Source of the DNA: a virus
Taxonomy: Duplodnaviria > Caudoviricetes
Direction: 5' to 3' (one strand)
DNA length: 52,315 nucleotides
IMG/VR virus record: IMGVR_UViG_3300043174_000068
Location: 1-52,315 of that record
The notes beneath the pieces are model-generated. The model worked only from the letters and a program-made list of their open reading frames with translations. It was not told the origin of the DNA and searched no databases. The translations under genes and the position numbers were made by a program. This document shows positions 1-52,315 of the stretch, in pieces. How positions within the stretch are numbered: the stretch's first letter is position 1; every line of letters begins with the position of its first letter.

Positions 1-288
1 GATTATGGGATTGTAACAATGATGTTAACTGGTCCTAAAGTTGGAAAAATAAAATATTATTATATGACAAGCCCATTTGTAAAAGTTTGTGACTTTGTGG
101 GTATTCCAAAATTAAGAAAACTGAAATCCCCATTTAAATATGTTAAAGGTGGTTTATTTTTGCAAGATCTAAATATTACAAAGCTATCTAAAGATATACA
201 AAATGAATATGGTATTAAAGAAGAAGCACGAAAAAGATTTATAAATATACTACACGAAAATCTAGTGAGGTTAAACTATGTCAACTAA
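1..288 (+). CDS. Hypothetical protein, probably 5'-truncated by the window edge
   Basis: Frame is open from base 1 to TAA at 288 and overlaps the next gene start; no recognisable motif. Confidence 0.6.
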   Translation, partial: DYGIVTMMLTGPKVGKIKYYYMTSPFVKVCDFVGIPKLRKLKSPFKYVKGGLFLQDLNITKLSKDIQNEYGIKEEARKRFINILHENLVRLNYVN

Positions 289-634
289 GAACGAAGTAAT
301 GGAAGTTTATAAAAAAGAACGTGAATATGAGCAATCAGTATTCGGAGATTATTCAGAAATAAAATCTTTAAATGTTTCAAGTTTTATGATTCTATTAGAA
401 AAATATTTAGAAAAAATTAAAAAGTCTTACTGCGGAAAATGGAATAGGGAATTACCACCGTGGTTGGTATCTTGTAAAGAATTTGATAATAACCAAAGTG
501 CCCCAGTTGAAGTCTATGAGCATTTAATAACTATAATGACATTAGCTGGTGCTGCACTAGAAACATATACAAAGATCGACCCTAATGAGTGGAGATCTAA
601 TCCAGAAATTGATAGAAAGAAATGGGAGGAATGA
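278..634 (+). CDS. MazG-like (all-alpha NTP pyrophosphohydrolase-like) small protein
   Basis: ER.YEQ..FG and HLITIMTLAGAALE resemble the ER.RQ..KWG / EL.QVAAVA.A.LE pattern of small phage MazG-like proteins; GAGG RBS upstream. Confidence 0.45.
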   Translation: MSTKNEVMEVYKKEREYEQSVFGDYSEIKSLNVSSFMILLEKYLEKIKKSYCGKWNRELPPWLVSCKEFDNNQSAPVEVYEHLITIMTLAGAALETYTKIDPNEWRSNPEIDRKKWEE

Positions 635-635
635 T

Positions 636-1391
636 ATGAATGAAAACTTAACTCAAATGGTTAAGAATATGGAGACAGGAAGTTCTCCTGTTTTTCCTGC
701 AGACAATGTTGATATTCCAATTGAAGAGGTTAAAGCAGAAGAAGTTCAAACACCTCAGAGTCAAGAAATTGGAATGGTTGTTATGACAACATCTTTAACC
801 GAATGGTTTGAAGCAAACGTTTCTAGATTTTCAGAAATTAACCAAGTCAAAGTTGCAATCAGAGGAGTTGATCCTAAGAAAACTTTGATTATGGCAGTCA
901 AAGATGGTAGTGGTGAAAAAGATCCTGATGGAAATGATAGAAGAGTATTAAAAATATTTGAAGATGCAGATATTCATCCGGTGTTAGATGCACAAGGAAT
1001 AGATATGAAAATATATAATAACGGATTTATGATTATCAATAATATTAATGGAACAATCTTTACAAAATGTTATGGCGTTAGAACTGGTTTGATTGTTGTA
1101 TTTTGTAATATGATTAATGGAAAATTAATTCCTTATGAGATTACAAAAGTTAAAAAATCTGATAAAGATGTTGACATTCCACAGAAGAATATTTCACAGG
1201 TAGTCGATAGATTAAATCAACCTTGTAACACAGAAGCATTACAACTATTATATAAGCAAATTGCAAAATCAATTGATACAATTACCACTAATCAATCTGC
1301 TGTAGATTGGTTTGAAGAAAAACAAAAAGAAGTTTCAGATATCAATCATCACCTGCAAATAGACCAGGTAATAATTGATGTTCTGAGCTAA
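636..1391 (+). CDS. Hypothetical protein (start moved from 585 to ATG 636)
   Basis: GGAGGA immediately upstream of in-frame ATG 636, just after the previous stop codon. Confidence 0.75.
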   Translation: MNENLTQMVKNMETGSSPVFPADNVDIPIEEVKAEEVQTPQSQEIGMVVMTTSLTEWFEANVSRFSEINQVKVAIRGVDPKKTLIMAVKDGSGEKDPDGNDRRVLKIFEDADIHPVLDAQGIDMKIYNNGFMIINNINGTIFTKCYGVRTGLIVVFCNMINGKLIPYEITKVKKSDKDVDIPQKNISQVVDRLNQPCNTEALQLLYKQIAKSIDTITTNQSAVDWFEEKQKEVSDINHHLQIDQVIIDVLS

Positions 1392-1402
1392 AAGGAGAAG
1401 AT

Positions 1403-1427
1403 GGGGCGGGCAATTACCTCCCGCCCC
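1403..1427 (+). promoter_or_regulatory. GC-rich hairpin between an AGGAG RBS and the start codon of the PolB-like gene
   Basis: GGGGCGGG-caattacct-CCCGCCCC perfect 8-bp stem; AGGAG at 1393-1397; ATG at 1436. Confidence 0.55.
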
Positions 1428-1435
1428 AAACTTTT

Positions 1436-2173
1436 ATGGAAATAAATAAAAATTTAAAGTTAGTACTACGAAATATTTACCTTTGTGATATTGAAGCTTG
1501 TCACTATAATATTATGAAGAAATTAGGATTGGATTTAGAAGGAATTGATGAAACAAATAAATTAGAAAGAAATATTCAAATTGGAAAGATGATGCGTCGT
1601 AATCCAAGATTAACAAAGCTTTTAAGAAGTACAACAGAAGCAGTAATTACAGAATACATAAGGCAGAATAATCTAAAAGAAGATGAAATACTTATAAGAC
1701 AATATGATGGTATCCTAACTACAAGAACAATATCAGTTAATGATATTGGCGGAATACCATTTAAAATAAGAGAGCATTTTTCTATTTTTATTACTTCAAT
1801 AGATAGAAAAAAATATTTAGCTTTTAATGATTCATATAAAAAAGTAGTAATAAAAGGTATACCATTTAGAAATGAAAAAATTGATAATATATACAAGAAA
1901 CTTTGTACAGATGTTTTAAATAGCGCATCAAAAAAAGTAATCTTTGAAAAACTTCAAAAAATAAAAGACTTTATTTTAAATAGCGATGACCCGTCCATTT
2001 TTGGGATTCCTGATAAAGATAATAGAGTTAACATCTATTTAAAAGGATATGGAGAAATGGTTATCTCTAGTCAAACTTTAAAAATTATGGACCCAGATGA
2101 TATTGATAAAGAAAGATATTTTAGATATTATCTGGAACCATTTACAAAAAGCATAGTTGTAGAATTCATCTAA
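1436..2173 (+). CDS. Divergent minimal family-B DNA polymerase-like protein (palm/thumb only)
   Basis: Motif A-like YLCDIEACHY, motif C-like RQYDGIL, KG after the palm, and C-terminal DIDKERYF..YLEPF resembling the PolB thumb end; no exonuclease domain. Confidence 0.55.
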   Translation: MEINKNLKLVLRNIYLCDIEACHYNIMKKLGLDLEGIDETNKLERNIQIGKMMRRNPRLTKLLRSTTEAVITEYIRQNNLKEDEILIRQYDGILTTRTISVNDIGGIPFKIREHFSIFITSIDRKKYLAFNDSYKKVVIKGIPFRNEKIDNIYKKLCTDVLNSASKKVIFEKLQKIKDFILNSDDPSIFGIPDKDNRVNIYLKGYGEMVISSQTLKIMDPDDIDKERYFRYYLEPFTKSIVVEFI

Positions 2174-2182
2174 GGAGGTCAA

Positions 2183-2779
2183 ATGCTAGTTTTAAACTTG
2201 GGTGCAGGAAAGATCAAACCAATTTTAGATAAAGATTGGTTATCTAAATATTTAACAGTTGTTAATTTAGATACTAATTATTTTTCTAAACAAACTCCAG
2301 AAGAATTAGAAAGTTATATAGAAAATACTCTTCCGATACAAACGCAACAATATGATGAACTTTATTGTAGTTGTGATGCATTTGAATTTATGGAAAAATT
2401 TAGACCACAGTTCGATAGAATCTGTATGTATAGATTCCTTGAGCACATCTCATTTACACAAGTATTATATTTTATTTATTTAGTTTCTACATGTATTAAA
2501 AGAGAAGGAATTGTAGATGTCATAGTTCCTAATTATGAAGTATTAGCAAAAATGTTACTGGAAGAATCAACACATCATCCAGACTTTGAGAAGAATAATA
2601 TTCTTTTGACAACTGAACTTTTAAATGAACCATCTTGCCCTCATGCATCAATATGGACTGTTGACCGAGCTAAATACTTCTGGGAATTTGAGAATAGATT
2701 TAAAATAATTGATGGTTGGCCGCAGTATGAATTTGATGGAAGAAATATCTATATGAGATTTTTAGCTAAAAGGATTTAA
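2183..2779 (+). CDS. Class I SAM-dependent methyltransferase
   Basis: VLNLGAG motif I, FDRI...FLEHI and IK.EG.V.V.VPN motifs; AGGAGG RBS. Confidence 0.8.
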   Translation: MLVLNLGAGKIKPILDKDWLSKYLTVVNLDTNYFSKQTPEELESYIENTLPIQTQQYDELYCSCDAFEFMEKFRPQFDRICMYRFLEHISFTQVLYFIYLVSTCIKREGIVDVIVPNYEVLAKMLLEESTHHPDFEKNNILLTTELLNEPSCPHASIWTVDRAKYFWEFENRFKIIDGWPQYEFDGRNIYMRFLAKRI

Positions 2780-2781
2780 AT

Positions 2782-3108
2782 ATGGGCGGAAGATTAATAG
2801 CTGGGAATAGCCATACATCAATTAATCATATGTATGAAGCAGAAGTAGTAATAATGAAAAAGGATGATAGAATAGCAGGTAAAGATAAATTACATATAGC
2901 TAAAAATAGAATGGGAACTCCTCTAGGAGAACGCTCATATGCTGAAGCTATAGAAACCGTACTATATTCAAGAACTATGGAACAAGCTATTGATATATTA
3001 GCAGAGACTATAGCTCGTAAAAAATTTAGAGGAATAACTCAAATATTTGAAGAAGGAATGAAACAAGAACTAATCGAAGCAATAAAAAAAATAGTGAATA
3101 GGGAATGA
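2782..3108 (+). CDS. Hypothetical protein with a DnaB C-terminal-like IAKNRMG motif
   Basis: EAEVVIM...LHIAKNRMG resembles DnaB DADVV...IAKNRNG; no Walker motifs. Confidence 0.55.
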   Translation: MGGRLIAGNSHTSINHMYEAEVVIMKKDDRIAGKDKLHIAKNRMGTPLGERSYAEAIETVLYSRTMEQAIDILAETIARKKFRGITQIFEEGMKQELIEAIKKIVNRE

Positions 3109-3109
3109 A

Positions 3110-4060
3110 ATGTCAATACAAACTTTTTCAGAACTAGCTCCTGATATGGGTTTAACAGTTGACCCAAATAGAGGAATGTTTAGTTATAGAGATAGATATA
3201 GCGAAGTAGTGTATAGAGGGTTGATAACTTTCTCTCATGATGAAATACCAGATATTCATCCAACAGATGGTTTTCAAAGTACATTATTAGGAGTATTCAC
3301 AAGAGGTATTGATGACCCAGTTGATAAATATATTTATTGTGGTCATGTTTCAACCCAGTATAAATTTATAGGAAATGATGTTGTAAATAATGCTATTAGG
3401 GATTCAATAACAAAAGTTGGGACTCCTATAATTTCTGAAAATACTTTATTTTATAATGCATATACTAGAATGAGAAATGAAATCTTAATTAGAAATGCTC
3501 ATCAAGTTGGGCAAATAGGAAATATAATTCCTGTTATGATCGTAGAAAATAGCTATAACGGAACAAAGAAAGCATCTGTTTCATTTGGTTTGGCAATTGA
3601 AGGCGAAAAAATTAGAAACAGATTAATATTCAAATTTAGACTTGGTGAAATGAGTCAGGTTCATATTAGATCATCAAGAACGAATGTTGACTCTGCAATT
3701 CAATCTTATATGCAAGTCTTCTCAAATGACATTGTTGATATGGTAAGATTGTCATTTGAGAAAAGATTAACAGAAGAAAGTCTATTTGACATTCTTGGAT
3801 TCATTGAAAAAGTAAGTAAGAGAAAACGTGATGAAATATCACAGCTTCTATCTGAAATTATGCCAGCTCAACAGGAAGGGCAACCACCTTTACTTCCATC
3901 TTCATGGGATATGTTTCTCGCTATAGCAATGTATAGCACAATGGAAACTAACTTGAATACCAAAAGAATTCTTGAAAATGCAGCGGAAAGTTGTCTAGTT
4001 ATTCCTGAAAGAATGGCAAAAGTATTAACAACATTAGAAGCAACAAAATCAGAGGAATAG
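3110..4060 (+). CDS. DUF932-like phage protein
   Basis: GHVSTQYKFIGN and IVENSYNGT...V.FG match the G.VS..Y....N and NS.DG motifs of DUF932. Confidence 0.55.
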   Translation: MSIQTFSELAPDMGLTVDPNRGMFSYRDRYSEVVYRGLITFSHDEIPDIHPTDGFQSTLLGVFTRGIDDPVDKYIYCGHVSTQYKFIGNDVVNNAIRDSITKVGTPIISENTLFYNAYTRMRNEILIRNAHQVGQIGNIIPVMIVENSYNGTKKASVSFGLAIEGEKIRNRLIFKFRLGEMSQVHIRSSRTNVDSAIQSYMQVFSNDIVDMVRLSFEKRLTEESLFDILGFIEKVSKRKRDEISQLLSEIMPAQQEGQPPLLPSSWDMFLAIAMYSTMETNLNTKRILENAAESCLVIPERMAKVLTTLEATKSEE

Positions 4061-4067
4061 CCTCTGG

Positions 4068-4103
4068 AAAATAGGTGGTTTCTTATAACCACCTATTTTT
4101 TTT
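4068..4103 (+). terminator. Rho-independent terminator
   Basis: AAATAGGTGGTT-tcttat-AACCACCTATTT followed by a T run. Confidence 0.85.
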
Positions 4104-4111
4104 GGAACAAA
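4101..4111 (+). promoter_or_regulatory. Putative late promoter motif (variant TTTGGAACAAA)
   Basis: One mismatch to the recurrent TTTAGAACAAA motif, just upstream of a structural gene. Confidence 0.55.
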
Positions 4112-4129
4112 AAAATAAAGGAATATAAT

Positions 4130-5455
4130 ATGCCAGAATCAGTACAACTACATGAGCAACAACAGAAAGGAGAAGGATATTCCGCCGTTAGAACTTATAA
4201 GATTAAAACAAAAATTAAAGATATGGAATATACTAATGATTTAGTTTCTCTTACAATAGTTTCAACTTTAGCATCTGCATATCAAATGTTTTTTATATCT
4301 CTGTTTGTTGATCCCAACGACATTATTCTCAATACTTTATTTGGAGGAGATCCAATAATTATTGAGTTATCTATGTTAAGAGAGTTAGGAATTCCAGAGA
4401 GTACAATTAACTTTGAACTTATGTATTTAACATCTGATTTTAAATTTGCTGAAAGATCACAAAAATCAGGAGCTTCAGAGGAAGAAGTAAACTGGGAAAG
4501 AACTGTTATGACCATTCATGCAGTTCCTAAAGATGCTTATAAAACTATGGCTACTTTAGTAAATGATGTTTTTATTGGTTCTACTTTAAGAAGCATAGTT
4601 GGTTCCCTTGCATCAAAAGTTGGAGCTAAACTTGATTATGATTCAGCAGGAGAAAATACAACTAGTGTTGATCAAATATGTATTCCACCAACTACATTTT
4701 ATAAAATTATTAAAGAAGCTGGAGTAAATAATGAAGATATATTTGATGGATATTTAGATAAAAGATTCGGATTGTTTGAAGGAGTTGCTGGAGTATTTTG
4801 CAACCATGATAATACAGTATATGTTAAAAATCTAACTGAAAGAATTAAACGAACCCAAGAGTTTGTTATTTATCAATTAGCTGGAATGTCTTCGGAAGAA
4901 AAAGAAACAACAATACAAAAAATTGAAGATGAAGTAGATGCAGGAAAAGCTTACTATACATTTAATATTATTCAAAGTGAATATTATGCAAATGCAAAAT
5001 TCGCTACAATTTCTAGTGATATTAAGCATATAGTTAAACCAGCTAAAAAATTGTTCACTGTTATTAGTCAAAATTTAGAAGATATAGCAAAAAATAATTC
5101 GTTGATAGCTATGTCTAATAATCTAACACCAAACTTCTATTTGAATCAATTAGTAAATAGAACTAGATATATGAATGAAGATACTGGTTATGAAGATAAT
5201 ACTACTTTGTTTACGTCAATGTTATCTAAAAGTTTGTCTGACTTATCAACTATATCTTTTGATATTGAAAGAAATCTAGATATCAAACATGCATTTAATA
5301 TTGGGGATAGTGTAAAATTCAAACCAATGACAGTTTCTTATGCTGCACTAGAAGGAAAATATATTTTATTTAGATCTGAAATAACTTTTAGTAGAAGAAA
5401 TAATTGGATCTCAACCGGAAACATTACATTAATTAGAAGCAATAAAACAAGTTAG
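4130..5455 (+). CDS. Putative baseplate hub / tail protein (T4 gp27 / P2 gpD-like)
   Basis: Beta-rich pattern with C-terminal IGDSVKF...LEGKYIL.RSEITF typical of hub proteins; structural context. Confidence 0.5.
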   Translation: MPESVQLHEQQQKGEGYSAVRTYKIKTKIKDMEYTNDLVSLTIVSTLASAYQMFFISLFVDPNDIILNTLFGGDPIIIELSMLRELGIPESTINFELMYLTSDFKFAERSQKSGASEEEVNWERTVMTIHAVPKDAYKTMATLVNDVFIGSTLRSIVGSLASKVGAKLDYDSAGENTTSVDQICIPPTTFYKIIKEAGVNNEDIFDGYLDKRFGLFEGVAGVFCNHDNTVYVKNLTERIKRTQEFVIYQLAGMSSEEKETTIQKIEDEVDAGKAYYTFNIIQSEYYANAKFATISSDIKHIVKPAKKLFTVISQNLEDIAKNNSLIAMSNNLTPNFYLNQLVNRTRYMNEDTGYEDNTTLFTSMLSKSLSDLSTISFDIERNLDIKHAFNIGDSVKFKPMTVSYAALEGKYILFRSEITFSRRNNWISTGNITLIRSNKTS

Positions 5456-5495
5456 TGCGGGGTCACCGCATTAAGTTTACGCGGCGTTTAAACTT
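5452..5495. terminator. Two tandem hairpins at the end of the hub gene
   Basis: TTAGTGCGG-ggtca-CCGCATTAA (5452-5474) and AAGTTTA...TAAACTT (5473-5495). Confidence 0.55.
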
Positions 5496-5533
5496 CAAAT
5501 TAAAAAAATAGTAATGAATATCATTATTCAGTT

Positions 5534-5546
5534 ATTGATATATATA
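5534..5546 (-). promoter_or_regulatory. Putative early promoter motif (TATATATATCAAT-aac-TGAA) with no downstream ORF
   Basis: Variant of the TATATATATTAAT-N3-TGA motif; downstream ACTATTTTTTTAATT is identical to 21721-21735. Confidence 0.55.
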
Positions 5547-5563
5547 CTTTAACCCGGATTTAA

Positions 5564-5574
5564 TTTAGAACAAA
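5564..5574 (+). promoter_or_regulatory. Putative late promoter motif TTTAGAACAAA
   Basis: Exact consensus upstream of the terminase RBS (AGGAG). Confidence 0.65.
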
Positions 5575-5591
5575 TTACAAAGGAGATTCCA

Positions 5592-7256
5592 ATGGAAGAT
5601 GATAGAGTAAAAAAATTAGAAGCAATAGCAGACGAATATGTTAACGAATACTTGAAATGTAAGGGCGACTTTGAATATTTTTGTAAAACCTATATCTTGA
5701 TAGAGCTACCAGGTAAAGATGCACATTTAATTCCATATAAAAAACAAGTTGAGTTAGTTAATCTAATCGAAGAGAAAAAGTATGTTCTCGTACTTAAGAG
5801 TCGTCAGATAGGAATCTCAACTATCGTTCAAGCATATTCAGCTTGGTTAAGTGTTTTTTATGATAATGCTGTTATTGGTATTATTTCAAAGGATGGTAAG
5901 GAAGCTACAGACTTTGCTAGAGCCATCAGAGGAATGATTGAGAAGCTCCCTGACTGGATGAAACCTCCGAAAGGACCCTTGGGCAAGGGCTTCGCTAAAA
6001 GGACCGAGCAATCGTTTATCCTTACGAATGGGAGCAAGGTTTACGCCTCTCCAGTTAACCCAAATGCTCCTAGCAAGACTCTTCGTGGTAAAGCTATTAC
6101 ATTTTTAGTTATCGACGAAGCTGCATTTATTAACTATGTTGATTCTGCTTGGACATCAATGGTTCCTGCATTATCAACTAACCAAATGCAAGCAAGAAAA
6201 GCTGGAGTCCCATATGGAACTGTAGTATTATCAACTCCTAATAAAACTATTGGAGTTGGAGAATGGTATTTTAAGAGATACCAAAAAGCTATTTCAAGAG
6301 ACGATATTTTTGAACCTTTTGTTATTCACTGGAAGATGATTCCTGAGTTAGCAGAAGATTCAGACTGGTATAAAAATCAATGTAAACTATTTGATAATGA
6401 TCCAAGAAAAATTGCACAAGAGTTGGAATTAAAATTCTTACCAGCAGAAGGATCATTCTTTAGTGCAGAGACAGTTGAAAAAGTTCAGGATGCAGTTCAG
6501 GAACCAATTGAGATTCTCAAATTATTTAATGGAGAACTATGGAGGTTCTCAAATGCAATACCTGGCCATTACTATATACATGGAGTTGATACTGCAGCAG
6601 AACATGGAGAAGATAGATCCGCTGTTACTGTTTGGGATTATGAAACATTAGAACAAGTAGCTGAATATCAAACAAAATGTAAAGTATTAGATTTTGTTAA
6701 AGCAGTTAAAATTATAGCTACTCAATATCCTGGGTTGATAGTAATAGAATCTAACTCATATGGAAACCAAGTAGTCGAACAAATGTATAATAGTGAATAT
6801 GCAGTTATGGTTTACAAAGAAAAACGAGGAAGTAAAACTATATTACCAGGTTTATCAACAAATACCAAAACTAGACCATTGATGATTGATGCATTGTACT
6901 CATACATAACACAATACCCAGAAATAGTTAAATCAAAAAGATTTGCATTAGAAATTGCAGGTTTAGTAACAAAAACAAGTGGAAGAGTAGAAGGAGATAC
7001 TGGTTCTAGAGACGACTTAGTATTATCAGCTTCATGCGCTTTCTATGTAAGAAAATATGACCCACCAATGTTTATTGGGTCAACAGATTATACAGTTATG
7101 AGTAATGATATGATTGAAATTCTGGGAACCAATACTACTACAAGAAGAACTCCAGGTTCATTAGAAGGATTTACAAATGAAGATTTGATAAAAAGAGTCA
7201 AAGATGAAAACCTTGGTGGTGTAGTTGATATTTTAAGTATGTACACTAATAAATAA
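5592..7256 (+). CDS. terL: Terminase large subunit (T4 gp17-like)
   Basis: Walker A-like KSRQIGIST, LRGKAI, Walker B LVIDEAAF, STPN coupling motif, nuclease GVDTA...DRS and DDLVLS. Confidence 0.95.
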   Translation: MEDDRVKKLEAIADEYVNEYLKCKGDFEYFCKTYILIELPGKDAHLIPYKKQVELVNLIEEKKYVLVLKSRQIGISTIVQAYSAWLSVFYDNAVIGIISKDGKEATDFARAIRGMIEKLPDWMKPPKGPLGKGFAKRTEQSFILTNGSKVYASPVNPNAPSKTLRGKAITFLVIDEAAFINYVDSAWTSMVPALSTNQMQARKAGVPYGTVVLSTPNKTIGVGEWYFKRYQKAISRDDIFEPFVIHWKMIPELAEDSDWYKNQCKLFDNDPRKIAQELELKFLPAEGSFFSAETVEKVQDAVQEPIEILKLFNGELWRFSNAIPGHYYIHGVDTAAEHGEDRSAVTVWDYETLEQVAEYQTKCKVLDFVKAVKIIATQYPGLIVIESNSYGNQVVEQMYNSEYAVMVYKEKRGSKTILPGLSTNTKTRPLMIDALYSYITQYPEIVKSKRFALEIAGLVTKTSGRVEGDTGSRDDLVLSASCAFYVRKYDPPMFIGSTDYTVMSNDMIEILGTNTTTRRTPGSLEGFTNEDLIKRVKDENLGGVVDILSMYTNK

Positions 7257-7262
7257 GAGGTT

Positions 7263-8123
7263 ATGATGGAAAATAAACCAGAACAATTAGATGAGTTATT
7301 TAAACTACCAATTGGTTTGAAACCAGTTGCTAAATTGGATGGCAAGACTCTCTATGGATCTGAAGATTTAACTAACTCATTTATAGAAGCTATTAAATCA
7401 ACATCAGTCGGAAATCAAATAGATGTTTTTGAAAAACTAATAAGAAACAAAAAAGTTATTCCATGTTTTCATACAGGAGGTTTAACATCATTTATTTTCT
7501 GGAAAATTTTTGCCCCTGTTCATTTAAAATGTATTGTTGGATTTTACCATTCAGAGATAAAAAAAGTATATATTCTATTATCTAATAACTATAACTTTTT
7601 TGCATATACTTCTAATGAATGGTTATCTAAATTACTTATTCACGAATGTGTACATATGTCAAGTCATTTAAAACCAACTATGTTTATTAACTACTTTAAA
7701 GATCCTTTAACTAAATACTACAAAAATTATTTACAAAGACTTTTTCAAAAAGATTTTAAAGAAGAAGATATTTTAAAATATATAAATTTTATCTATACTT
7801 ATGAAGTTGGTAAGAATACAAATTTAAAAGCGTATAGAGAACTTTTGTTCGATATAGCAGGTAGTAATAATGAAGAAAAAATTAAAAAAATAGTAGTTGG
7901 TATATATTTGTATGTTGAAAAACAAGAAGAATTTTTTAGGTTAAAAGAACAACTATCTGAAGTTTTGGCTCCTTTATATTTTGCTTATAGAGATGGTTTA
8001 AATATTAAGAACTTGTCTACTATATGTATTCAAGAGTTATTTGCTCCATCTGAAGTTATAGCTATAGCTTCTGAATATTCTCAATATTCTAAATTTGTTA
8101 TTCCTTTTTTGAGAGACTTATAA
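7263..8123 (+). CDS. Putative zinc metallopeptidase-like protein (HEXXH)
   Basis: LIHECVHM motif preceded by GFY...VYILL, with downstream QE...SE candidate third ligand. Confidence 0.5.
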   Translation: MMENKPEQLDELFKLPIGLKPVAKLDGKTLYGSEDLTNSFIEAIKSTSVGNQIDVFEKLIRNKKVIPCFHTGGLTSFIFWKIFAPVHLKCIVGFYHSEIKKVYILLSNNYNFFAYTSNEWLSKLLIHECVHMSSHLKPTMFINYFKDPLTKYYKNYLQRLFQKDFKEEDILKYINFIYTYEVGKNTNLKAYRELLFDIAGSNNEEKIKKIVVGIYLYVEKQEEFFRLKEQLSEVLAPLYFAYRDGLNIKNLSTICIQELFAPSEVIAIASEYSQYSKFVIPFLRDL

Positions 8124-8126
8124 TAT

Positions 8127-11100
8127 ATGGCAACAAAAAATGATGACTTAGGACGCAGGGTCGATCTTCTTAACGATACCGGTAGTGCGGATAGAGCAAA
8201 AAGAATTAATAGTCTCCATAGAACTGTAAGTGATTTAGAACGTCAAAGTAATGAGAAGAAAATAGATTATAGTAAAGAAATAAATAGTTTATCTAATGAA
8301 CAAAGAAGAATGCTTCAAAAGTTAGAGTCGGAAAGAGATGCTTTTACACATGATACAATGGAGTCTTATAATACAGTTGTAAAAGGTCTTGGAAGTACAA
8401 TTAATAGATTAGCTACAGGAATAAAATATATTACTACTGAAACAGCTAAAGCTACAAAAGATGCAATTGGTCAATATGCAAGAGCAGTTGGGCAAGATGT
8501 TTCAATTAATAAACAAAATACTGTTGCTATGGCTTTATCCACTGCATCTCCATTGTTTGGTTATTTTGCATCAAAATTTATGGAGACCGATGTATTTAAA
8601 AATGCAGCATCAAGAATTAGACAAAATGTAGGCAACGCTATTTCTAGTGGTTTTTCAAGACTTATTGGTAGAAAGAAAGAATATGAAGATGACATTCCTA
8701 GTATACAACGAGGCGGTTATGTAAAGAAAGGTGGAATGATAAAAGTACATGCTGCTGAAGTTGTAATGCCTGCTGAAAAAGTAATGCAGCAAATTGATAA
8801 AGCAAAGAATACAGCTATTGCTCGTCAGATGGGAACAACCATGACTGACATGTCTGATACTCTAGAAGATATTCAAGAAGAAGTATCAGAAAGTCAAGAA
8901 AAAACAGGAAATATAATTGATACATTTTTTAGAGAGTATAATGCAGTTAAAGACGAACAATCTTTTGTTGGAGATACTATTCAACATGTTGTAGCTGAAC
9001 TAAAAGAAATAAAAGAAGAAATGTTTGGAACAGCTGAAACCTGGGGAATGGTATTTGAAAGAACTCTAAATAAACATCCAGTTTTTAAATTTGTACATCG
9101 AGCATTTAAGTTTTTTGATTCAACATTACCGGGCGTATTTACTTGGGCATTTGGTAAAAAAAGTAAATATGCAAATGATGTTACTAGAGCTGCAAAAACT
9201 AAAAATGTTTATGATAGAATAGTTGGAGTTACAGGTTTATTATATGAAGGCATGATGCCTAGATTAGATACATTAATAAAATATTCTAAAGAGTTAACTG
9301 AATTTACTACTGGGAAAAAAATAACAGAACCAAAAGAAAAATTTGAAAAATCTAGATTTGAAGAAATGATTTCTTGGTTTAAAAAGAAAGATAAAAAGAA
9401 AGATAAAAAATCATTTTTACAATCTATGTTTGATATGACTGCTGAAAAAGGTGGTGTAGAAGATGAACTTAAAAAAGCTGGAATAAAAAGTTTTAAAGAT
9501 TTTCTTAGACCAAGAGAAGTTTTGAAAAAAGCAGGCGTTAAAGATGAAGATATACATAGAAAAGTAAATAAGGTTACAGGATTCTTCAAAATTTTCAAAA
9601 ATATTAAAGAATTTATTTTTGGTTTAAAGAAAAAGGATACGGAAGGGTTTGTTAATAAAGCAAAAGACTTTTTTGAAACAGCTGGTGAAACTCTTAAAGA
9701 CATTAAAGATAAAATTTCAACTGTAGCACAAGCTGAAGTAGCTAGAGAGGAAAGAGAAGGTCCTCACTCTCCTAGTATGGCAGATAATATAGCTTCTACT
9801 GCTGAAATAACAAAAGAAGAAGCTAAAAGACAAACAAAGTCAGATGAAAAACAACTTGGTGTTTTAGAAAAAACACATAAATCAGTCAAAGGTCTTGGTG
9901 AGTCGATAAATAAATTTGCCAAAGATGCGGTTAAAAAATTTGGCGACTGGATTATGTACTTACTTATGTTTCTACCAAATATATTGAGTACTGTAGTTTC
10001 AACTGCTTTCAGTTTACTTAGAGGGATGTTTGGTGGTGTCCTAGATGCAATTCTAACTGTTTTGCCAGGCAGAAGACTATTGGGCAGAACCATTTTTAAA
10101 ATGGGGGGGAAAAAATTAGGAAAAGATATTTTAAGAGGTGGTAGAAAAAAAGGTCTTGGTAAGATGGCAGGTGAAGCTTTTAAAGATGTAAAAGAAGCCA
10201 AAGGTATTAAAGGAATGGCAAGGGCAACAGGAGAGGGTATTGGAAAAGTTGGAGCAACTGCATTTGGAAGAGGTGTTTCAGCTATAGGAGAAGCTGCTAC
10301 AAAAGTAGGAGGAGTATTAAAAGGAGGAGTTAAAGAAACTGCAAAATTTGGCGGGAGAATGGTTGCAGGAGCTGGAAAAGCAGTTGGTGGTATAGGTTTG
10401 GGCGGAGCCAAACTAGCAGGTAAAATAGGAATGGGTGCTTTGAAATTAGGCGGAAGAATGGTAGCTTCTATTCCATTCGCTGCTTATGAATTATTTGATT
10501 CTATATTGGAAGGAGTATCAGGATTTAGAAATCCTGAAGAATTTGCAGCTAGCAGAATGGCCTCAGGTATAGGGGCATTTTTAGGAGGTAAAGATTCTGG
10601 TTGGTCTGGAGCAGCTAGCGGAGCATTGAAATGGGGTAGTGTTGGTGCTGTAGCGGGACAAATTGCTATTCCAATACCTGGTGTTGGAGCTGCAATAGGA
10701 GGAGGAATTGGTGCATTACTTGGTTCTATAGTTGGATTTGTTGGAGGAAAAAATATAGCACAAGGTATAGATTGGTTAGCTGATGCAGTATCACCAATTC
10801 TAAAAGGAGCATGGGAAGTATTTAAATTTCCATTTCAAGCATTTTGGGAACTTACAAAAAGCTTTTGGGTATTAATAAAATGGGGATGGAAAAATACAGT
10901 TGGTAAAGCATACAAATTTGTATCAGAGAAGGTAGCAGAAGGTTGGAATAATCTTGCTAATAAAGTAAGTGAATGGTGGAATGAAGAAGGAGAAATATCA
11001 AAAATTTATAAGAGCGGAATGTCAGAATTAGATAAAATAGGAGAAAGATATAAAGTAGCTTGGGCAGAAACTACAGGGGCATTAGGTAGAGTTTGGGATG

Positions 11101-11615
11101 GAATAACAAATTTTACTTCTAAAGCTAAAGATTTTATGATTGATAAACTAAGTGCTTTAGGACCAGTATGGAACTGGATAAAAGAATGGATAGTTGAACC
11201 AGTTTCAACAGGAGTTGGAGCTCTTGGTGAAGGGATGGCACATGGAATCTCAGCTATTAGAGAAGGAAAAGTAGCTGAAGATTTAGAAAAATTTTTAAAT
11301 GAAGAAAATCCAGTTAGAGACCATAACGATCCACATAAACAATTAATGGGCGAAATAGCTGAAGCTTCAGCAGAAGCTCATAGAGCAAATAGTGAAGCTA
11401 CACTACAAGCAATGAAACAAGCAGCAGAAGAAACAACAAACGCAATTGTTAAAACAGGAAAAGACTCAAAAGAATCATCACAAAGTAGTATGACACAAAT
11501 AAACAATATTCTAAAAAGTGTAACAAGCAATCAAATGGGTGGAGGCGGAAGGTATTCAAGTCCTGTCGCTGGAAGTAGTTATTCAGATAGAGTACTATTT
11601 GGAGGTATGCCATAA
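8127..11615 (+). CDS. Tail tape measure protein
   Basis: 1162 aa helical protein with Gly/Ala-rich hydrophobic block (IPIPGVGAAIGGGIG), periodic W/F repeats and GG.V......VHA.EVV.P motif; tail context. Confidence 0.85.
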   Translation: MATKNDDLGRRVDLLNDTGSADRAKRINSLHRTVSDLERQSNEKKIDYSKEINSLSNEQRRMLQKLESERDAFTHDTMESYNTVVKGLGSTINRLATGIKYITTETAKATKDAIGQYARAVGQDVSINKQNTVAMALSTASPLFGYFASKFMETDVFKNAASRIRQNVGNAISSGFSRLIGRKKEYEDDIPSIQRGGYVKKGGMIKVHAAEVVMPAEKVMQQIDKAKNTAIARQMGTTMTDMSDTLEDIQEEVSESQEKTGNIIDTFFREYNAVKDEQSFVGDTIQHVVAELKEIKEEMFGTAETWGMVFERTLNKHPVFKFVHRAFKFFDSTLPGVFTWAFGKKSKYANDVTRAAKTKNVYDRIVGVTGLLYEGMMPRLDTLIKYSKELTEFTTGKKITEPKEKFEKSRFEEMISWFKKKDKKKDKKSFLQSMFDMTAEKGGVEDELKKAGIKSFKDFLRPREVLKKAGVKDEDIHRKVNKVTGFFKIFKNIKEFIFGLKKKDTEGFVNKAKDFFETAGETLKDIKDKISTVAQAEVAREEREGPHSPSMADNIASTAEITKEEAKRQTKSDEKQLGVLEKTHKSVKGLGESINKFAKDAVKKFGDWIMYLLMFLPNILSTVVSTAFSLLRGMFGGVLDAILTVLPGRRLLGRTIFKMGGKKLGKDILRGGRKKGLGKMAGEAFKDVKEAKGIKGMARATGEGIGKVGATAFGRGVSAIGEAATKVGGVLKGGVKETAKFGGRMVAGAGKAVGGIGLGGAKLAGKIGMGALKLGGRMVASIPFAAYELFDSILEGVSGFRNPEEFAASRMASGIGAFLGGKDSGWSGAASGALKWGSVGAVAGQIAIPIPGVGAAIGGGIGALLGSIVGFVGGKNIAQGIDWLADAVSPILKGAWEVFKFPFQAFWELTKSFWVLIKWGWKNTVGKAYKFVSEKVAEGWNNLANKVSEWWNEEGEISKIYKSGMSELDKIGERYKVAWAETTGALGRVWDGITNFTSKAKDFMIDKLSALGPVWNWIKEWIVEPVSTGVGALGEGMAHGISAIREGKVAEDLEKFLNEENPVRDHNDPHKQLMGEIAEASAEAHRANSEATLQAMKQAAEETTNAIVKTGKDSKESSQSSMTQINNILKSVTSNQMGGGGRYSSPVAGSSYSDRVLFGGMP

Positions 11616-12967
11616 TGGCCGCTAATGATAAATTAAGACCTGAAACTCAGATTAGTAAATCATATAGACAAACTACTAGAAGAAACGATGCTTTAACAAT
11701 TAAAAATTTTATAGGATTACCACCAAGTAGTTATGTTAGTGATTCAGTTCTGTTTAACTCTTTGCCGGTAATTAGAGTATCTCCACAAAAACCAAAAATT
11801 AGTGCTGGTTTAACTCTATTCACTTTAGAAAGTGCTCAAATAGAATACAATAATATCTTAAGTCATTTAGGATTTAAACTTGAACAACCAAATGATCCTT
11901 TAAGAATAGTGTTCAGCGCAGACACACTACCAGTTGATACATTTTCAAATGATTATACTGAAACTTTTTTACAACAAATGACTAATGCCGCATCGCAAGG
12001 TTTGGGACAAATAGCACAAATTGCAGGAGCAAATACAGCTACAGAAGCTATTAAAAAATTAGCAGGAGAAGCTAAAAAAGCAGCAGAAGGCGAAGGAATG
12101 GTTAAAGGATTTATTAGATCTGGTGCACAAACTGGAGCGAAATTAACTACAGAAATTGAAGATTTAGTAGGAAATTTAAGAAGTCAAGGTGGGGTTTTCG
12201 GTGGCGCCGCTGCTATAGTAAATAAAATGTGGGCTGGACATAGAGTAGATTTTCCAAAAGTATGGGGAAATAGTTCATACACTACTAGCTTTAGTATTAA
12301 TGTAAAACTATTTAATCCAAGACCAAATAATAATGATTATGCAAGACAATATTTAATTGGACCATTAGCTGCACTTTTATGTTTAGCTTTACCTAGAACA
12401 GATGATGGATTCACTTATAATTGGCCATTTTTTCAAAAGGTAGAAGCACCTGGTTTTATTAATTTAATTCCTGCAGCAATAACAAATATTACTGTAACAA
12501 AAGGCGGGGATGCTCACCAAATGGCTTATACTAAAACTCTTGGTATTATAGATGTTAATATAGGATTTACTAGTTTATTTGAAACTATGTTATTAGAAGA
12601 TCCAGATGGAGTTATTCATACTCAAAGACCAACTGTTAAAAACTATATAGAGAACTTATATAAAAATAAAGACGCTTATCAGATATATAATCGTGATGAA
12701 ATGAATAAAAATGCTTCTAATGCAGCAGGCGCAGCTGAAGCAGGAGGACCAATAATTATAAGCACAACTCCAGATCCTAAAACTGCAGCGAGCAGATTAT
12801 CTGCGGAATCATTACTTGCTAAGAATTTTTCTTCTACCAGAAGGGTTACAGAAGCAGTAGAAGCAGCAACAACTGGGCCAAATAGAGTTAACAATGCTGT
12901 AAGTCAAGTTAGTAACTCACTGAACTCAATCAATAGTGATTTCATTCCAAAAATTAGTGGGGTTTAA
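11615..12967 (+). CDS. Putative baseplate / tail-tube initiator protein (gp48/gp54-like)
   Basis: FPKVW..S.Y..SFS..VKL, LALPR, PF...V and ITNITVTKG tube-fold-like pattern; TAATG-coupled to the tape measure gene. Confidence 0.5.
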   Translation: MAANDKLRPETQISKSYRQTTRRNDALTIKNFIGLPPSSYVSDSVLFNSLPVIRVSPQKPKISAGLTLFTLESAQIEYNNILSHLGFKLEQPNDPLRIVFSADTLPVDTFSNDYTETFLQQMTNAASQGLGQIAQIAGANTATEAIKKLAGEAKKAAEGEGMVKGFIRSGAQTGAKLTTEIEDLVGNLRSQGGVFGGAAAIVNKMWAGHRVDFPKVWGNSSYTTSFSINVKLFNPRPNNNDYARQYLIGPLAALLCLALPRTDDGFTYNWPFFQKVEAPGFINLIPAAITNITVTKGGDAHQMAYTKTLGIIDVNIGFTSLFETMLLEDPDGVIHTQRPTVKNYIENLYKNKDAYQIYNRDEMNKNASNAAGAAEAGGPIIISTTPDPKTAASRLSAESLLAKNFSSTRRVTEAVEAATTGPNRVNNAVSQVSNSLNSINSDFIPKISGV

Positions 12968-14084
12968 TACCACACATTGACTTTCTTACTAACAAAGTTA
13001 TATAGTAGGCAATAAAGAGGTTTATTAGAAATTTTGTTTGGTTGGTTAATTTTGAATATTGTTTTCTATAATCTAGTTCTTTAACTAAATCATCAACTAA
13101 AATTCCAACCTGTTGCTTAAAAAAAATCTTTGAGGTTGTTCTTTTAATAGACATTAGTTGTCTTAAAAACGTATAATATTCCTTTCCACATATCATATTA
13201 ACACTCTTAATATCATTAAAAAATAGTTTAAGAATAAGTCTGATTTGGTCAGAAAATTTTGTATCTAACATTTTAGAAACAAATCCAGAAGCTATTCCTA
13301 TATTGACTTTAGTAATATCTCTTGCTTCTTCTTTAGCTTTTTCATCAATTTGTTTATACACAACAATTTGGTGTACCACTTTATCAATAATTTTATTACT
13401 CTTTTCTTGTTCTTGATATTGATATAAATTCTCTTCATCATCTTCTAATTCAGGGGTTATAATACTCTTTCCTTCTTCTGAAGCTTGATAATAAACTGAT
13501 GCAAAGCTTTTTAAACTTTGAGAAATTCTATGTCTAGTTTCCATAAAATAAGATGACATTCCATCTAAATCAAATTTCTTAATTTTATCTTTATATCTTT
13601 TCATTAACTCTTTTGACAAATAATATAATGCATTAGGAATAGTTTTTTCTCTTGAAAATAAATGAGTTTTTGTTAAAGAATTTAAAGAATAAGTAAACAC
13701 TTCCGGATTACAATATTTTGAAAAATATCTTGCCATCTGTTGACTATATTGACGAATTGTAAAATAAATAAAAAGAGATTCATATCCAATTGCATCATTG
13801 TTTTTCAAGAAATATGATAGAAGTGAAAGATAAAATGTAGTAGGATTATCTTTAAATAAATTTGCAAATTTCTCTTCTTTTCTTCCTTTCCACATTCTTT
13901 TTCTATAATCGCCAACTTCACTATCAGTTAAACCAGTGTAATGTAAAAAATCATAATAATCTTTTCTAGTACTTGGTACGAAACAAGGATCTGATAAACT
14001 TCCTAAGTTAGTAGAAACCAACTTAGTAATTAATCTTCTTAAAGGAAGATCTTGTACATTTTCTTTTTTAAATAGTTCTTCCAT
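12954..14084 (-). CDS. Hypothetical helical protein
   Basis: 376 aa ORF, TAATG-coupled to the baseplate wedge gene; 3' end overlaps the convergent gene by 14 nt. Confidence 0.8.
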   Translation of the reverse strand: MEELFKKENVQDLPLRRLITKLVSTNLGSLSDPCFVPSTRKDYYDFLHYTGLTDSEVGDYRKRMWKGRKEEKFANLFKDNPTTFYLSLLSYFLKNNDAIGYESLFIYFTIRQYSQQMARYFSKYCNPEVFTYSLNSLTKTHLFSREKTIPNALYYLSKELMKRYKDKIKKFDLDGMSSYFMETRHRISQSLKSFASVYYQASEEGKSIITPELEDDEENLYQYQEQEKSNKIIDKVVHQIVVYKQIDEKAKEEARDITKVNIGIASGFVSKMLDTKFSDQIRLILKLFFNDIKSVNMICGKEYYTFLRQLMSIKRTTSKIFFKQQVGILVDDLVKELDYRKQYSKLTNQTKFLINLFIAYYITLLVRKSMCGIKPH

Positions 14085-16579
14085 TATACCACCCTAACTG
14101 TAATACTATCTTTTGTAAAATAAACATACTCAGGGCCATATTCTAATAATTGATCTTCAGTTAATTGAATAAGTTCAAAATTAAAGAATATACTAGTTTC
14201 AGGTTTCTTTAATCTACAGTGACTTACCCCGTCAATTTCTTGAACTGCATTAATAATTTCTGAACGATAAATAGTTGCATTACTTCCGAAACGTTCTTTA
14301 AATGTATTATATATAGTTTCTCTTACTGTATTTATTAAGGAACTTACAGTACCGCTATATGATAAAGATCTAAAAACTTCTATTTCAATTTCCAATGGGA
14401 TATTATATAAAGGAAGTTCAATCCAACCATTATCAGAGAAAATATAATTCATATCTTTATTAACAACATAAACTATAGCATCTGCAGTTGGTTCATCAAA
14501 TAAATAAACTACTGGATATGCTGATGAGTCAATACATTGAATAATTGTTCCTGTTAATGGATCATTAGCACAATCAACACCAACTAAAATATATCTATCC
14601 CCAACATTAGCAGTTGGAGGTGGAGCAGTAACTATATCAATAACATCTGAAATAGTAGGTTGATTTAATAGCATATTTTGCATTATTCCAGTTGTATTAG
14701 TAAATTTAATATTAGAGAAATCTGTAAGCATTTTATATTCAGACAAATCCATTGATGAAATTATATTTTGTAAAATTTGTAATTCAAATACTTCTTTATC
14801 AATAGAATCATAATATTCTTTTTGAATTACAGGAATATCATATACTATAATATTTGTACCATCAACTGATGCATTTGATCTCATAAAATTACTAAGTGGT
14901 TTTCTAAATGTTACTTGACCAGAATAAGTAGCAACTAAATTATTAGATGGATCTGAAATTGTAAAATCAAAGAATTGCTCATCTGTTGGCAATGTAGTAT
15001 ATGGATCAAACTCAACTACAAACTCACTAGCAGTTGAATCATTAGTCATTAAAGCAGTAGTACCACTTGACCTAATTTTAAACTCACAACTACATAACTC
15101 AGGATCAACTTCATCGCTAGAATAATGAAGTCTAAAAACACCTTTTGTACCTTCAGAATAAACATGCAATTGATCTGCAACTATATTATATGATGATGTT
15201 GGATAACTAGTTTCTAAAGCTGGAGTTATCTTAACAGAATAAATAGTATATTCATAATTACCTACTTCGTTTATAATGTCAATATCAATATCAAATATAG
15301 TTAAATAATCTACACCACCAATGTCAATAATAGTATCTCTTGGAATTCTATATTGACTAGTAGGCACTGAGTATTTAGCATTTCTAGTAGGAACTAAATT
15401 ATCTACTTCATCTTCTCCTGTTCCAAATATAATAGCTGTGAATAATTCAATTTCATTGACTTGAAGATCAGATCTTTTCAATACAGGAAGTGAGTTTTGA
15501 GCTATAGGAGAATTTTCAACAATAACATTTATATTCTTATAATCATTTTCTGTTACTAATCTATTCAAAGATGTAAGAGATGCAATTGAATTTCTTCTAA
15601 CTGATTCTAATGATTCTTCGTTAATACCACCAAATGCAGGAGAGGCATTTATAACAGAATAATCAACAAGTTGTGTTGAGCCACTACCAGTAGTTATATA
15701 TACTCTGTCTCCATCTTTAATTGACCCTGCAATTACGTTTCCATTTTCACCATCTGTAACACCTACTGTTACTATAACACTTGAACCTGGAGTTGGTTGA
15801 ACTCCAAATAAACCATTACCAAAACTAATTCTTCTTCCTGTATCTGTTCTTCTTGAAACATATCCTTTATCTGTATTTGACATTAAGAATAAACTTTGAT
15901 ATTCGTTCCAAATTGTATAACCTGCACTTCCTGGTTCTCTAATCTTAACAACTAAAGATGCAACTTCACCTGAAATAGGGACATCAATATTAACGAATTG
16001 ATATTGTTGAGTATCACTATCAATTTGAAATTCTTGTTCTGTATTTACTACTTGTGTTAATGGTAAAGTAAATTGGAATGAATCAACAGTTTTATTTACA
16101 TAAAGGTTATACTTTTTTACACCTTCAACAACTGTAACAGTTACATTTGCGTTGTTTGTTACTACCACAGTTGTTTCATAAGTAGTACGAAATTCTACAT
16201 CAGTATTTGCTCTAAATTTAAAACCATTTGGTAATACAAATTGAACACTTGGGTCTTCAAAACCAAATGGGAATGTTAAAAGAACAACAGCAGTAGCGGG
16301 GGTAGCTTCTCTGGTATTATACCCCAAAAATGCTGAAAGATTTAAAATTGAGTCTGGTAATTGAGCTTTTGTAAGAAAGAATTCTCTGTATGCTGATATT
16401 TGATAAAACAATAAATTACTAGTTAGGGTAGAAAGAATATCAATCATGAAACTCAAAAATGATGATTTGGTCAGATCTACATTTTCTAATTCCAAATAGT
16501 TCTTAACTTGGTCACTGATTTGTTCTCTTATACTATCTCTAGAAGTATAAATCTGACTAGATAAAGTTGTTTCTGCCAT
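14084..16579 (-). CDS. Baseplate wedge subunit (T4 gp6 / baseplate J-like)
   Basis: FLTKAQLPDSILNLSAFLGY, ISFGNGLFG..P, DGENGN and GG...ESLESVR....RLVT..DY motifs. Confidence 0.9.
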   Translation of the reverse strand: MAETTLSSQIYTSRDSIREQISDQVKNYLELENVDLTKSSFLSFMIDILSTLTSNLLFYQISAYREFFLTKAQLPDSILNLSAFLGYNTREATPATAVVLLTFPFGFEDPSVQFVLPNGFKFRANTDVEFRTTYETTVVVTNNANVTVTVVEGVKKYNLYVNKTVDSFQFTLPLTQVVNTEQEFQIDSDTQQYQFVNIDVPISGEVASLVVKIREPGSAGYTIWNEYQSLFLMSNTDKGYVSRRTDTGRRISFGNGLFGVQPTPGSSVIVTVGVTDGENGNVIAGSIKDGDRVYITTGSGSTQLVDYSVINASPAFGGINEESLESVRRNSIASLTSLNRLVTENDYKNINVIVENSPIAQNSLPVLKRSDLQVNEIELFTAIIFGTGEDEVDNLVPTRNAKYSVPTSQYRIPRDTIIDIGGVDYLTIFDIDIDIINEVGNYEYTIYSVKITPALETSYPTSSYNIVADQLHVYSEGTKGVFRLHYSSDEVDPELCSCEFKIRSSGTTALMTNDSTASEFVVEFDPYTTLPTDEQFFDFTISDPSNNLVATYSGQVTFRKPLSNFMRSNASVDGTNIIVYDIPVIQKEYYDSIDKEVFELQILQNIISSMDLSEYKMLTDFSNIKFTNTTGIMQNMLLNQPTISDVIDIVTAPPPTANVGDRYILVGVDCANDPLTGTIIQCIDSSAYPVVYLFDEPTADAIVYVVNKDMNYIFSDNGWIELPLYNIPLEIEIEVFRSLSYSGTVSSLINTVRETIYNTFKERFGSNATIYRSEIINAVQEIDGVSHCRLKKPETSIFFNFELIQLTEDQLLEYGPEYVYFTKDSITVRVV

Positions 16580-16591
16580 TATTAATCTCCT

Positions 16592-17269
16592 TTAGCAAGG
16601 AATAACGTTTCTTAATGGAAAATAAAATCCAGCTTTTTTATCGAACATATTTTTCAAACATTCGCGTAGAGTTTCATGTTTTACTAATAATTTTGAAATA
16701 AATTGTGCATCTGGTAAAGTATGAATTTGCTTAGTATACTCAACAAATGAATATACATTTTCAACTGATGGTTCAATTTGATCTAATGTAAAACTTTGAA
16801 ATACTTGTGTTCTTAATCTCCAGAATCTTCTTTCAGTTGGTGGGTGAATTTCAACACCAGTTACTTGATATACTGGATAGTTATCAGAAGTTGGATTTAA
16901 AAATGAACTTTCAAATTTTACTATATCGCCAGGATAAGGTTTTAGATTATAACTACTAGGAATAACCAAAACAGTTTCTGAATATCTAGTGTAACCAATA
17001 TCTTGTGCATCAAATGAAACTGACATATCTTCAGTAAAGAAAACAGGCAATAATAAAATTTTGTTTCTTTTTGTTCCTGATAATTCCCCTACTGGTTCAT
17101 ACGATCCACCCATTAAATCGGTATCCCAAACTGAGTCGGTAACATTTAGATTATAATAAGTAGCTAAATAGGCAACTACATGCTTACTATAATAATTATA
17201 TAGTAAATCTTGATACTCATGAATATAGTCATAAATACGACTATATAATTGCATGTAGTGAGAATCCAT
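16592..17269 (-). CDS. Virion structural protein, possibly neck/head-closure (gp14-like)
   Basis: Beta-rich with P.PGDIV.F...YQVT.VE pattern; located in the structural operon. Confidence 0.45.
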   Translation of the reverse strand: MDSHYMQLYSRIYDYIHEYQDLLYNYYSKHVVAYLATYYNLNVTDSVWDTDLMGGSYEPVGELSGTKRNKILLLPVFFTEDMSVSFDAQDIGYTRYSETVLVIPSSYNLKPYPGDIVKFESSFLNPTSDNYPVYQVTGVEIHPPTERRFWRLRTQVFQSFTLDQIEPSVENVYSFVEYTKQIHTLPDAQFISKLLVKHETLRECLKNMFDKKAGFYFPLRNVIPC

Positions 17270-18429
17270 TATTGTTTTTCCTTCTCCCTATCTCGATCTT
17301 GTTTTTCTTTTTGTAACTTTTTATATGCTATTCTAAGTTCAGAATCGAATTTTATTTTAGATTCAACTTCTTTTTGTTTCCAATCTTCAAGAAGTTTTAA
17401 TACTTTTTGTTTGCATTTAGTTTTTTCTTCTACCTTTTCACATTTGGTAAGTTGTTTTTCTAATTCATTAACAACCATTCTTATTGATAACCAATCGCAT
17501 TGTGCATAACAAACATTTTTTGGATATTTGCTTTGGTTTAAACATTTACTTAAACAAGAAAAATTAACTTTATTAAGTAAATAATTCATTACAACCATAG
17601 CCATAGGGATAGGTATTGGGACCATTCCTATAGTTAAAATTGTATTCAAAATCTTTTCTTTTCTAGGATCTCTTTTTGGTGGTTCAACTATCGCTTCGTT
17701 TTTTTTTAGAACAGCAAATTCATAGTATAGTTTTAAATGATTTCTGAAAGGTAGTTTATTTCTTAATTCTTTATTTTCTTTAATAAATGTAGAAATCTCT
17801 TCATTAGAAATATTAAATTTTCTAATTATACTTTCTGCTCTATATCTTGCAGAACCTTTAAATTCTGGTTTCTCTCTATTGTCTAGTTGTGATTGCCTTA
17901 ATTTAATTTGAAGTTGTTGAACTCTTTTGGCCCATTTCATATATTCTTTTCTTAAACTTCTTTCACATTTATCAGGATTTCTAAAATCATCGCATTTACC
18001 AATATCAGATCTTAAATCATCTGTAATTTTTCTTGCTATATCTAATTGGCATTGATATTTACATATTTTTCTTTTCTTTGAAAATGGAATATTAGCATAA
18101 CATTTCTTTTCACATGAGTCATTTAACTTTCTATAAATATAAAGAGCAAACATTGAAATGGGAGGGGCCAAACCAAAGAATGAACTTCCAGCAATAGCAG
18201 CAAATGAATATTTAAGAAATTTTTTAAATTTCCCTTCAAATGCTGTAACATCTTCTGTAATTGTTAATTTAATAATATCCGTATATGAAAGTTTATCAAT
18301 ATAAGAAAATAGTTTAACGTGTTCAAGAAATGTAGTTTGTTCTTTAATTACTTTACTATCAAGAACTAATTCTCTTAAATATTCTTGACCACATTCTTTT
18401 AAAATATTTCTTTCTTTATTAGTTAACAT
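17269..18429 (-). CDS. Protein with two tandem copies of a hydrophobic-segment + 6-Cys helical domain
   Basis: CEKKC..CKYQC..KC..KC and CLSKC..CYAQC..KC..KC, each preceded by a hydrophobic stretch. Confidence 0.8.
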   Translation of the reverse strand: MLTNKERNILKECGQEYLRELVLDSKVIKEQTTFLEHVKLFSYIDKLSYTDIIKLTITEDVTAFEGKFKKFLKYSFAAIAGSSFFGLAPPISMFALYIYRKLNDSCEKKCYANIPFSKKRKICKYQCQLDIARKITDDLRSDIGKCDDFRNPDKCERSLRKEYMKWAKRVQQLQIKLRQSQLDNREKPEFKGSARYRAESIIRKFNISNEEISTFIKENKELRNKLPFRNHLKLYYEFAVLKKNEAIVEPPKRDPRKEKILNTILTIGMVPIPIPMAMVVMNYLLNKVNFSCLSKCLNQSKYPKNVCYAQCDWLSIRMVVNELEKQLTKCEKVEEKTKCKQKVLKLLEDWKQKEVESKIKFDSELRIAYKKLQKEKQDRDREKEKQ

Positions 18430-18438
18430 TTTTACTCC

Positions 18439-18879
18439 TTATTGTGGAACACTCTCAAAGAATTTAAAGTAAACATTCTGATCTATAACTACTTGTAATT
18501 GAGAAGAATCTCCTTTATAAGAAACATCAATATTAACTTGAAATCCTTTGTAATTAGGAAGAAAATTAATTGAAACATTTCTTATACTAGCTCGATCATC
18601 ATATTTTTGAATAGTCTCTATAACTTCCTGCCTAATTTTTTCTTGAGTAATTTGATCGACTGGTTCAAAAACTATTTTATATAAGTTACTTCCATATTCT
18701 GGATCAAAAATATAGCTTCTTTTTGGAGTGATTAAAATGTTATTCCAAGAATTTAGAATAACTTCAATATCATTAATTCTTCTGAAGTCTCCAACTGGAG
18801 CAATAACGGAAACATAATCTGAAATTTGATTTCTAGTTCCTGCTACAGTTTGGTTAAATCGTTTTAAAAAGTCAGCCAT
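18439..18879 (-). CDS. Baseplate wedge protein gp25-like (GPW/gp25)
   Basis: NILITPKRSYIFDPEYGSNLYKIVFEP...I.KYDDR signature. Confidence 0.9.
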   Translation of the reverse strand: MADFLKRFNQTVAGTRNQISDYVSVIAPVGDFRRINDIEVILNSWNNILITPKRSYIFDPEYGSNLYKIVFEPVDQITQEKIRQEVIETIQKYDDRASIRNVSINFLPNYKGFQVNIDVSYKGDSSQLQVVIDQNVYFKFFESVPQ

Positions 18880-19076
18880 TATTTTAACCTATAATTAGTT
18901 TTTATTTTCATTTTTTGATTCAATTTAGCATTTTCTTCTTCAATTTTCTTTTGACGTTCTTCTTCAAGTTTTGCTTTCCATTTTAAATAATCATAAAATC
19001 TTTTAACTGGCATTGCAACCACTTCGATGTAGGATTGGTGACTCATCTCCATACAAGCAAATATATTCTCAGACAT
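18879..19076 (-). CDS. Small gp51-like / chaperone-extension ORF, possibly expressed as a frameshift fusion
   Basis: SY.EV..MP..RF..Y motif; no clear RBS; frame is open back to the T6 run at the end of the upstream gene. Confidence 0.6.
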   Translation of the reverse strand: MSENIFACMEMSHQSYIEVVAMPVKRFYDYLKWKAKLEEERQKKIEEENAKLNQKMKIKTNYRLK

Positions 19077-19101
19077 TTCATCTTTCTGTTTAGAAATTTC
19101 C

Positions 19102-19893
19102 TCATGCTGAGTATAATGAACGAAAAAAGTTTTCCACTAGTTCTATATTATATATATCCTCTTTACTACAGCTTGGGCAAAAACTTTTCATCTTTAATTG
19201 AATACCATATTTGCCAAATTTATCTTCATATGTTTGATAAATAATTCTTTTATCCCTAGCTGGCAAAGACATATATGCATCAATAATATCAACTCTATCA
19301 TCATAAATAATTGGCACCCCAGTTGTTTCTGGAGTGTGTTCAAATTTATCAATAATTAAAGTTTCAGTAATTAAATCCATTGTAGTTCCAGGCATATTAC
19401 CAAGACTTCTAATTGCTGTTAACTCATCAAATAAAGTTGGTTGTTTAACATAAACAAATACTCCTTTACTTTTAGGTAACTCAACTTTATGTCTTTCTTT
19501 GATAATATCAGCACCTGGGTATGCAGTAAAATTAAATGTACTTGATGCTTGAACTGTAACTGAATGTGTGTTTGAACATCCTGAACATTTGACTTGATAA
19601 TTTCTAATTTCTTCATAAGTTATATGATAAAGACCATAAAGCAATGCATCTCTATCTTTCAATGTAACAGTTTTTAGAAATGAATCTAAATCTGTAACAT
19701 TATCTGGTTTAGTAACTAATGAGTCAAAAATGCATGAGTTTAAATGTTCAGCAACCTTAAGAGGAGTTACTAAACTACCTTTTAATCTTTCTTCCTCTTG
19801 TACGTTCATAGAACGCAAAGTGAAAGATTTCTTAGTCTGAGGAGTAATAACTTCATACTCCGGATACTTGATATTAAATCCTGTGAATGTCAT
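19102..19893 (-). CDS. Baseplate hub assembly / tail chaperone protein (T4 gp26-like)
   Basis: P.YEV..P.T...F.LR.M.V.EE, D.DALL..L, two CxxC pairs and C-terminal NFF. Confidence 0.8.
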   Translation of the reverse strand: MTFTGFNIKYPEYEVITPQTKKSFTLRSMNVQEEERLKGSLVTPLKVAEHLNSCIFDSLVTKPDNVTDLDSFLKTVTLKDRDALLYGLYHITYEEIRNYQVKCSGCSNTHSVTVQASSTFNFTAYPGADIIKERHKVELPKSKGVFVYVKQPTLFDELTAIRSLGNMPGTTMDLITETLIIDKFEHTPETTGVPIIYDDRVDIIDAYMSLPARDKRIIYQTYEDKFGKYGIQLKMKSFCPSCSKEDIYNIELVENFFRSLYSA

Positions 19894-19916
19894 TTTGAAT
19901 CTCCTTTCGTTCGCTT

Positions 19917-20378
19917 TTACATTAATCTAGTATCAGAAATTTGTTTCTCAATTTTCTTGAGAACATTAGAAAATGTCTTTTGACATTGTTCTGGTTTTAT
20001 AGTCTGAGCACATTTAGAAATATGTTTTCTAACTTCATTTCTTTTAGCCGCCAGACCATTGAGTTTAAATTGTTTTAAACATCCTTTTTTATCTTCTTGT
20101 TCTCTACAAGCCTGAGTAGATGGAGCAAAAATTTTATAATATGCTTTATTACCAGATGCTAATGCTGATGCAATAATAATAGCAGTAACTAAAAGACTTG
20201 CTTCCTGTATAATAACAGTATCTAGAATTTGCTTTCTATTAGCAGCGTACTCCACATATGCTAATAACGAAAGCTTCTCAGACTTTGACAAATTGCTTTC
20301 ATAAATACAAAATGCAGCAATTGTTCTGAGATTATTCGTAGATAATTTATTAAGTTCCTGAAGATTGCTTTTGTCCAT
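19917..20378 (-). CDS. Single-copy paralog of the hydrophobic + Cys-rich helical domain
   Basis: LLVTAIIIASALA followed by C..C..KC..C, with spacing similar to the units in 17269-18429. Confidence 0.7.
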   Translation of the reverse strand: MDKSNLQELNKLSTNNLRTIAAFCIYESNLSKSEKLSLLAYVEYAANRKQILDTVIIQEASLLVTAIIIASALASGNKAYYKIFAPSTQACREQEDKKGCLKQFKLNGLAAKRNEVRKHISKCAQTIKPEQCQKTFSNVLKKIEKQISDTRLM

Positions 20379-21090
20379 AGCCCTTTACAACGTTCTTTAC
20401 GTTTGCAAAAGTATTAGCTAATGATTGGCACTTTGTTTTAACCCAGTTTTCTCTCCAAGCATAATCAACGTTAAATTCAATTTCAATATCTAATCTACCA
20501 ACTGTTTCAACGTCACTGATGAATAAATCTTGAGGATCTTTTGAAGGGAAAACTCCATCATAACATGCAAAAAATTCAACTGTTTTGGCATCGGGAGCAG
20601 TTGTCCAGTAATAAACTAACCCAGCATATGTTTTCTTTGTGTATCCACTTCCGTCATCTGTATCTTCTAGGTCAGTAACACCAGTTCTATAATCTCTAAT
20701 CATCTTAACCCAACCATGAAAAATGTCTAGAATTGGTGTCTTGTTAAATTCAATAAACTTCATTGAGACAGCATTACCATAATCAATATTTCCTGGTACT
20801 GCCCATTTAATACCGCCTAACCCAGTGTACTCAATTTTATTTAGAGTACCTCCTGGAATAGTTGAAACTCCAGTACAAGATGCAGCAAGAATATTTTTAA
20901 TTTCTCCTTCTGACGAAATTCCACTGTTTCCTGTACCTGCAACATAACTAGCTAAACCAGTTGGAAGTTTATCAAACCAAACAAAATGATAACCAGTTAC
21001 ATAAGGATCAGCAACACCAACTGTAGTACCACCGAATTTTCTAGTCAAAATATTTTCGCCTAACTGAGCAAAAGAATATTTAATAGCCAT
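20350..21090 (-). CDS. Tail tube protein
   Basis: F.E.....I..IF..W, Y...PD...VEF...Y.GVFP..DP and IEIEFNVD pattern of T4 gp19-like tube proteins; GGAGG RBS. Confidence 0.8.
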   Translation of the reverse strand: MAIKYSFAQLGENILTRKFGGTTVGVADPYVTGYHFVWFDKLPTGLASYVAGTGNSGISSEGEIKNILAASCTGVSTIPGGTLNKIEYTGLGGIKWAVPGNIDYGNAVSMKFIEFNKTPILDIFHGWVKMIRDYRTGVTDLEDTDDGSGYTKKTYAGLVYYWTTAPDAKTVEFFACYDGVFPSKDPQDLFISDVETVGRLDIEIEFNVDYAWRENWVKTKCQSLANTFANVKNVVKGYGQKQSSGT

Positions 21091-21120
21091 TTATTTATTC
21101 CTCCTAGATTGCTATATAAA

Positions 21121-21615
21121 TCACACTTTATATTTAACACGTCTTTGTATAGCATCGAACACAGAATTCCAATCTCCGTCTTCGATACTAATAGCTTTAT
21201 CATCAATGTAGAAATCAGCAGCTAATTTTTCTGCTGTAATTCTATCAAAGTAAATATCATTTTTATTCAACCAATCTGCAACTTTATATATTTCTTCTGA
21301 AGCATCTCCGCCCATTTCCACTGCATTTTGTTTTGATGCTCTAGTTGTGAAAATAACTATTTCATACCCTTGAGACTTTAACCAATTTATTACTTCTCTA
21401 GCTCCTTCAAATGGATCATCATATATACTACCATCTGAATAACCTTGTGAGTATTTATGAATAGTACCATCTAAATCAATCATCGCCCTTCTAGGCATAG
21501 TTGTTATCTGTTTGTTCTCAGGGTAAACCGTATATAAAACTTTCTTTTTTCGGAAAGGTTTTGAGAATGAATCCATCGGGAAAATAGATTCATTACTATT
21601 TGATTTATTTCTCAT
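21121..21615 (-). CDS. HAD-superfamily phosphatase (polynucleotide-kinase phosphatase-like)
   Basis: DLDGT motif I, IFTTR motif II, K...YIDDKA motifs III/IV. Confidence 0.85.
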   Translation of the reverse strand: MRNKSNSNESIFPMDSFSKPFRKKKVLYTVYPENKQITTMPRRAMIDLDGTIHKYSQGYSDGSIYDDPFEGAREVINWLKSQGYEIVIFTTRASKQNAVEMGGDASEEIYKVADWLNKNDIYFDRITAEKLAADFYIDDKAISIEDGDWNSVFDAIQRRVKYKV

Positions 21616-21641
21616 TATTTACCTTATGCAACATTTTATAT

Positions 21642-21652
21642 TTTGTTCTAAT
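21642..21652 (-). promoter_or_regulatory. Putative late promoter motif (ATTAGAACAAA)
   Basis: Near-consensus copy upstream of the HAD/tube/baseplate operon. Confidence 0.6.
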
Positions 21653-21689
21653 TTTTTAGGCAAACCGGTTGCTGAAAACAATTTAATAC

Positions 21690-21702
21690 TATATATATTA
21701 AT
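21690..21702 (+). promoter_or_regulatory. Putative early promoter motif TATATATATTAAT(act)TGAA
   Basis: Exact 13-mer upstream of the radical SAM island. Confidence 0.65.
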
Positions 21703-21754
21703 ACTTGAATGAATGACTTAACTATTTTTTTAATTCTTAAATAAGGAGAAATGC

Positions 21755-22792
21755 GTGAAAAAAGAAATCAAAGTATGCACAGGATCAGTTAAAATATTTT
21801 CAAATGATAATTATAGAATTATCTTTGATATGAAAAATGGAGTTGAGATTCTAACTGGAATCAATGGAAAAGAAGATCCATTCGTTTTAGAACTTCCTTC
21901 TTTATTAGATATTGGAATAATGGGAACCTGCAAAAGGAAGTGCCCTTTCTGTTATCAGGGTCATGAAGATAAACCAAATATGAAACTTGAAGATTTCAAA
22001 TCAATAATTAATCAAGTTAGCCATCACGTTAATCAAGTAGCTCTTGGTGGACGAGGCGATCCAAATAAGCATGAAAACTTCAAAGAGATTATTGAATATT
22101 GTAGAAATAGCAACATTATTCCAAACTATACAACGAGTGGTATTGATCTAACAGATGAAGAAGTTGAAATCTCAAAGATGTGTGGTGCAGTTGCAGTTAG
22201 TGACTATAATCAGAAATTTACTTTTGAGGCAATAAAAAAGTTTACAAAAGCTAAGATTAAAACTAATATTCATAAGATTTTTTCTAATGCATCATATCAA
22301 GAATGCTTGCAAATTCTTTATGGATATAATCCTTACAAAAGTAATATTTCAAATAGAGGCGGAATTGTATATAATATTGATCTCAAGAAAATCAATGCAG
22401 TAATCTTCTTATTATTCAAACCTCAGGGTGCTGGAAAGAATGTTGACTTAAGACCATTGCCTCATCAAATTAAATTATTTTCTGAATTAGTGGTAAGCAA
22501 GAAACGAAGAAAATGTAAAATTGGTATGGATAGCTGTTTAGTTAATCATGTCTTAAAATATGTAGAAATGGAAAAAGTACAAAGAATGTGTGTTGACACA
22601 TGTGAAGGTGCCAGAATGTCAGCATACATTTCTCCAGATATGAAATTTATGCCATGTAGTTTTGCAAACTCAAATTCAGAAACAAAATTGACAGATACAA
22701 ATTTACAGGAGATCTGGTTGAATGGGCATTCTTTCTCGTATTTTAGAAAAGTGTTATCTAAAACTTCCAACACCTGTCCAATCGAATTATGA
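21755..22792 (+). CDS. Radical SAM protein with SPASM/twitch-like C-terminus
   Basis: CKRKCPFC (CxxxCxxC), GG.GDP..H, C.GAR...ISPD....PCSF and terminal CP; GTG start with AGGAG RBS. Confidence 0.9.
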   Translation: MKKEIKVCTGSVKIFSNDNYRIIFDMKNGVEILTGINGKEDPFVLELPSLLDIGIMGTCKRKCPFCYQGHEDKPNMKLEDFKSIINQVSHHVNQVALGGRGDPNKHENFKEIIEYCRNSNIIPNYTTSGIDLTDEEVEISKMCGAVAVSDYNQKFTFEAIKKFTKAKIKTNIHKIFSNASYQECLQILYGYNPYKSNISNRGGIVYNIDLKKINAVIFLLFKPQGAGKNVDLRPLPHQIKLFSELVVSKKRRKCKIGMDSCLVNHVLKYVEMEKVQRMCVDTCEGARMSAYISPDMKFMPCSFANSNSETKLTDTNLQEIWLNGHSFSYFRKVLSKTSNTCPIEL

Positions 22793-22802
22793 AAGGTATA
22801 AA

Positions 22803-23348
22803 ATGAATATGAATAATGACGACCCAACTGATCATAGAGATTTAAATATGTCTATTGATAATTATAATATATGCGAAGTAGTTGCAGTTCCGCAAAATTT
22901 TGATATTAAAAGTTTCTTATCTATGAGAGAACAAATGGGTATGTTTAAAGCAAAAAATATTGATTCAAAATTATTAGAAGCTGTCTCAATGGCAGTAACA
23001 TGTTCTCCGATTTTTTCTAGTATGAATAATGCATTAATAAACCCATATGTATTTTCTTATTTTCTTCATATTTTAGATGAATTAGGACTTATCATTAAAA
23101 ATTATCATAATCCGATTAGAAAAAATTATCGTGATAAACCGTATTTAGAATTTTGTCAACGCTGGGAAGAAGGAAGATATACTTATATACGAGGGCAAGA
23201 AGTTAAAAGAATTAGTTTTATAGTTATAAATATTGTACAACTTTTTAGTCAAGATGTAATTGATGAAGCAAAGAAAGCTCTAGAGGATATTGAAAAATTT
23301 CAAACCGATGCAAATAAAAAAATGGAGGAGATGTGCTCAAATACATAA
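22803..23348 (+). CDS. Hypothetical protein (start moved from 22722 to ATG 22803)
   Basis: AAGG upstream of in-frame ATG 22803, after the radical SAM stop codon. Confidence 0.65.
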   Translation: MNMNNDDPTDHRDLNMSIDNYNICEVVAVPQNFDIKSFLSMREQMGMFKAKNIDSKLLEAVSMAVTCSPIFSSMNNALINPYVFSYFLHILDELGLIIKNYHNPIRKNYRDKPYLEFCQRWEEGRYTYIRGQEVKRISFIVINIVQLFSQDVIDEAKKALEDIEKFQTDANKKMEEMCSNT

Positions 23349-23515
23349 TAGGATTAATGTTGTTAGGAGCTCTTATTCTTACTATTATGGAAGTATTTTC
23401 TGGAACTAAATGGGTATGGTGGTTTGAGATAATATTGTGCTGGTTATATTATTTGATGGTAATGAATCCAACTTTAAAATATCTTCAAAATAAACAGAAA
23501 GGAACACCGCAGTGA
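23333..23515 (+). CDS. Small two-TM membrane protein
   Basis: GGAGGAG RBS; two hydrophobic segments. Confidence 0.7.
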   Translation: MLKYIIGLMLLGALILTIMEVFSGTKWVWWFEIILCWLYYLMVMNPTLKYLQNKQKGTPQ

Positions 23516-23982
23516 AAATTTTCATTACACTATTGTTTGCACTATTTCTTATAGTGCCCAATGTATTTGCTCAAAAAAGTATTGGAGAAGTTGAAGCGGT
23601 ACAACGTATTATTGAAGGAAATGATAGAATTAGAGTTATCCGTATTGATGACCCCGATAATCCTTTCGTAAGTATTTATTTTACAAGTATTAAAAGTGGT
23701 CAATTCTTTGCATTAGCTGATCCAAGTAATACTTCTATTGCAACCAGACTTACCAGCCCTGTTCCTGTTGATAAAGATGGAAAGCAGATTGTAAATAAAA
23801 GCACCCGTCTTGAGATTGCAAGTGTATCAAAATCAATTGGAACTAAGGAGATGAAGATCGCTCGGTGGTATGATGCAGAAAAGAATACTCTTGTTTATTT
23901 GGTCTACACAGACAAATGGATTGGAGGGTCATTGAAACATTCTATTTCTGCTGTTGCTCTTGGATTTCCGCCTGATAAGTAG
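23512..23982 (+). CDS. creA: CreA-family exported protein
   Basis: Signal peptide; DDP, DPSNTSIA, YDAEKNTLVYLVYTDK.IGGS.KHSISAV match CreA motifs. Confidence 0.85.
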   Translation: MKIFITLLFALFLIVPNVFAQKSIGEVEAVQRIIEGNDRIRVIRIDDPDNPFVSIYFTSIKSGQFFALADPSNTSIATRLTSPVPVDKDGKQIVNKSTRLEIASVSKSIGTKEMKIARWYDAEKNTLVYLVYTDKWIGGSLKHSISAVALGFPPDK

Positions 23983-23990
23983 ATCCAACG

Positions 23991-24033
23991 AAAATAAAGG
24001 GTGATGTCTTTCGGCACCACCCTTTATTTTTTT
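23991..24033. terminator. Bidirectional rho-independent terminator
   Basis: AAAATAAAGGGTG...CACCCTTTATTTT between the convergent creA and sheath genes. Confidence 0.9.
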
Positions 24034-24040
24034 CTAAAGA

Positions 24041-25999
24041 TTATTGAATGAAGAAATTCAACTCAATTTGTTCAACAACTCTGGTTGGTTGTAGTGTAAC
24101 ATTAACATGGAATTTCTTGGTCTTCTTTTCATAATCAGAAGCGCCAACATCAACCGAGTAATTATACAACCCTCTTTTCTTTCTGATTACTTCTAAGAAC
24201 TCAACTAATTGTGTTGCAACTTGACTCCAAGTAATTTCATCATTTTGTTCAAAGATAAAGTAACGACAGAAATCTTCAAATGCTCTCTTAATGTATAATA
24301 CTAGACGAACAATATTTAGATCTTGTAGAGCACTTGCTTTTGCTTGTGAAGTCAATTGACCCCAAACTACATAACCAGGATTGAACTTAACAATTGGATT
24401 TAATTGTTTTAGATATAATTGATCTCTTTCTCCTAGTTTTGGATTGAATCTCAAGTCTTTAATTGTGTCAATTGTAGCTCTGTTGAAACCAGCAGCTGCA
24501 AACCATAGTTCAGCAACATTATCATTTCTTGGTAGAATATATGACATATGGAATACTGGAGATACCCACATATCAACGCCGGTAAATATATCATATACTT
24601 TACTATATGATTCATAAAGAGCTGCAAAGTATGTGTTGTATGTATGAACATTTCTTCTAGCATTTAATGATAGATTAACATTTGTATTATCACCATTATC
24701 CATAATACACACGCAGTCACGTCTGGTTCTACATAGTGTAACAATTGAAGATTTAACATCATCAGGGTAACCACAATCAAACACCATTGACATGTAGTAA
24801 TTTTCTGTATCTAAAACCTTATCATCAATAAGTCCACTATATGCTTGGGATAGTAATTGTGTTGCTTCTGCTGTGTCTAGAGAACCATCAGATTGAATTA
24901 AATCTCCGTCTGACCCCTTTCTTAATGGAGCTGGTTCTGAACTAATAAAAGCTTCAGCTACACTACCATAAGACTTTTTAATTCTGTACTCAACAGAACC
25001 ACTTGCATCAAATTCTACAACATTACCATTCCATTTCTGTGTTGCCCCTGAAATAACTCTACTATCATAAACCATAATTGATTCATCGTATGTTCCTGAA
25101 GCAGCACCAAGCCAACCCCAAATTTCATTTCCTCTAGCATCTTTTGCGATAACAACATATTCATACTCTGTACCTGAAATAGTTTGCCAATCAGTAAAAT
25201 CTTGTTTGTTATCTGTCAATAAAGCTGAACCAACTGTTAAATCAGCAGATGTAGTTCCAATATCTTTATCATATACTCTAATGTTAATATCATATCCTGA
25301 TGAGTATCTTGCTGTATCTGCATCAATAATCATTTCAGCTCTTAACATACTTGAATAAAATGCTAGAACATCTTGAATCCATAGAGAGTCTCCATTGATA
25401 TCCCTTGCTAGAGGATTAAAAGAAACTTCAAAAGATTCAATAATAACATCTTCTCCATCTGATTGTTTTTCATAGATGTCTAATGTATATGTATCCCAAA
25501 GAGTTGGATTCGCAACCTCAGTTAATCTAACAGAAATCTTGTTATACCATTGCCCTCTTCCAATTGGATACAAAATACAAATTGGATATCTAGTTCCATC
25601 TTGTAATAGATTTGTTTGTAACTCATCTTTGCTGTTAATGTTATTCAAATATGAAATTTGAAAACCAGCTGTAGTATCTAATGCTCCAAACAAGCAATCA
25701 ATACTCATGTTTGCATATGCAGCATTATCTGAAAGAACTCTCATGAAATACAATGAACCAGACTCGCCTAAATAGTTATAAGCACAATATGGTCCTTGCC
25801 CAAAATTCTTTCCATAAGCTGTAATGTTTGGTTCACCAAATTCTGAAATGTAATCTGATCTTCCGCCGATGAACTTAAGTACGTTATCCTCTCCTTTCTC
25901 AGTTAGAGCAGCGATAAAACCAATTGTTGATGGAACTGCCTGTACAAATGTTGATAGGTCTATAATTTTACTATATACACCTGGTGAAACATTGGCCAT
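24041..25999 (-). CDS. Contractile tail sheath protein
   Basis: SPGVY...IDLS, FGEP, WFAAAGFNR, LY...LNPI, VWGQLT, LNIVRL, FIFEQND...W, QPTR.VEQI. Confidence 0.95.
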   Translation of the reverse strand: MANVSPGVYSKIIDLSTFVQAVPSTIGFIAALTEKGEDNVLKFIGGRSDYISEFGEPNITAYGKNFGQGPYCAYNYLGESGSLYFMRVLSDNAAYANMSIDCLFGALDTTAGFQISYLNNINSKDELQTNLLQDGTRYPICILYPIGRGQWYNKISVRLTEVANPTLWDTYTLDIYEKQSDGEDVIIESFEVSFNPLARDINGDSLWIQDVLAFYSSMLRAEMIIDADTARYSSGYDINIRVYDKDIGTTSADLTVGSALLTDNKQDFTDWQTISGTEYEYVVIAKDARGNEIWGWLGAASGTYDESIMVYDSRVISGATQKWNGNVVEFDASGSVEYRIKKSYGSVAEAFISSEPAPLRKGSDGDLIQSDGSLDTAEATQLLSQAYSGLIDDKVLDTENYYMSMVFDCGYPDDVKSSIVTLCRTRRDCVCIMDNGDNTNVNLSLNARRNVHTYNTYFAALYESYSKVYDIFTGVDMWVSPVFHMSYILPRNDNVAELWFAAAGFNRATIDTIKDLRFNPKLGERDQLYLKQLNPIVKFNPGYVVWGQLTSQAKASALQDLNIVRLVLYIKRAFEDFCRYFIFEQNDEITWSQVATQLVEFLEVIRKKRGLYNYSVDVGASDYEKKTKKFHVNVTLQPTRVVEQIELNFFIQ

Positions 26000-26093
26000 G
26001 ATATTTTTTCCTCCGAAAAAATTTTATTCTCTAATATTAATTACCTCTATTTATAATCCTTCTTTTCTACCAGGTCTAAAATTTTAAAATCCT

Positions 26094-26780
26094 TTAGAAA
26101 TATAAGAACCACGCAAAGATCAATCTTCTATCTGAAGTTTTTACAATTGAAGGGAATGTAACTCTTGCAAATATATTGAATGGACCTGTATAACTCCCAG
26201 CATTACTTTCTGACGTAAATAGTGCTGCTTCGCTTAATTGTTTTCCATTTGCATCTGTAGATGCAATTGCTATTGAAACTTTAACTATTAAATACTTATC
26301 ATCATTTAGAGAATCTATTTGATATTCAATTCCTTCAAATGGTTTTTTGTAAAATCCTTCTTCTGGATACCCAGATGAAATAACATGATAATCAGCACAT
26401 GATGCATCTGTTGCACTAATCATAATTCTTGAAGATAAATCAGTTTGTGTAATTACTGGTGGCGAAGGATTGAATGGGTCTCCTGGAATAACCCCTCCAT
26501 CTCCTAAACCAAACCAAGAAAGATATTCACTCTGACTTTGACTAATGTATGGATTAGCTAAATTAAATGCTCTAGATGCAAGCCATTCTCTTCCCATATA
26601 TAAAACTAAATTATTTTTACCAATTAACTTTTTTGAACCATCCTCTAAAACATCATAAATCTCTACGAACCCTTTTGGAGATCTTACTTCACTAACTTTT
26701 CTATTAACGGAATCGTTCAAACAATGTTCACCATAATGTTCTTTAATAATGATCTCTGTAGTTTTGACTTGTTTGTCCAT
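26094..26780 (-). CDS. Baseplate / tail-fibre attachment protein (tail-collar-like)
   Basis: NLV...GR..LA, FGLGDGG, LSEAALF and FARVTFPSIVK motifs. Confidence 0.6.
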   Translation of the reverse strand: MDKQVKTTEIIIKEHYGEHCLNDSVNRKVSEVRSPKGFVEIYDVLEDGSKKLIGKNNLVLYMGREWLASRAFNLANPYISQSQSEYLSWFGLGDGGVIPGDPFNPSPPVITQTDLSSRIMISATDASCADYHVISSGYPEEGFYKKPFEGIEYQIDSLNDDKYLIVKVSIAIASTDANGKQLSEAALFTSESNAGSYTGPFNIFARVTFPSIVKTSDRRLIFAWFLYF

Positions 26781-26819
26781 ATTGATATCCTTTAACCGTA
26801 AAGACGTTTTCTGTGTAAT

Positions 26820-26830
26820 TTTGTTCTAAA
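26820..26830 (-). promoter_or_regulatory. Putative late promoter motif TTTAGAACAAA
   Basis: Exact consensus upstream of the operon that includes the sheath gene. Confidence 0.65.
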
Positions 26831-26846
26831 TATAGCAAGCAATTGG

Positions 26847-26859
26847 TATATATATTAAT
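26847..26859 (+). promoter_or_regulatory. Putative early promoter motif TATATATATTAAT(atg)TGA
   Basis: Exact 13-mer upstream of a two-gene island. Confidence 0.65.
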
Positions 26860-26895
26860 ATGTGAGAAACCAACTAACCTTTTAAAGGAGGAAGC

Positions 26896-27129
26896 ATGAA
26901 CATTCTCAAAGTTATCAACAATGGAAGTCCAGTTTATTTGATGAGGCAGAAACCATTTGATATCCTTAATCTGATGAAAGGTTTCAGCGTCGAGTTTAGG
27001 CAGGATGTCAAAATCATTATGGGTGCCTTTGATGTTCAGGGTACCTTGTTCATCACCTACCTGGAGCAGTTTCAGGGGTTCCAGCGGATTGACAGCATGA
27101 TCACTCCGCTGATTATTAAAAACCGTTAG
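26896..27129 (+). CDS. Hypothetical protein
   Basis: AAGGAGG RBS; 77 aa ORF. Confidence 0.75.
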   Translation: MNILKVINNGSPVYLMRQKPFDILNLMKGFSVEFRQDVKIIMGAFDVQGTLFITYLEQFQGFQRIDSMITPLIIKNR

Positions 27130-27132
27130 CCT

Positions 27133-27366
27133 ATGAAGGAGGGCACAGTGCTATTATGGTATAGAGATAAAAACCATATGGTCAAAGTTAATGAGGGATT
27201 CGATTCATTGGAAGAAGCTGTTGGAGTTGCTGAAGAACTATCATATGAGTTCTTTCAGATTACGTCAAAAGAACACAAACGGGTTCTTAATGGAACCCGA
27301 ATCTCTGGCGAATTACTTTGGAGGTTAGAGGGCAGTCATCGTCCTCTAATACCAAAGAAATATTAG
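27133..27366 (+). CDS. Hypothetical protein
   Basis: 77 aa ORF immediately downstream, ending at a terminator. Confidence 0.65.
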   Translation: MKEGTVLLWYRDKNHMVKVNEGFDSLEEAVGVAEELSYEFFQITSKEHKRVLNGTRISGELLWRLEGSHRPLIPKKY

Positions 27367-27414
27367 GGGCGTGTGTTAGTATTCACACGCCCCTAGTAGG
27401 GCATTTATTTTTTT
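27364..27414 (+). terminator. Rho-independent terminator
   Basis: TAGGGGCGTGTG-ttagtatt-CACACGCCCCTA 12-bp stem with T-rich tail, between convergent genes. Confidence 0.8.
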
Positions 27415-28255
27415 AGCTCAATAAGTATGTACCGCAATTAGAGCAATACTTATTGTTGGATGGTGATGTTGTACCGCATGTTTTACAAACTAACTTTGTT
27501 TGCACTGTAATGGGTTTCTCGACAACAACTCCGGTGTCTCCAGACCCTTTTAATTGAATAATAATAACTTCAGCTTGTTCAAGTTCTCCAATTGAAGTAT
27601 AATTAAATGCTTGATATACTTCACTTCCTTTAACTGTAATTCCTTCATCTTTGTTTGGTTGATATGATAGATTCTCAACACTAACATTATAACAAGTGTT
27701 AACTTCTCCAACAGGCATAGAGCTATTCTGAACTGAACCAATCATTTGTCCAGAAGCACCACCAGACATTCCTCTCACACTACCTCGACTGGTTGATCCA
27801 TATGTGTAATGCCAACTTGGTGAAGAATGATCATACCAAACATATGGATAACTAAAAGGATACTTATGAACTTCATGAATAATTGTTTTTGTAATAACTT
27901 CAGGTTTTGGTTTTTCAAATGCAAATTCAACTCTAACTAAACCATCATCGACTTTATCCCCACGATGATCTTGAATTTGTTTTGTTTTTTGAATGAATCT
28001 AAATGCATTTCGAGCTACATTCCCTTGCATAAATCCCATTAGTTCTGTTGAGTCATTTGGGTCTAAAACTAATTGATGATGATCCAACGCATCTTGCCCA
28101 TCAACACTTACTTTAATTGCAGCTCTTTTTGTGTTTAGATTTTTTAGAAGGATGGAATATTCACTTCCAAAAGGTAGGTATACTGCTCCGTTTTGAACTC
28201 TTAGAATCTTTCCTGCACATTTTACTTCTACTACGAAATGATCTTTGTACGTCAT
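27413..28255 (-). CDS. Conserved large-phage protein with beta-rich N-domain and C-terminal zinc ribbon
   Basis: VYLPFGSEYSILLKN, VSVDG, GLVRVEF.FE; CKTCG...CSNCG zinc ribbon. Confidence 0.8.
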   Translation of the reverse strand: MTYKDHFVVEVKCAGKILRVQNGAVYLPFGSEYSILLKNLNTKRAAIKVSVDGQDALDHHQLVLDPNDSTELMGFMQGNVARNAFRFIQKTKQIQDHRGDKVDDGLVRVEFAFEKPKPEVITKTIIHEVHKYPFSYPYVWYDHSSPSWHYTYGSTSRGSVRGMSGGASGQMIGSVQNSSMPVGEVNTCYNVSVENLSYQPNKDEGITVKGSEVYQAFNYTSIGELEQAEVIIIQLKGSGDTGVVVEKPITVQTKLVCKTCGTTSPSNNKYCSNCGTYLLS

Positions 28256-28332
28256 GGCATTTCTCCTTGAAGATCACAGACTAAGATCTTGAGTATTTTA
28301 GTTTAAAGTCTGTTGGTTTTGCCCTACATTTA

Positions 28333-28343
28333 TTTGTTCTAAA
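28333..28343 (-). promoter_or_regulatory. Putative late promoter motif TTTAGAACAAA
   Basis: Exact consensus. Confidence 0.6.
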
Positions 28344-28359
28344 TAATATGGAATATTGC

Positions 28360-28372
28360 TATATATATTAAT
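28360..28372 (+). promoter_or_regulatory. Putative early promoter motif TATATATATTAAT(gat)TGAA
   Basis: Exact 13-mer upstream of a three-gene island. Confidence 0.65.
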
Positions 28373-28414
28373 GATTGAAAGAGATGTTAATTACCTAATT
28401 TATAAAGGAGGAAT

Positions 28415-28954
28415 ATGAAAAAAAGTATTATTAGTATAATTATCATCTTTGTTTTTACATCATCAGCATTAGCGTTCGATTTTTATTTCTTTGGCGTTAA
28501 CCCTGAATGGATCAAGGAGAGAAAATGGGGGCAGGTTTTCCTTGGTGCAGTAACATCAGTCGTGGTTCATGAAGGGTCTCATTATCTGGTTGGAAAAGTA
28601 ATCCTTGGAGGCGACTTTGAATTTAGGGGAACAGAACTCTGGTTTGAAAGAGACTTTTCTGAATCAGAAAAAGCGTGGATCAATAGATCTGGCTTCGTTG
28701 GACAAACAATAGTTGGTACAGTTCTTAATATTATTCCGGCAACCAAAGGGTCTGATTTCGCTCTAGGATTTAACACTATGACATTAATTGAAACTGCAAC
28801 TTATCCCATTCGTTATAGAGGAAACGATGGAGATATTAAGTGGCTAGAAGAAAACTCCAGTACAGAACAAGCATATGTGGAATGGGGATTCTATACTGGT
28901 GCTGCAATCTTCAATACTTTTTGGGCAATTAACAACTCATTAAAGGAGGATTAA
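28415..28954 (+). CDS. Exported/membrane protein with HEXXH motif (possible membrane metalloprotease-like)
   Basis: Signal peptide ending in ALA; VVHEGSHYL in a hydrophobic segment; downstream GDI; AAGGAGG RBS. Confidence 0.6.
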   Translation: MKKSIISIIIIFVFTSSALAFDFYFFGVNPEWIKERKWGQVFLGAVTSVVVHEGSHYLVGKVILGGDFEFRGTELWFERDFSESEKAWINRSGFVGQTIVGTVLNIIPATKGSDFALGFNTMTLIETATYPIRYRGNDGDIKWLEENSSTEQAYVEWGFYTGAAIFNTFWAINNSLKED

Positions 28955-29268
28955 TGGGACCATCTTGTGATCGCTGTGGTCAAGTTATGGAATTGGTTGA
29001 AACCACCGAGCAGGGGTTTGAGATTTACGCTTGCGGGTGGTGCGACTTGGGAGGAAAAGAGCACTCCACACCAATTTATTACAGGGAATTTACCTGCTGG
29101 TCTTGTGGCCTATTCCAAAGAGTCGGGGAAGACCGCAGGTCTATTATTCCAGGAATGGGGCACTATTGTATTAGATGTTGTAAAGATCTAACTGAATATT
29201 TCATGCGTATGCCACAGATGCGCGAACTTAATTACAAACTAGGAGGGAGGATTAATACTTATGTCTAA
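28954..29268 (+). CDS. Zinc-finger protein (four CxxC pairs)
   Basis: CDRC, CGWC, CWSC, CIRC; AAGGAGG RBS and TAATG coupling. Confidence 0.75.
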   Translation: MGPSCDRCGQVMELVETTEQGFEIYACGWCDLGGKEHSTPIYYREFTCWSCGLFQRVGEDRRSIIPGMGHYCIRCCKDLTEYFMRMPQMRELNYKLGGRINTYV

Positions 29269-29605
29269 AACTTACATGATTACTGCAGATGATCAGGTGG
29301 TTGAAGTAAACGGTCAACCAGTTCCTAACTCCATAAAAGGGCTTCAGCACATTCGCGGAAAGGCTGAGCCAGGAGACCGGCAGAAGTACACCACTAAGGT
29401 CGATCCTTCATTGGTGAAAGAGTACATCAAGGGAAAGGAAACCGAAAATCTCGGTAGGACTCCGACAATGGTTTATGATTACTCGGAACCCAAATGGGCC
29501 AGAAAGATCGACCACTGGACTACCAATGTGGTCTGCTTCGGACTCGGTGCCGGTTTTATGGGATGCCTCTATTACTGGGGCGTCTTGCACTTCTTTGCCA
29601 AGTAG
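29261..29605 (+). CDS. Hypothetical protein with C-terminal TM helix
   Basis: GGAGG RBS; hydrophobic C-terminus. Confidence 0.7.
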   Translation: MSKTYMITADDQVVEVNGQPVPNSIKGLQHIRGKAEPGDRQKYTTKVDPSLVKEYIKGKETENLGRTPTMVYDYSEPKWARKIDHWTTNVVCFGLGAGFMGCLYYWGVLHFFAK

Positions 29606-29624
29606 GGTGACCGAACGGCGGAGG

Positions 29625-29663
29625 AAGAGAGGGAGGCTTTTGGTCTCCTCCCTCTCTTTTTTT
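29625..29663 (+). terminator. Rho-independent terminator
   Basis: AAGAGAGGGAGG-cttttggtct-CCTCCCTCTCTT followed by a T run. Confidence 0.85.
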
Positions 29664-30870
29664 AGCTAAATATTGGCTTGAAAATTTCTGGTTTATCTAT
29701 TGAATGTTTGTAATGTCTCCAATCTTCTGGATCTTGTTTTGGCCACATATAAAACTTTGCATTAAAGTTTCTTAAAAGACCATTTCTTGAAATATCAGCT
29801 TTAACAATATAACCACCAACTTGAGGGTGTAACCCAAGCCTTTTCAAATAATTACTTTGACCTTCAAATGTTCCGCATTGCATCCCAAAAATTGAACCAA
29901 ACATAGCTTGAACTTGAATATGTAAATGCCCAGCCAAAACAAATCTAACACTTGGTTTCTCTTTAAAATCTCTTGAAATATTTGCTAGTTCATTATATAC
30001 TACTTGCTCAATTCCTTTTTGAAGTCTGTAAGAATATGAATATGGCGCACCTCCTGCTGGGTGCCACATTTTTAAATCGACACCCGGTAGTATTGGAATA
30101 TCAGCATCGTCAAACCCCACATAGTGAAAATCAGGTCGCTGCGCCTCAATAGCCAATAGGCAATTGTGCCCACCTCCTCTTTTGATAAACGAGTAATCAT
30201 GATTTCCACCTAGTACATACCACTCAAACCCTTTTGGAAGATTGAGTATAACAGATTCCTCTTGTTCTTCTGCTGATAATGCATATAAGTCGAATTGCTG
30301 TCCTGGATATACATTGTATCCTGCACAAAGATCACCAGGAGAAAAGATATATTTTACTCCTTTCTTTCTGCATATTTCTGCAAACTCATTTAGTGCTGTT
30401 ATCTGGCATGCTTTTGATCCGAAGTGAATATCTGAAGCTACTCCAAAGATAATTTCTTTATCTTCAAGGGGGGATTCTATAACTTCACCTTCTGAAGTTA
30501 TATCTGTACTTAATATGATGTTTCTATCATCACAAACAATCTCATAACCTTTCTTTCTAAATTGTGTAATCAAATCAAAGATTTCATTAGGAGAACAACT
30601 TAATTGCTCACAAAGTTCATCTCCTGAAACACTTCTTTTCTTTTCTAGAATATTAATAAACTTTTCTTCTATACTTTCTCTAGTTTCTCCTGCATCTGAA
30701 ATCTCTTTTTCTGTTAATGCTTTTTTAACTCTTGATACATACTTATAAAAAGACTTGATAGGGTATGAATAATTAAAATTTAAACTTGCTTGTTCATAAA
30801 TTTGTTTTGTTGATGTTCCATTTAAAATTTCTTGCTTTACAAAATCTAACAACCCTGGATATATTGTCAT
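29662..30870 (-). CDS. Calcineurin-like metallophosphoesterase with N-terminal HTH region
   Basis: DIH, GD, GNHD, H and GHLH motifs; winged-HTH-like SGDELCEQL..S...I..LI..FRKKGY. Confidence 0.9.
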   Translation of the reverse strand: MTIYPGLLDFVKQEILNGTSTKQIYEQASLNFNYSYPIKSFYKYVSRVKKALTEKEISDAGETRESIEEKFINILEKKRSVSGDELCEQLSCSPNEIFDLITQFRKKGYEIVCDDRNIILSTDITSEGEVIESPLEDKEIIFGVASDIHFGSKACQITALNEFAEICRKKGVKYIFSPGDLCAGYNVYPGQQFDLYALSAEEQEESVILNLPKGFEWYVLGGNHDYSFIKRGGGHNCLLAIEAQRPDFHYVGFDDADIPILPGVDLKMWHPAGGAPYSYSYRLQKGIEQVVYNELANISRDFKEKPSVRFVLAGHLHIQVQAMFGSIFGMQCGTFEGQSNYLKRLGLHPQVGGYIVKADISRNGLLRNFNAKFYMWPKQDPEDWRHYKHSIDKPEIFKPIFS

Positions 30871-30921
30871 TCAGTTCCTCCAATAACTTACAATTATGTT
30901 ACGATGAAACTTTATTATTTT

Positions 30922-30932
30922 TTTGTTCTAAA
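30922..30932 (-). promoter_or_regulatory. Putative late promoter motif TTTAGAACAAA
   Basis: Exact consensus followed by AAAATA. Confidence 0.6.
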
Positions 30933-30995
30933 TCAAAAGGCAGGATTCTCAGGTTAACAATACGTTAGAAAGTCACTGTTTATGCGGATGGAAAC

Positions 30996-33900
30996 TTATA
31001 GAAGGACACGATCTCCATTTTCTTGTAGTATATAAAATCCATCTTCAAGCAACATATAATCTGTAATATCTTCAATTGTAATACTTACTAAATCAAATCC
31101 ATGAGTACAATCAAAAATTCCTTCTTCATCAAAGTGTCTAAACCCACCTGTTTGAATAAATAGAAGTTCATCAAGTTTGTTTTCTGCTCCTTGAACATAC
31201 CATGAAAAATAGTAATTATTAGAATCAATTGGAGATGCAAATTTAACTTTAAAACTTGTTATAGTTTTTTCAATTACTTGAAAAGGATAAATACTTGATG
31301 TTGCATCAGCTATATTAACAATTGACGAAACAACAGCGTTCATTTCATTTAATGTTGGATTTGGAAATACAACTGTTACCTCATCCAACCCATTTGGTAA
31401 TGGTTCTATTCCACTATTTACATTTGTTGGAATAATCCAATTTAAAATATAGTTGTTAGTTGGCATTGGGTGTGAGAATCTAACTGTAAATCCATTAATT
31501 GTTCTTCCTGTAATCTCATAAGAGATTTGACTAACAGAAGTAGTATCAGTAGTTTCCAATGCAATTAAAATTGGAGATGTTGTATCTTTAGGAGATGTAA
31601 AATTAACTGTAGTTGACATATCTCCAGTAGATAAACCTTTTAATCCAGAATTATCAGGGTCTCTACTCTTTGTCCAATCTATTCTGTAACCAGGATTTTC
31701 AGTTACATCGGACAAATCTATTCTAAAACTAAAAACATCTTTATCTGCAATAACATAAGAAAGGATTGATGAATCAGGATAATCAACATTGCTAATACAA
31801 GCTACTAAAGAAAAATAAGGATCAGGTTCTTCATCCCCTTCCATATTGTATCGAATTGTATTTGTTCCATAAGGAATTACTTCAACATTACTTTTATATA
31901 TTCTAGTATTAACTTCATTAACTACAAAACCAGTAGTATCAACAATAGGGCATCTTAAATTATCATATATATTATCATGAATTTCAATAAATAGTTCTCT
32001 TGGAGCGTCAGTAACGGCTCCTTCATCATGAAATGATCCGCAATCGTAAAATTCTCTAGAATATGTTTGAGTTTGTAGGCATGAAGTTGCATCTTGAATA
32101 CAAACATCTTCTTCTACATCTCCTTTTCCTATTGTATCTCTATATCTAAATAAGTTCCAAACTATATTGTAGTTAGTTGAATCTGGAGGGGCATTCATCT
32201 TAACTTTAAAATCTTGTGTTGTTTTATCAACAACTGTATATAAATATTGTGAAGAATTTAGATCAATTAAATTTTCTATTGATAGTGAAACGGCATAATA
32301 ATTGTTAGTCTGTTCTTCTGGTAAAACTATAGTTTGAATAGTATCTGTAAATTGTGTAGTTTCTATTTTTCCGTAATTAGGAATAATCCAGTTTAGAAAA
32401 TAATCAGCAGAATCAATATCATCACTGAATTTAACTGTAAAGGATGTTGGTGTTTTATCAATAATTGTATATGCATACTTAGAAGGAGTAGGATTAATTA
32501 AATTCTCTATTGAAACTAACAAAGGATAATTAGAATCAGCTTGAACTACAGGTAAAGTTACTGTAACTTGATTACCTACTGGAATCCCTTGTATTCCTGC
32601 ATTTGAACCAGATTTCATCACAATAAAATCTAACCAATAATCAAAATTTGAAGTTGGACTACTGAGTAAGACTTCAAATTGATTTACTCCTTTGCTGGTT
32701 ATAATCATTCCAAAAGAACCAGCTTGGGTTAAATCACTAGATCTGCTTGACATTGTTGGAACGACTGAATATGTATCTAGAATTGGATCAGGAAGAAAAA
32801 CAGTAATAGAAGAATCATCACTTACTATAGGGGCACTAACTTTAATTAAATCACTAACATCTTCGCTGAAACAGTTAATTTCTCCATTACAACATGGTTC
32901 ACTATCACCAGTTAAGAAATCATGAAATTGTAAATTAACATCAAAATTGAATTGATCTTCAACAATTACTGAGTTAAATAATCTACTTGTAAATTGTAAA
33001 TATTCAAGAGGAATAAGTCTAGCTCTATATGGTTTAAAGAACTCAATAACTTTTCTTAAATTACTAAATAAAGAATCAAGCCCAAAAAGAATATAACCAA
33101 TATTAGTAAAACCAAAACTCATATATGATCTGATCCATTCTCCAAGATCAGTTAATAACGAACCCAATACTTCTTCTAAACTGATTGATAATGTATCAAG
33201 ATTACTTTTAACCGTAGGATTAAGAATTGTTAAAACATCTCTAGCATCTAAATGATCTTGTAAAAAATTTTCAGAAATTGGTAAAGTAAATATATCTAAA
33301 TATTTATCATATAATACTTTCCATTGAGCATGTGTATCAACTCTAACATTTGCGATAGTATCAAATTCTTCTAAAATATCTTGAACTGAAATGTTAGTTC
33401 CGTCGTAACAAACATATCTAGCAGCAGGAGATCCTACAGTCCATAACTTGTTAAATGTATAGACGCAAGCTAGGTAGTTAGTTAAAAATGAACATTGGTC
33501 GCCTGTAATAGTTAATAGGGCATCTTGAGGAAGAGTAGGATCTGTATCTTCTGGTTTTGAACCAGCTAAAACCCATTGTGTATATTGGTCTTTAACTTGT
33601 CTTGAGATAATACCAGTTTCAGCATCAATTGTTTTTTCATCGTAAACTGGCTTGATTGCAAAATAAGGAGATTGAGATGGAAAATTAATTTTATTAATAG
33701 TATGCAAATATTTAACTTGATCTTTAGTTTGTAACCAGTGAGGATCACGCTCAGTAATAAATTCAAAATCAAAATATAAATTAGATTTGTCCTCACTTGT
33801 TCCAGCTATTTTATTTGTCTTAAAAATAATATCATTTGAGTTACCATAAACTCTATCATCCCATAACAATGATAGTTCATATAGATCTACTTTATTAATT

Positions 33901-34337
33901 CCATAATAATTAAGTAGATCTAATAAAGCTTGAGGGGTTCCTTTTCTTTTGTATAAATTAACTAAATCAAGAAAGAAATTTATTTTAATTTGTGGAGATT
34001 CATTTCCAGTAGGGTGCCTTATACTTGTTGAATATGGATAACCAAAACTTCTAAACAATTCATCAAGTTGATCATTTGGCATTTTCCAAACATCTGAAAT
34101 AGTTGTCTGATATGTAGTAAGTGTTCTATGTGTAGCGTATAGATCTCTAATGAAATTTCTTAACCCATAATAGTCAGCGGTAGAAAATGCAGCTTGATCA
34201 ATTACTGTAGAAAAAAGTTTTTCTGCTGAAGTTGCTTCGTTCTTGGCTAAAGCTATAATAGCTTCAGTTACATCATCATCGGCAGTACCGCCTTGTACTA
34301 TTTGAAGTAGTTTCCAAAAGGAATCTATAGTGAACAT
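30996..34337 (-). CDS. Large baseplate wedge protein (gp7/gpI-like) with six internal beta repeats
   Basis: LYKRKGTPQAL...L and FKPYRAR motifs; 2x3 repeats of about 70 aa; C-terminal LLEDG.YILQENG motif. Confidence 0.75.
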   Translation of the reverse strand: MFTIDSFWKLLQIVQGGTADDDVTEAIIALAKNEATSAEKLFSTVIDQAAFSTADYYGLRNFIRDLYATHRTLTTYQTTISDVWKMPNDQLDELFRSFGYPYSTSIRHPTGNESPQIKINFFLDLVNLYKRKGTPQALLDLLNYYGINKVDLYELSLLWDDRVYGNSNDIIFKTNKIAGTSEDKSNLYFDFEFITERDPHWLQTKDQVKYLHTINKINFPSQSPYFAIKPVYDEKTIDAETGIISRQVKDQYTQWVLAGSKPEDTDPTLPQDALLTITGDQCSFLTNYLACVYTFNKLWTVGSPAARYVCYDGTNISVQDILEEFDTIANVRVDTHAQWKVLYDKYLDIFTLPISENFLQDHLDARDVLTILNPTVKSNLDTLSISLEEVLGSLLTDLGEWIRSYMSFGFTNIGYILFGLDSLFSNLRKVIEFFKPYRARLIPLEYLQFTSRLFNSVIVEDQFNFDVNLQFHDFLTGDSEPCCNGEINCFSEDVSDLIKVSAPIVSDDSSITVFLPDPILDTYSVVPTMSSRSSDLTQAGSFGMIITSKGVNQFEVLLSSPTSNFDYWLDFIVMKSGSNAGIQGIPVGNQVTVTLPVVQADSNYPLLVSIENLINPTPSKYAYTIIDKTPTSFTVKFSDDIDSADYFLNWIIPNYGKIETTQFTDTIQTIVLPEEQTNNYYAVSLSIENLIDLNSSQYLYTVVDKTTQDFKVKMNAPPDSTNYNIVWNLFRYRDTIGKGDVEEDVCIQDATSCLQTQTYSREFYDCGSFHDEGAVTDAPRELFIEIHDNIYDNLRCPIVDTTGFVVNEVNTRIYKSNVEVIPYGTNTIRYNMEGDEEPDPYFSLVACISNVDYPDSSILSYVIADKDVFSFRIDLSDVTENPGYRIDWTKSRDPDNSGLKGLSTGDMSTTVNFTSPKDTTSPILIALETTDTTSVSQISYEITGRTINGFTVRFSHPMPTNNYILNWIIPTNVNSGIEPLPNGLDEVTVVFPNPTLNEMNAVVSSIVNIADATSSIYPFQVIEKTITSFKVKFASPIDSNNYYFSWYVQGAENKLDELLFIQTGGFRHFDEEGIFDCTHGFDLVSITIEDITDYMLLEDGFYILQENGDRVLL

Positions 34338-34346
34338 TAAATCTCC

Positions 34347-35033
34347 TTATGTTGATAATTCTGGTGGACAAGGTTGTATTAAATTAGGAACATTATCTAT
34401 CATATACTTCATATATGCATCTATCAAATATGACTCAAACATATTACATAATAAACTTTTAGGATGCAAATCACAAGTAGAAACTAAATCTAAATTGTTG
34501 TATCCTTCATAATTTCCATTAACTTGTAGATCTAAATAAAGATATATCATCTTAGATAGACATGTACTTAATGCATCAACGCTACTACTAATAATTGCAA
34601 ACCCACCAGTTGAATCTATTATTACACTTGTAGATGTTGAATCAATTACTGTTAATGCTGTTGAATCCCACATTCTATATGCTAATAACGCATCTAACAT
34701 TATTAGATCATCATTATTTAGTTCGAAAATATTATCACCATCTACATCTAGATTTACATATTGCCACATTCCTGGATAAATTTGTAGTCTTCTAGATGCT
34801 TGTGCTGGGACACAAAAGAAATCAGTAACTAATGAGTATGTATATTCATAATAATCCAATGCATAATCATCATTAAATAAAACGTTTGTAAATGATTGTT
34901 CTGGAAATTTAATTGGATCAATATCTGTTGGAGGAGGAATTCTTCCTTTGTTAATGACGGATCCAAGGACAAATTCTCTATACCAATGTTGCAGGTCAGG
35001 AACTAAAGTATATCCTGAAAAAGAAATTGCCAT
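34347..35033 (-). CDS. Hypothetical virion-associated protein
   Basis: Acidic ORF in the structural operon; three DST motifs. Confidence 0.75.
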   Translation of the reverse strand: MAISFSGYTLVPDLQHWYREFVLGSVINKGRIPPPTDIDPIKFPEQSFTNVLFNDDYALDYYEYTYSLVTDFFCVPAQASRRLQIYPGMWQYVNLDVDGDNIFELNNDDLIMLDALLAYRMWDSTALTVIDSTSTSVIIDSTGGFAIISSSVDALSTCLSKMIYLYLDLQVNGNYEGYNNLDLVSTCDLHPKSLLCNMFESYLIDAYMKYMIDNVPNLIQPCPPELST

Positions 35034-35599
35034 TAATCCCTCACGTCTGTTTGAATTAAATCCAATGAACTCATATAATCTAGCATATGAATAAACATTG
35101 TTTCTGGATTATAATCTTTAAAATTAAACTTTTTATTTTTGGGAACATCACTACTGAATCTACCTGTATGAAATCTTACTGCTTCCTCTAAAATAAAAAA
35201 TTGTTCTTCACTAAAAATTTTCAAGAATAATTCTTTATTTTGAGAAATTATATCTGCAGCAAATTTATCATGTTTATTATCAACATAAGGTCTCTGCCCA
35301 TTAACTCCATATTTTAAAGTATCATGAAGAGCACCAGCTAATAACAACTTATCCGCCTCAGGAGTCTTTGATTCAATATTAAACATCCTAAATAATTTAA
35401 CTGTGGAAAATAAAATATGATAGACATGTTCTGATTGATTTGGAACTTCTCCATTTAACTTTTTATGATATTTACCAGTCGATGATGTAGGACGTTCCCA
35501 TATATTAGGTAATCTTTGATCCATTCCTTGCCAAAGATTAAAACATCTTTCTGACATATTCTCTTTTAACAAATTAACTATACGTTCCTTGTATGTCAT
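35033..35599 (-). CDS. HD-domain phosphohydrolase
   Basis: PTSSTGKYH, EH, LHD..KYG, H, FH.G and H..DY motifs. Confidence 0.85.
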   Translation of the reverse strand: MTYKERIVNLLKENMSERCFNLWQGMDQRLPNIWERPTSSTGKYHKKLNGEVPNQSEHVYHILFSTVKLFRMFNIESKTPEADKLLLAGALHDTLKYGVNGQRPYVDNKHDKFAADIISQNKELFLKIFSEEQFFILEEAVRFHTGRFSSDVPKNKKFNFKDYNPETMFIHMLDYMSSLDLIQTDVRD

Positions 35600-35614
35600 T
35601 CTCCCAAGCCTTTC

Positions 35615-36214
35615 TTATTTGGTTTTAATTCCCTTTTGCATAATATATTTACTCATAGTTCTATCACCAAACCACCATGTTACACACGAGACAGTTAGAT
35701 ATAAAATAACTTCAACGACACTTTGATAAATAGCTGTTGCTTCGGTATGAGTCATTCCCTGACCATATTTTTGAACTATTTGCCAAGCTAGATATGTTAT
35801 ATATGAAGACATTCCAACTAGATAAGCAGTCATCAAAGGTCTCATTAATCCTCTAAACCAATCAACAAAACCAAATAAAAATGCAACTATACAGGCTACT
35901 GGCCCTGCAAGATAACTCAACCATCCTGTTGTTCCAAGTAACTTATCTACCCAATTCTCACCAAACAATGCTTCATTTCCTGCAGTTTGAGATGCCATAT
36001 ATGCTTGTGCATTTGCTAGTTCTACAGCTCCTTCAATTTGAGCTTTTGTAACTTGAATGTTAGCTTCAGCTTCAGCTTTCATAGCAGCTGTTTGTGCTGC
36101 AATTACAGCTATTTCGTGCGCATTTTTTTCTTTCATAGTTTTATAATTCATAATGCTTGTTACAACACTTCCCACCAATCCCGTTAATCCGCCTAGAATA
36201 GTTTCAAATAACAT
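35615..36214 (-). CDS. Putative holin (3TM-holin-like)
   Basis: Hydrophobic helices with RG.MRP..T and WWFGDR motifs. Confidence 0.65.
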   Translation of the reverse strand: MLFETILGGLTGLVGSVVTSIMNYKTMKEKNAHEIAVIAAQTAAMKAEAEANIQVTKAQIEGAVELANAQAYMASQTAGNEALFGENWVDKLLGTTGWLSYLAGPVACIVAFLFGFVDWFRGLMRPLMTAYLVGMSSYITYLAWQIVQKYGQGMTHTEATAIYQSVVEVILYLTVSCVTWWFGDRTMSKYIMQKGIKTK

Positions 36215-36226
36215 AGCAATATCCTC

Positions 36227-36649
36227 CTAGAAATTCTCAAATATTTTTAATCTAAATGGTTCCTTTTCCATTTCCCTCATAAACTTATTAACAGCTAATC
36301 TTGAGTTCAATACAGCTAACTGCCCTTGTAATGTTCCATTTTGAAGACCTAATAGAATACATCCATTAACATGTGCTTTATATCCTTTACTAACATCACC
36401 AGCCCAGTTTCCAGAATGAATTAAAATAAAGCTTCTGTTAGGAACATCTTTAATCCAATATACTAAACCAAATCTTGGAGAAACTCTAGTCTCACAAAAA
36501 TATTCCCCTTTAGGAATACATGAAATATTTTTCATATTTTTTCTCCAAGGTAGTTCTATAGTATATAATCTTTCATTGTTATAATGAAGAACACCTTGAG
36601 TTCCTTGATCTCCTCTTGCCAACCTGTATAAATGGGCATAACGATCCAT
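36227..36649 (-). CDS. DUF5675-family protein (candidate cell-wall enzyme)
   Basis: T.G.L, TIELPW..N...ISCIP.GEY, VPNRS.ILIH.GN, GCILLG. Confidence 0.85.
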   Translation of the reverse strand: MDRYAHLYRLARGDQGTQGVLHYNNERLYTIELPWRKNMKNISCIPKGEYFCETRVSPRFGLVYWIKDVPNRSFILIHSGNWAGDVSKGYKAHVNGCILLGLQNGTLQGQLAVLNSRLAVNKFMREMEKEPFRLKIFENF

Positions 36650-36791
36650 ACCACCGTACCTCGCTATTCAAATATTTATTTAAATGAATATTTCTTCTAC
36701 TTACTTTACATGGAAATAAATGTTTAGATCTAATCTGCCACTTGCGTCTTAACCTCCACATCATCCTACATGTAAATAGGCTACGCAATAT

Positions 36792-37625
36792 TTATCCCCC
36801 TTTTTTCTTAAGTAATTTAATAACCTCTTTTAAAACAGGAACTGGGTTTTCTGTCTTTGCTTCTTTAATAGCTCTATTATAAATAGTTTCTTGTACCATC
36901 TTATTTGTTGTACCAGCTCTTTCTATATAAGCCAGAATATCACTCTTTGTAAATTGTTTAATTGTTTCTAATGTCAAGCCTTTTGTTTTATTTGCACGTC
37001 TTGGTGAAAATGCAGATTTCTTTCTGGAAATAATATAGTCATTTTCAGATAATCTTTCAAGTTGTTGTTCTCTTTTAGTTTTCTTAGTTCCTAGTAATTT
37101 TTCACTAAGTTTATCAATAATCTTACTTGACATTTCTACATCTTCACTAGAACTCATATTCGAAACATTATCTATTTCTTGCTTTTTCTCTGCCAACTTT
37201 TTTCTAATTCTTTCATCTATAGGCAAGTCAGAATCATCAACTCGTGTTGAAACTCTTTCCGCTCTTTCTTTTAAGTATTTAGCTTTAGCTCTAGCATCTC
37301 CAGTTTCTTCATCAAGCAATAAAGCCTCTGAAACAACTAGTTCACTTACTTGTAAATCATCATTCCAAGGACTAATAACATTTCCATCAGACATTAAATC
37401 TAATCTAGCTTGTACAGATTCACCTTCTTTTAATTTTCTATGTAATACTTTTCTTAACGCAGGAAGTTCAACAATAATTGATTGTTCTGAAACTTTAGCA
37501 GGAAACCCATATTCAATATCATCTAAAACAATTCTGAATTTAGATGAGATTGAATCTATTGCTACGCCTCCGATTTCCACCTCAAAGGTTATTTCTTTAT
37601 CTTGATTTCCATTAATCTTTAACAT
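36792..37625 (-). CDS. Hypothetical virion-associated protein
   Basis: Beta-rich N-domain plus charged C-domain; located in the operon. Confidence 0.8.
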   Translation of the reverse strand: MLKINGNQDKEITFEVEIGGVAIDSISSKFRIVLDDIEYGFPAKVSEQSIIVELPALRKVLHRKLKEGESVQARLDLMSDGNVISPWNDDLQVSELVVSEALLLDEETGDARAKAKYLKERAERVSTRVDDSDLPIDERIRKKLAEKKQEIDNVSNMSSSEDVEMSSKIIDKLSEKLLGTKKTKREQQLERLSENDYIISRKKSAFSPRRANKTKGLTLETIKQFTKSDILAYIERAGTTNKMVQETIYNRAIKEAKTENPVPVLKEVIKLLKKKGG

Positions 37626-37626
37626 A

Positions 37627-37833
37627 TTACTCTCCTGCTGATTTTAGTGTTACTTTAATCTTAGACAAAGTTATATTTTTAGATTCGATGTCTACATTTT
37701 TTACTCTTACATAAATAGTTGGTTTTGCTTCTCGTTGGTCTCCTACTCCTGGCACTGCACCACTTCCTCCAGTACCTGGACCACCTCCACAGCAATCCCT
37801 AAACATACCCATAGTTGCGATATTTACTGACAT
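37627..37833 (-). CDS. Small hypothetical protein (start moved to ATG 37833)
   Basis: TAATG coupling with the upstream gene; Gly-rich CCGGGPG segment. Confidence 0.65.
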   Translation of the reverse strand: MSVNIATMGMFRDCCGGGPGTGGSGAVPGVGDQREAKPTIYVRVKNVDIESKNITLSKIKVTLKSAGE

Positions 37834-38351
37834 TATACACTCACCTGTTTCCAATAGCTGAATTGACCACATTGTGTCCCGTCAGCTTGAATTAGATAAG
37901 TCTCAATTACATCATTATCTGTACCAACTGATGATGCATTAGAATATATTCTAACTCTTGCTGTAACCATATTTCCATGTTCATCATATACAGGATTATC
38001 AATATAAAAATTGTGATGAACAAGTCCAAGAGTTTTAAGAACACTTTGGTATACCTGACCTAAATCTCCGTCATATACTTGAACATCTCCTGTTTTTCCC
38101 CAAGGAAAATATGTTGGGTGTGTAACGACTACATACCAAGTTCCATTTATATTTGGAATAAAAGTGTATTTATAGTTGCCATCTCCTAATTCAGTAAATG
38201 TACCAGAGACTGAAAGAGTAACATCAACCCCCAATGGATTATAAACATGTACTGTAAATGCAGTAGAATCAATACCAGATATCAAATTACCATTTTTATC
38301 AGAAACAGTAAAATGCTCATCTGTTGGTTGATTAATAACTCCTAAAATCAT
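37833..38351 (-). CDS. Ig-like beta-sandwich virion protein
   Basis: ELGDGNYKYTF.P...GTWYV pattern typical of Ig-like folds. Confidence 0.6.
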   Translation of the reverse strand: MILGVINQPTDEHFTVSDKNGNLISGIDSTAFTVHVYNPLGVDVTLSVSGTFTELGDGNYKYTFIPNINGTWYVVVTHPTYFPWGKTGDVQVYDGDLGQVYQSVLKTLGLVHHNFYIDNPVYDEHGNMVTARVRIYSNASSVGTDNDVIETYLIQADGTQCGQFSYWKQVSV

Positions 38352-38363
38352 TTCAGTTCTCCT

Positions 38364-39245
38364 TTAGTGCTCATCAATAATATCTTGAAGTGTTTGCCCT
38401 GGTAACAATAAAGTATGACATCTATACATTTCTAGTGTTGCATAACCTTTACTTACATTATCACTCTCTGGAGTAAATACTCTACATCTAATATACCAAC
38501 CTGGTGGTAAAGCTTCAACTGCTGCACCCTCAGCATTTAATTCATCTCCCATTGGGCAAGTTCCATATAAACGATGATAACTAACATATACTTGATAAGG
38601 AACTATATCATCTCCTGAAAAAGAAAACATTCTGGAATCATTTGTTAAACCAAGAGCTGCTGCAGGAATATTACCAGCTGGATTTGGATAATAACTATTA
38701 GGAGGAACTGCAATTTCAAATCTAGCAAACATTCCCCAAGGAGCATCATAAAAGTAAATTGTTCCATCTTTTAAATATACTGGACAATGAAATTTTAGAA
38801 GCATTTGTTTGCATTTATAACCAGGAGGCATATCTGCTCCATAATACATATTGGTTGTTGAATCAGAAAAATCCCAAGATAATTCTTGACCATGGCAAAT
38901 ATCAGTATCTGAATCTCCTCTCATTGTAAAATAAGTCATTGTATTTAATGGTCTTGTATCAGCTCTAACAATTGGTCTTCCATCTGGCATTCTAGGAGTT
39001 GGGTCCTCTTCCGGCAAAGGTTCTCCAGAATGATTTGCAACAATAGAATCTAAATTGGTTTGATCTATAGAAGATAAAGTATCTTTAAACCATATATCAC
39101 AGTGATCTATACTTACATTTATATAATCTAATGCTGTGATAATTGTAGACGAACTAATTTCAGATGTTAACCTTCCTGGATCAACCACTTTTTCAGTAAC
39201 TGATTTAGTGAAAGAAGAAAAATGGTAGTTATAGTTTACAGACAT
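38364..39245 (-). CDS. Hypothetical virion protein
   Basis: GGAGG RBS; located in the fibre operon. Confidence 0.8.
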   Translation of the reverse strand: MSVNYNYHFSSFTKSVTEKVVDPGRLTSEISSSTIITALDYINVSIDHCDIWFKDTLSSIDQTNLDSIVANHSGEPLPEEDPTPRMPDGRPIVRADTRPLNTMTYFTMRGDSDTDICHGQELSWDFSDSTTNMYYGADMPPGYKCKQMLLKFHCPVYLKDGTIYFYDAPWGMFARFEIAVPPNSYYPNPAGNIPAAALGLTNDSRMFSFSGDDIVPYQVYVSYHRLYGTCPMGDELNAEGAAVEALPPGWYIRCRVFTPESDNVSKGYATLEMYRCHTLLLPGQTLQDIIDEH

Positions 39246-39264
39246 TTCTGTTAATTCCTCCTAG

Positions 39265-42192
39265 TTATGATACTCTATAAAAATCAATTCTAGCATTTCT
39301 AATGGCACAAGCAGCACCAGATGTTACTCTTTTATATTGTATTGAAAATGTTTTATCTGTTCCAGTTAATGAAACAAATCCCATAGCTGCAAATCCAAAA
39401 TAGTTAGTTGAATTATTAGTTTGTTGTAATTGTTCTCCATATACTACAGTATCTGTTGTATTTATAAGTTGAACTGCAACTTGTCTATTATTTGAATCTG
39501 CATTAAATTCAGCTATACCTAATATATAATATGTGCCGCTAGGCAAACCTGATCCAGCAGTTAAGGAAACTTTTGTTTGATATGTGTCGCTTGTAGTAGA
39601 TGATACTCCTAGAGATTCTACATAGGAATGCCCGCCTCCATGTACTGATGAAGTTCCACTTGAACCACTGGTTCCTGAACTACCTGATGTACCACTTGTT
39701 CCATTTATTCCTGATGTTCCTGATGATCCACTGGTTCCAGAACTTCCTGATGATCCTGATGATCCACTAGATCCTGAACTACCAGAAGTCCCCGAAGAAC
39801 CCGAAGTTCCGCTTGAACCTGATGTGCCAGAGCTCCCAGACGATCCAGACGTTCCTGAACTTCCGCTAGTCCCAGAAGATCCTGATGTGCCTGATTCACC
39901 AGACGTTCCCGAAGAACCCGAAGTTCCGCTTGAACCTGAAGTTCCACTACTTCCAGACGAACCCGATGACCCTGAAGTACCTGAACTTCCAGACGACCCA
40001 GAACTTCCAGAAGTTCCTGAAAGTCCACTTGTACCTGAGCTTCCTGATGTTCCGTCATTTCCATTTACTCCTGATGTACCCGAACTACCTGAAGTTCCAG
40101 AAGAACCACTAGTCCCTGAGCTTCCAGATGTTCCGCTAGATCCAGATGTATTAGCTGCTCCAGAAATCGTTAATTTATTAGAAACAACTGAAGTAGTAAT
40201 ACCACTAACTCCAACAATATTTAAAATATCATTTGAAGATTGAGCATTGATAACTCCAGTATCACCTTTAACTTGAGTAAATTTCATTCCTGGAACATAA
40301 GTTGGTACACCTAGTTGAAGTCTTATTTGATCTAAATAGAATCCAACTCCAGCTCCACCATAATAATTAAACATTAAAATTTCTAACTTATCAACTGATT
40401 GACTTGTTAGGCCAAAAGACGATTTTGGTATTGAAATAGTTTGATAAGTTGTAGTATTTGAACTTACAAAACCATTATATCCGTCTAGTATATAAGCATA
40501 ATATCCTTGAGGAGAAGACCCATTCCAAAATCTCAAAGTCATATATTTTCTATTTGCCCAATATGCTTTGGATCTAATATGTAATTCAAGACTATCAACA
40601 GTTGACATACTAATAGGAGATGATGCAGTAAGAGTTACTTTATCTCCTTCAATTGCAGCAGTACCTTCAATATCTTTGGTTCCACTAAATGGATTATTTG
40701 TTGAATTTTTAACAATTCTTGTAGTATTTGATACTGCTGCCCATTCAGTAGGAGTTCCAGCATCTTCCATATATATTGCAACTATAGTAGTACTTGGAGT
40801 ACTTGACCCAGCTGAAACAGTAACAAATGTAATTTCAACTTGAGTTGCTTCATCTATTGAAGGTTTAAGTGGATTAGCAGATGGGGTTCCTGTAATCTTT
40901 CCAATATTACCATTATTATCAGCATAAATAACATCTATTCTATCATTAGTAGGATCAGCAGAATCTAAAGTAATTAAACCTCCAGTACTAGTATAATAAA
41001 TTCCATTTATTAAATATTCAAGAGCGCTTACATCATATGTTAATCCAGAACTCCATGTTGCTCCTCCAGATAGTAATCCATTCCCTCCAGTAAATAAGTT
41101 ATCAACATATGTTTTACTTGCTAATGGAATCCATACTGCTGCTCCAGTAGTATCAACAACCATTTCAAATATTTGATTTGTTGCTGTATTAATCCAATTA
41201 GAACCTATATGGTATCCATCGCCGGAATCATCATTTGCAGTAGGATTAACTGTAGCAGAATAATTATTAAAACTAGAAGTACCAGATGTTCCCGAAGTTC
41301 CATTTGAACCACTAGTTCCTGAACTACCTGAAGTTCCTGAAAGTCCACTTGTACCTGATGTACCCGATGTGCCATTTATACCATCATCCCCTTTTATACC
41401 AAAACAAATAGCACAATCATTCTCAGTTACAAAACCAGAATTACTATCTTCATATGTTACTTGATATTCAACATAACCAGTAGAAATATCGCCAATTAAA
41501 TTTATTGCATCAATATTATAAAATGCAAATCTATCTGGATCATTTTTTTGCTGAATATAAATTCTATCATTAATTTTAACTAAAGTTGTTAAAAAATTTC
41601 CAAGAGGTTTAGAATCATAATCTAGAACATCAACATATATTTCTGTTACTAAAGATAACGTAACACTATTAGTTCTGAAATAACCATCTCCAGGATCAGC
41701 TTGTGTTATAGTGTTATTATATCTCCAGATATTACAGTTAGCACCCTCTTGCCCACTTGTTCCGCTACTACCACTAGTTCCAGATGTACCACTACTTCCA
41801 GATGTTCCAGCATCTCCAGAATAATTTTTCCAGTTACCACTAACTGAATCATATTTTAAAATATCATTATTTTCAGGGGTATCAACATCAAAAATAACTC
41901 TACTGGTTCCATCTGTTCTTGCATATTGTAAGTGATCATCAATATTTAATCCAGAAAGATCTCCATGAGCAATAGATTCTTCTGCACTTTCTATAGGATT
42001 TCCATATTCGTCTTTTACAGTAATCCAACCATTATCAATAGCTAATTGAACATCATCTGAATTTCTAATTAATTCCTGATTGAAATCTTGCTCCAAATCA
42101 TAATTAGTTGTAGGATGTGCATATTCTCTATCGCCTAGATCTGGAAAATCAACTGGATTTTTAGTTCCAGTGGTAGTAATTAAAAATCCCAT
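39265..42192 (-). CDS. Fibre protein 1 with (Gly-Ser/Thr-Ser)n repeats and probable carbohydrate-binding domains
   Basis: Three Gly-X-Y tracts; N-domain shared with 42192-44237; jelly-roll-like central domain ending FYLDQIRL. Confidence 0.8.
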   Translation of the reverse strand: MGFLITTTGTKNPVDFPDLGDREYAHPTTNYDLEQDFNQELIRNSDDVQLAIDNGWITVKDEYGNPIESAEESIAHGDLSGLNIDDHLQYARTDGTSRVIFDVDTPENNDILKYDSVSGNWKNYSGDAGTSGSSGTSGTSGSSGTSGQEGANCNIWRYNNTITQADPGDGYFRTNSVTLSLVTEIYVDVLDYDSKPLGNFLTTLVKINDRIYIQQKNDPDRFAFYNIDAINLIGDISTGYVEYQVTYEDSNSGFVTENDCAICFGIKGDDGINGTSGTSGTSGLSGTSGSSGTSGSNGTSGTSGTSSFNNYSATVNPTANDDSGDGYHIGSNWINTATNQIFEMVVDTTGAAVWIPLASKTYVDNLFTGGNGLLSGGATWSSGLTYDVSALEYLINGIYYTSTGGLITLDSADPTNDRIDVIYADNNGNIGKITGTPSANPLKPSIDEATQVEITFVTVSAGSSTPSTTIVAIYMEDAGTPTEWAAVSNTTRIVKNSTNNPFSGTKDIEGTAAIEGDKVTLTASSPISMSTVDSLELHIRSKAYWANRKYMTLRFWNGSSPQGYYAYILDGYNGFVSSNTTTYQTISIPKSSFGLTSQSVDKLEILMFNYYGGAGVGFYLDQIRLQLGVPTYVPGMKFTQVKGDTGVINAQSSNDILNIVGVSGITTSVVSNKLTISGAANTSGSSGTSGSSGTSGSSGTSGSSGTSGVNGNDGTSGSSGTSGLSGTSGSSGSSGSSGTSGSSGSSGSSGTSGSSGTSGSSGTSGESGTSGSSGTSGSSGTSGSSGSSGTSGSSGTSGSSGTSGSSGSSGSSGSSGSSGTSGSSGTSGINGTSGTSGSSGTSGSSGTSSVHGGGHSYVESLGVSSTTSDTYQTKVSLTAGSGLPSGTYYILGIAEFNADSNNRQVAVQLINTTDTVVYGEQLQQTNNSTNYFGFAAMGFVSLTGTDKTFSIQYKRVTSGAACAIRNARIDFYRVS
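39648..40149 (-). repeat. Longest Gly-Ser/Thr-Ser coding tract (roughly 55 triplets)
   Basis: 9-nt periodic degenerate repeat; Gly at every third residue. Confidence 0.95.
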
Positions 42193-44237
42193 TAGACTCT
42201 CCTTCTAAATAATACCTCAATTAATGGTCTATTAATATTTGTACCTGACATATACATTTGAACTCTATCGCCTGCATTAAAATCAGCATTTATGGTATAG
42301 TCATAGTTAGAATTAGAAGCAGTCATAGATAATGAAGCTAAAACTGTAGCAGCATCATTCCTTCTTATTTGTGCAGTCCATGTCTGTGATGATCCACCAC
42401 TAATTGAAATACCAACTAATGTACAGTCATAAGGTAAAGTATAACCATTTGTATTAGTAGGAACACCATCATAACCGTATAAATATTGGTTAGTTACATT
42501 ATTTGCATTTCTACTTGCTCCAAAATTAATTAATGCTACACCAAGAGTTTTTCCTCTATCAGGATCATCATATACTACTTCATTTGAAGTTGAATCCCAA
42601 TATACTCCATCTGCACTTGTACCTGAAGTACCTGATGAACCAGATGTTCCATTAACACCGGATGTGCCAGAACTTCCAGAAGTTCCGCTTGTTCCATCAA
42701 CACCAGATGTACCAGAACTTCCAGATGATCCGCTAGTTCCTGAACTTCCTGATGTACCAGAACTGCCACTTGAACCTGAAGTTCCAGAACTGCCAGATGT
42801 TCCACTTGATCCTGAACTTCCTGATGTTCCTGATGTTCCTGATGAACCACTAGTACCATTAATACCTGATGTTCCGCTTGAACCAGATGTTCCTGATGAT
42901 CCACTAGTTCCCGAAACACCTGATGTACCTGATGTACCAGCACCACCAACAAAAATAGGAGTGGTTAAATATGATGCATGAGTTACCCCTTCAAAATAGA
43001 AAGTAACATCATTATTTGATGTTGAATCTACATATACTTTCAATCTTAGTCTATCTGTTGAATCCATATCCTCATTTAAAGGTTGAATGACATCCCACTC
43101 AACAACGCCTGCTGAGGTATTACTAAAAATAGATGATTCTCCAGAAGCAATTAAAGTTTCAACATTAGATTGATTTAACTTATAAATCTCAAATTTTAAT
43201 TGAGCATCTGCTGTATCAACTGATGCATAAAATTTAGCAGTCCAAACACCAGCTGGCATCATTTCAATTCCTGGATCTGTTGCAGTTGTATCCCAGGTTG
43301 ATACTAAAGTTTCGCTACTAACATTTGATAAAGTAATTGTATTTTCTGGAAGTTCACCAGGATTCCTTGCTAACAAATAATTGCTTACTGCTGTTTCATC
43401 ATGTAAATAATAAATTGATCCTCTTGGAGTAGCTCCAGAAGTTCCAGAAGTTCCACTTGACCCTGAAGTACCAGAAGTTCCAGAAGTTCCACTTGACCCT
43501 GAAGTACCAGAAGTTCCACTTGACCCTGAAGTACCAGAAGAACCTGATGAACCACTAGTTCCGGATGAACCAGAAGTTCCTGAACTTCCACTTGAACCAC
43601 TTGTACCGGATGTACCGCTCGATCCAGATGAACCAGATGTTCCTGATGATCCACTAGTACCACTTGAACCACTTGTACCTGAACTACCTGAAGTACCAGA
43701 AGAACCTGATGAACCACTGGTCCCTGATGTACCACTTGATCCTGAACTACCTGAAGTACCAGATGAACCAGATGTTCCATCAATACCAGATGTTCCCGAA
43801 GTTCCACTTGAACCACTTGTACCTGAACTACCAGATGTTCCTGATGTTCCTGATGGGCCACCATCTGTGTTGTACCAAACATCTAGAGTACCATCATATC
43901 TAAGAATTTGGTTATTAGTTGGTGCATTAACATCTAATATAACTCTAGATGTTCCATCTGTTCTTGCATACTGTAGGTGATCATCTTCCTCTAAACCTGA
44001 TAAACCACCATGTGCTACTGCTTCGGTTACATCTGTAATTGGATTACTAAATTCGTCAACAACAGTAATATAGTTATTATCAATAGCATATTGAACATCA
44101 TAAGATGCTCTAATCTCTTCTGGTTTATATTCTTGTTCAAGATCATAACTAGTAGTAGGATGTGGATATTCTCTTCTACCCAAATCATTGAATACTACTG
44201 GGTTTTGAACCCCTGTGGTAGTAAATATAAAAGCCAT
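42192..44237 (-). CDS. Fibre protein 2 with (Gly-Ser/Thr-Ser)n repeats
   Basis: Two long tracts; N-domain like fibre 1, middle and C-domains like fibre 3. Confidence 0.85.
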   Translation of the reverse strand: MAFIFTTTGVQNPVVFNDLGRREYPHPTTSYDLEQEYKPEEIRASYDVQYAIDNNYITVVDEFSNPITDVTEAVAHGGLSGLEEDDHLQYARTDGTSRVILDVNAPTNNQILRYDGTLDVWYNTDGGPSGTSGTSGSSGTSGSSGTSGTSGIDGTSGSSGTSGSSGSSGTSGTSGSSGSSGTSGSSGTSGSSGTSGSSGTSGSSGSSGTSGTSGSSGSSGTSGSSGTSGSSGSSGTSGSSGTSGTSGSSGTSGTSGTSGSSGTSGTSGATPRGSIYYLHDETAVSNYLLARNPGELPENTITLSNVSSETLVSTWDTTATDPGIEMMPAGVWTAKFYASVDTADAQLKFEIYKLNQSNVETLIASGESSIFSNTSAGVVEWDVIQPLNEDMDSTDRLRLKVYVDSTSNNDVTFYFEGVTHASYLTTPIFVGGAGTSGTSGVSGTSGSSGTSGSSGTSGINGTSGSSGTSGTSGSSGSSGTSGSSGTSGSSGSSGTSGSSGTSGSSGSSGTSGVDGTSGTSGSSGTSGVNGTSGSSGTSGTSADGVYWDSTSNEVVYDDPDRGKTLGVALINFGASRNANNVTNQYLYGYDGVPTNTNGYTLPYDCTLVGISISGGSSQTWTAQIRRNDAATVLASLSMTASNSNYDYTINADFNAGDRVQMYMSGTNINRPLIEVLFRRRV
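43445..43534 (+). repeat. Three exact copies of the 27-mer CAGAAGTTCCACTTGACCCTGAAGTAC
   Basis: Copies at 43445-43471, 43481-43507 and 43508-43534. Confidence 0.85.
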
Positions 44238-44239
44238 AA

Positions 44240-45886
44240 TTAAAATCTCCTTCTGAAGAATAGAGTTACATGTGGATAGTCTATTGACGTTCCATTACAG
44301 TAAATTTGAACTCTATCTCCAGCATTAAAGTCTAAATCTTTTGTATTATCATAATTTGTATATTGATTAGTTATAGTTAATGAATCTAATACTGTTACAA
44401 CTCCATTTTTTCTAACTTCCGCAGTCCATGTTTGAGTATTTAAATTCTCTGACATAGACATTGCTATTAATGTTGCATCCCAAGGAAGAACAAACCCATT
44501 TAAGTTCCAAGGAGTAGCTCCTTCTCCATATAAGTAAAGATTTGTTGCTGCGTTTGAATTTCTTCCAGCATCTTGTTGAATTATACCAGCACCTAAATTT
44601 TTCATTCTTACTGGATCATAAAAATATAGATCTCCAGAAGTAGAATCAATATAAATATTAGGAGTTAATCCTGAAGTTCCACTTGTTCCATCAATTCCTG
44701 ATGTACCCGATGACCCACTAGTGCCTGAACTTCCAGATGTTCCGCTTGTTCCTGCAGCTCCAACAAATATAGGAGTAGTTAAATATGAAGCATGTTCACT
44801 GCCTTCAAAATAAAAATCTACAGCTATAGTTGAAGTAGAGTCTGTAATAGCATATACTTCATATCTAATTGTACTATCAGGTTCAAAATCTATATCTTGT
44901 GTTTGAGTATAAATCCAATTTAATTGTTGAGGCGAAACAGTTGAAGTAATTTCGGGAGATGTTGAAGTAAGAATTAATACAGATGTTGAATCAGTTACTT
45001 TATATGCTCTAACAGCTAATCTAGTATTATAATCAGCATTGCTTACCACCGCCCAATGAACAAAATTCCAGATTCCAGAATTTAAAACATCTAAATCAGG
45101 ATCACCAGAATTGGTTTCCCAAACATCTAGTAATGTTGCATTTGTAGTATCTACATAATATGTATTAACTACCTCTGGAAGCTGTCCTGGTTCTCTAGCT
45201 AGTAGGTAATAACCACTAGTTGAGGTTTCATCATGTAAATAATATATAGCTCCTCTAGGAGTTATTCCTGATGTTCCACTTGAGCCTGATGAACCGCTTG
45301 TTCCACTTGAGCCAGATGTTCCAGAATCTCCGGATGTTCCTGAAGTACCTGATGTACCAGATTCGCCTGACGAACCACTTGTTCCAGAAGATCCAGATGA
45401 CCCAGAACTGCCGCTGGTACCGGATAAACCTGACGAACCACTTGTTCCCGAACTACCACTAGTTCCTGAAGAGCCTGAGGTACCAGATATTCCAGACGAA
45501 CCTGAGCTTCCTGATGTTCCACTACTTCCGCTAGATCCTGAATTACCTGACGTACCAGAAGAGCCAGAAGTTCCAGACGATCCTGAAGTTCCATCATTTC
45601 CACTAACCCCCGACGTACCAGAAGTACCAGAACTACCACTTGATCCAGAACTTCCTGATGTTCCACTAGTACCAGAAGTACCTTCAATAAACAAATCCCA
45701 GTATGATTGCCAACTAGCTCCTACACCTGGTTCTGTTGTTGAATCTGCACAATGATCTTGAGTACAAACATATACATCACCATTATTCTGAACTAAATCA
45801 TTTACTACATAACATGACCCGTCAGCCCAAGGACCTTGCCAATTAAAAGGTGATCCATCTGACTGAATAATAGTATCTCTTAGCAT
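44240..45886 (-). CDS. Fibre protein 3 with CBM5/12-like N-domain and (Gly-Ser/Thr-Ser)n repeats
   Basis: W.GPW.....Y.VNDLV...G..YVC...H......PG....W...W chitin-binding-type module; two repeat tracts. Confidence 0.85.
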   Translation of the reverse strand: MLRDTIIQSDGSPFNWQGPWADGSCYVVNDLVQNNGDVYVCTQDHCADSTTEPGVGASWQSYWDLFIEGTSGTSGTSGSSGSSGSSGTSGTSGVSGNDGTSGSSGTSGSSGTSGNSGSSGSSGTSGSSGSSGISGTSGSSGTSGSSGTSGSSGLSGTSGSSGSSGSSGTSGSSGESGTSGTSGTSGDSGTSGSSGTSGSSGSSGTSGITPRGAIYYLHDETSTSGYYLLAREPGQLPEVVNTYYVDTTNATLLDVWETNSGDPDLDVLNSGIWNFVHWAVVSNADYNTRLAVRAYKVTDSTSVLILTSTSPEITSTVSPQQLNWIYTQTQDIDFEPDSTIRYEVYAITDSTSTIAVDFYFEGSEHASYLTTPIFVGAAGTSGTSGSSGTSGSSGTSGIDGTSGTSGLTPNIYIDSTSGDLYFYDPVRMKNLGAGIIQQDAGRNSNAATNLYLYGEGATPWNLNGFVLPWDATLIAMSMSENLNTQTWTAEVRKNGVVTVLDSLTITNQYTNYDNTKDLDFNAGDRVQIYCNGTSIDYPHVTLFFRRRF

Positions 45887-45948
45887 TAAATAGTGTCCTC
45901 ATATTCTTTCAAAAATGCAGATCAATGTAGGAATCTCATGATTTATAT

Positions 45949-45959
45949 TTTGTTCTAAA
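45949..45959 (-). promoter_or_regulatory. Putative late promoter motif TTTAGAACAAA
   Basis: Exact consensus upstream of the fibre operon. Confidence 0.65.
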
Positions 45960-45979
45960 TTTCTAGATGAATTAAACCG

Positions 45980-46468
45980 TTATAAAATGTCGATAGACTT
46001 GAGATATTCCATTGATTTCTCTTTATTTTTCAAAAACATATCAAAATCAAAGAAATATACCCCATTATTCTTTTTTAGAATCTGTTCCCCCAACCAAAGG
46101 TATTGATAGATAGAATCTAATATAGCTTGGTTTTCATCTTTAGAATGTAACCTCATGAGTTTTGATCTGAATGTATCGGGAATATTTCTAACTATAACTA
46201 GCCACTTTATAGAATAATTAACGTTTGTAAAGTAAGAATCTATAAGCATTAAATCTGGGTATAATCCTGCATGTGGTATACTCCGTCTAAATACTACTTT
46301 CTCAACTTCATCTGGTACTACTTCCCTAATATCACATCCTTCAACAAATCTGTCTAGCTCTTGAGCATGAGCCCATTGTCCCCAATAACCATTCTCTATT
46401 AAGAATTGAGTTGTGCCTCTTGTACCAGAACTTTCAGGCCCAAGAACAAAAACAAGTTTCTTTCTCAT
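45980..46468 (-). CDS. Sulfotransferase-like P-loop protein
   Basis: VFVLGPESSGTR (5'-phosphosulfate-binding-loop-like) and LVIVRNIPDTFRS (3'-phosphate-binding R...S-like); 4-nt overlap with the upstream glycosyltransferase gene. Confidence 0.6.
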   Translation of the reverse strand: MRKKLVFVLGPESSGTRGTTQFLIENGYWGQWAHAQELDRFVEGCDIREVVPDEVEKVVFRRSIPHAGLYPDLMLIDSYFTNVNYSIKWLVIVRNIPDTFRSKLMRLHSKDENQAILDSIYQYLWLGEQILKKNNGVYFFDFDMFLKNKEKSMEYLKSIDIL

Positions 46469-49254
46469 ATTAACCCGCCCTTCTTCATTTGTTCAATAAC
46501 CATATCAGGGGTAATCTTTTTAGTACATTCAAATTGCCTATCTGTACCTTTCTGTCTAGGGCACCAGTTCCATTCGCCTCTATTGAAATTATTATTAACA
46601 TCATTAAAACATCCATGACAAACATCTTCATTTATAACTCTTATAATATTAGAAGAAAACTCTGCTGTTTTCTTACTGAATCCTGAGATCATAACTACAG
46701 GTTTCCTTAATGCCCAAGCTAACCAAGCAGGGCCAGCAGAAACTCCCATGAAGAAATCAGAATGATAAATATTATTCATAGTCTCATTAATAGTAAGACC
46801 AGTCTTTTTTATGACTCTAACTAGATTTGTTTCTTCTTTACTAATAACCATAACTTCATAACCAATTTCTTTTAAATCATCAACAACAGTTTGCCATCCT
46901 TCTAGATAGTTCCAAAATTTACATTGGAATGTTGAAAACTCAGATAGTGTAACATATTTCCCTTCAATTGGTCTCTCTTTAGGAACGAAATCTATATCTG
47001 TAACTATCTCTTTATATTCAAGCCCCAATGTATCTGATGCAACTTGCTGTAATGGGACAGTTCTCCAGTCGACTTTATTCTTCCACATGTTTCCTTCATA
47101 ACACCCAATTGTATATGATGCATATAAATTACCAACTCCAGTTCCAGGTTTTACAAATTCAAGATTAGAATATGTTGGGTGTTTTTCAAATAAGTGATTC
47201 CAAAATGTTGATACTACAACCTTGCACTCATTTTTCTTTCTAAACTCATCTGCATATGGTAACCATGCAATAGTATCGCCAAGAGATTTAGAATCAAAAC
47301 TGATTAAGATCTTTTTGCCTCTAGCATCATATTTATGAGTATATTCTAGTTTACCATTTCGTTTTATAGTAATAGTATAATTTGAAAAATATTTTCTATG
47401 AGGTCTAGTCCAATTATTTGCTCTTAAAGTAGTTTGATGAATACTAGAATTATTGTCTAAATCTAAAACATCAACAAGATAGAAACTAGGATCATCATTA
47501 TCTCCTCTAATTTCTATAAAAGGTCCATCAACAAAATGAGTTGTATAACTTGGTCTACTTCTTAAAGGCTCTCTTACTTTTGTTGAAATACATTTGATTT
47601 CTTCTCCATACCCATTATCATTTAATTGAGATGACTCTACTTTTAATCCCAAACAAGTTAACAACCATTTTAAACTTCCAGCTGTAAACCCACAGTAATG
47701 TGAGTTTCCTGGGTGTGATTGACTACCATAAATTCTGTGAGTATGAAACCATTTTTCTTCATCTTTTGCATTTAACCAAACTTTAACTTCTCTTTCTAGA
47801 TTAGGAACTCTAATCTCAAGCTTACCACCGATCTTTAAAACACGTTTCCATTCTTCTATTACTTCATATACATCATTTATACCAATATGCTCAAAAATAT
47901 GTGAAGCATAAATTTCATCTACATATTCTGATTTGAATGGTAACACCGTAAAGTCAGAACATAAATCTACTTGCCCTGTATTATTAAACCGATCAATATT
48001 AATATAATCAGGACGAATGTCATTACCACAGCCCAAATTGAGTTTAATCTTTTTGCCGCTTGATACTGTTCTAGGAACTTCATGATATTTATTCCTGACT
48101 AGATCATCAATGATTTCTTTCGCCTTTAATGCAGCATTATCCCAAGAGTAAGCTTCACGAATATATTTAGATAGTTTAACAGCTCGATCTCTCAAATGAT
48201 TTTCTTTAGCTGATACCATTACTTTTGCAAGATGATCAAAGTCTGGTTCGCCCCAAACTCCAATATCAAAACCATCTCCTAACATGAAAACATTTTCTGG
48301 TTTCTTAAAACTAGGAACATCAACTAATAATGAGACTCCATCTGCAAATTCCAATTGGCCACTACAGTTGGAACATATAGTTGGAATACCACAAGATATA
48401 GCTTCCATTAATGGAAGATTCCACCCCTCAGATCTTGCACAGCTTAAAAAACAGTCTCCTGCTTGTAACCATTTAGTATATTCATCATCACTAGGAAAAT
48501 GTATTACTTTAATATTTGGATGTTCTAATCCATAATGTTTTAATCTTTCTTCTGTAGAGTTCATTTTATCAACAGGAAATGGATTGTCAGCAGACAAAAC
48601 TAGATAAGTTAATTCATCATCTTTGAATGTATCATAGAATGTTTTAACAATTTCAGTAACAGATTTTCTATAATCCCATCTTCCAAAGAATAAATAAATA
48701 AATGCATTTATTGGAATGTTATATTTTTTACATAATTCCATTCTAACAAAATGACGTTCATTACTAACTAAAGGATAAAATCTTTTTCCATCAACTCCCT
48801 CTGGAACTACTTTGACTCTATTTTCTGGGTATCCTTGTTCTATTGTACATCTACGTTGCCACTCAGTTGGACACCAAAATTGATCATATTGTAAAATTCT
48901 ATTAAAGAATTCTGGAATCTGTTTTGTTGCTTCCCAGACATTATACGCAATCATTGGGCTTTCATATTTATCATAAAAATAATAATGATGACTTTCATTA
49001 AGAACCAGATTAACATATGTAGTATCTTTATCTTTAATAAATGGAGTTCCAATTTTAAACGGATAGTCGTTCCATTTTTGTTCAATCACCATATCATATT
49101 GAGCTTGTGTTAAATACGACAAATCAGGAGTGTAAGTATAATTTCTAACTTTTGTTGGGTAATGCTTATTGAGGTGGGTAAAAAAATTTCTAGAATGATT
49201 GTTATAACCTGTAAAACCAAGAAATGAAGTGTGACCAATTACACCAATTTTCAT
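46465..49254 (-). CDS. Tri-domain enzyme: GT4 glycosyltransferase + class I SAM methyltransferase + TibC/Aah-type autotransporter O-heptosyltransferase-like domain
   Basis: GT4: GRWDYRK and EGWNLPLMEA; MTase: KLNLGCG, SHIFEH, RVLKIGG.LEI.VP; BAHT-like: SLGDTIAWLPY...FRKK, CKFWNY.EGW, FFMGVSAG.AWLAWA..KPVVMISGF, CHGC..WCP..FECTK. Confidence 0.85.
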   Translation of the reverse strand: MKIGVIGHTSFLGFTGYNNHSRNFFTHLNKHYPTKVRNYTYTPDLSYLTQAQYDMVIEQKWNDYPFKIGTPFIKDKDTTYVNLVLNESHHYYFYDKYESPMIAYNVWEATKQIPEFFNRILQYDQFWCPTEWQRRCTIEQGYPENRVKVVPEGVDGKRFYPLVSNERHFVRMELCKKYNIPINAFIYLFFGRWDYRKSVTEIVKTFYDTFKDDELTYLVLSADNPFPVDKMNSTEERLKHYGLEHPNIKVIHFPSDDEYTKWLQAGDCFLSCARSEGWNLPLMEAISCGIPTICSNCSGQLEFADGVSLLVDVPSFKKPENVFMLGDGFDIGVWGEPDFDHLAKVMVSAKENHLRDRAVKLSKYIREAYSWDNAALKAKEIIDDLVRNKYHEVPRTVSSGKKIKLNLGCGNDIRPDYINIDRFNNTGQVDLCSDFTVLPFKSEYVDEIYASHIFEHIGINDVYEVIEEWKRVLKIGGKLEIRVPNLEREVKVWLNAKDEEKWFHTHRIYGSQSHPGNSHYCGFTAGSLKWLLTCLGLKVESSQLNDNGYGEEIKCISTKVREPLRSRPSYTTHFVDGPFIEIRGDNDDPSFYLVDVLDLDNNSSIHQTTLRANNWTRPHRKYFSNYTITIKRNGKLEYTHKYDARGKKILISFDSKSLGDTIAWLPYADEFRKKNECKVVVSTFWNHLFEKHPTYSNLEFVKPGTGVGNLYASYTIGCYEGNMWKNKVDWRTVPLQQVASDTLGLEYKEIVTDIDFVPKERPIEGKYVTLSEFSTFQCKFWNYLEGWQTVVDDLKEIGYEVMVISKEETNLVRVIKKTGLTINETMNNIYHSDFFMGVSAGPAWLAWALRKPVVMISGFSKKTAEFSSNIIRVINEDVCHGCFNDVNNNFNRGEWNWCPRQKGTDRQFECTKKITPDMVIEQMKKGGLI

Positions 49255-49283
49255 ATTAGTAAACCTTTCGCGTGTATTTACAA

Positions 49284-49294
49284 TTTGTTCTTAA
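49284..49294 (-). promoter_or_regulatory. Putative late promoter motif (TTAAGAACAAA)
   Basis: One mismatch to consensus; upstream of the glycosyltransferase operon. Confidence 0.55.
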
Positions 49295-49296
49295 TA

Positions 49297-49680
49297 TTAT
49301 TTTATTAAACCTTTTCTATATCTAATCCAAGTATACCAACCAAAAACACATACTGTATAATACATAGTATATCGTTTAAGTTTATTAACTTTTAAAACCT
49401 CCATTGCTTCTAAAAAGATTTTATCACTTTTGAATTTACTATATAAACCTGTTCTATATAAATAATCATGAACTACAGCAGCTTTTCCGTGCTCATCAAT
49501 AGGGGAAATTATTGGCCAAAATATTCGCGGAACACTCGCAAAGTCTGTTACGAATCCTATTGGGATATAGATGATTGTTTTACTAGGGTATTCTCCAACA
49601 TGATATTCAAAAGGTTTGTAAACTCTCCATTTGTTTTTTCCAATTAATTCTCCGACAAATGGTTGTGTAAATTGACTCAT
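49297..49680 (-). CDS. DUF1353-family protein
   Basis: IP.GFVTDFASVPR.FW, AAVVHDYLY, D.IFLEAM. Confidence 0.9.
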   Translation of the reverse strand: MSQFTQPFVGELIGKNKWRVYKPFEYHVGEYPSKTIIYIPIGFVTDFASVPRIFWPIISPIDEHGKAAVVHDYLYRTGLYSKFKSDKIFLEAMEVLKVNKLKRYTMYYTVCVFGWYTWIRYRKGLIK

Positions 49681-50261
49681 ACTAGATCTTGTTTAGTTGT
49701 ACACACTCTGTCTTTAGATTTAGGAGATAATATAAAATCTCTTAATGAATGAATCATAGTTCTATCCTTTTCAATAACTCCCATATAATATGCTCTTATT
49801 GACTCATCAGTTGCTTTCGCTTGTGTAATCTGAGATATTCCTATACTAAAAGTCATATTATAAGAATGATTGATACACATATTAAACCATCTAACTAATT
49901 GTGTATCTCCATTAGGAAGAAGTATATCATTCACAACTTCTTTATATTTCTCTTCTTTTTGTTCTTCACAAATTTTAACCATAGCATGAATTTGTTTAAC
50001 TAAGTCTCTATTTGATTCTGGAATGAAATCTAACCAACAACGTTCTATAAGTTCACTTTCATCTTTAAAACCAAGAGTAACAGCTAAACTCCAATTACAC
50101 AACTTTATTGTCATTTCTTTATCTAAAATTAAGACATACATATTCGCATAATTTAACATATCCCAAATAGCTTTTTTCAAACTCAAAGATTCACTTTTAT
50201 ATTTATTTAATTCACTTCTTAGTTCTTCAATTTCTTTTTGAACTTTATTATCCATTATCAT
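49677..50261 (-). CDS. Stand-alone PAS-domain protein with coiled-coil N-terminus
   Basis: VLILD....I...N......LGF...ELI...W.DFIP and NG....VRW.N......SIG PAS pattern. Confidence 0.75.
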   Translation of the reverse strand: MIMDNKVQKEIEELRSELNKYKSESLSLKKAIWDMLNYANMYVLILDKEMTIKLCNWSLAVTLGFKDESELIERCWLDFIPESNRDLVKQIHAMVKICEEQKEEKYKEVVNDILLPNGDTQLVRWFNMCINHSYNMTFSIGISQITQAKATDESIRAYYMGVIEKDRTMIHSLRDFILSPKSKDRVCTTKQDLV

Positions 50262-50269
50262 TCCCCCAT

Positions 50270-50782
50270 TTAACCACCAACAATATTAACTGATAATTTA
50301 ATAGCAACTTTTTGTAGTAGAGTAAGAATTTGTTTTGCATTATCGTTATGTGAATAAACAAAATAAAACAAACCAAGAATACTACAAACAATACTTCCTA
50401 AAGCAACATATGCACCATACATATTATTTTTAAGTGATTCATGCTGTTTTGTATTTTCAATATTTACAGAATTTTGATTTTCTATTATTTTATCTAATTT
50501 TTCAGAAACTGTTTCTTCTAATCCTGAACATGTATCTTGTAACATATCATGACCATCTTTAGTAGTCTTTGTCCATATATCAATTCTATCAATAATAGCA
50601 TTCATTCTATCGCATAATTGAGTTTGCTTAGTTGTTAATACTTCTTGTTTATTAATTATTTTGTCTTGATTATCCATTAACTGTTTTTGTTGCTCTACTA
50701 TAGTGGCATTTAACGTAATCATATTTTTGTAACTTTCCATCAGGAGGTATAGATCGTCTTTATTTAGACCTTTTTCATCCAT
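50270..50782 (-). CDS. Coiled-coil protein with C-terminal TM helix
   Basis: Heptad-rich body; YVALGSIVCSILGLFYFVY. Confidence 0.75.
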   Translation of the reverse strand: MDEKGLNKDDLYLLMESYKNMITLNATIVEQQKQLMDNQDKIINKQEVLTTKQTQLCDRMNAIIDRIDIWTKTTKDGHDMLQDTCSGLEETVSEKLDKIIENQNSVNIENTKQHESLKNNMYGAYVALGSIVCSILGLFYFVYSHNDNAKQILTLLQKVAIKLSVNIVGG

Positions 50783-50828
50783 GAATAAATCCTCATTTGA
50801 ATATTTTTAAAAGTTAACAAAAGATATA

Positions 50829-50841
50829 TATATATATTAAT
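50829..50841 (+). promoter_or_regulatory. TATATATATTAAT motif facing the 3' end of the SET gene
   Basis: Exact 13-mer, but the downstream TGA is replaced by TAA and there is no + strand ORF. Confidence 0.4.
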
Positions 50842-50843
50842 AA

Positions 50844-51464
50844 CTAATCAGAGGTTTTTATTTTTGTTTTTACTTTTATTTTTGGGCCACTATGCTTCAA
50901 TAATGCTAAATAAGTTTCTTGATCAGCTCTTGGATTAGTTTTTCCAAATACAGTTTCATTTCCTTGATTTAATATTCCTTGTTCATCTTCATCAATAATA
51001 CTTTCCGCCTCTCCCATTAGAGGATTATAACTAGGCATATTTGATTGATCCGAGTTATCAACTTTTAAAAATACAGTTTTCTTTTTATTTTTATTTGAAT
51101 AGGTATTGGGATCTACTTTTACATCCTCAGTTTTCCATTGTGATACTGGTTGTTCTAAATTTTTATTTACAGTATAATCTAAAGTAATTTCATCCCCTGA
51201 TTTAATTGGTTTTAATGCATAAACCCTATAACATCCATCTTCCTCCTTTTTGGAAATAGCGTTTGGGTTTTGTGAATGATTTAACTTTTTACCAAATTCT
51301 GTAACATATAAATCTCCATTTGTAAGTGAATAAATATGAGTATTAATAAAATCATCTTTTTCAAAATCATCTTTTGAAAACGCACCAACTCCATGTATTG
51401 ACGATTTCTTTATTTCAAAGTTATCATCTGTTTGTATTTGCTCTAGATAATATTTTATTTTCAT
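50844..51464 (-). CDS. SET-domain protein (lysine methyltransferase-like)
   Basis: IKKSSIHGVGAF, LNHSQNPN and ALKPIKSGDEITLDY SET motifs. Confidence 0.9.
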   Translation of the reverse strand: MKIKYYLEQIQTDDNFEIKKSSIHGVGAFSKDDFEKDDFINTHIYSLTNGDLYVTEFGKKLNHSQNPNAISKKEEDGCYRVYALKPIKSGDEITLDYTVNKNLEQPVSQWKTEDVKVDPNTYSNKNKKKTVFLKVDNSDQSNMPSYNPLMGEAESIIDEDEQGILNQGNETVFGKTNPRADQETYLALLKHSGPKIKVKTKIKTSD

Positions 51465-51471
51465 ACAATAA

Positions 51472-51482
51472 TTTGTTCTAAA
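51472..51482 (-). promoter_or_regulatory. Putative late promoter motif TTTAGAACAAA
   Basis: Exact consensus only 7 nt upstream of the SET ATG. Confidence 0.55.
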
Positions 51483-51496
51483 AAAAGGAAAGGGTT

Positions 51497-51901
51497 ATGA
51501 CTATAAAAACATGTAAAGGGTGTGCTACCGGGTCTTGTCTTATTTCACACAATTCTACAAAAAAAGCAAAAATTTGTCCATGCATTAATTGTTTAGTCAA
51601 GGCATCATGTCTTGAACCATGCGAAGATTTTAACTCCATATTGGTTTTAATGTTTCCTAATATAGTAACCTGGAGAAAAAATTATAAAGCATATAGTTTG
51701 AAAAAAGTCTTTTTTCCATGTGGGAATCCAAACAATGCAGATGGTAATATTAGAAAAGGATATTTCGCAATCGGAAGTATAGCTAAAGATTTAAAAGAAA
51801 ATAGACCAGATGTTACTAACTCGTTTGCATTAAAACCAGGCGACTGCCCTTACAACGCAGTATATTTTGAAGAGGACCAAATTATATATATTAATAAATG
51901 A
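51497..51901 (+). CDS. Cys-rich putative metal-binding protein
   Basis: CKGC...C...CPCINCLVKASCLEPC. Confidence 0.7.
   Translation: MTIKTCKGCATGSCLISHNSTKKAKICPCINCLVKASCLEPCEDFNSILVLMFPNIVTWRKNYKAYSLKKVFFPCGNPNNADGNIRKGYFAIGSIAKDLKENRPDVTNSFALKPGDCPYNAVYFEEDQIIYINK
51883..51895 (+). promoter_or_regulatory. Putative early promoter motif TATATATATTAAT(aaa)TGAA
   Basis: Exact 13-mer upstream of a run of tiny ORFs. Confidence 0.6.
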
Positions 51902-51934
51902 AAGCAAACCAATTCAATTACTTTGGAGGGAAAT

Positions 51935-52090
51935 ATGTTAAACTTATATCTTCATATTATGAAAGGAGAAATGATTATAAAGAAAACTATTAACATCAGA
52001 AAGGAATCAGCTCTAATTTTTATTAAAGCGTTAAAAAGCTACAACTGGAAAATCATAAACTATAAAATTATAAAAGAAGGAGTGGTATGA
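51935..52090 (+). CDS. Small hypothetical protein (51 aa, below the ORF-track cutoff)
   Basis: GGAGG RBS; MLNLYLHIMKGEM...KEGVV. Confidence 0.6.
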   Translation: MLNLYLHIMKGEMIIKKTINIRKESALIFIKALKSYNWKIINYKIIKEGVV

Positions 52091-52155
52091 ACAAAATTAT
52101 CGCAGCAATCATTATTATTATTTGCTTTACACTACCATTTATTGCATACTACTAG
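52087..52155 (+). CDS. 22-aa hydrophobic peptide
   Basis: AAGGAG RBS and ATGA overlap; MNKIIAAIIIIICFTLPFIAYY. Confidence 0.55.
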   Translation: MNKIIAAIIIIICFTLPFIAYY

Positions 52156-52163
52156 GAGGGCAA

Positions 52164-52315
52164 ATGATTAACCTAAAGGATTTCATCACATTTGTTGAAG
52201 TCAATGAGTGGGTTCTTCAAACTCTTAAAACTTCGTGCCGTGACCGCCTGGGGGTAATGTTCAGGTTTTATCTAACCCCTCATGTGAACGAGATGTATTC
52301 GCCGGTGAGGTGTTT
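52164..52315 (+). CDS. Hypothetical protein, 3'-truncated by the window edge
   Basis: AGGAGG RBS; MINLKDFITFVEVNEW... open to the end of the window. Confidence 0.65.
   Translation, partial: MINLKDFITFVEVNEWVLQTLKTSCRDRLGVMFRFYLTPHVNEMYSPVRC

Follow-up and report, generated by a model that had tools for sequence, protein, structure and literature searches.

In the TibC-TibA and Aah-AIDA-I systems of E. coli (PDB 4RAP/4RB4), a bacterial autotransporter heptosyltransferase (BAHT) is encoded next to a long repetitive protein that is rich in Ser and has many acceptor sites. On an E. coli plasmid, Aah is encoded directly upstream of AIDA-I, which bears out the original prediction's choice of this pair as a precedent for an enzyme placed next to its substrate. 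We describe a comparable arrangement in a tailed virus, IMG/VR record IMGVR_UViG_3300043174_000068, whose whole 52,315-nucleotide stretch we call the window. Its enzyme has a homologous catalytic domain with the same Asp, Thr/Lys, Trp, and iron-finger Cys residues, and it is likewise encoded beside long, repetitive, Ser-rich proteins whose many acceptor sites are putative. The differences are also clear. The window's enzyme belongs to a separate clade, carries Thr at the position of TibC Arg286, has a shortened thumb, and has GT4 and methyltransferase domains in the same polypeptide. Its neighbour is a Pro-free collagen-like phage fibre and not an AIDA-type beta-helix adhesin; TibC recognises the beta-helix and not a collagen-like tract.

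Collagen-like Gly-X-Thr repeats bear O-linked sugars in the Bacillus anthracis exosporium protein BclA and in Riftia cuticle collagen, and in Riftia glycosylated Thr, instead of hydroxyproline, stabilises the triple helix. These proteins come from other organisms, with other enzymes and no phage involved, and we know of no BAHT-type transferase for either. To our knowledge, phage virion glycosylation has so far been documented for mycobacteriophages, and the transferases responsible are, as far as we know, not of the BAHT type. Excerpts of two papers (PMC12582341, PMC12619734) that cite Freeman et al. 2023 (PMC10527164) describe glycosylation of mycobacteriophage capsid and tail-tube subunits by phage-encoded glycosyltransferases that lie among the structural genes and modify the phage's own virion proteins, as we propose for the window. 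The mycobacteriophage targets in these excerpts are the C-termini of the subunits, and their glycosylation was shown experimentally; the window's putative targets are instead hundreds of Ser/Thr in fibre tracts, in a system known from sequence alone. Our literature searches found no paper that pairs a BAHT-type enzyme with phage collagen-like fibres and none on Mel-JY01, a cultured Microcystis phage discussed below. The retrieved excerpts on autotransporter heptosyltransferases and bacteriophages concerned bacterial glycosylation and GmhA, not a pairing with fibres.

Gene content of the locus

Every gene across positions 39265-49294 is on the minus strand (Table 1). As originally described, the genes form two consecutive units with a motif at the head of each, TT(T/A)AGAACAAA preceding both the enzyme gene and the first fibre gene. 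The ATG of the 162-aa gene overlaps the stop of the 929-aa gene as ATGA, an arrangement that indicates translational coupling. A DUF1353 gene adjoins the enzyme gene on its upstream side, as it also does in a related locus (L238), and this neighbour, with its 'tail assembly chaperone' label, puts the cassette in a tail or fibre module.

Table 1. Positions of the enzyme, fibre, and motif features in the window.
Feature	Position	Strand	Evidence or remark
DUF1353 protein, 127 aa, PHROG label 'tail assembly chaperone'	49297..49680	-	PF07087 E 1e-27; phrog_1158 E 4e-36
AGAACAAA core of promoter-like motif TTAAGAACAAA	49284..49291	-	30 nt before enzyme ATG; conserved in L002
Three-domain enzyme, 929 aa: GT4 + SAM methyltransferase + TibC/Aah-like O-glycosyltransferase	46465..49254	-	
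GT4 domain (GT-B, 'group 1'), residues ~15-385	48100..49212	-	PF00534, phrog_2170
Class I SAM-dependent methyltransferase domain, residues ~400-545	47620..48057	-	PF08241, PF13489
TibC/Aah-like (BAHT-type) domain, residues 593-924	46483..47478	-	TIGR04414, 4rap
162-aa sulfotransferase-like (P-loop fold) protein	45980..46468	-	Predicted fold
AGAACAAA core, second motif copy ATTTAGAACAAA	45949..45956	-	63 nt before first fibre ATG; conserved in L002
Fibre protein, 548 aa	44240..45886	-	58 G-X-Y triplets, residues 69-209 + 376-408
Fibre protein, 681 aa	42192..44237	-	85 G-X-Y triplets, residues 127-270 + 431-541
Fibre protein, 975 aa	39265..42192	-	78 G-X-Y triplets, residues 126-152, 265-306, 684-848

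The AGAACAAA core occurs fifteen times in the window, where chance predicts 5.9 +/- 2.6, and 0/100 shuffles reach that count. Eight of the fifteen sites are intergenic, lie 8-78 nt ahead of a start codon, and have the form (A/T)T(T/A)AGAACAAA. Since the motif also heads phosphoesterase, HAD phosphatase, and SET-domain genes, the label 'late-type' that it was first given goes beyond the sequence evidence. Scans for sigma-70-type promoters (56 seen, 68 expected) and terminators (5 seen, 4.9 expected) gave no above-chance signal.

All three fibre proteins match the Pfam Collagen family (PF01391, E 6e-24 to 9e-35), and together they contain 221 G-X-Y triplets in uninterrupted tracts of up to 55 triplets. 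Ser or Thr fills 393 of the 442 X and Y positions, which agrees with the hundreds of residues predicted, and Pro fills only one, so these tracts are not Pro-rich in the manner of helix-stabilised collagen. The fibres are also related to one another: the 681-aa protein shares 39% identity with the middle and C-terminal parts of the 548-aa protein, and 63% with the N-terminal 126 aa of the 975-aa protein. Beyond this locus, a 20-kb part of the window gave no megablast match among 50,697 phage records, and the window's sheath protein matched nothing nearer than distant jumbo phages (27-30% identity).

The fused enzyme and its donor sugar

The predicted fusion of GT4, methyltransferase, and TibC-like domains in one 929-aa protein held up, with all three domains exceeding family cut-offs. 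The GT4 domain scores 43.2 bits against PF00534 (cut-off 26.4, E 4e-11) and 41 against PF13692 (cut-off 27), and matches phrog_2170 across residues 15-385 (E 2e-31); the methyltransferase domain scores 35.8 bits against PF08241 (cut-off 21.2) and 33.2 against PF13489 (cut-off 27). The TibC-like domain reaches 277.2 bits against TIGR04414, where the equivalog cut-off is 200 (E 1.9e-82, model positions 30-372 of 374), and aligns with residues 45-378 of TibC in PDB 4rap (E 1.7e-54). Among forty-six cluster representatives of the family, a GT4 domain is fused to the TibC-like domain in thirty-two, a methyltransferase in fifteen, and both in ten. Given these fusions, it is plausible that the GT4 domain extends the glycan and that the methyltransferase domain methylates it.

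In excerpts of PMC4358343, TibC Asp110 is the catalytic base, Thr226 and Lys230 bind the beta-phosphate, and Trp305 contacts heptose O4. All four residues are identical in the window's enzyme (4rap alignment and site table), and all four iron-finger cysteines (Cys 339, 342, 358, and 370) are aligned. Of the seventy-eight members of the window's clade, 77 retain the catalytic Asp, all 78 retain Lys230 and Trp305, and 77-78 retain the iron-finger Cys, a near-invariance expected under selection for catalysis.

Two other regions have diverged. According to the same excerpts (PMC4358343), the beta-hairpin thumb of TibC (Phe265/Val266) builds a dodecamer, and thumb mutants are inactive dimers. In the 4rap alignment, the window's thumb has gaps of 7 and 2 residues at TibC 261-267 and 272-273, and the thumb region spans 12 residues compared to 19 in Aah and as the classical-clade median. 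The excerpts further state that Arg286 contacts adenine N1, which they give as the reason for ADP-sugar specificity, and that its change to Ala abolishes or largely abolishes activity (PMC4358343). This position is Thr in the window; 46 of 50 classical sequences have Arg there, but only 15 of 78 from the window's clade do. With the adenine-reading Arg lost, the enzyme might use a different nucleotide-sugar from ADP-heptose as its donor.

Heptose, which the original prediction named as the transferred sugar, is possible on grounds of homology. Against it, just 2 of 27 related phage records had a GmhA-like gene, which scored under the cut-off of its family, and the window ORFs scanned against families gave no above-cut-off match to heptose-pathway enzymes. 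We also considered the HAD phosphatase at 21121-21615, which has the PHROG label 'phosphoheptose isomerase', and did not count it as a heptose gene because it matches generic HAD-IIIA/capsule phosphatase models only, far below their cut-offs.

Association of the enzyme with Gly-Ser/Thr repeats

A single-protein scan of viral contigs found only two close relatives of the enzyme; a search from an alignment reached further, with relatives on at least 586 IMG/VR contigs. We examined the neighbourhoods of the best eighty of these (at least 586) loci, which dereplicated at 70% identity into thirty-eight clusters. A Ser/Thr-rich Gly-X-Y ORF lay within 10 kb of the enzyme gene in twenty-nine clusters and within 2 kb in fifteen, and nine had no tract in the 10-kb flank. 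As a within-genome control, we searched twenty-seven long records (5.16 Mb) for the pattern (GGNWSNWSN)x5, with enzyme loci defined as +/-10 kb. The pattern was found in twenty-four records and its reverse in none. The loci make up 10% of the bases and contain 1340 of the 1809 matches. A tract fell inside the enzyme locus in 21/24 records, or 14/17 clusters (binomial P = 2e-6 for 14/17 at p = 0.259), and two of the three remaining records have a tract just outside it. Co-occurrence of BAHT-like domains with G-[ST]-S genes had been named in advance as a check, and the association strongly supports the reading of an enzyme beside its substrate.

Unrooted FastTree and IQ-TREE trees both divide the enzyme family at one branch with support 100. 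The classical group consists of fifty bacterial sequences including Aah, none of which has a Ser/Thr-rich Gly-X-Y ORF nearby, and AIDA repeats were present in 19 of the 22 downstream ORFs tested. The window's group includes forty-seven phage and thirty-one bacterial sequences, and 53 of these 78 have such an ORF. Each clade thus has Ser-rich repeat proteins of a class of its own next to it. This extends to bacterial members of the window's clade, from gammaproteobacterial MAGs, where small G-S/T-S proteins flank the enzyme gene.

The association is looser in the reverse direction. A TibC-like gene was found anywhere in only 12 of 44 phage records bearing an eight-triplet tract, and in three of the six tract-bearing records that are at least 90% complete. 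Around nine TibC-negative loci with large tracts, 0/49 neighbouring ORFs matched a glycosyltransferase family, so such fibres can exist without the enzyme. We therefore rejected the idea that Gly-Ser/Thr fibres always lie beside a glycosyltransferase.

The window's enzyme-fibre layout recurs in L002 and L003 (86% identity), in L238, and in Mel-JY01. At 1227 aa, the Mel-JY01 fusion (WWT39291, annotated 'methyltransferase FkbM') exceeds the window's enzyme in length and has additional domains in its middle; the two share 39% identity across 86% of the window's enzyme, and (GTSGSSG)n ORFs flank the Mel-JY01 gene. No homologue of the 162-aa protein was found within the 20 kb Mel-JY01 locus. The Mel-JY01 record annotates the opposite strand across the main repeat ORF.

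Proposed role of the cassette and alternatives

A true TibC relative encoded directly ahead of Gly-Ser/Thr-Ser fibre genes suggests that the phage sugar-coats its own fibres, and from sequence and genomic context we consider this the probable function of the cassette. We infer that the fibre tracts are the acceptors. In the proposed pathway, the TibC-like domain would transfer sugar from a nucleotide-sugar to many Ser/Thr hydroxyls in the cytoplasm of the infected cell, acting on the proline-free (Gly-Ser/Thr-Ser)n tracts of the three downstream fibres while these assemble or beforehand. A further sugar would most likely come from the fused GT4 domain and a cap from the methyltransferase, and the 162-aa protein would most likely add sulfate from PAPS or, with lower likelihood, phosphate from ATP. 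As to what the coat does, our guess is that it stabilises and solubilises a Pro-free triple helix and gives the fibre a hydrophilic surface.

One alternative is that the enzyme alters the host surface (lipopolysaccharide, capsule, S-layer, or a host adhesin) and lies near the fibres incidentally. Seroconverting phage glycosyltransferases are known (excerpts of PMC12619734), GT4 domains occur widely among enzymes of envelope polysaccharide synthesis (NCBIfam names), and the enzyme scores weakly against Pfam's GT9 model for LPS heptosyltransferases, at 21.9 bits for a cut-off of 22. The protein-specific TIGR04414 model, however, scores 277 bits where LPS heptosyltransferases score 15 (E ~0.008), and the enzyme gene has its motif and tight operon in common with the fibre genes. 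Together with the clustering of tracts at the enzyme gene in long phage genomes and the restriction of the repeat association to one clade, this makes a host-surface role improbable. We see a similarly small chance that the true substrates are different virion proteins, capsid or tail tube for instance, and that the fibres are mere neighbours in a structural module. The mycobacteriophage glycans described above set an example, and relatives of the 162-aa protein lie with GT4 genes directly after capsid genes in L239 and L240/241; but within the same genomes the tracts concentrate at the enzyme gene and not at structural modules generally, the gammaproteobacterial MAG members are flanked by small G-S/T-S proteins too, and the neighbour in the classical clade is the proven substrate class. 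It is very improbable that the TibC-like domain is a catalytically dead, fibre-binding assembly chaperone, with GT4 alone catalytic. The shortened thumb, the lost Arg286, and the label of the DUF1353 neighbour would suit such a role, as would the stable TibC-substrate complex (excerpts of PMC4358343), but the conservation of the catalytic and iron-finger residues across the clade argues against it.

The name sulfotransferase-like first given to the 162-aa protein outruns the sequence evidence: it draws on predicted fold and language-model likeness and not on family membership. Pfam's sulfotransferase models matched none of the twenty-eight proteins in its family, even with E values up to 10 allowed, and a PDB profile search with the protein gave chance-level matches only (E 0.14 and 0.54). 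A somewhat unlikely alternative makes it a P-loop kinase whose substrate would be a sugar, a nucleotide, or the fibre. Adenylate kinase heads the Foldseek list (E 8e-5), which along with the Pfam result favours a kinase, whereas the four best VIA-align matches are all sulfotransferases, nearly tied with P-loop kinases. The Atlas feature search (score 0.94) also points to sulfotransferases: in the nearest cluster, 32% of the members carry Sulfotransfer_3, each of the ten best family-bearing matches has the same family or clan as the top one, and the named clusters listed are sulfotransferases, similarly small and many of them viral. Eight residues are invariant in the 162-aa family (P11, S13, G15, R17, G18, H66, R94, and S102) and are candidates for the 5'-phosphosulfate- and 3'-phosphate-binding motifs of sulfotransferases. 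The loop GPESSGTRGTT has no Walker-A Lys-Ser/Thr pair, which speaks against a kinase, as would the spacing of R94 and S102 if it matches the 3'-phosphate-binding motif.

Sulfation of the glycan, as first proposed, is consistent with a predicted fold that leans towards sulfotransferases, and is weakened by the near-tie with kinases and by the absence of the gene from L002 and L003. A fuller reading would hold that a TibC-like clade, widespread in environmental phages and some bacteria, was retargeted from autotransporter beta-helices to Pro-free (Gly-Ser/Thr-Ser)n collagen, that dense O-glycans replace the helix-stabilising role of hydroxyproline, and that the fibre glycan consists of a TibC-domain sugar, a GT4 sugar, an O-methyl cap, and sulfate. 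We regard this combination as rather doubtful; were it true, no sulfated glycoprotein would have been described on a phage virion before it.

If the phage does glycosylate its own fibres, hundreds of environmental phages (at least 586 IMG/VR contigs, including jumbo phages and the cultured Microcystis phage) would sugar-coat their tail fibres, and an enzyme family hitherto known only from virulence-associated glycosylation of bacterial adhesins would serve phages. Each BAHT clade would, as a rule, lie beside its own substrate class, and 'collagen-like tail fibre' annotations would read differently. Host recognition, fibre mechanics, particle stability in water, and the recognition of phages by antibodies or predators would all be influenced by such a coat, and the enzyme could be a compact tool for glycosylating simple Gly-Ser/Thr-Ser repeats.

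Among 237 enzyme loci, the window alone had a homologue of the 162-aa protein, and a dedicated scan added L238. We rejected the gene as a constant partner of the enzyme, as it is missing even in the closest relatives, L002 and L003. In other phages, relatives of the 162-aa protein are coupled to GT4 or GT2 genes at five distinct places (L239, L240/241, L242, L243, and L244), three of which adjoin capsid or scaffold genes. A further relative, in L246, lies near an epimerase and a TAGT glycosyltransferase.

Gene block and three-domain enzyme

The window is an entire virus record of 52,315 bases with a G+C content of about 30%, from a myovirus that has terminase, sheath, and baseplate genes. No close relative was found among 50,697 phage records, and the sheath protein is only 27-30% identical to those of jumbo phages. 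Between the baseplate and sheath genes, on the opposite strand, lies a set encoding a radical SAM/SPASM protein, a matchless ORF, and a CreA-family protein, genes that are unusual to find inserted among structural ones. The genes discussed here are collected in the table.

Features of the window and of its 929-aa enzyme (nucleotide positions unless marked as residues)
Feature	Position	Strand	Remarks
Gene block, single	39265-49680	-	ORF calls; order: DUF1353, enzyme, 162-aa gene, spacer, fibres
DUF1353 protein, 127 aa	first in block	-	PF07087, E 1e-27; PHROG label 'tail assembly chaperone'
Enzyme, 929 aa	46465-49254	-	ORF
GT4 domain	residues ~15-385	-	PF00534, 43.2 bits vs cut-off 26.4; phrog_2170, E 2e-31
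Class I SAM methyltransferase domain	residues ~400-545	-	PF08241, 35.8 bits vs 21.2
TibC/Aah-type domain	residues 593-924	-	TIGR04414, 277.2 bits vs cut-off 200
162-aa gene	45980-46468	-	ATG overlaps enzyme stop codon as ATGA
Spacer, 93 nt	between 162-aa gene and first fibre gene	-	
Fibre genes, 548, 681, 975 aa	after spacer	-	intergenic gaps <=2 nt
HAD-type phosphatase, 164 aa	21121-21615	-	headed by AGAACAAA; PHROG family label 'phosphoheptose isomerase', E 2e-23
Radical SAM/SPASM protein (345 aa), 208-aa ORF, CreA-family protein	21755-23982	+	CreA: PF05981, E 3e-26
Calcineurin-like phosphoesterase, 402 aa	29662-30870	-	headed by AGAACAAA; NF003118, E 4e-16, far under cut-off
SET-domain protein, 206 aa	50844-51464	-	headed by AGAACAAA; PF00856, E 2e-9

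TibC/Aah-type (BAHT) enzymes are known from autotransporters, and their NCBIfam model, TIGR04414, is named 'autotransporter strand-loop-strand O-heptosyltransferase'. The window's domain aligns to the sequence of the TibC crystal structure, 4rap, over TibC residues 45-378 (E 1.7e-54). Following the residue roles given in PMC4358343, the window keeps the catalytic base Asp110, Thr226 and Lys230 at the beta-phosphate, Trp305 at the heptose O4, and the iron-finger cysteines 339, 342, 358, and 370. Arg286, which contacts adenine N1 and whose mutation abolishes all or most TibC activity, is Thr in the window; Pro300, which gives TibC its specificity for D,D-heptose, is Ser, as the same paper has for AAH. 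It also describes a beta-hairpin thumb required for the TibC dodecamer, which in the window's alignment to 4rap shows as gaps of 7 and 2 residues.

Given that a GT4 domain occupies the same polypeptide in 32 of 46 lineage representatives and a methyltransferase in fifteen (both in ten), the rule is a module of two transferases, to which a methyltransferase is often added.

All three fibre proteins match many 'tail fiber' families of PHROG as well as Pfam Collagen (E 6e-24 to 9e-35), and these matches, together with the gene neighbourhood, suggest that they are virion fibres. They carry 58, 85, and 78 G-X-Y triplets (in the 548-, 681-, and 975-aa proteins, respectively). Ser or Thr fills 393 of the 442 X and Y positions and Pro just one, with Ser at Y in 200 of the 221 triplets. 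The 681-aa protein has its N-terminal 126 residues in common with the 975-aa protein (63% identity), and its central and C-terminal regions with the 548-aa one (39%); by these shared segments the three are evidently mosaic paralogues.

TibC-like genes and Ser/Thr-rich repeats

Among 1.84 billion representative proteins, the TibC-like domain has 1,461 relatives at E<=0.001, about 1,100 at E<=1e-10, and 745 at E<=1e-30; the best 150 are mostly fusions of 500-2,000 aa. A scan of viral_contigs with an alignment of thirteen sequences yielded at least 586 confirmed relatives, and we analysed the best 80 loci. When these were clustered at 70% identity, 29 of the 38 clusters had a Ser/Thr-rich G-X-Y ORF in the flank (<=10 kb), and 15 of the 38 had one within 2 kb of the enzyme gene; at 90% identity, 38 of 55 clusters had one in the flank. 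Some of these ORFs are huge (e.g. 2,690 aa with 763 triplets).

As a matched control, 27 long records (5.16 Mb) were searched whole for (GGNWSNWSN)x5. The pattern was present in twenty-four records and its reverse in none, and 1,340 of the 1,809 matches fell inside the loci around the enzyme gene, which make up 10% of the bases. A tract lay inside the enzyme locus in 21 of the 24 records, or 14 of 17 clusters as counted by hand (binomial P = 2e-6 with 0.259, the largest share of a record taken up by a locus, as the chance expectation). In the three misses, the tract was about 10 kb off when measured through the termini of a record with terminal repeats, 600 bases beyond the locus within the same ORF, and about 40 kb away; two other long records have further tracts at 38-130 kb. 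The original note proposed to test whether BAHT-like domains and such repeat genes co-occur, and these counts strongly support the association.

The reverse search, starting from tracts, used an eight-triplet scan that found at least 157 stretches. Among the matches listed, a TibC-like ORF flanked 10 of 66 distinct tract contigs. Searched whole, 12 of 44 tract-bearing records had a TibC-like gene anywhere (ten of the twelve above the family cut-off), as did three of the six that are at least 90% complete. At nine TibC-negative loci with large tracts, none of 49 neighbouring ORFs matched a glycosyltransferase family. Because tracts concentrate at enzyme loci but few tract records carry a TibC-like gene, the association is asymmetric: an enzyme gene is a good predictor of a repeat, and a repeat a far poorer predictor of an enzyme gene.

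In Microcystis phage Mel-JY01 (PP395634), a cultured carrier of a TibC-like enzyme on which full-text searches found no paper, an 805-aa (GTSGSSG)n collagen-like ORF runs on the plus strand at 635-3052. The record has a Pro/Glu/Val-rich 'hypothetical protein' over the same repeats (CDS 739-2298, minus strand), probably because the CDS was called on the wrong strand. Another repeat ORF, at 9152-9986, is apparently split across two frames.

Scanning one genome per prokaryote species gave at least 503 TibC-like relatives, and 19 of the best 80 loci had a Ser/Thr-rich G-X-Y ORF. Our trees comprise 128 domains, taken from 47 representatives of phage lineages, these 80 bacterial loci, and the E. coli plasmid Aah, whose gene directly precedes AIDA-I. 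Both FastTree and IQ-TREE (LG+G4, unrooted) recovered a single dividing branch with support of 100. On one side are fifty bacterial rows including Aah (the classical clade), none with a nearby repeat ORF; on the window's side, 53 of 78 rows have one (34/47 phage and 19/31 bacterial). The Fisher P of 8e-17 for this split overstates the independence of rows. In the classical clade, a large same-strand ORF directly downstream (22 loci) carried AIDA repeats in nineteen cases, and seven also had an autotransporter beta-domain.

Asp110 (one row excepted), Lys230, Trp305, and the four cysteines are conserved across both clades. Position 286 is Arg in 46/50 classical rows versus 15/78 in the window's clade, where Thr (35), Val (15), and Ile (10) occur, and the thumb region has 19 residues in the classical clade versus 12-13 in 46 of the 78. 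Trees, neighbour types, and site comparison together make the window enzyme a true TibC relative that belongs to a sister group, one whose gene neighbour differs and whose nucleotide pocket has changed.

Six loci in gammaproteobacterial MAGs (L248, L249, L251, L255, L256, and L259; Arenicellales, Acidiferrobacterales, and unclassified) have a stand-alone TibC-like gene with small (130-230 aa) Gly-Ser/Thr-Ser repeat proteins on one or both flanks. The arrangement resembles a bacterial counterpart of the phage pairing, in DNA that may be cellular, prophage, or contaminant. At three alphaproteobacterial loci of the classical clade (L299, L312, and L324), the large downstream ORF ends in Hint_2 and lacks an autotransporter beta-domain; the AIDA repeat went undetected at E 1e-8 in two of them. 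A BAHT substrate may here be exported or processed in another way.

The small coupled protein and the predicted glycan

The 162-aa protein has 31 homologues, none of them named or carrying a Pfam domain. In an alignment of 28, the N-terminal G-P-x-S-x-G-x-R-G, R61, R62, S63, P65, H66, and R94...S102 are invariant. It had been called sulfotransferase-like. In a protein-atlas feature search, the nearest named clusters are small, often viral sulfotransferases (score 0.94, 175/256 features). With a confident AlphaFold model (pLDDT 92.9), adenylate kinase tops the Foldseek list (E 8e-5), ahead of sulfotransferases, and Pfam sulfotransferase models match none of the 28 family members. We regard the protein as a probable sulfotransferase, and a kinase as possible.

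Gene context supports a role in glycan modification, given the glycosyltransferase genes that neighbour its relatives. L238 shares the window's layout, which there runs from DUF1353 through a 935-aa GT4+MTase+TibC-like enzyme, an unmatched 272-aa ORF, and a homologue (49% identical) to three G-S/T-S fibre genes. Two genes upstream of that cassette, at 4097-5416 (+), is a response-regulator receiver and PAS-domain protein. Homologues are coupled to GT4 or GT2 genes in five further distinct places, three of which (L239, L240/L241, and L242) adjoin capsid or scaffold genes; in these IMG/VR loci and in L244, distant relatives (34-39% identity) overlap GT4, GT2, or FkbM-methyltransferase genes. L243 has two tandem copies, L246 a relative near an epimerase and a TAGT glycosyltransferase, and L245 one between ligase and capsid genes. 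The 162-aa protein does not always accompany the TibC-like enzyme: its gene is absent from the closest relatives, L002 and L003, where a hairpin takes its place.

The reading we favour, and consider fairly probable, is that in the cytoplasm the TibC-like domain would O-glycosylate Ser and Thr in the collagen-like tracts of the fibre proteins, and that the GT4, methyltransferase, and 162-aa activities would elaborate the glycan. Against it stand the shortening in the window of the thumb that TibC activity requires and the many such fibres that occur without a TibC-like enzyme. The fused domains fit a glycan of more than one sugar, methylated in some cases; we infer the order of the GT4 and methyltransferase steps and their targets.

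By homology, heptose is a possible sugar. The window's enzyme lacks the Arg that reads adenine, only two of 27 related records have a GmhA-like gene (under the family cut-off), and the HAD phosphatase is generic. The PHROG label of the latter was set aside, as its NCBIfam and Pfam matches are only to generic HAD-IIIA and capsule-phosphatase models, far under cut-offs; that it helps to supply sugar-phosphates is conceivable but lacks support. Glycosylated Thr has precedents in Riftia collagen and BclA, and by analogy sugars on the tracts might stabilise and solubilise the proline-free triple helix.

Virion glycosylation by phage-encoded transferases is known in mycobacteriophages (as cited in PMC12582341 and PMC12619734), whose capsid-glycosylation layout the L239-L242 cassettes resemble, but in other phages. 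No paper connecting phages, collagen-like proteins, and heptosyltransferases was found in the full-text searches, and two papers that mention autotransporter heptosyltransferase together with bacteriophages deal, judged by title and the start of the abstract, with bacterial glycosylation and GmhA. To this the window adds a triple fusion of GT4, MTase, and TibC-like domains, a coupled sulfotransferase-like gene that is itself tied to phage glycosyltransferase cassettes, the split into two clades with AIDA or collagen neighbours, a clade-specific Arg286 loss, and an enzyme-repeat association that is asymmetric.

A promoter-like motif

AGAACAAA occurs at 15 sites in the window against 5.9 +/- 2.6 expected, a count reached in none of 100 shuffles. 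Eight sites, all extended to (A/T)T(T/A)AGAACAAA, are intergenic and precede a start codon by 8-78 nt; they head the genes for terminase, HAD phosphatase, a virion-protein-like product, a zinc-ribbon protein, phosphoesterase, the enzyme, the first fibre, and the SET-domain protein. L002, whose enzyme domain is 86% identical, retains the motif ahead of both the enzyme gene and the first fibre gene. From this excess, placement, and retention, AGAACAAA is taken as a real, promoter-like element; the 'late' in its earlier label, 'late-type', is unestablished. Scans of the window for sigma-70 promoters and for terminators gave no signal above chance. Among the other genes so headed, the phosphoesterase has a weak likeness to the archaeal DNA polymerase II small subunit, and the SET-domain protein could be a phage protein lysine methyltransferase.
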